A DNA stretch of 26,255 nt from Deinococcaceae bacterium (GCA_040256005.1 JBDZWC010000001.1:60305-86559), one strand, 5' to 3'. Shown: positions 1-26,255, counted from the stretch's first letter. The notes: generated by a model from the letters alone, not told the origin. Translations and numbers: made by a program.

Positions 1-81
1 GGGTACCGGGCGCCGCGCCGGGGTACGCCGGGCGGTGAGGTTCGAGTGTTCCCGGATGCGAGGCAGGTATAGCCTGGTCCG

Positions 82-756
82 GTGTACGTTCCCAGCCGCT
101 TCCGTGAGGACGACCGTGACAGGCAGCTGGCGTTCATGCGCCAGCACGGCTTCGCGCTCGTGATATCCGCACCGGCGTCTGGTCCGGTGGCGACGCATCT
201 GCCCGTCACCGTGACCGTGGACGGGGGCGACGTGATGATACGAGGACACTTCGCGAAGGCGAACCGGCACTGGCGTGCCCTAGGCGCAGGCGAGACGCTG
301 GTCGTTTTCTCCGGGCCGCATGCCTACGTGTCCCCCCAGCACTACGACGCGGTCGAGAGCGTGCCGACCTGGAACTACCTGGCGGTCCACGCGTACGGGA
401 CGGGACGAACGATCCATGAGCCGGAAGAGAACCTGCGGCTGCTCCGGGAGCTGATCGGTGTGCACGAGCGGTCCTACTGGGCTCGGTGGCAGGAGCTTCC
501 CGAGCGCTACCGACAGGGGATGTTGGGCGGCATCGTCGGGTTCGAGGTGAAGGTCGCTCGCATCGAGGGGAAGGCCAAGCTCAGCCAGAACAAGAGCGAG
601 GCCGAGCAGTGGCGTATCGCCGCGTCGCTCCGGGAGTCGGCGGATCCGGTCAGCAGGGCCCTGGCTGAGGAGATGGAGCGTCGACTCGGCGAGCCGGTGG
701 CGGCAGAGGGGTCTGGCGAAGACACTGCCATCCGCGCCGGTGGGGACTCGCCCTAG
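82..756 (+). CDS. paiB: FMN-binding negative transcriptional regulator, PaiB family
   Basis: MYVPSRF start, ATHLP, GHFAKANRHW, FSGPHAYVSP..Y, VPTWNY.AVHAYG and GKAKLSQNK are PaiB-family motifs. TAGCCT lies 6 nt before the GTG, suggesting a leaderless start. Confidence 0.9.
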   Translation: MYVPSRFREDDRDRQLAFMRQHGFALVISAPASGPVATHLPVTVTVDGGDVMIRGHFAKANRHWRALGAGETLVVFSGPHAYVSPQHYDAVESVPTWNYLAVHAYGTGRTIHEPEENLRLLRELIGVHERSYWARWQELPERYRQGMLGGIVGFEVKVARIEGKAKLSQNKSEAEQWRIAASLRESADPVSRALAEEMERRLGEPVAAEGSGEDTAIRAGGDSP

Positions 757-778
757 GTCGGGCGTTGGCCTGTCGTCT

Positions 779-3700
779 TCAGCCGAAGTGGTAGCCGCGC
801 ACGTGGATGGGACCGGCGATCTCGCCGAGCCTCAACGCCTTGAGGGTGAGCTGGTGGCCGGTGTCCTCGACGACCCCGTCGACGACCAGCATCGAGGCGT
901 CGCGCAGCAGCACGCGCTGCTCGTTCCACAGATCGGGAGAGATGATCACCTGCGCCCGCACGGGACCGTCCTCGAGGACGAAGAACGCGAACCCCTTGGC
1001 CGTGCCGGGCCTCTGGCGGCCCACCACGAGGCCGGCGGTCAGTACCCGTGTCTTGCGGGGGGTCCGACGCAGACGCAGCAGCGGCACGCAGCCGAGCTCG
1101 CGGAGCTGGTCGCGCACCAGGTCGACGGCGTGGACCTCTAGGGTGCTCATGCGCGTGGTCTGGTAGTCCCACACGAACCGCTCGGGGAGCGTCATGCGGG
1201 GCAGCACGGGGGTCGCTACCGGAGCGGAGAACAGCGGCCGCCTCCCCGGCTCCGAGGAGTTCGCCAGCACGCCCGTCCGATAGAGCGCCTCCCGGCGGGG
1301 CTGCACCGCGTCGAAGGCGCCGGCGCGTACCAACGCCTCCACGACGTCCCGCTCCAGAGCGACGCGCTGATGGAGGTCCTCGACCCCGCAGAAGGGACCG
1401 TGGGCCAGCCTCTCGAGCATGATCTCCCGCGCCGCGTCCTCCGAGACGCCCGTGATCCCGGACAGGGGAGGCCGGATGGCCTTGACGGCGCCTCCCTGCG
1501 ACGGTGCGCTGTCGGCGATCCGCGCACCCGGGTGGTCGGGCTCCGGGACGCTGCCTGCTCCGGCGGCCCCTTCCGAGCCGCTGCCCAAGGAGACGCGCTC
1601 CACGCGGAAGTGGAGGCCGGAGCGGTTGACGTCGAAGGGCAGGAACGGGACGCCCCAGTCTCGCGCCTCGTGGCGCTTCGTCTGCCGCGACCACATGCCC
1701 GGCTCCTCGGTGAGGATCGCGGCCATGTACTCGGCGGGGTACTGCACCCGCAGCCAGCCGCTGGCGTAGGCATGCAGCGCGAACGCCCAGGCGTGCGACT
1801 CGGCGAACCCGAACCCCTGGTAGCCCTTCACCGCGTCGAAGACGGTCTCCGCCTCCTCGCGCGTGGCGCCCACGTGGCGCATCGCCCCCTCCACGAAGCG
1901 CCGCCTGTCGGGCTCGATGTCCTCCAGGTCAGCGAAGCCGGACACCTTCTTGCGGAACCTGTCGGCCTCGATCCAGCTCATGCCCGCGAAGTGCACGGCG
2001 ATCCTCAGCACGTCCTCCTGGAACAGCAGCACCCCGTAGCTCTTCGCGAGCACCGGCTCCAGGGAGGGATGCCAGTAGGTGACGCTCTCCAGGCCTTGCC
2101 GCCGGCGCAGGTAGGGGTGGACGGTGCCGGACTGGATGGGCCCCGGCCGGATGAGGGCGATCTGGTGTGAGAGGTCCTTGAGGTTGCGGCTGCGCATCAC
2201 GCGGCTGGTGTGCTGCTGGCTCGGGCTCTCGACCTGGAAGAGGCCGAGGGTCGCCCCCTCGGAGATCAGGTCCCATACGCGTTCATCGTCAGGGAGGTCG
2301 GCGAGGTCGAGCCACACGCCCTCGAGGCGGAAGACCTCTTCACGGGCGCGCTCCAGCGCCGACAGCATCCGCAGACCGAGCAGGTCGAGCTTGATCAGCC
2401 CCATGGCCTCGGCGTCGTCCTTGTCGAGCTGCAGCAGCTTGATGCCGCCGGAGGAGCGCTCCAGCGGCGAGTAGTGGGTGAGGGGATCGCGCGAGAGCAC
2501 GACGCCGCCGGCGTGAGGAGCGATGTGCCTGACGTGCTTGCGCTCCATGCGCTTGAGCAGCGCGATGAACGTGTCCGCCACCGGCGCGTCGCCGAGCACC
2601 TCGCGCAGCGCCACCTCCGCCTTCTCCACGGACGCCGGACGCAGCCCGCGGAAGTCGCGGCCGAGCGCCTTCGTGAGCCGGTTGCGTAGCTCGGGCGGCA
2701 GGCCCAGCGCACGACCGAGGTCCTGCACCGCCAGCGGCAGGCGGTAGGTGATCTTGTTGCAGACCATCGCCTCGGTCGTGGCGCCGAAGCGCTCCTCGAC
2801 CCAGGCGAGCACCTCATCGCGCCGGGCCGAGGAGATGTCGATGTCGACGTCTGGCATGCTCGTCTTCCCGGTGTGCAGGAAACGCTCGAAGAGCAGGTCG
2901 TGCTTGAGGGGGTCGGCCTGCGTCACCCCGAGCAGGTAGCAGACGATGCTCGCCGCCGCGGACCCTCTGCCGGCCGCGAGGATCCCGCGCTGCCGGCAGT
3001 AGTCGGTGACCTCGGCCGCGACGAGGAAGAAGTCCGCGAGCCCCAGCGCCCTGATCGTGGCCAGCTCCTTCTCCAGGCGCTGCCTGGCGGTCACGAGCGT
3101 CTCGCCCTCGTAGCGTTCGAGCAGGGCGGCGTAGCAGCGTTCGACGATGTGCTCCTCCGCGCTACGCCCGTCCGGCACCCTGGCCTTGGGTGGGACGAGG
3201 CGGTCGGGTAGCAGCTCGAAGTGACAGCGCTCGGCGACCCAGTCGGCGTTCAGCGCGCCCTCCGCGAACGGGAGGCGGGCGGCGACCTCTTCGGGGGAGG
3301 GGAGGTACTGGCAGGCGTTCTGAGGACGCCGTTCGTTGGGCTCCTGCACGCTCAGGCCGAGGCGCCCGCAGGTGACCGCGTCGTATAGCCGGTAGTCCTC
3401 GGGGTCCAGGTAGCGCACCTGCGGAGCGCTCACCACCGGCAGGGAGAGGCTCTGTGCCAGGCGTCTCAGCACACGGGCGCGGCGCTCGTCCCAGCGGTAG
3501 CGGTCGTGGAAGAGTTGCACGTAGAGGCGGTCCTGGAACGCCCCGGCGAGCTGCCTGAGCGCCTCCTCGAGCTCGCCGATCCGCCGCTGCGCCAGCAGCC
3601 TCGCCGGCAGGCCCTCGCGGCCGCCCGTCAGCAGGACGAGGTCGTGGGTGTGGGCCAGCAGGACGGGGAAGGGGACGTCGCGCTCGGCGCGCTCGTGAGC

Positions 3701-4108
3701 CTGGGAGACGAGGCGGCAGAGCGTCCCGTACCCCACGCGCGAGGCCGCTATGACCACCAGCGGGTAGACCTCGTCCTCGAGGCGCACCGGCACCGTCGCG
3801 CCGATCAGCGCCCTCACGTCGTGCTCCCGCGCGGCCTGGAACAGCTCGACGCCGCCCGTGACGTTGAGGTCGTCGGTGAGCGCTACGTAGCGGTAGCCCA
3901 GCTCGGCGGCGCGCCTCACCAGGCTCGTGGGGCTGGCCGTGCCGGCGCCGAAGCTGAAGTAGGAGTGCACGTTCAGCAGGGCTGACAGCCGGCTACCGCC
4001 GCGGGCGGGGGAGAGCCGGCCCGAGGGAGGCTCCGGCCGGCCATCGGCCGCGCCGTCGCGGGGCGGGTCCGACGCGGGAGCCGGCCTAGGAGGGGTCAGC
4101 GGGCGCAC
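779..4108 (-). CDS. dnaE2: Error-prone DNA polymerase DnaE2 (Pol III alpha family, ImuC)
   Basis: PHP domain (HSYFSF, ALTD), GRGSAA, LLFERFL, PDVDID catalytic motif, KLDLLGL, FQVES, RPGPIQ, GFAESHA and OB fold (RQRPGTAKG..F..LED). It lies in a lexA/imuY cassette. Exact start is uncertain because the first ~40 aa are low-complexity. Confidence 0.93.
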   Translation of the reverse strand: MRPLTPPRPAPASDPPRDGAADGRPEPPSGRLSPARGGSRLSALLNVHSYFSFGAGTASPTSLVRRAAELGYRYVALTDDLNVTGGVELFQAAREHDVRALIGATVPVRLEDEVYPLVVIAASRVGYGTLCRLVSQAHERAERDVPFPVLLAHTHDLVLLTGGREGLPARLLAQRRIGELEEALRQLAGAFQDRLYVQLFHDRYRWDERRARVLRRLAQSLSLPVVSAPQVRYLDPEDYRLYDAVTCGRLGLSVQEPNERRPQNACQYLPSPEEVAARLPFAEGALNADWVAERCHFELLPDRLVPPKARVPDGRSAEEHIVERCYAALLERYEGETLVTARQRLEKELATIRALGLADFFLVAAEVTDYCRQRGILAAGRGSAAASIVCYLLGVTQADPLKHDLLFERFLHTGKTSMPDVDIDISSARRDEVLAWVEERFGATTEAMVCNKITYRLPLAVQDLGRALGLPPELRNRLTKALGRDFRGLRPASVEKAEVALREVLGDAPVADTFIALLKRMERKHVRHIAPHAGGVVLSRDPLTHYSPLERSSGGIKLLQLDKDDAEAMGLIKLDLLGLRMLSALERAREEVFRLEGVWLDLADLPDDERVWDLISEGATLGLFQVESPSQQHTSRVMRSRNLKDLSHQIALIRPGPIQSGTVHPYLRRRQGLESVTYWHPSLEPVLAKSYGVLLFQEDVLRIAVHFAGMSWIEADRFRKKVSGFADLEDIEPDRRRFVEGAMRHVGATREEAETVFDAVKGYQGFGFAESHAWAFALHAYASGWLRVQYPAEYMAAILTEEPGMWSRQTKRHEARDWGVPFLPFDVNRSGLHFRVERVSLGSGSEGAAGAGSVPEPDHPGARIADSAPSQGGAVKAIRPPLSGITGVSEDAAREIMLERLAHGPFCGVEDLHQRVALERDVVEALVRAGAFDAVQPRREALYRTGVLANSSEPGRRPLFSAPVATPVLPRMTLPERFVWDYQTTRMSTLEVHAVDLVRDQLRELGCVPLLRLRRTPRKTRVLTAGLVVGRQRPGTAKGFAFFVLEDGPVRAQVIISPDLWNEQRVLLRDASMLVVDGVVEDTGHQLTLKALRLGEIAGPIHVRGYHFG

Positions 4109-4142
4109 GGGAAGACACCCTGCCCGCCGTGCTCCTGGCGGC

Positions 4143-5378
4143 TCAGGTCCAGAGCGTGGCTACCGGCGCCGCGAACAGCCGGTCGCCGAACGACAGGACC
4201 GAATCCCCGTCGTGGAGCAGCACCCCGCAGGCGAAACGCTCGCCCAGGTGTTCCCTCAGCCTGTTCAGGCCCCTGAAGTCTCCCTGTCCGATGGTCGCCG
4301 CGGCCTTGACCTCGACGGCCGCGATGGTGCCGCCTGGCGCCTCGATCACCACGTCCACCTCCGAGCCGTCGCGGTCCCTGAAGTGGGAGAACCGCAGGTC
4401 GTCGTCCCGCCAGCTCGCTTGCCTCACGAGCTCCTGGAGGACGAACGTCTCCAGCAGCGGGCCGTAGAGATGACGGTCGCGGTAGACGGCTTCCGACGTC
4501 ACGTTCAGCAGGGCGGCCGCCAGCCCGGTGTCGCCGACGTGCAGCTTGGGGGTCTTCACGAGCCGTTTCAGGCGGTTGTTGTGCCAGGCCGGCAGCTCGT
4601 AGAGCAGGAACAGCCGCTTGAGCAGCGAGACGTAGGTGGCGATCGTGGGTCGGGAGAGCTGGAACGGCGCCGCCAGCTCCGTGAAGTTCAGCATGCTCGC
4701 GGTGTGGGAGGCTGCCACCTGCAACAGGCGGGGTAGCGTCTCGGCCGACGTCACCTTGGCGATGTCCTGCACGTCGCGCTGCGCCAACGCCTGGCTGTAG
4801 TCGCGGTACCAGGCGCGGCGACGGGCTTCGGCCCCTCGGGCCAGGGCCGCGGGGTACCCGCCTGCCACGACCCGCTCCGCTAAGCGACTCCCGAGGCGCT
4901 CCGTACGCTCGCCACGGAACCGGGCGGCCAGCAGCCTGTCGAGGAACCGAGGCTCCGATCCCTCCAACTCCGCCTGCGCCAGCGGGTGGAGCGGCACGAC
5001 CTCCATCCGCCCGGCCAGGGAGTCGGATAGGCCTCGCGTGCTCAGGAGGTCGGCCGATCCGGTCAGCAGGAAGCGGCCGGCCCGGCGGTCCTCGTCGACC
5101 GTCCTCTTGAGAGCGGTGAACACCTGGGGCGCGCGCTGCACCTCGTCGATCACGGCGCGGTCCGGCAGGTCGTCCACGAACCGGATCGGGTCGGCGGCTG
5201 CCGCCGCGCGCGTCACGTCGTCGTCGAACGTGAAGTAGCCGTAGCCCCTCTGCGCCGTGAGGGAACGCGCCAGCGTCGTCTTCCCGCTCTGCCGCGGCCC
5301 CTGGAGCAGCGCGACGGGCGAGTCGGCGAGCGCCTGGAGCAGCCTGTCGCGCACGAGCCTCGGGACCGCCGGTTGCAT
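4143..5378 (-). CDS. AAA+ ATPase (AAA_14) with wHTH and C-terminal DUF4143 PD-(D/E)XK-like domain
   Basis: Walker A GPRQSGKTT, Walker B VIDEVQ, LTGSA, SLAGR, GGYP, KTPKLHVGDTGL and EVDVVIE...AVEVK. Start placed at the ATG at 5378 (MQPAVPRLVRDRL) rather than 5471. Confidence 0.88.
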   Translation of the reverse strand: MQPAVPRLVRDRLLQALADSPVALLQGPRQSGKTTLARSLTAQRGYGYFTFDDDVTRAAAAADPIRFVDDLPDRAVIDEVQRAPQVFTALKRTVDEDRRAGRFLLTGSADLLSTRGLSDSLAGRMEVVPLHPLAQAELEGSEPRFLDRLLAARFRGERTERLGSRLAERVVAGGYPAALARGAEARRRAWYRDYSQALAQRDVQDIAKVTSAETLPRLLQVAASHTASMLNFTELAAPFQLSRPTIATYVSLLKRLFLLYELPAWHNNRLKRLVKTPKLHVGDTGLAAALLNVTSEAVYRDRHLYGPLLETFVLQELVRQASWRDDDLRFSHFRDRDGSEVDVVIEAPGGTIAAVEVKAAATIGQGDFRGLNRLREHLGERFACGVLLHDGDSVLSFGDRLFAAPVATLWT

Positions 5379-5440
5379 CCTCGGCGAAGTGTAAACGGCA
5401 TGGCCGGCAGAACGCAAATGACATGGGCGGCAGAACGTAA
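5376..5440 (-). repeat. Three imperfect 19-bp direct repeats at 23-bp period, ending in the ATPase start codon
   Basis: Minus strand reads TTACGTTCTGCCGCCCATG-tcat-TTGCGTTCTGCCGGCCATG-ccgt-TTACACTTCGCCGAGGATG, with copies at 5422-5440, 5399-5417 and 5376-5394. Confidence 0.7.
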
Positions 5441-5486
5441 GCCCGGGGATCGTAGCAGCGTGTGGTTCCACTCTGCTGGCGGCCGG

Positions 5487-5765
5487 TCAATCGCTGACCC
5501 TCGCTACCCACCAGCCCTCGCCCTCCCGGTACAGCTCGACCCTCACGCCGCCCTCGAGCTCGACGAAGAAGTAGTCGCGGTGCAGCTCTTCCGCTTCCCA
5601 CCAGCGGCCGTCGTAGCACCAGCTGTCGATCACGGAGAGGACGCGACTCGGGCGCCGGCCCTGGCCTTGCCTTCGCGGGCGGGAAGCGGGCTGGTCCCAC
5701 GCCACCGCCGCGGGCGTGCCATCCCGAGCGGGCGTGACGACGGCCGGTGTCATGAGCACGCGCAC
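5487..5765 (-). CDS. Small ImuB C-terminal-like protein (DUF6504-like)
   Basis: VLSVIDSW.YDGRWW...RDYFFVELEGG.RVELYRE...WWVARVSD matches the ImuB C-terminal/DUF6504 pattern. It starts 12 nt after the imuY stop. Confidence 0.8.
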   Translation of the reverse strand: MRVLMTPAVVTPARDGTPAAVAWDQPASRPRRQGQGRRPSRVLSVIDSWCYDGRWWEAEELHRDYFFVELEGGVRVELYREGEGWWVARVSD

Positions 5766-5777
5766 GGCTTACCCGCC

Positions 5778-7322
5778 TCACGCGGCCTCGAGGCCGTACT
5801 CCTCGGTGTAGCGCTGCCGCGACCCGTTGAGAAGGGAGCTGCTGCGGCCGCTGGGCTCCGTCCTGCCCGCGCTCTCGGCATGGGATGCGGCGCCAGCCGA
5901 CACGTGAGCGTCCTCGGTGTCCGCGTGCGCGCCGGTGTCTTCCCCGCCGGTGAACAACGCGTCGAGGTAGGACGCCGCTGCGCCTGTGGCGTCCGTGGGC
6001 TGAGGGGCGGCCGGTAGGCCGGCGGATGAGAACTGCTGCGGGACATCCCCACGCGTCAGCGGCGCCACCTCGGCCGTGCCGTCGAACAGCGGGACCGCCG
6101 CCGCCGTCACGGCGGCCGGTGTCAGCGGGGCCTTCGTCACGTTGCGAGCCTGCGCCGTGCCCCCCACCCTCCGGCTCACCACCGAGGCGTTGGCGTACGC
6201 GCCGTCCTCGTCAGCGTAGCCACGCCAGCGCCAGACGAGGTCGACCGCCTGGGAGTGCGTGTCTCCCCATTCGAGACGGCGTTGGGCCGTGGGGAAGCGC
6301 TCCAAGGTCGCCTCGAGGGCGCACTGTCTACGCTCGCGCACCGGCCACAACCCCTCCTGCTCGGCGAGCCGCTCGGGCGAGGCGAGCTCCAGGGTGAGGC
6401 GTTCGATGGGTTGCCCGTAGGCGTGGCTGTCCTCCAATGCGAACAGCGCCTGCTGGCGGATGTGGCGTGCCTGTGTCAGGGGCCGCTTGCTCAACCGGCT
6501 CGCGCGCCTGGTGCCGCTGGGAAGGCTGGCCGTGAGCGTCAGGCGGCGCGTCGTGCGACCCCCCAGCTCGCGGGCCAGCTCCCCGGCTAGCCTGTCGAGC
6601 GCCGGCAGGAGGCGCTGGGGCTCGACCACGGGGTCCTCGAAGGCGAGCGAACGAGCGACGGCCGGCGCCGGCTCGAACGGCCGCAGATCGGTGTGGCGGG
6701 GACCGTGTAGGTAGGGGAGGAGAGCATCGCCCTCCGCCGCCAGGTACGAAGAGATCTGGGAGGCGGTCCAGCTGGCGAGATGGGCAGCCGAGGACAGCCC
6801 CAGCCATGTAAGGCGGGTGAGGTTGGCTTCGGACAGGCCGACCCTGCGCAGGAAGCGCAACGGCAAGCGAGCCAGGAAGCCCTTCACGTCATCGACGCGC
6901 CTCACCGTTCCGGGGCGGGAACTGACGGCGGCGAGCTCGGCCGTCTCGCGGTCATGGGCTAGGCCGACGCGGACGCCGTAACGGGCGGCCAGCTCCTCGG
7001 CCTCGACGTCGTCCAAGCGCGCCAGCGCCCTGCCGCGCGCCGCACCCTCGACCCACGGGGTGTGCTGGTTGAGCTCGCGCAGGAGCTCCTCCCAGGCGTG
7101 TTGGAGGTCCGGCTCCGTGTGGGAGACGACCTCGAGGCCCTCGACGCGCATGCGCGCGCCGTCCAGCCGCATACCCGGCGTGATGCCGTGGCGCCTGGCG
7201 GGGGCGTTGGCGTGAGTGACGCGTTCTTCCTGAGCGCTGACGAGGGGTACCCGGGCGAGCCCAGGATCGCTCCTGACGGCCAGGTAGAGGTCCAAGGGAT
7301 CGAAGCAGAGGGACGCGATCAT
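5778..7322 (-). CDS. imuY: Y-family polymerase homolog ImuY/ImuB-like, probably catalytically inactive
   Basis: IMS-like N-terminus (HANAPARRHGITPGMRLDGAR), FLARLPL..L..VGL..LTWLGL, little-finger-like region and QEGLW clamp-like motif. It lies between lexA and dnaE2. Confidence 0.85.
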   Translation of the reverse strand: MIASLCFDPLDLYLAVRSDPGLARVPLVSAQEERVTHANAPARRHGITPGMRLDGARMRVEGLEVVSHTEPDLQHAWEELLRELNQHTPWVEGAARGRALARLDDVEAEELAARYGVRVGLAHDRETAELAAVSSRPGTVRRVDDVKGFLARLPLRFLRRVGLSEANLTRLTWLGLSSAAHLASWTASQISSYLAAEGDALLPYLHGPRHTDLRPFEPAPAVARSLAFEDPVVEPQRLLPALDRLAGELARELGGRTTRRLTLTASLPSGTRRASRLSKRPLTQARHIRQQALFALEDSHAYGQPIERLTLELASPERLAEQEGLWPVRERRQCALEATLERFPTAQRRLEWGDTHSQAVDLVWRWRGYADEDGAYANASVVSRRVGGTAQARNVTKAPLTPAAVTAAAVPLFDGTAEVAPLTRGDVPQQFSSAGLPAAPQPTDATGAAASYLDALFTGGEDTGAHADTEDAHVSAGAASHAESAGRTEPSGRSSSLLNGSRQRYTEEYGLEAA

Positions 7323-7438
7323 GCGGCGGCCACCCTCACCCTCAGGAGCGGGGGTCGCCCGGCGGGCGGGCGACCGGGACGAGGCGGTATGCCTCGGGGG
7401 CGGACGACCTTCGTTTCCGTGCGTGACGGTGTTAGCAT
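7319..7438 (-). CDS. Putative 39-aa Pro/Arg-rich ORF translationally coupled to imuY
   Basis: MLTPSRTETKVVRPRGIPPRPGRPPAGRPPLLRVRVAAA*; its TGA overlaps the imuY ATG (ATGA). RBS is weak. Confidence 0.45.
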   Translation of the reverse strand: MLTPSRTETKVVRPRGIPPRPGRPPAGRPPLLRVRVAAA

Positions 7439-7569
7439 GCGAACGACCTAGTCAGGACCGCGGCAGCGGTCGGATATGGGCGGCGAAAGGACACATTCCC
7501 TTGCTTGGCGGCGGTGGATGTGTCCTTCGTTATCGGTGGGCCAGGATCGCGGGCGTGATGGGCGGTCCC

Positions 7570-8202
7570 TCAACCACCCCTTTCGAGCAACAGGTCCTGC
7601 ACGACGTCTCCGCGGAGTAGACCGCGCATGACGCCGTCCACGTGCAGCTGCGAGGCTGGGACCGTGAGGGTTGGGTACGCGGGGTTGTGAGGGCGGAGGC
7701 GGTACTGCTTGGGCCTGCTCGAGCGTGCTTTCCACTCGAGGTACTTGAGCGTGGACTCGTCGTCGCCCACCCGAACGGCGCAGACCTCACCAGAGCGCTG
7801 CGGTTCGGCGCGGTGGAGCAGCACGACGTCGCCGTCCTCGATGCGGTCCGCCATGGAGTCGCCCCTGACGCGCAGCGCGAAGTGGTCCGGGCGGCCGCGC
7901 AGGACCAGGTGGCCCTCGGGTTCCGGGTAGCTGCCGATGGGGAGGCCGGCGGCGATCTCGCCGAAGAGCGGCACTCCCGCGTTCACGCCCAGGAGCTTCA
8001 GGCGCGGGGCCCGTCCGGGGCCACGGCTCTCCATGACCAGCTTGCCCTTGGCCTCGAGCGCCTTGAGGTGCTCCCTGAGGGTGGGATAGGTGATGCCGAA
8101 GCTGCGAGCCAGAGCTGAGAGGTCCGGCGTGGTGCCCGCGCGCTCGTAAGCCGCACGCAGCGCGCCCAGGATCTGGTTCTGCTTGACCGGCCGTGGCGGC
8201 AT
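7570..8202 (-). CDS. lexA: LexA-family repressor (wHTH + S24 peptidase)
   Basis: HLKALEAKG wHTH, VPLFGEIAAGLP (Ala-Gly cleavage site), LRVRGDSM (catalytic Ser) and TLKY (catalytic Lys). GGGAG RBS. Confidence 0.92.
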   Translation of the reverse strand: MPPRPVKQNQILGALRAAYERAGTTPDLSALARSFGITYPTLREHLKALEAKGKLVMESRGPGRAPRLKLLGVNAGVPLFGEIAAGLPIGSYPEPEGHLVLRGRPDHFALRVRGDSMADRIEDGDVVLLHRAEPQRSGEVCAVRVGDDESTLKYLEWKARSSRPKQYRLRPHNPAYPTLTVPASQLHVDGVMRGLLRGDVVQDLLLERGG

Positions 8203-8218
8203 GGACCCACTCCCTTCG

Positions 8219-8241
8219 TTACCCTTAGATACTAAGGGTAA
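8219..8241. promoter_or_regulatory. Perfect palindrome TTACCCTTAG-ATA-CTAAGGGTAA, candidate LexA operator
   Basis: 10-bp perfect arms with a 3-nt spacer; AT-rich in a GC-rich context; located at the predicted +1 of the lexA promoter. Confidence 0.75.
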
Positions 8242-8246
8242 GGCAC

Positions 8247-8275
8247 AGGATATGAGCGGGTCGGGTGAGTGTCAA
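8247..8275 (-). promoter_or_regulatory. Sigma70-type promoter of the lexA cassette
   Basis: Minus strand TTGACA (8275-8270), 17-nt spacer, TATCCT (8252-8247). Confidence 0.8.
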
Positions 8276-8321
8276 GCGGCAGAAGCCCAGCTGACAAGCG
8301 GCCGCGTTGCTAGATTGGCCC

Positions 8322-8693
8322 ATGGCCGACATGGAGCCGAACGACAGGGAGATCCTCCGACTGGAGCGCAGCTTCTGGTTCAGCGACGCCCCGTTCTACG
8401 AGGCCAACCTGACGGCCGACTGCCGCATGACGTTCCCCAGCCTGGGACTGCTGGACCGCGACCAAGCGATCGCCGGCATAGCAGCGGGCCCACGCTGGGA
8501 CTCGGTTGAGATGCGGGAGGAAAAGGTACAGCGATTGGGGGCAGATGCCGCCGTCGTCTCCTACGCGGCCAGGGCGCGGCGCGGCGAAGAGGTCTACGAG
8601 GCGCTGGTGGGCAGCACGTACGTGTGGGAGAGTGGCACCTGGAAGCTCACCTACCATCAACACACCCCGGTGACGCCCCAGGCAACGAACTAG
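8322..8693 (+). CDS. SnoaL/NTF2-like protein (DUF4440-like)
   Basis: LERSFW...FYEANL..D..M.FP, LGADAAVVSY.A.A, STYV....WKLTYHQHTP. TAGATT lies 5 nt before the ATG at 8322. Confidence 0.8.
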   Translation: MADMEPNDREILRLERSFWFSDAPFYEANLTADCRMTFPSLGLLDRDQAIAGIAAGPRWDSVEMREEKVQRLGADAAVVSYAARARRGEEVYEALVGSTYVWESGTWKLTYHQHTPVTPQATN

Positions 8694-8694
8694 C

Positions 8695-8949
8695 TCAGAG
8701 GTCAGCGTCCTCGAGGGCGGCGCCGAGCTTCTCCAGCTCCTCACGGTTGAGCCGCTCCCGCCTCTCGCGCTCGGTGAGGATCGCCCTGACGTCGGCGGCT
8801 TCGATGAGCAGCGGAGCGGCGGTAGATCCGCGCGACGCTACGCCAGCCTCGACCACCATCTCCATCAAGGCGTCCTCTGACACGCCGAGGACCTCGGCGG
8901 CCTGCGCCAGGGTCAGCGGAGGTTCGGCGCTGTCGCGTCGGCGTGCCAT
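8695..8949 (-). CDS. Small helix-turn-helix protein (HTH_17/excisionase-like) with charged C-terminal helix
   Basis: PLTLAQAAEVLGVSEDAL pattern; it fills the gap between flanking genes. Confidence 0.6.
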   Translation of the reverse strand: MARRRDSAEPPLTLAQAAEVLGVSEDALMEMVVEAGVASRGSTAAPLLIEAADVRAILTERERRERLNREELEKLGAALEDADL

Positions 8950-8995
8950 CAGGAACAGAGGTTACGCCGGACGGGACCGGGGTAGCCTTCGACCG

Positions 8996-10042
8996 GTGAA
9001 CGACCCCACGACACCGACCAAGCCACCCCGGCTACGGGCGGGCGACACGCTCTGCGCCGTGTCGCTGTCGAGCGGCGGGGCGGCCGAACACCCGCTGAGG
9101 TACGAGCAGGGCAAGCGGCAGATGGAGGAGACGTTCGGGGTAAGGGTGATCGACGCCCCCAACGCGACGGCTGACGACGCCTGGCTGTACCGCAACCCGG
9201 AGGCCCGGGCCGACGATCTCCACTGGGCGTTGCAGAACCCCGAGGTGACGGGCATCGTCTCCGCGATCGGCGGCGAAGACTCCGCGCGCATCCTGCCCTA
9301 CGTCGACCCGGCCATCATCCAGAGCAACCCGAAGGTGTTCATGGGCTTCTCGGACGCGACCGTGACGCTCACCGCCTTCAGGAACGCCGGCTTGGTCGCG
9401 TTCCACGGCCCCGCCGTCATGACCGACCTGGCCGAGAACGGCGGCATCGTGCCGTTCGTCGAGCGCAGCGTGCGGCGCAACCTGTTCGAGGCCTGGACCG
9501 GCCCGCTCGAGCACGCGACCGAGTGGACCGAGCAGTACCTGCACTGGGGCGATCCCCGGCTGCTTGCCGAACGGCGACGGTTCTTACCCAGCGAGGGACC
9601 GGCCTGGCTGCAGGGCGCAGGTAGCGTCGAGGGGCGGCTGGAAGGCGGCAACATCGAGGTGCTGGAGTTCCTCAAGGGCACGCCATGGTGGCCGGGAGCC
9701 GAGCGCTGGAGCGGCGCCGTGCTGTGCCTCGAGACCAGCGAGGAGGCCCCATCGGTGAGCGCGGTCAAGCGCTTCCTGCGCAACTACGGCTCGCAGGGCG
9801 TGTTGAGCGTCGCCGCTGCTCTGCTCCTGGCCCGGCCACAGAACTACGCGGCGCGCGACAACTGGTTGCTACAGCAGGGGGTCATCGAGGTGCTCGCCGA
9901 GTTCGGCAGAGAGGACATGCCGGTCGTCGCGAACCTCGACTTCGGCCACACCAGCCCGCAGATGGTGCTGCCGCTGGGCTGTTGGCTCCGCGTCGATTGT
10001 GCGGCACGGCGACTGGTGCTCATGGAGCCGGGGGTCACCTGA
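8996..10042 (+). CDS. S66 family peptidase (LD-carboxypeptidase/MccF-like)
   Basis: KPPRLRAGDT, RADDLHWA, IGGEDS, NPKVFMGFSD (Ser), HGP, LCLETSE (Glu) and FGHTSP (His). Start placed at the GTG at 8996, with TAGCCT 7 nt upstream. Confidence 0.9.
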   Translation: MNDPTTPTKPPRLRAGDTLCAVSLSSGGAAEHPLRYEQGKRQMEETFGVRVIDAPNATADDAWLYRNPEARADDLHWALQNPEVTGIVSAIGGEDSARILPYVDPAIIQSNPKVFMGFSDATVTLTAFRNAGLVAFHGPAVMTDLAENGGIVPFVERSVRRNLFEAWTGPLEHATEWTEQYLHWGDPRLLAERRRFLPSEGPAWLQGAGSVEGRLEGGNIEVLEFLKGTPWWPGAERWSGAVLCLETSEEAPSVSAVKRFLRNYGSQGVLSVAAALLLARPQNYAARDNWLLQQGVIEVLAEFGREDMPVVANLDFGHTSPQMVLPLGCWLRVDCAARRLVLMEPGVT

Positions 10043-10116
10043 ACCGAGCGGCATCCGCTCCCGCCGGGCGCTGGCAGAGAGAGCGACGACCGTGGTCGCG
10101 GTCTCTGGCCCAGGCC

Positions 10117-10929
10117 TCAGGCGTTCAGGTCGGAGTCGCCGCCGCCGAGTAGCAGCGAGCCGAGGTGCAGGCGCGAGGCCTTCGCGACCGCTGCCTCCAC
10201 GACGGGAAGGCTGGCCTCTCCCAACGGGAGGACGAGCTCGGCGCGCGGCCGGGCCACGCCGAAGCCCTGCACGTGAGTCGCCCCGAGCGCCGCGATCCGG
10301 TCGCATAGGGACGCGTCCTCGACGCCTTCGACCACGACGATCGGGAAGCGCTGAGCGAGCTCCAGGACGAAGTCCTCCAGCTGACGGCGGCGGGCGCCCT
10401 CTGCGATGCCGAGGGTCACGCTGCGGTCCACCTTGACGCCGTCGACGAGGTCGCCACGCGGGATGCGGTCGTGCAGGTCCGACTCGGTCACGTCATCGAG
10501 GAGAACGGCACCGCACAGCTCCCCCACGGCGCGGAGGCTGCCCCACAGGCGCCTGCTGTCCCCGAAGCGTTGTTCGGTGAGCTCGATCCTCACTCGCGCG
10601 GCGACGGCCGGCAAGAGACCTTCGAGCGCCTTCGTGGTGGCGGGGCTGACGAGCTGCCGCGGCGAGAGGTTGATGGACACCTGGGCGGAGTCGTGCTGAG
10701 CCAGCACTGCGGCAACGCGTTCGATGCTGAAACGGGTGAACACGTCTTGCCGCTTCTCGGCGAGCCAGTGCGGTAGCACGTCGAGAGGCCCGCGCACCGT
10801 GCCGTCGGGCAGGTTCCAACGGATCAGCGCTTCGGCCCATTCCGGCTCGCGGTCGACCAGAGCTACGACCGGCTGGAACTGGAAGGCCAGCTCGTTGAGA
10901 GGGGGTGTTTCAGTCGCGGATTCGAACAC
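10117..10929 (-). CDS. Stand-alone EAL domain protein (c-di-GMP phosphodiesterase-like)
   Basis: FQPVV, EALIRW, SINLSPRQL, IELTE, LLDD, VKVDRS, VVEGVE and VQGF..ARP. Loop 6 is degenerate (DDVTES rather than DDFGTG). Confidence 0.85.
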   Translation of the reverse strand: MFESATETPPLNELAFQFQPVVALVDREPEWAEALIRWNLPDGTVRGPLDVLPHWLAEKRQDVFTRFSIERVAAVLAQHDSAQVSINLSPRQLVSPATTKALEGLLPAVAARVRIELTEQRFGDSRRLWGSLRAVGELCGAVLLDDVTESDLHDRIPRGDLVDGVKVDRSVTLGIAEGARRRQLEDFVLELAQRFPIVVVEGVEDASLCDRIAALGATHVQGFGVARPRAELVLPLGEASLPVVEAAVAKASRLHLGSLLLGGGDSDLNA

Positions 10930-11075
10930 TGAGGGGTCCCAAGGGACTTCCTAATCGGCGTGGCTGACGTGAAGAAGGTGGAGATGACGAGGATCTGGGT
11001 CCCTGAGAACCTGCCGACCGACGCTGCCACGTACCCCCCTCGGTACGCGTACGCCGGTGGCTACGACGCGGTGGG

Positions 11076-11222
11076 TCAGCCGGCGTCCCACTCGCCCTTC
11101 TGGCCAGCGCTGTCGGCGATCACGGCGTTGGGGGAGAAGGCGTTGGCGACCTGGACGGAACCGAAGGCGAGGCCGAGGACGGTGAGGGTGACGGCGAACG
11201 AACGAGCGATCTTCTTGAACAT
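11076..11222 (-). CDS. 48-aa secreted peptide precursor (not in the ORF track)
   Basis: AGGAGG (11236-11231) lies 8 nt before the ATG. Translation MFKKIARSFAVTLTVLGLAFGSVQVANA|FSPNAVIADSAGQKGEWDAG* has a basic n-region, hydrophobic h-region and A-N-A cleavage site. Third codon positions are mostly G/C. Confidence 0.8.
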   Translation of the reverse strand: MFKKIARSFAVTLTVLGLAFGSVQVANAFSPNAVIADSAGQKGEWDAG

Positions 11223-11247
11223 CGTGAGTACCTCCTGAGATGGATGA

Positions 11248-11342
11248 AAGCTAACTGGGTGGGCGCTTCAGACCCGCTTCAACCTCTGAGGGCCTGCGGT
11301 CCGGCAGTTGATGCGGCGCTGAATCGCCCGCCTGCCTAGCCT
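11248..11342. promoter_or_regulatory. Two divergent mirror-image promoters with heptamer direct repeats
   Basis: Minus: TGAAGCG-ggtc-TGAAGCG-10nt-TAGCTT (11281 to 11248). Plus: TGATGCG-gcgc-TGAATCG-10nt-TAGCCT (11309-11342). Both are followed by an AGGAGGTAC RBS. Confidence 0.7.
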
Positions 11343-11368
11343 TCTGGCACTGATTAGGAGGTACGCAG

Positions 11369-11560
11369 TTGGACAGGTCCGAGGCACTTGCACGACTCTC
11401 GAGGTCGACGCGGTTCCAGTTCGTTGGGGAACGACTGGTGGTCCGTGACGTCGCCCTCCTCAAGGCGATAGCCGAGGTGCAGCGGGTCGAAGAGGAGACC
11501 GGGGTAGCAGCGAGCGCCGAGGCGCAGGTGGCGCCACGCTACGAGCTCTTCGCTGCTTGA
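11369..11560 (+). CDS. 63-aa hypothetical protein
   Basis: Strong AGGAGG RBS before the TTG, its own promoter motif, and a small hairpin just after the stop (TAGCGG..CCGCTA, 11561-11581). Confidence 0.65.
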   Translation: MDRSEALARLSRSTRFQFVGERLVVRDVALLKAIAEVQRVEEETGVAASAEAQVAPRYELFAA

Positions 11561-11647
11561 TAGCGGCTCCTTCGACCGCTAGGCGAGTACACCCACTGGC
11601 GACTTAAGACACGTCAGACCTGGCTGGGACGGGGCTATCCTTCCGGC

Positions 11648-14098
11648 ATGTGGTTGCCGCGCGTCGCCCAAACGGTAGCGGACTCCGATAGGCCCGTCGC
11701 CCTTCTCGGCGGCGAGCCCTTCGGTGTGCCGTTCCTGATCGACGCGCTGGGCAAGCAGGCGCCCTTGGTCTGGTTCGAGCTCGGCCCGGCGGCGTCGGAC
11801 GACCCCGTGGCTCAGGGGAACGCGCTCGCGCGCGCCGTCAACCGGATGTTGACGTCGCCGTTGCTCTCCCTGGCGCTCCCGTACCGGTCGCAACTGTCTG
11901 CGCTGGCACGGTTCAGGTCGGACCTACAGCCTCTGCGCTTCGCGGTCACGACCCATCGCCTCGACCTGCCGTTCTTGGCTGACCTCCTCGAGCTCCATGG
12001 GAACGGTTACTCGGTCTTGCTCGACGTCAGGCAACCGGTCGCCCACGGCGAAGAGGTCCTGTCGCACTGTCGCGTCGTGGGCCATGAACAGCTCATGGTC
12101 ACCCGCGCCGAGGCGGGCGAGATGCTCCCCGCCGCGCTCGACGCCGCTGCCGTGGAAGCGCTCTGGAGGCGTTCCCGGGGCCGCTTCACCGAGCTCAGCG
12201 CCCTGGCGAACGAGGCCGTTAACCTGCCGCGGCTCAACGTGCCCTCACCCGAAGGGCCTCTCCTGCCCCCGGGTCAGGAGGAGTTGATCGATCCGCGCCT
12301 GGCGGTCTACGCCTACATGCGGGAGGGCGACCCGATCTCCGCGCTGGAGCTCGCTGTGTTGCGCGCTCCCGAGCTGGTAGACGACCTGCTCAGGACGGCC
12401 GGACCCAGGTTCCAGTCGGAGGGCCTTCTGGAGCGTCTCCACCTGCTGTTGTCCGCGCTACCGGAGTCGCACTCGCGTGGGGAGCGGGTGCTCGAGTGGC
12501 GCTTGGTGGCAGGCGTGGCCACGAACGACCTGCAGGGCGTGGGGGAGGACGTCGACGCCTACCTCAGCGCCCACTCCGCACCCACGTTGCGCGCCAGACG
12601 CGCAGGGACGATCCGCCATGACAAGGGCTTCGCCATGGCCGAGCAGGCCGCCCAGGCGAGACGCACGCCCGTGACGCTATGGCAGTACGGCAGGCTTCAT
12701 CCCAACGACGAGACGGCTGTCGACCTGCTGCGAGAGAGCGTGCGGCTCGCCGAGGAGCAGGGCAGCGCCTACGACGTGGCGCGCAACGCGTACAGCCTCG
12801 CCTCCCGACTGCTGCACATGGGCGAGTTCACGCGGGCGGCCAGTTGGGCGCGCTGGGCCCTCGACGTGGTCGACCGCGAGCAGCTTCAGGACGGGAACAG
12901 ACGTCTGCAGATCGTCAACCAGTTGGCCATGGCTCGGATCATGACGGGGGACCTTCTGGGGCTCCGGAACCTGTTGGAGGACGCCCAGGCCTTGGTCGAA
13001 GGCAGCTTGCCTCACCTGGCGACGTACTTCCGCAGCACCCTGGCCCAGCTCGAACTGGCCGAGGGCCGTCCGGCCGAGGCGTGCGAGCTGCTCAAGGCGA
13101 CCTACCACGCCAGCCCCAGGAAGTACCGCGGGCGTTACGGGTATCAGCTGGTGCGGGCCCTCCTCGAGCTGGGCCGCTCCGACGAGGCCGTCGAGGTGGC
13201 GAGTGACGTGTGGGAGGTGTCGTCCGCAGGAGGAGGTTTCGAGCGCACCCTCGCGGCTTTGGCTCGTGGCATGGCGGGGGCCGTCACCGGCGCGCAAACG
13301 GCGGCAGACGACCTTCTCGAGGCCATGCTCGATACCGACCTGATCGCGGAGCAGCGCATGACGGCCGCTCTTTACTACCTGCTCGCCACCGGTGGGGCGG
13401 CCCACAACGTGCCAGGCGAGCTGGTGCCGCTCCTGGCCGGCCTGCACCCCATCGGACGAGCGGTACTCAGCGGGCCAGCAGGCGCGTTCGAGCGCGTGTG
13501 GGGCACCCTCTCCTCCCCTCGGGCACCGCTCACGCTCAAGTTCCTGGGTGGCTTCGAGGGCAGGTACGAAGGCGAGGACCTGCAGCTGCCGCCCCGGCTG
13601 GCAGAGGTCGCGTTGGCGATCGCGCTTAACCCGGAGGGCACCACGCGCGACGAGCTGAACGACTTCCTGGCTCCGGCCGGACACGCCCCCTTCACGAGCG
13701 GCGGGATGCGCAGCATCGTCACCCGTCTGCGGCAGGTGCTTCCCGTGAGCGACGCACCCTATCGCTTCACTGTCCATTACGAGGCCGACGTCGTGCAGTT
13801 GCGGGAGCTGATAGGCGCCGGCCGCATCAGGGAGGCCGTCAGCCTCATGAGGGGGCCACTGCTCCCGCACAGCGAGGCTCCCGGCGTGGAGGAGCATCGC
13901 ATGGAGCTCGAGGAACACCTCAGGCAAGCCGTGCTCATGGCCGGTGACCCCGACGCCCTCTACGACCTCGCCGAGAGGCTCACCGACGACCTGGAGTTCT
14001 GGCAGGCCGCCGCCGCGGCCCTGTCGAACGGTGACCCGCGGCTGGCGCTGGCACGCGCCCGGGTCAAGCGCCTCGAGGAAGCGTACGGCTTGTCCTGA
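11648..14098 (+). CDS. Large transcriptional regulator: degenerate MalT/STAND-like N-terminus, TPR-like helical repeats, C-terminal OmpR-type wHTH + BTAD-like (SARP-type) domain
   Basis: C-terminus LKFLGGF..RYEG..LQLPPRLAEVALAIALNPEG.TRDEL...RSIVTRLRQVL, then AVSLMRGPLLP.SEAP.VEEHR..LE. Central Ala/Leu-rich paired helices. TATCCT lies 6 nt before the ATG. Confidence 0.72.
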   Translation: MWLPRVAQTVADSDRPVALLGGEPFGVPFLIDALGKQAPLVWFELGPAASDDPVAQGNALARAVNRMLTSPLLSLALPYRSQLSALARFRSDLQPLRFAVTTHRLDLPFLADLLELHGNGYSVLLDVRQPVAHGEEVLSHCRVVGHEQLMVTRAEAGEMLPAALDAAAVEALWRRSRGRFTELSALANEAVNLPRLNVPSPEGPLLPPGQEELIDPRLAVYAYMREGDPISALELAVLRAPELVDDLLRTAGPRFQSEGLLERLHLLLSALPESHSRGERVLEWRLVAGVATNDLQGVGEDVDAYLSAHSAPTLRARRAGTIRHDKGFAMAEQAAQARRTPVTLWQYGRLHPNDETAVDLLRESVRLAEEQGSAYDVARNAYSLASRLLHMGEFTRAASWARWALDVVDREQLQDGNRRLQIVNQLAMARIMTGDLLGLRNLLEDAQALVEGSLPHLATYFRSTLAQLELAEGRPAEACELLKATYHASPRKYRGRYGYQLVRALLELGRSDEAVEVASDVWEVSSAGGGFERTLAALARGMAGAVTGAQTAADDLLEAMLDTDLIAEQRMTAALYYLLATGGAAHNVPGELVPLLAGLHPIGRAVLSGPAGAFERVWGTLSSPRAPLTLKFLGGFEGRYEGEDLQLPPRLAEVALAIALNPEGTTRDELNDFLAPAGHAPFTSGGMRSIVTRLRQVLPVSDAPYRFTVHYEADVVQLRELIGAGRIREAVSLMRGPLLPHSEAPGVEEHRMELEEHLRQAVLMAGDPDALYDLAERLTDDLEFWQAAAAALSNGDPRLALARARVKRLEEAYGLS

Positions 14099-14110
14099 GG
14101 TGCGCTGACC

Positions 14111-14156
14111 GCGGTGGGCCGAGCCACCGCTACGGACCGTCGCCCCGTGCGGTCCG
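14111..14156. terminator. Two adjacent GC hairpins between convergent genes
   Basis: GCGGTGG/CCACCGC (14111-14130) and CGGACCG/CGGTCCG (14133-14156); no U-tract. Confidence 0.4.
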
Positions 14157-14157
14157 C

Positions 14158-15951
14158 TCAGGCGAGCCGCTCGAGCTCGGCGACGTGCCTCTCGAGCACA
14201 GCGAACGCCCGCTCGATCGGCGCCGCGGTGCTCAGGTCCACGCCCGCGGCCTTGAGCGCCTCGATCGCGGGGACCGAGCTACCGGCTCGCAGGAAACCCA
14301 GGTAGCGCTCCGCCGCCCCGGGCTCGCCCTCGTAGACGTCCTCGGCGAGCGCTGCCGCCGCCGCGATGCCCGCGGCGTACTGGAACGTGTAGAAGGGGAC
14401 GTAGAGGTGACCGAACTCCGCCCACGTGATGCCGACCTGCTCGTCTACCTCTATCGCGTCGCCGTAGCCCTCTGCGAACAGCTCGCGCATCTTCGCGTTC
14501 AGCTCCTGCGCGGAGAGCCCCTCCCCGCGAGCCACGGCTTCGTGTACCCACAGCTCGAACCTCACCAGGGTGGGCATGATGAAGAAGTACCGGTGGAAGT
14601 TGCCGAAGGCCTCGTCCAGCACGTCGAGCCTCGCGTTCGCAGTGGTGAACCGCGACAGCAGGTGGCGCCTGACCAGCGCCTGGTCGAAGTTGGATGCCGT
14701 CTCGGCGGCGACCATGGACACGTCGGTGTAGGCGATCGGTTGCGCCGAGTCCATCAGGACGTCGTGCATCGCGTGACCCAGCTCGTGGGCCAGGGTCGAG
14801 GTAGCTCCCAGGTCGTCCGCGTAGCTCATCATGATCTGCGGCTGGTAGCCGTAGGCATGTGAGCAGAAAGCGCCGTCCCGCTTCCCCCGGTTCGGGTAGA
14901 CGTCTACCCACCGCTCGGTCTCGAGGCCGCGGCGGAGCGGGGCGACGTACTCCGGGCCCAGCGGGGCCATGCCCTCGAGGATCCAGTCGATCGACTGGCG
15001 GTAGGGCACGACCATCGGCTCCGGCGACAGTGGCGCGAAGACGTCCCACTCCTCGAGGCTGTCGAGGCGCAGGAGCTTGCGGCGTGCGGCCCAGTAGCGG
15101 TGCCAGACAGGGAGGTTGGCGGTGAACGTCTCCAGGACTGACTCGAGCACGGCCCTGGGCACCTCGTACGGTTCGAGCGCCTGTGCCAGCGTGTCGTCGT
15201 AGGCGCGCGCCCTGGCCGTGAACACGGCTTGCTTCACGCGACCGAGGTAGAGCTCGCTGAGCGTGTCGGAGTAGGCGAGGAAGCCCTTCTTGAACGAGCG
15301 GTAGGCCGCCTCGCGCAGGGCCCGGTCACGTGAGCCCCTGAGCGCGGGGTAGGTGCTGCGCTCGACGACGTACTCCTGGCCACCGACCCGCAGGGGCTCG
15401 AACCGGATCTCTCCGTTGGCGAGGCTGTTGTAGGCGCGCTGAGCAGCGCCGAACGGGTCGCCGAGGCCCTGGAGAAGCTCCTCGACCTCCGTCGAGCGCA
15501 CGTGCGGGCGTCGCGCCTCCAGCATCTCGAAGTAGCGGCTCAGGTAACCCAAGGCGGGCTCTTCCCGCACGAACGCCTCGAGCTTGTCGCTGCCCAGCGC
15601 GAGGAGTTCGGGCACGACGAACGCCAGGCGCTGTCTGACCCGGTTACGAAGCGCCAGGAACTCGCCGGCCTTCTTGCGCGCCTCCTGGTCATGCTGGTCG
15701 ACGTTGACCGGCAGCGTGGCGTAGTTGCTGAGTCGCTGAAGCGTGGCGTCGAGGCCGAACTTGAGTTCCAGGAACTCGGCCAGGGTGGCGGCCGACTCGC
15801 CGAGTCGCCCCCGATAGGCGGCGACGGTCTCGGCCTCGGCCGTGATGCGCGCCAGGTCGGAGCGGTACTCGTCCTCCGTGGCGTACAGGACCGAGAGGTC
15901 CCAGGTGTAGGCGGGGTCGAGCTCGGAGCGTGCTGGCATCGTGACTGGCAT
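14158..15951 (-). CDS. pepF: Oligoendopeptidase F (M3B)
   Basis: TWDLS.LY, RWVDVYPNRGKRDGAF, TLAHELGHAMH (HExxH), AETASNF and HLYVPFYTFQYA. Start placed at 15951, with TACACT 6 nt upstream. Confidence 0.93.
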   Translation of the reverse strand: MPVTMPARSELDPAYTWDLSVLYATEDEYRSDLARITAEAETVAAYRGRLGESAATLAEFLELKFGLDATLQRLSNYATLPVNVDQHDQEARKKAGEFLALRNRVRQRLAFVVPELLALGSDKLEAFVREEPALGYLSRYFEMLEARRPHVRSTEVEELLQGLGDPFGAAQRAYNSLANGEIRFEPLRVGGQEYVVERSTYPALRGSRDRALREAAYRSFKKGFLAYSDTLSELYLGRVKQAVFTARARAYDDTLAQALEPYEVPRAVLESVLETFTANLPVWHRYWAARRKLLRLDSLEEWDVFAPLSPEPMVVPYRQSIDWILEGMAPLGPEYVAPLRRGLETERWVDVYPNRGKRDGAFCSHAYGYQPQIMMSYADDLGATSTLAHELGHAMHDVLMDSAQPIAYTDVSMVAAETASNFDQALVRRHLLSRFTTANARLDVLDEAFGNFHRYFFIMPTLVRFELWVHEAVARGEGLSAQELNAKMRELFAEGYGDAIEVDEQVGITWAEFGHLYVPFYTFQYAAGIAAAAALAEDVYEGEPGAAERYLGFLRAGSSVPAIEALKAAGVDLSTAAPIERAFAVLERHVAELERLA

Positions 15952-16016
15952 GCCGAGAGTGTAAAGCGGGTCGATACGCACAGCGCATCGACCCGCCCGG
16001 GACCCACCGCCGGCGG

Positions 16017-16289
16017 TCAGCCGCCGGTGTGCGGACCGATCACCTCGCTCACGACGGTCACGACGTCGCACGGGAACCCGCCGCGCCGAGCGTGCTCACG
16101 CACCACGTCGGCGTTCTCGCACTCGTGGACGCAGTAGAGCTTGTCGCCCGCGACGTAGCTGTGGAGCCAGGTGTACGGGACGCCGAGGGACTCCACGACG
16201 GCGTTGGAGGCGCGGGCGATCTCCTTCAGCTGCTGCTCGGTCAGGTCTCCTGCACCAGGGATCGTCCTCTCGATGATGAAGCGTGGCAT
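16017..16289 (-). CDS. DUF4242 (SCO4226-like) small protein
   Basis: MPRFIIER.IPGAG.L, WLHSYV..DKLYCV, VREHARRGGFPCD.V..V. GGAG RBS. Confidence 0.88.
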   Translation of the reverse strand: MPRFIIERTIPGAGDLTEQQLKEIARASNAVVESLGVPYTWLHSYVAGDKLYCVHECENADVVREHARRGGFPCDVVTVVSEVIGPHTGG

Positions 16290-16366
16290 GTTCGGCTCCT
16301 CTCCGGGCCCTACGGCCTGTGGCGAGTCTGGGCCAGGACGCTGGGCAGGGACATCGGGGGAAGCCC

Positions 16367-18979
16367 CTAGGTTTGGATGTCGAGGCCCTTGCTGGCGTCG
16401 ACCAGTCCGTGGGCGACGGCCTGGGCGACCGCCGCGGCACGGTTCTGGACCTCGAGCTTCTGCAGAACGGCAGACACGTGGTGCTCGGCCGTCTTGGCCG
16501 TGATCGAGAGGCGCTCGGCGATCTCCGAGTTCGTTAGGCCCGCTGCCATCAGCGCCAGCACCTCGGCTTGCCGCGGGGTAAGGTTCGCAGGGTGAGAACC
16601 CGTGCTGCGCCTGGGCCCGCGCGGGATGCCGACGATGCCGCGCGCCCGCATCTGCGCGGTCAACCGGGCCGCCGCTGGGACCGCTCCGAGGCGCTTGAAG
16701 CTCGCCACGGCGTCACGCATCGCGGCCTCGTCGCCGTGGGCGAGGGCGAAGGCCCTCTCGTACGGGCAACCGATCTCCTCCCACAGCCCCGCGGATCGCC
16801 TCCAGTCCCCCTCGACGAGAACGGCGAACGGCTCAGCGGAGCCGTTCAGCGGCTCAGCTATCGCGCCGGCCCTCCAGAGCCACAGAGACACCTCGCCGCG
16901 CGCCCATGGGCTGTCGGCCGCCTTCACCTGTTCGAGGATCGGCTCTAGGATCCCGGGTATCTTGGCGGTCCTGTCCTCCAACCAGGCGAGCTCTGCCAGG
17001 CCGCACACGGGCGACCACCGGTACTGGAGGGCGCTCTTCGGACTGATCGCCAGCGCGCTCCTGAGCGTGTCCGCCGCGCCGTGGTCCCCGCGCCTCACCT
17101 GCACCCTGCCCCAAGCCCCCTGAGCCGTCATGGGACCGATGAAGCCGTGGCCGGGCAGTGGCCTGAAGGTGGAGGCCAGCCTCTCGGCGTCGTCGTAGCG
17201 CCCCTGCTCGAAAGCGACGCGCGCCAGCCATGCGCGGCCGTAGGCGACCGAGGCGTCGTCGTCCGTCTGGGTCGCCTCCTCGACCAGCTCCTCGAGAGCT
17301 GTGATGGCGATGTCGTAGAGCCGACCTTCGCCAGCCCCCGAGCCGAGCATCCACAGTGCGTTCTGCGCGCCGCGCTTGAACCCCAGGCGATCGGCGAGCT
17401 GTCGGGCCTCGAGCTCGATGCGGGCACCTTCGCGTACGTCGCCCATCACGAGCTGCGCGGCACCTTCGACGACCATCGCGGCCACCTCCATGCTGCCGTT
17501 GCCAAGCTCTCTGGCAGCGTCGAGGGCCGCGCGAGTCGCCTCCATGGCCGGCTCGTAGCGGCGCCTCAACATGGAGACCAGGGCCTTGTAGTAGTGGCTG
17601 CGGGCCTTCTCGGGCGAGAGCGGCCTCTCGGACAGGAGCGCCCGGGCCTCCTCCACGGGAGCATCGGCCTCGGCGTCGCGCCCCATGCGGAAGCGTGCGT
17701 AGCCCAGCATGCCGAGCGCCTCGGCCAGTGGTTCAGGGTCGCCGAGGCGTGAGCGGATATCGACGGCCCGCTCGCACTGTTCCAGCGCCTCGGCGTGGAG
17801 GTCGAGGACGTCGGCGGTAGTGGCGAGCTGGACCCTGATGCGGGCCTCCGTCGCCTCGTCCATGTGCTCCCGCCTCTCGAGAGCGATCCTCAGGAACTGA
17901 GCGGCCTCCCGGTGTGCGCCGCGCTCGGTCGCCTGGCGGGCCGCGGGCTGGGCGAAGCGGACGACGAGGTCCCAGGCGTGAGCCCGCCCGGCATGGTGTG
18001 CCAGCCTCGCGTAGTCCTCGGGTTCCTGCTCCGAGAGCAGGTCGATCATCGCGCGGTGCCACTCGAACTGGCGGCCCAGCGGCGTGGCCGCCTCGACAGC
18101 GGTCCTGGCCAGGTCGTGTCGGAAGCGCAGGAGCGCGCCCTCGACGAGGAGGATGCCGGCGCCGGCCGCCTCGTCGACCGCCTCCGCACCTACGTCGGCG
18201 ACCTGCAGGGCGTACTCGATCTCGAGCGACCTGGGGGCCGAGGCGACGACCTCGACCAGGCGCCTGGCCCCGGCGCCGAGACGCCCGGCGCGCGCCATCA
18301 CGGCCTGCCTCACCGTGTCCGGCACCTCGTCGCCGGAGGCGATCACCTCCGTGACGAAGAAGGCGTTACCGTCGGTGGCCCTGTGGATCCGCGCGGCGCG
18401 TGAGGCGTCGGCGCCGGACAGGGTCTGCACCGCCTCGATGGAGAGGGGAGGTACTCCCATCGTGAGCGTCGACGGTCTTCCCACTAGGTCACCCACGACC
18501 TGGCGTGCCGGGTGTTCGGGACCGATCTCGTCGTCCCTGTACGTCGCCACTACCATGGAGGGCAGGTCCGCGATGCGTCGGCCGATGAACCGCAGGAAGT
18601 CAAGCGTGCCGGCATCCGCCCAGTGGATGTCCTCCAACACCAGTGCGATCGGGATCGTGGCCCCGGCGAGGCGCCGCTGTACCGCGGTGAACAGCTCGTA
18701 CGGTTCCGCGCTGGAGGCGAAGGACTCGGCCAGGTGCGCTCGTGGGTCCAAGGCGATGTCGACGAGGGGACTCAACGGCCGCGGTGTCGTGAGTGGGTCG
18801 CACGCGCCGAACAAGACGTGTGCCCTGCCGATGGACCGGTGACCGAACTCGGTGACGAGCGCGGTCTTGCCGGCGCCCGCTTCGGCTCCGACGAGCACCA
18901 GTGAGCCGCGCCCCTGGGTAGCGGCCCTGAGCCGCTCTGCGAGCTGCTCGAGCTGTGCCTGCCGTTCCAGCAGTGGCAT
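16367..18979 (-). CDS. LuxR-family STAND (AAA_16/MalT-like) ATP-dependent regulator
   Basis: LLER, GAEAGAGKT Walker A, LVLEDIHWAD Walker B, TDGNAFFVTE, FRHDL, TPR region and C-terminal LTPRQAEVLALMAAGLTNSEIAERL.IT.KTAEHHVS LuxR HTH. Confidence 0.9.
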   Translation of the reverse strand: MPLLERQAQLEQLAERLRAATQGRGSLVLVGAEAGAGKTALVTEFGHRSIGRAHVLFGACDPLTTPRPLSPLVDIALDPRAHLAESFASSAEPYELFTAVQRRLAGATIPIALVLEDIHWADAGTLDFLRFIGRRIADLPSMVVATYRDDEIGPEHPARQVVGDLVGRPSTLTMGVPPLSIEAVQTLSGADASRAARIHRATDGNAFFVTEVIASGDEVPDTVRQAVMARAGRLGAGARRLVEVVASAPRSLEIEYALQVADVGAEAVDEAAGAGILLVEGALLRFRHDLARTAVEAATPLGRQFEWHRAMIDLLSEQEPEDYARLAHHAGRAHAWDLVVRFAQPAARQATERGAHREAAQFLRIALERREHMDEATEARIRVQLATTADVLDLHAEALEQCERAVDIRSRLGDPEPLAEALGMLGYARFRMGRDAEADAPVEEARALLSERPLSPEKARSHYYKALVSMLRRRYEPAMEATRAALDAARELGNGSMEVAAMVVEGAAQLVMGDVREGARIELEARQLADRLGFKRGAQNALWMLGSGAGEGRLYDIAITALEELVEEATQTDDDASVAYGRAWLARVAFEQGRYDDAERLASTFRPLPGHGFIGPMTAQGAWGRVQVRRGDHGAADTLRSALAISPKSALQYRWSPVCGLAELAWLEDRTAKIPGILEPILEQVKAADSPWARGEVSLWLWRAGAIAEPLNGSAEPFAVLVEGDWRRSAGLWEEIGCPYERAFALAHGDEAAMRDAVASFKRLGAVPAAARLTAQMRARGIVGIPRGPRRSTGSHPANLTPRQAEVLALMAAGLTNSEIAERLSITAKTAEHHVSAVLQKLEVQNRAAAVAQAVAHGLVDASKGLDIQT

Positions 18980-19222
18980 GAGGATGCGCCCCCTGGTGGG
19001 TCTTTCCGCCCGCGTTGCCGTCGTCGCGGGCCACGATAGCAAGGTCCTTCTCGGTGCGCAGGTCCTGGACGGGCGAGAGACGCGGGTGGGTGACGGCCCG
19101 TTCCCCTCGGTGTTGTAGGGTAGGTAGTTCCCGAGCGGTCCGGCATCGGAGCCGGTGTTGGACCGTACGGCAGGTGACGCTTACGTCGTTTACCCCTTCA
19201 GATCGACCGCAACGGAGTGCGA

Positions 19223-20575
19223 ATGGAACCCATACCGGCAACTAGAGAGGGCCCTCACGGGGGCCCCGAAGCAACACACGAGTCAGCGAAGATCTCGGTC
19301 CGCGGGCTCTACAAGGTCTTCGGACCGGAACCCGGCAGGGCGATCGGCGCCCTCGAGAAGGGCGCGACCAAGGCAGAGGTCCAGGACCGCCTCGGCAACG
19401 CCGTCGGGGTCGCCAACGTCGACCTCGACGTGCACACCGGTGAGACGTTCGTGCTCATGGGCCTGTCGGGCAGCGGCAAATCCACGCTGTTGAGGCTCCT
19501 CAACCGCCTGCACGAGCCCACGGCGGGCAGCATCCTGGTCGACGGGATCGACATCACCACGCTCAGCAGGCGCGAGCTGCTCGAGGTGAGGCGTCAGAAG
19601 TTCAGCGGCATGGTGTTCCAGCAGTTCGCGATCCTGCCGCACCGCACGGTCCTGGACAACGTCGGCTACGGCCTCGAGGTCCAAGGGGTGCCCGCCAGCG
19701 AGAGGCGGGAACGGGCGCAGAGCGCGATCGAGCTGGTCGGCCTGGCCGGGTGGGAACAGGGCTACCCGAGAGAGCTGTCGGGAGGCATGCAACAGCGCGT
19801 GGGCCTGGCTCGCGCGCTGGCGGTGGACGCCGACATCCTGCTGATGGACGAGGCGTTCAGCGCCCTCGATCCACTGATCCGTCGTGAGATGCAGGACGAG
19901 CTCATCGATCTGCAGACGCGCATGCGGAAGACGATCGTGTTCGTCACCCATGACCTCGATGAGGCTCTGCGCCTGGGCGATCGCATCGCGATCATGAAGG
20001 ACGCCCGCGTGGTCCAGGTCGGGACGCCGGAGGAGGTGATCACCGAGCCGGCGGACGACTACGTGGCCGCCTTCGTCGAGGGCGTGGACCGCAGCGACGT
20101 GCTCACGGCCGGCAGCATCATGCAGCCGGTCAAGGAGACAGCGAGGTTGCAGGACGGCCCTCAGTCCGCTCTGAACAAGATGCGACGCTCCGGCATCTCG
20201 GGCATCCTCGTCGTCGACGCTGAGCGCCATGTCTTGGGCTACCTGAGGTCGGAGCGGATCGTCGCCGCCATGCGGGAGGGCGGTGTCGAGCAGGGCAGGA
20301 TCCATGGGGACCTGATGGACCCGGCACCAGCCGTCACGACCGAGACGCCGCTGAACGAGGTCATCGACGTCGCCTCGGAAGGCTCCGCCCCGGTAGCCGT
20401 CACTGACCCTGCCGGTAGGCTCCGCGGTGTGGTCGTGAAGGGCGCCATCCTGGCCGCGTTGGCGAGGCCCGGCCGCGACGGAGGAGAGGACCACACGCCA
20501 GCCGCGGCCGAAGCTGCCGTACCTGCGCCCACAGGAACGGCGGGCGCCGTCGCGGACCGGGGGCGCCATGTTTGA
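19223..20575 (+). CDS. opuAA: Glycine betaine/proline ABC transporter ATP-binding subunit with CBS domains (OpuAA/ProV)
   Basis: [45 protein letters not shown] and a C-terminal CBS pair. Confidence 0.92.
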
Positions 20576-21407
20576 GTTCCGAGTCCCCATACGCGACGTC
20601 GTGTCGAACGTGGTCGAGTACCTGCGCGACGCCCTCGCGCCGGCTTTCGACGGCTTCGCCAACGCTGTAGACACGCTGATCAGCGCCATGCTCGCCGCGT
20701 TCCAGTGGGCACCCGTGCCGGTGGTCATCGTCTTCTTCGCCGGGCTGGCGGCTCTGCTGGCCGGTTGGCGCGTGGGACTGTTCGCCCTCGTCGGTCTGGT
20801 TCTGGTCGAGAACATCGGCCTGTGGAACCCGTTCCTCCAGACGCTCGCGCTCGTCATCGCGGCGCAGGTGCTGATCACGGCCGTTGGCGTTCCGCTGGGC
20901 ATCCTCGCGGCGCGCAGCGATGCGGTGGAGGGCGTGCTGAGACCCATCCTGGACTTCATGCAGACGATGCCGGCCTTCGTCTACCTGATCCCCGCCGTAA
21001 TGTTCTTCGGGATAGGACTCGTGCCGGGCGTGGTCGCGACGTTCGTGTTCGCGATCCCGCCGCTGGTGCGCCTCGTCAACCTGGGGATCAGGCAAGTGCC
21101 CGACGACCTCGTCGAGGCGGCAGACGCCTTCGGCTCGACGAGCTGGCAGCGTCTTGTCAAGGTCGAGATGCCGGTGGCACGACCCAGCATCATGGCCGGC
21201 CTGAACCAGTCGATAATGCTCAACCTGTCGATGGTCGTGATCGCAGGCATGATCGGGGCGCGTGGACTCGGGGCCGAGGTGCTGAGGGGCATCCAGCGCC
21301 TCAACGTGGGCCAGGGCTTCGAAGCCGGCCTGGCCGTCGTGATCATGGCGATCGTCCTCGACAGGGTCACGGCGTCCGTCGGCGGCAGGCGCTCGCGGGG
21401 GGCCTGA
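20568..21407 (+). CDS. opuAB: Glycine betaine ABC transporter permease (OpuAB/ProW)
   Basis: RPILDFMQTMPAFVYLIP, EAADAFG (EAA loop) and LSMVVIAGMIGA.GLG; overlaps the opuAA end. Confidence 0.92.
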   Translation: MFEFRVPIRDVVSNVVEYLRDALAPAFDGFANAVDTLISAMLAAFQWAPVPVVIVFFAGLAALLAGWRVGLFALVGLVLVENIGLWNPFLQTLALVIAAQVLITAVGVPLGILAARSDAVEGVLRPILDFMQTMPAFVYLIPAVMFFGIGLVPGVVATFVFAIPPLVRLVNLGIRQVPDDLVEAADAFGSTSWQRLVKVEMPVARPSIMAGLNQSIMLNLSMVVIAGMIGARGLGAEVLRGIQRLNVGQGFEAGLAVVIMAIVLDRVTASVGGRRSRGA

Positions 21408-21594
21408 AGGGGCTTCACGGCATGTTAACCGGGTAGCACCGGCGTCGCACCGCCGGTTGGCACCTCGGATGAGCTCGTGTTACGGTCGCAAGGTCGCCGT
21501 GTTCGGCGCTCGTCTGTATGCGTACGTACGTACGCTCGCGGAACGTTCTTGGTTCCGTCGCCGTCAAAGCCCCGTATTCGTCGGGAGGTAACAA

Positions 21595-22434
21595 ATGCGT
21601 AAGCTCTTCGTCGCGCTGATACTGGCGCTGGTCGCCGGTGCGGCCATGGCCCAGGACGACACCATCGACCTGGGTTACGTCCTCTGGGATTCCGAGATCG
21701 CGTCGACACACGTGGTGGCAGCCGTACTGATGGACGACCTCGGCTACGAGGTGAACCTGACGTCGGTGGACGCGGGTCCCATGTGGACGGGTGTCGCCCA
21801 AGGCGACTTCGACGCGATCGTCGCGGCCTGGCTTCCCGCCACTCACGCCGCCTACTGGGAGCAGACCCAGGACGACCTGATCGACCTTGGCCCCAACCTC
21901 GAGGGCGCTGACATCGGCTGGGCCGTTCCCACGTACGTCGATGTCGACAGCATCACCGAGCTCAACGACAACGCCGACGCGTTCGGTGGCGAGATCATCG
22001 GCATCGACCCCGGTGCCGGCCTCATGGCGGCCAGCGACCGCGCGATGGAGACGTACGATCTGAGCAACTTCGTGCTGCTCGACGGCTCCGACTCCGCCAT
22101 GACGGCAGCGCTCGACCGCGCCTACGACCGCGAGGAGCCCATCGTCGTGACGAGCTGGCGCCCGCATTGGATGTGGGCTGCGTATGATCTGAAGTACCTG
22201 GATGACCCCGAGGACGTGTTCGGCGACGCCGAGACGATCAACACGATCGTCAACCGCGAATGGGCCGACAACGAAGCTCCCGAGGACGTACTGACGTTCC
22301 TCGACAACTTCCACTGGACCAGCGACCAGATGGGTGAGGTCATGCTGATGATCCAGGGCGACATGGAGCCGATGGACGCCGCGCGGGCGTGGATCGCAGA
22401 CAACCGTGACGTCGTGGAGCAGTGGCTGCCGTAG
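21595..22434 (+). CDS. opuAC: Glycine betaine ABC transporter substrate-binding protein (OpuAC/ProX)
   Basis: Sec signal peptide (AMA|Q), W.SEIAST, AWLP.TH, GIDPGAG and W.PHWMW. GGAGG RBS. Confidence 0.9.
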   Translation: MRKLFVALILALVAGAAMAQDDTIDLGYVLWDSEIASTHVVAAVLMDDLGYEVNLTSVDAGPMWTGVAQGDFDAIVAAWLPATHAAYWEQTQDDLIDLGPNLEGADIGWAVPTYVDVDSITELNDNADAFGGEIIGIDPGAGLMAASDRAMETYDLSNFVLLDGSDSAMTAALDRAYDREEPIVVTSWRPHWMWAAYDLKYLDDPEDVFGDAETINTIVNREWADNEAPEDVLTFLDNFHWTSDQMGEVMLMIQGDMEPMDAARAWIADNRDVVEQWLP

Positions 22435-22462
22435 CGCTGAGACACTTCAGGTGAAAAAGGTT

Positions 22463-22500
22463 CGAGGAGGCCGGCATCCCACGGGATGCCGGCCTCCTCG
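22463..22500. terminator. Strong inverted repeat, probable bidirectional terminator
   Basis: CGAGGAGGCCGGCATCCC-ac-GGGATGCCGGCCTCCTCG, 18-bp perfect arms between convergent genes. Confidence 0.85.
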
Positions 22501-22538
22501 CTTCTGGACGGGCAGGCGCCACGCCTACTGCGTGTGGG

Positions 22539-23852
22539 TCAGGCCAGGACGGCCAGAGCCTTGTCGAGGCCCTCGAACCCGTAGGCGAGGTCCTCCTCGG
22601 AGATCGTCAGCGGCGGGCTGATGATCAGCACGTTGTAGCGACCGAAGGCGTAGACGCCGTGGTCGCGCAGTGCTGCCGTGAGCTTGCCCACGGGCGAGTT
22701 GTCCCCGCCGTACCAAGCGACGAGCGGCTCGCGTGTCGTGCGGTCCTTGACGAACTCGAGCGCGAAGAACGCTCCCACCCCGCGCACGTCGCCCACCACC
22801 TGGTGACGGTCGCGCAGCGCGGCGAGGCCGTCCCTCAGCACCGGTTCGAGCTGTTGCGCCCGTTGGAACAGGCCCTCTTGGCGCATGGCGGTGACCGTAG
22901 CCAGGCCAGCGGCCATGCCGAGCGGGTGACCCGAGTAGGTGTGGCCGCACATAAGCACGTTGTCGTCGAAGTGGGCGGCGAGCGACTCGCGTACCAACAC
23001 GCCGCCCAGCGGCACGTACGCGGAGGCCACACCCTTGGCGAAGACGATCATGTCCGGCGTGACACCGAAGCGTTGTGCGGCGAACGTGTCGCCCGTGCGG
23101 CCGAAGCCCGTCATCACCTCGTCGAAGACGAGCACGATGCCATGCCTGGCCGTGATGTCGCGCAGGCCCTTGAGGTAGCCCTCCGGGTAGACGATGACGC
23201 CGTTGGAGCCCACGACCGGCTCGATCACGAGGGCGGCGATGTTCTTCGCACCCTCGAACGTGATGACGTCCTCGATGTGCTGTAGAGCGCGCCTCGTCTC
23301 TTCGGCGGCGTCATCCGTGAAGAAGGGCGAGTTGTACGGGTAGGGGGCGAAGAAGCGCACGACGCCCGACATGCCGGGCTCGTTGGTCCAGCGCCTGTCC
23401 TCACCGGTCAGGCTGCCGGCGCCCGGCGCCGAGCCGTGGAAGGAGCGGTACGCCACGAGGACCTTGTGCCGGCCGGTGATCATGCGCGACATCTTGACCG
23501 CGTCCTCGTTGCCCTCCCCGCCGTTGGTCGTGAAGAACGCACGGGCGCCCTCCTGCCAGGGGGAGACGTCCGAGAGCAGCGCAGCGAACTCGTTGCGAAC
23601 GTCGTTCATGAGGGACGGCGCCGCGTAGAGGAGCTTCTCGGCCTGCCGCTTGATCGCGTCCACCACGGCTGGATGTCCATGTCCGAGGTTCACCGAGACG
23701 AGACCTGCCGACAGGTCGAGGTACCGCTTGCCGTCCTCGTCGAACAGGTACGAGCCCTGCCCGCGAGTGATGACCGGTGTGCTGATGGCGCCCTGCTTGC
23801 TCCAGGGCGTCAGCACGTGCTTGTGGCTGCGGCTGGTGGCCGTTGGTGACAT
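22539..23852 (-). CDS. Class III PLP-dependent aminotransferase (omega-amino acid/taurine-pyruvate-like; substrate unknown)
   Basis: GKRYLD, NLGHGHP, SFHG, IEPVVG, FDEVMTGFGRTG, PDMIVFAKG (PLP Lys) and GHTYSGHP. Confidence 0.9.
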   Translation of the reverse strand: MSPTATSRSHKHVLTPWSKQGAISTPVITRGQGSYLFDEDGKRYLDLSAGLVSVNLGHGHPAVVDAIKRQAEKLLYAAPSLMNDVRNEFAALLSDVSPWQEGARAFFTTNGGEGNEDAVKMSRMITGRHKVLVAYRSFHGSAPGAGSLTGEDRRWTNEPGMSGVVRFFAPYPYNSPFFTDDAAEETRRALQHIEDVITFEGAKNIAALVIEPVVGSNGVIVYPEGYLKGLRDITARHGIVLVFDEVMTGFGRTGDTFAAQRFGVTPDMIVFAKGVASAYVPLGGVLVRESLAAHFDDNVLMCGHTYSGHPLGMAAGLATVTAMRQEGLFQRAQQLEPVLRDGLAALRDRHQVVGDVRGVGAFFALEFVKDRTTREPLVAWYGGDNSPVGKLTAALRDHGVYAFGRYNVLIISPPLTISEEDLAYGFEGLDKALAVLA

Positions 23853-23951
23853 GTGACCTGCCTCCCTGACCGCGCCCGGTCGGGCGCATGCTTCGACTTG
23901 GCAGAAGCCTACTCCGGCGCCGTGGTCTAAGGCGGGGGGAGGACCGACGCG

Positions 23952-26255
23952 CTAGGGATCCACTCTCAGGGGACCGAAGGAGGGCAGGGGCAGACCGGAG
24001 TCGGACCCGCGGATCACGTCGTCCAGGTAACTGGAGGTCTCCGACGACTCGTGCGGCCTCTTGTAGCGCAGGTATATGGCGCCCGAACCCGCTGGCGGCT
24101 CGTACTCGATGATGACCCGCCTGGGGTCGGTGGGATGGCGGCGGACGTCGAGTATCTCCAGCTCGTTGCCCCCGTAACCCTCGTAGTTGGTGCCGGTTGG
24201 CGTTCCCCAGTAGACCGTGAAGTAGCCGGAGTAGCCTTCCGGTCCCGGGTCGCTGGTCTGGGCGACGTCTCGGTCCAGCGTCAGCGTGATCGTGCCGCCG
24301 GAGCGAGACAGCGCGGTGATGCGGGGCCCGGTGCCGTCTACGTCCCAGCCGAGCACATGCTCCTGGTAGGCGAGCGCGACCCTCTCCGCCAGGATCATCT
24401 GCCCCTGCGCGCTCAGGTGGATGCGGTCGAAGCGGGGCAGGTCGTGCGTGACGACCATATGGGCGAAAGCGACGCCGTTCGAGAGCCCCGTCGTCGGACT
24501 CAGCGCCGCCGTGCCACCGTAGCTGTCCCCCTCCAATCGCCTCTGCCTCTCGGCGATGTCATGAGACCTCAGGTCCTCGATCGTCCCATCGTCCGGCTCG
24601 TTCCGGCAGCAGCCGTAGGCGGCCAGTTGGGCGTAGATGATGACGGGGTCGACGGCAGCGGTCGCCGAGCTCAGGTGGTCGCGGAACGCCTCGAACACCT
24701 CTTCGGTGCGATCCGAGTAGAGGCCACGCAGGTCAGACGACGTGTTGTCGGACTCTCCCTGGTACCAGAAGACGGCGCTGACGGGCCCGCCTTCCGGGTC
24801 CTGGCCCGCGGCGGGGTTAGGCTCCTCGCCCGCCGACACGAGGGCCCGGTAGACGGCACTGCCGAACAAGGTGTCCCTATCCGTGCCGGCCAGGGAGCCC
24901 GGATACACCGAGTCCAGGTTCCAACCGATGTAGTCCGGGTAGACGCAGTTGTCCTCTCGTTTGTGTGGGCTGACCCGGGTTCCTCCCAGCGCCGCGGGGA
25001 TCAGGTAGACGTCGCGTCCGGTGCCCTCGACGCCCGCACTGCCGTTGCGCAGCGTGCGGCCCAAGCTGGTCCCGGCGGAGGTGCCTGCACCTTGGTCGGC
25101 GCTCACGCAGTCGACCTGACCTGTCGCCACGTCGAGCGGCTCGGTCGCAGGCTTCCAGACGTAGTCGTTGCCCAGCATGAAGACCCCCGGCGTACCTGAC
25201 CGCAACGCCAACGGCACGAACGGGTCCCATCCGACGGCGTTCGACTGGCCGGCGACGAGTATCGCGATGTTGCCGACCAACACGTCCGCGGACGCCTCAC
25301 CGGCGCTCACGCGCAGCATGCCGATCGCGTCGTTAGGGTTCCCGACTATGCGCCAGACGCCCGTCTGGCCGTCGACGCCCCACTGGAAGTCCGTGGACAG
25401 GGGGGAGCCGTTGAGGTTGGTGCCTTCGAACGCGATGTCCTCCAGTTCCAGGTTGCCGGAGTTGCCGACGAGGACGACCTTGTCGTTCACGAGGTCGGTG
25501 TAGGTGAGGATCCCAGGCTTCAACACGGGCGAGGCCGCCAGAGACGGATCCGACGCTTTCATGAAGAGTCGCTCAACGTCCGACTGGTCGTAGACGCAGT
25601 CGCCGGTCAGATCAAGGTGGAACAGCTCGAAGGGGTCCTCCACGTCCACATCGGACGTGGAGATGCGGGCGTGAGCCAGGACCACGTCCCTGATATCGGC
25701 GTCTCCGGAGCGATCCAGGTCGCCCATCGGGTAATCGGCGATCCCGGCGTCGTAGGTGGCCGCGAGACAGGCCGACCGCGCTTGGTCGCCCGCGTCGAAG
25801 GAAGACAGGTCGTTCGTCGAGGTGACCAGGTCGGTGGCGTCGTCGTCCGCGAGCGGGCCCAAGGCCACCGACCCGTTGGCCGCCGAGCCGTCGATCCGGT
25901 ATGCCGCCGCCTGCGCCAGCGGTGGGCCCGTCGCCCCTTCCGCCACGATCCAGTGGAGCTTCAGGACCGAGCCGCTCAGAGCCGCTTCGGAGAAAACATG
26001 CACGGTCACGGACTTCCCGTCCGGAGCGACGCGCGCTGCCGTGGTCACGCCTGCCGCGATCTCGCTGAGGCCCCTGAAGGCCACCTTCGTGGGGTCGAAA
26101 GCGAAGGACACGGCGAGCGCCACCACATCGTCGTCGACGATGAGAGCCTGCCAGAGGTTGTCCCCGTCAGGCGGTGGTGGCGGAGGTGGCGGCGGTGGTG
26201 GAGGCGGCACGAGCTCAGCGCACCCCATGAGGAGAAGTAGACACGCCAACGCCGC
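23952..26255 (-). CDS. Lipoprotein with poly-Pro linker, cohesin-like and dockerin-like modules and an SGNH esterase (SASA/DUF303, CE6-like) domain; 5' end outside the window
   Basis: LLLLMG|C lipobox-like motif, 13 Pro, SFAFDPTKVAF cohesin-like strand, GDLDRSGDADIRD and DLTGDCVYDQSD paired Ca-binding loops, AGQSN, WYQGESD and DRIHL. The frame is open to the window edge. Confidence 0.75.
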   Translation of the reverse strand, partial: AALACLLLLMGCAELVPPPPPPPPPPPPPDGDNLWQALIVDDDVVALAVSFAFDPTKVAFRGLSEIAAGVTTAARVAPDGKSVTVHVFSEAALSGSVLKLHWIVAEGATGPPLAQAAAYRIDGSAANGSVALGPLADDDATDLVTSTNDLSSFDAGDQARSACLAATYDAGIADYPMGDLDRSGDADIRDVVLAHARISTSDVDVEDPFELFHLDLTGDCVYDQSDVERLFMKASDPSLAASPVLKPGILTYTDLVNDKVVLVGNSGNLELEDIAFEGTNLNGSPLSTDFQWGVDGQTGVWRIVGNPNDAIGMLRVSAGEASADVLVGNIAILVAGQSNAVGWDPFVPLALRSGTPGVFMLGNDYVWKPATEPLDVATGQVDCVSADQGAGTSAGTSLGRTLRNGSAGVEGTGRDVYLIPAALGGTRVSPHKREDNCVYPDYIGWNLDSVYPGSLAGTDRDTLFGSAVYRALVSAGEEPNPAAGQDPEGGPVSAVFWYQGESDNTSSDLRGLYSDRTEEVFEAFRDHLSSATAAVDPVIIYAQLAAYGCCRNEPDDGTIEDLRSHDIAERQRRLEGDSYGGTAALSPTTGLSNGVAFAHMVVTHDLPRFDRIHLSAQGQMILAERVALAYQEHVLGWDVDGTGPRITALSRSGGTITLTLDRDVAQTSDPGPEGYSGYFTVYWGTPTGTNYEGYGGNELEILDVRRHPTDPRRVIIEYEPPAGSGAIYLRYKRPHESSETSSYLDDVIRGSDSGLPLPSFGPLRVDP

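Follow-up and report, generated by a model that had tools for sequence, protein, structure and literature searches.

A candidate peptide-pheromone circuit in Trueperaceae, built on a STAND-TPR regulator with a C-terminal SARP domain and predicted to control c-di-GMP

A 26,255-nucleotide stretch of DNA from a Deinococcaceae bacterium (JBDZWC010000001.1:60305-86559; hereafter the window) carries a locus that, in the reading we lean towards, represents a second class of cytoplasmic peptide-pheromone receptors, assembled independently of the first. Such receptors would be MalT-like STAND proteins without nucleotide switching, with a peptide-reading TPR region and a C-terminal SARP domain, and would occur across diderm Deinococcota with many peptide dialects and with plug-in outputs (EAL, HD-GYP, radical-SAM and lanthipeptide operons), the Trueperaceae form being a self-contained c-di-GMP quorum switch with a new small modulator. 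The peptide is probably the ligand of the regulator, and we hold, with only slightly more belief than doubt, that the whole chain operates with an activating sign, as a circuit in which the peptide induces its own synthesis and c-di-GMP is lowered. An earlier note on this DNA had proposed a four-gene signalling module here, and every ORF was recovered at its claimed position (Table 1).

Table 1. Features of the locus, numbered from the first nucleotide of the window
Feature	Coordinates	Strand	Basis or details
Stand-alone EAL protein, 270 aa, predicted c-di-GMP phosphodiesterase	10117..10929	-	PF00563, E 5e-27
Predicted secreted propeptide, 48 aa	11076..11222	-	RBS, basic N-region, hydrophobic core, dN/dS
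Predicted mature 12-residue peptide DSAGQKGEWDAG (codons 37-48)	11079..11114	-	Residue conservation and tandem repeat unit
Shine-Dalgarno AGGAGG of the peptide gene	11231..11236	-	Sequence; kept in homologs
Peptide/EAL promoter	11248..11281	-	TGAAGCG-N4-TGAAGCG box 11264-11281 (heptamers 11264-11270 and 11275-11281), 10 nt, -10 TAGCTT 11248-11253
63-aa-gene promoter	11309..11342	+	TGATGCG-N4-TGAATCG box 11309-11326 (heptamers 11309-11315 and 11320-11326), 10 nt, -10 TAGCCT 11337-11342
63-aa protein of a new family	11369..11560	+	Conservation; 45-residue conserved core, variable tail
Leaderless-promoter -10 of the regulator, TATCCT, 6 nt before the start	11636..11641	+	TANNNT conservation
816-aa regulator	11648..14098	+	STAND NOD-WHD-arm ~1-320; TPR sensor ~324-620; SARP 625-816

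Among 49 orthologous, Trueperaceae-type regulator loci with at least 800 nt of upstream DNA, which share ancestry and whose counts overstate independence, the EAL gene was found in 49/49, the 63-aa gene in 48/49 (the one miss being an assembly gap) and the peptide gene in 47/49 by HMM; visual inspection of the remaining two shows the peptide ORF, or as much of it as precedes an assembly gap. Regulator identities across these loci range from 39 to 93%, and the flanking genes vary freely. The earlier note had suggested surveying the neighbourhoods of regulator homologues for secreted-peptide ORFs, and these homologues do have one next to them, since 47 of the 49 loci score it. The suspected Deinococcota host was likewise borne out, as relatives carry the name Trueperaceae (Deinococcota). 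The neighbouring PepF and S66 peptidases were not counted towards the module, the PepF cluster being present in only 10/54 loci, and three long minus-strand ORFs elsewhere in the window (4096-5781, 19283-20959 and 21415-22314) have no Pfam match and resemble shadow frames.

The 48-aa product looks like the signal-peptide protein it had been claimed to be, with a basic N-region and a hydrophobic core by a hydropathy rule, and its gene has a perfect AGGAGG ribosome-binding site and a pairwise dN/dS of 0.40 among nine close loci, indicating purifying selection. Across 34 aligned peptides Ala36 is nearly invariant and Asp46 and Gly48 are invariant, and we infer that the mature peptide would be freed by cleavage after Ala36. 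A core of 11-12 residues is present in two to four tandem copies in 7/47 homologous precursors, linker-free in one of them, and because of this repetition we take the core to be the likely mature signal; ortholog propeptides are 46-117 aa long, the repeat forms being the longest. Duplicated Phr propeptides likewise hold repeated cores (PMC11343458). The C-termini read D-x-G, and 45 distinct peptides have 36 different 12-residue ends with D-x-G fixed and inner positions variable, a count that is partly circular for D-x-G in that one ORF picker required the motif, while a motif-free filter recovered the same ORFs. At the level of sequence, this is the pattern of a specificity code.

For the regulator, a PDB sequence search with the full-length profile returned nothing significant; the structure model (pLDDT 90.6) had the STAND-TPR protein 6mfv as its best Foldseek match. 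The earlier note had recognised the TPR-like helical repeats and the C-terminal wHTH-BTAD-like domain, both of which stand, but it left the degenerate STAND N-terminal third unmentioned. Residues 1-297 align to MalT 8bob (Z 13.3), and the P-loop lacks GK in 96/96 rows, reading GGE-x-x-G-V/A/T-P instead. The TPR region, to which Pfam TPR matches are weak, aligned best to the peptide-bound Rap 4gyo (Z 23.9, rmsd 4.0 over 319 residues). Fold similarity of this kind is non-specific, because in a wide structure search the sugar-binding MalT DT3 (Z 21.8) ties with Rap 8rte (Z 21.5) and eukaryotic TPRs score Z 18-21. Eight residues in this region, R349, R379, R418, R419, N424, R462, R503 and R570, are conserved in 48-52 of 52 sequences. 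Residues 622-816 are modelled as an OmpR-type wHTH with short BTAD-like helices that folds like the SARP domains of AfsR (Z 13.8; Foldseek E 5.6e-7, TM 0.70) and EmbR (E 2e-5), in agreement with the SARP-type effector that had been proposed. Profile searches matched OmpR-family DNA-binding domains, and Trans_reg_C was found in 18/81 members and BTAD in 6/81; ortholog regulators are ~810-860 aa long.

The divergent promoters share the consensus TGAAGCG-N4-TGAAGCG-N10-TANNNT. Both carry the same heptamer direct repeat, as the earlier note had described. The peptide-side copies are exact and each of the two 63-aa-side copies has a single mismatch; the boxes, of 11-bp period, overlap the -35 position. 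The peptide-side box was found in 49/55 loci, 48 of these 49 having TANNNT exactly 10 nt downstream, and at equal stringency the 63-aa-side box was found in 44/55, of which 41 have TANNNT after 10 nt and 3 after 9 nt. Twin boxes with TANNNT arose in 0/5000 dinucleotide shuffles of the 146-nt spacer, and in a genome-wide scan the two boxes ranked first (peptide side, 35.3 bits) and second (63-aa side, 26.5 bits). No wider regulon emerged in this genome (a 250-contig assembly), the third-best site reaching 15.4 bits against 17.5 for the reversed control. Box and recognition helix co-vary in sequence: 5/5 gap-free loci without TGAAGCG have an altered recognition helix, and in related loci the same geometry is built from different repeats, for instance TCAACGG or TTGCAAC. 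The regulator and the 63-aa ORF do run divergently from the peptide gene, as had been claimed, but the regulator is not read solely from the divergent promoter, having a leaderless -10 of its own: TANNNT lies 5-9 nt before the regulator start in 54/54 loci, at 6 nt in 39. This leaderless pattern is known for Deinococcus-Thermus (PMC12340547). A scan for sigma-70 promoters and terminators gave no matches.

The EAL gene is predicted to be the second gene of the peptide transcript, as had been suggested from its position behind the peptide gene on the same strand; the spacer between the two contains no TANNNT in any of the 24 loci with a placeable start (27 rows were unplaced). The genome also matches 12 GGDEF domains and a three-MshEN ATPase. 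Whether the EAL protein would act as a phosphodiesterase bears on the output of any version of the circuit. It could, though we think this somewhat improbable, serve as a receptor or adaptor for c-di-GMP with weak catalysis, an option compatible with every other reading considered below: loop 6 is degenerate (DDVTESD here, DD-V/I-T-x-x in aligned orthologs) and departs from DFG(T/A)GYSS, a motif described as essential for activity in PMC12943098, while scores to active EALs are low (best PDB match E 8e-8) and the ribosome-binding site is weak or absent. Against this, none of the 46 aligned sequences departs in its metal ligands or general base, E33 being present in 45/46 and R37, N87, E116, E119, D145, D146, K166, E201 and Q221 in 46/46, with metal and catalytic roles assigned from RocR. 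Moreover, in two sister loci (L085 and L109) an unrelated HD-GYP gene with intact HD and GYP motifs occupies the EAL slot; this swap happened once, in a genus represented by two genomes, and a metagenome scan for further loci of this type confirmed none. Three other sister loci (L107, L110 and L111) keep the peptide and 63-aa genes without an EAL match, so c-di-GMP output is not obligatory.

The 63-aa protein has 81 homologs, the named ones all being Trueperaceae or 'hypothetical', but no Pfam or NCBIfam match, no internal homology to the regulator or the EAL protein, and Atlas matches that were all below 0.9. Its dN/dS among the nine close loci is 0.19 in the first 46 codons, a sign of purifying selection, and 1.03 in the tail, and the gene stays with the regulator and peptide genes in the five sister loci without EAL. 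For an HTH_17/Xis-like identity hhalign gave a probability of 0.8, less than column-shuffled controls reached, and we dismissed it. We regard the protein as a candidate feedback modulator of the regulator.

In our preferred, activating reading, the leaderless promoter in front of the regulator gene would supply a basal amount of the protein. Sec would export the propeptide, whose processing would release a 12-residue D-x-G peptide, and this would re-enter via an Opp/Dpp-type permease (the genome has 25 family-5 binding proteins, as SBP_bac_5 matches). The TPR groove would then bind the peptide, the invariant Arg/Asn residues possibly holding its C-terminal carboxylate and its Asp. Since the NOD has lost its function, the peptide would substitute for ATP/inducer control. 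Two SARP domains could next occupy the boxes over -35 and activate both divergent promoters. Three results are expected. More peptide would be made, giving positive feedback. More EAL phosphodiesterase would bring c-di-GMP down, a change that the MshEN-bearing pilus ATPase, among other receptors, could plausibly sense. The 63-aa protein would also rise in amount, and its most likely role is to restrain the regulator or to assist it as a co-factor.

The sign might also be the opposite, which we consider unlikely: the empty regulator would be active and the peptide would shut it off, following Rap-Phr/AimR-AimP logic, to give a pulse or timer in which EAL is high at low density and c-di-GMP rises as the peptide accumulates. 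The closest structural neighbours are Rap proteins, which are inhibited by their peptides (as the title of 4i9c also states), and the regulator lacks a working NOD, the module by which STAND activators are normally armed, so its default state could be on. RNA-library contigs from three unrelated studies cover the peptide gene, a weak observation (contigs only, without strand or level, and uninformative where coverage is missing) that fits the same idea. However, a 63-aa gene under the identical box is more easily seen as a brake within a loop of positive feedback, and tandem cores would raise signal per transcript, which suits amplification.

Outside the Trueperaceae-type loci, distant paralogs across Deinococcota often own a different signal-peptide ORF; 23 such ORFs lie within 700 nt of the paralogs (81 kb), against 6 in the 333 kb beyond. 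The regulator-peptide pair persists through rearrangements (upstream divergent, downstream convergent, upstream tandem) with differing cores, and the two genes directly adjoin in many distant loci. Viral contigs held no relative, and on plasmids 2/34 matching records cover at least 80% of the regulator, both from Deinococcus. Cultured Deinococcus also carry distant members, for example D. actinosclerus on plasmid CP029777. This distribution bears on a further account, in our view distinctly unlikely, in which the peptide is merely an output (an effector, a chelator or a signal for another receptor) and is switched on with the EAL and 63-aa genes when the TPR region senses a small metabolite, as MalT senses maltotriose. 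The regulator is MalT-like throughout its architecture, many distant family members, including the C18 paralog of the same genome, have no adjacent peptide ORF, and in distant loci the peptide ORF comes last in radical-SAM operons or adjoins a LanKC gene, as a biosynthetic product might. Yet modifying enzymes occur in 0/54 orthologous loci, and a persistent regulator-peptide unit with differing cores is more readily explained by pairing of ligand and receptor than by a common product. It is more improbable still that the module serves self-sensing instead of quorum sensing, with a peptide that stays periplasmic and returns to its producer to inform the c-di-GMP network about a leaky envelope, diffusion or the activity of periplasmic proteases, an idea favoured by the host's Omp85 gene, which indicates an outer membrane that the peptide must cross to act between cells, by the size of a 12-mer, large for general porins, and by a regulon confined to the module, but one that gives less reason than kin discrimination for the wide core divergence between close relatives.

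If the activating reading is true, peptide-based cell-to-cell signalling extends to Deinococcota, which would have a peptide language of their own, peptides can be read by a STAND sensor, and direct wiring of a pheromone to c-di-GMP turnover is possible. The reading is open to direct testing, since the operator and the likely 12-mer are in hand together with natural peptide-receptor pairs by the dozen, and orthogonal peptide-activator-promoter sets would be useful synthetic-biology parts. PMC10075063 presents quorum sensing by cytoplasmic peptide receptors as a trait of Bacillota, and neither its main text nor that of PMC9765709 contains the string 'Deinococc' (0 occurrences). In line with the novelty that had been suspected, we found no published description of the module in the literature searched, most subscription papers lying outside its scope.

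Among known systems, the module works like RRNPP but falls outside RRNPP(A) (Rap-Phr, NprR-NprX, PlcR-PapR and AimR-AimP of Bacillota); the earlier description of an RRNPP-like yet architecturally different circuit is supported. Shared traits are a small propeptide, putatively of Sec type (48 aa, within the 10-100 aa of the first RRNPP(A) criterion in PMC10075063), with a C-terminal core that is sometimes tandem, a nearby cytoplasmic TPR protein whose superhelix aligns to Rap (Z 23.9 to 4gyo) and NprR, and predicted autoregulation of the peptide gene. RRNPP(A) receptors are ~250-500 aa long, whereas the regulator has 816; their effector is N-terminal and their TPRs C-terminal (PMC9765709), whereas here STAND stands in front, TPR in the middle and SARP at the C-terminus; and their receptor and propeptide genes are direct neighbours, whereas here the 63-aa gene lies between them. 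A published detector would discard the regulator because of its length and domain order. The effector is SARP-type with a direct-repeat operator rather than HTH_3-type, and the 11-12-residue core, the Deinococcota host with Omp85 and the predicted cyclic-di-GMP hydrolase output also differ. MalT-family STAND proteins (E. coli MalT, P. horikoshii PH0952) share the order NOD-WHD-arm-TPR sensor-DNA-binding domain, with matches to 6mfv, 8bob and 1hz4, but have the Walker A motif GxxGxGK[ST], whose lysine is missing here in all 96 rows, and MalT combines a LuxR-type effector with a sugar ligand, in contrast to the SARP effector and predicted gene-encoded peptide ligand of the regulator. SARP activators (AfsR, EmbR) have the same wHTH and BTAD-like fold and direct repeats of 11-bp period just upstream of the -10, ending 8 bp from it in PMC10936776 as against 10 nt from the heptamer here; in AfsR the SARP domain is N-terminal of the NOD and TPR, whereas here it is C-terminal, has 192 instead of ~250 aa and comes without an intact NOD. 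Finally, stand-alone EALs with a degenerate loop 6 share the full metal and catalytic set on alignment to MorA/RocR-type EALs, but the EAL gene described here would follow a pheromone-like gene on one transcript, and it has neither a sensor domain nor a -10 of its own.

The earlier note had recognised four open reading frames as a candidate peptide-signalling module, and all four were confirmed at their positions (see table). Pfam gave a clear match for the EAL domain and weak TPR matches only for the 816-aa regulator, and a Pfam search of the 48-aa peptide ORF and the 63-aa ORF returned no match. The host genome comprises 3.1 Mb and is 97% complete, with the window on its contig C132, and the named close relatives of the regulator are Trueperaceae. 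Scanning species-representative genomes, we found 54 loci with regulators 39–93% identical. Among the 49 loci with at least 800 nt upstream, HMMs trained on these very loci recovered the EAL gene in 49, the 63-aa gene in 48 and the peptide gene in 47. The two missed peptide genes are a four-repeat variant recognisable by eye (L080) and a region covered by an N gap, in which the final codons are still readable (L073). The flanking genes are variable, every other gene cluster occurring in fewer than 20 of the 54 loci. Selection is evident on both small genes: across nine close loci, whose pairs are non-independent, pairwise dN/dS is 0.40 in the peptide gene and, for the 63-aa gene, 0.19 over its core.

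Features of the module, its neighbourhood and selected homologous loci
Feature	Sequence	Coordinates	Strand	Basis
lexA-imuB-dnaE2 mutasome-type cassette	window	779-8202	-	Pfam
Putative P-loop ATPase ORF, 442 aa, between imuB and dnaE2	window	4143-5471		
S66 LD-carboxypeptidase, flanks module	window	8624-10042	+	
EAL gene	window	10117-10929	-	
48-aa peptide gene	window	11076-11222	-	
63-aa ORF	window	11369-11560	+	
816-aa regulator	window	11648-14098	+	
Oligopeptidase F (PepF), flanks module	window	14158-16071	-	
Intact STAND-TPR-LuxR regulator, two genes from module	window	16367-19042	-	
Regulator paralog	G000 (host genome), contig C18	9264-11360		
Class III lanthipeptide synthetase (RamC_N, kinase, LanC-like)	locus L124	1011-4627		
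S58 (DmpA-like) aminopeptidase gene	locus L087	4029-5084		
S58 (DmpA-like) aminopeptidase gene	locus L108	3610-4743		
Tandem pair of near-identical peptide genes	locus L115	8780-9149		

A strong ribosome-binding site precedes the peptide gene, whose product opens with a basic region and contains a hydrophobic segment. Alignment of 34 single-core peptides shows no variation at Asp46 or Gly48 and hardly any at Ala36. The C-terminal core is repeated two to four times in 7 of 47 precursors (L048, L056, L059, L063, L064, L080 and L081), three further precursor genes being interrupted by assembly gaps; the mature unit is therefore 11–12 residues long. Ala or Gly precedes each repeated copy, and the copies in L056 follow one another without linker. 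For the window, the predicted mature peptide is DSAGQKGEWDAG. The 45 distinct precursors, whose ORFs were in part selected by motif, have 36 different 12-residue ends. Phr propeptides offer a precedent for duplicated pheromones (PMC11343458).

The high-confidence structure model of the regulator (pLDDT 90.6) had the STAND-TPR protein 6mfv as its top Foldseek match (E 1.8e-7). In an unbiased structure search, residues 1–297 resembled MalT (8bob, Z 13.3) and residues 622–816 AfsR (Z 13.8). Folded alone, the C-terminal domain matched AfsR and EmbR as its sole hits below E 0.001, and its profile search matched OmpR-type DNA-binding domains. The P-loop of the N-terminal module is without its lysine in 96/96 aligned rows, and precomputed Pfam annotation assigns most regulator homologs to PF27103 (YTH3_C). 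The TPR part aligned with peptide-bound Rap at Z 23.9 (rmsd 4.0, 319 residues), versus 21.8 for MalT domain III and 20.2 for NprR; in the unbiased search MalT DT3 (21.8) and Rap 8rte (21.5) tied, and a rival explanation would make the regulator a MalT-like metabolite sensor and the peptide a mere output. Several TPR helices bear Arg and Asn residues conserved in 48–52 of 52 clade members, and we infer that these residues line the groove.

Both divergent promoters carry the direct repeat TGAAGCG-N4-TGAAGCG, hereafter the box. With at most two mismatches allowed in total, 44 of 55 loci carry it on both strands, five on the peptide side alone and six on neither side. A TANNNT element lies exactly 10 nt downstream of 48/49 peptide-side and 41/44 opposite-side boxes, and 9 nt downstream of the other three opposite-side boxes. 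This geometry can be set beside AfsR-type promoters, which have repeats of 11-bp period that overlap the -35 and lie 8 bp from the -10 (PMC10936776). Shuffling the window's spacer 5000 times never produced twin boxes. With a matrix trained without the window, the module's two sites ranked first and second genome-wide (35.3 and 26.5 bits), and no further box site was found in the genome; as the third-best site (15.4 bits) falls within the range of the reversed control, the regulon is the module itself. Among the six box-less loci, five differ in the recognition helix and the sixth has a gap. Other repeats in the same geometry occur at several loci with a changed helix, and a repeat search found no alternative repeat at box-less, changed-helix L087 and L108. 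In these two loci an S58 aminopeptidase gene also separates the 63-aa gene from the regulator. In L063 and L084 the peptide promoter has three heptamers, not two.

TANNNT also lies 5–9 nt ahead of the regulator start in 54/54 loci, a leaderless arrangement typical of the Deinococcus-Thermus phylum (PMC12340547). No TANNNT precedes the EAL gene in 24/24 measurable spacers (27 more were not measurable), and the EAL gene is therefore probably on the peptide transcript. As weak evidence, contigs from the RNA libraries of three studies overlie the peptide gene and reach into the spacer toward the EAL gene, with two covering the 63-aa gene.

The most economical reading is a peptide circuit, in which the propeptide would be secreted and processed and the mature peptide re-imported to bind the TPR sensor. 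The SARP domains of the peptide-bound regulator would then activate both promoters, yielding more peptide, a presumed active phosphodiesterase and, in the 63-aa protein, a putative small modulator. One rival differs in sign alone, with the peptide acting to inhibit the regulator. In another, the peptide would be a periplasmic self-sensing signal. The host genome encodes 25 family-5 binding proteins and one Omp85.

As to the output of the peptide circuit, the metal-binding and catalytic EAL residues are kept in 45–46 of 46 sequences, which argues against a further rival, a non-catalytic EAL protein. The loop 6 consensus, described as essential in one review (PMC12943098), is absent. In a FastTree phylogeny of 66 regulators, the 31 rows with a 63-aa gene form a single branch (SH 100), comprising 26 rows of the EAL layout and, as their sister group, five in which the peptide/63-aa pair is downstream of the regulator. 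Two of these five (one genus, two genomes) have an HD-GYP gene with intact HD and GYP motifs directly behind the peptide, and an EAL search in the remaining three gave no match. HD-GYP genes in divergent orientation to the peptide are also present in L113 and L115; L115 has a tandem peptide-gene pair beside a REC-HD-GYP gene. The host genome gave 12 matches to GGDEF; EAL domains occur in five other frames, and one frame of 896 residues combines three MshEN domains with a Walker A motif. Thermus PilF binds c-di-GMP (PMC11731258).

At E ≤1e-40 the regulator profile matched 93 of the 251 Deinococcota genomes, some of them through a single part; at 1e-30 it matched 310 cluster representatives. In 60 further loci picked from the profile matches, about 10 of them within the 63-aa branch, the density of small signal-peptide ORFs was about 16-fold higher up to 700 nt from the regulator (23 in 81 kb) than beyond that distance (6 in 333 kb); the comparison count across the 3.1-Mb genome was 32. 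At distant loci these ORFs are mostly convergent with the regulator, have unrelated cores and in some cases stand last in radical-SAM operons, and in about a third of the 60 loci the filters used found no peptide ORF. Radical-SAM genes occur in operons directed at a distantly related regulator in L119, L121, L172 (Deinococcus actinosclerus plasmid CP029777), L092, L139 and L112, some with a luciferase-like monooxygenase; a signal-peptide ORF closes the operon in L119, L121, L092 and L112. They are possibly pheromone-controlled or pheromone-modifying RiPP clusters. In L124 a lanthipeptide synthetase gene is divergent from the peptide ORF belonging to a distant regulator, L127 has one peptide and two regulators in tandem, and the subfamily L097, L136, L137, L140 and L141 has, upstream of the regulator, a 33–46-aa ORF encoding little more than a signal peptide and a very short tail. 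The host's own paralog (31% identical over 620 residues) lies behind a phosphate ABC operon, with neither peptide ORF nor box detected, and may be an orphan receptor.

Only 10/54 loci have PepF beside the module, and 13 others have a cluster of ABC binding proteins there; the flanking PepF, S66 and binding-protein genes could act locally in peptide turnover or uptake. The neighbouring STAND-TPR-LuxR regulator has several paralogs in the genome.

No description of this system was found in the literature collection searched. The module is real and well conserved, and its putative receptor has a new architecture for cytoplasmic peptide signalling. It would work similarly to RRNPP systems, but departs from the defining features given for them in PMC10075063 and PMC9765709 in receptor length, domain order and direct receptor-peptide adjacency. 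The regulator shares its overall build with MalT and its C-terminal domain type with AfsR, yet is a member of neither family.
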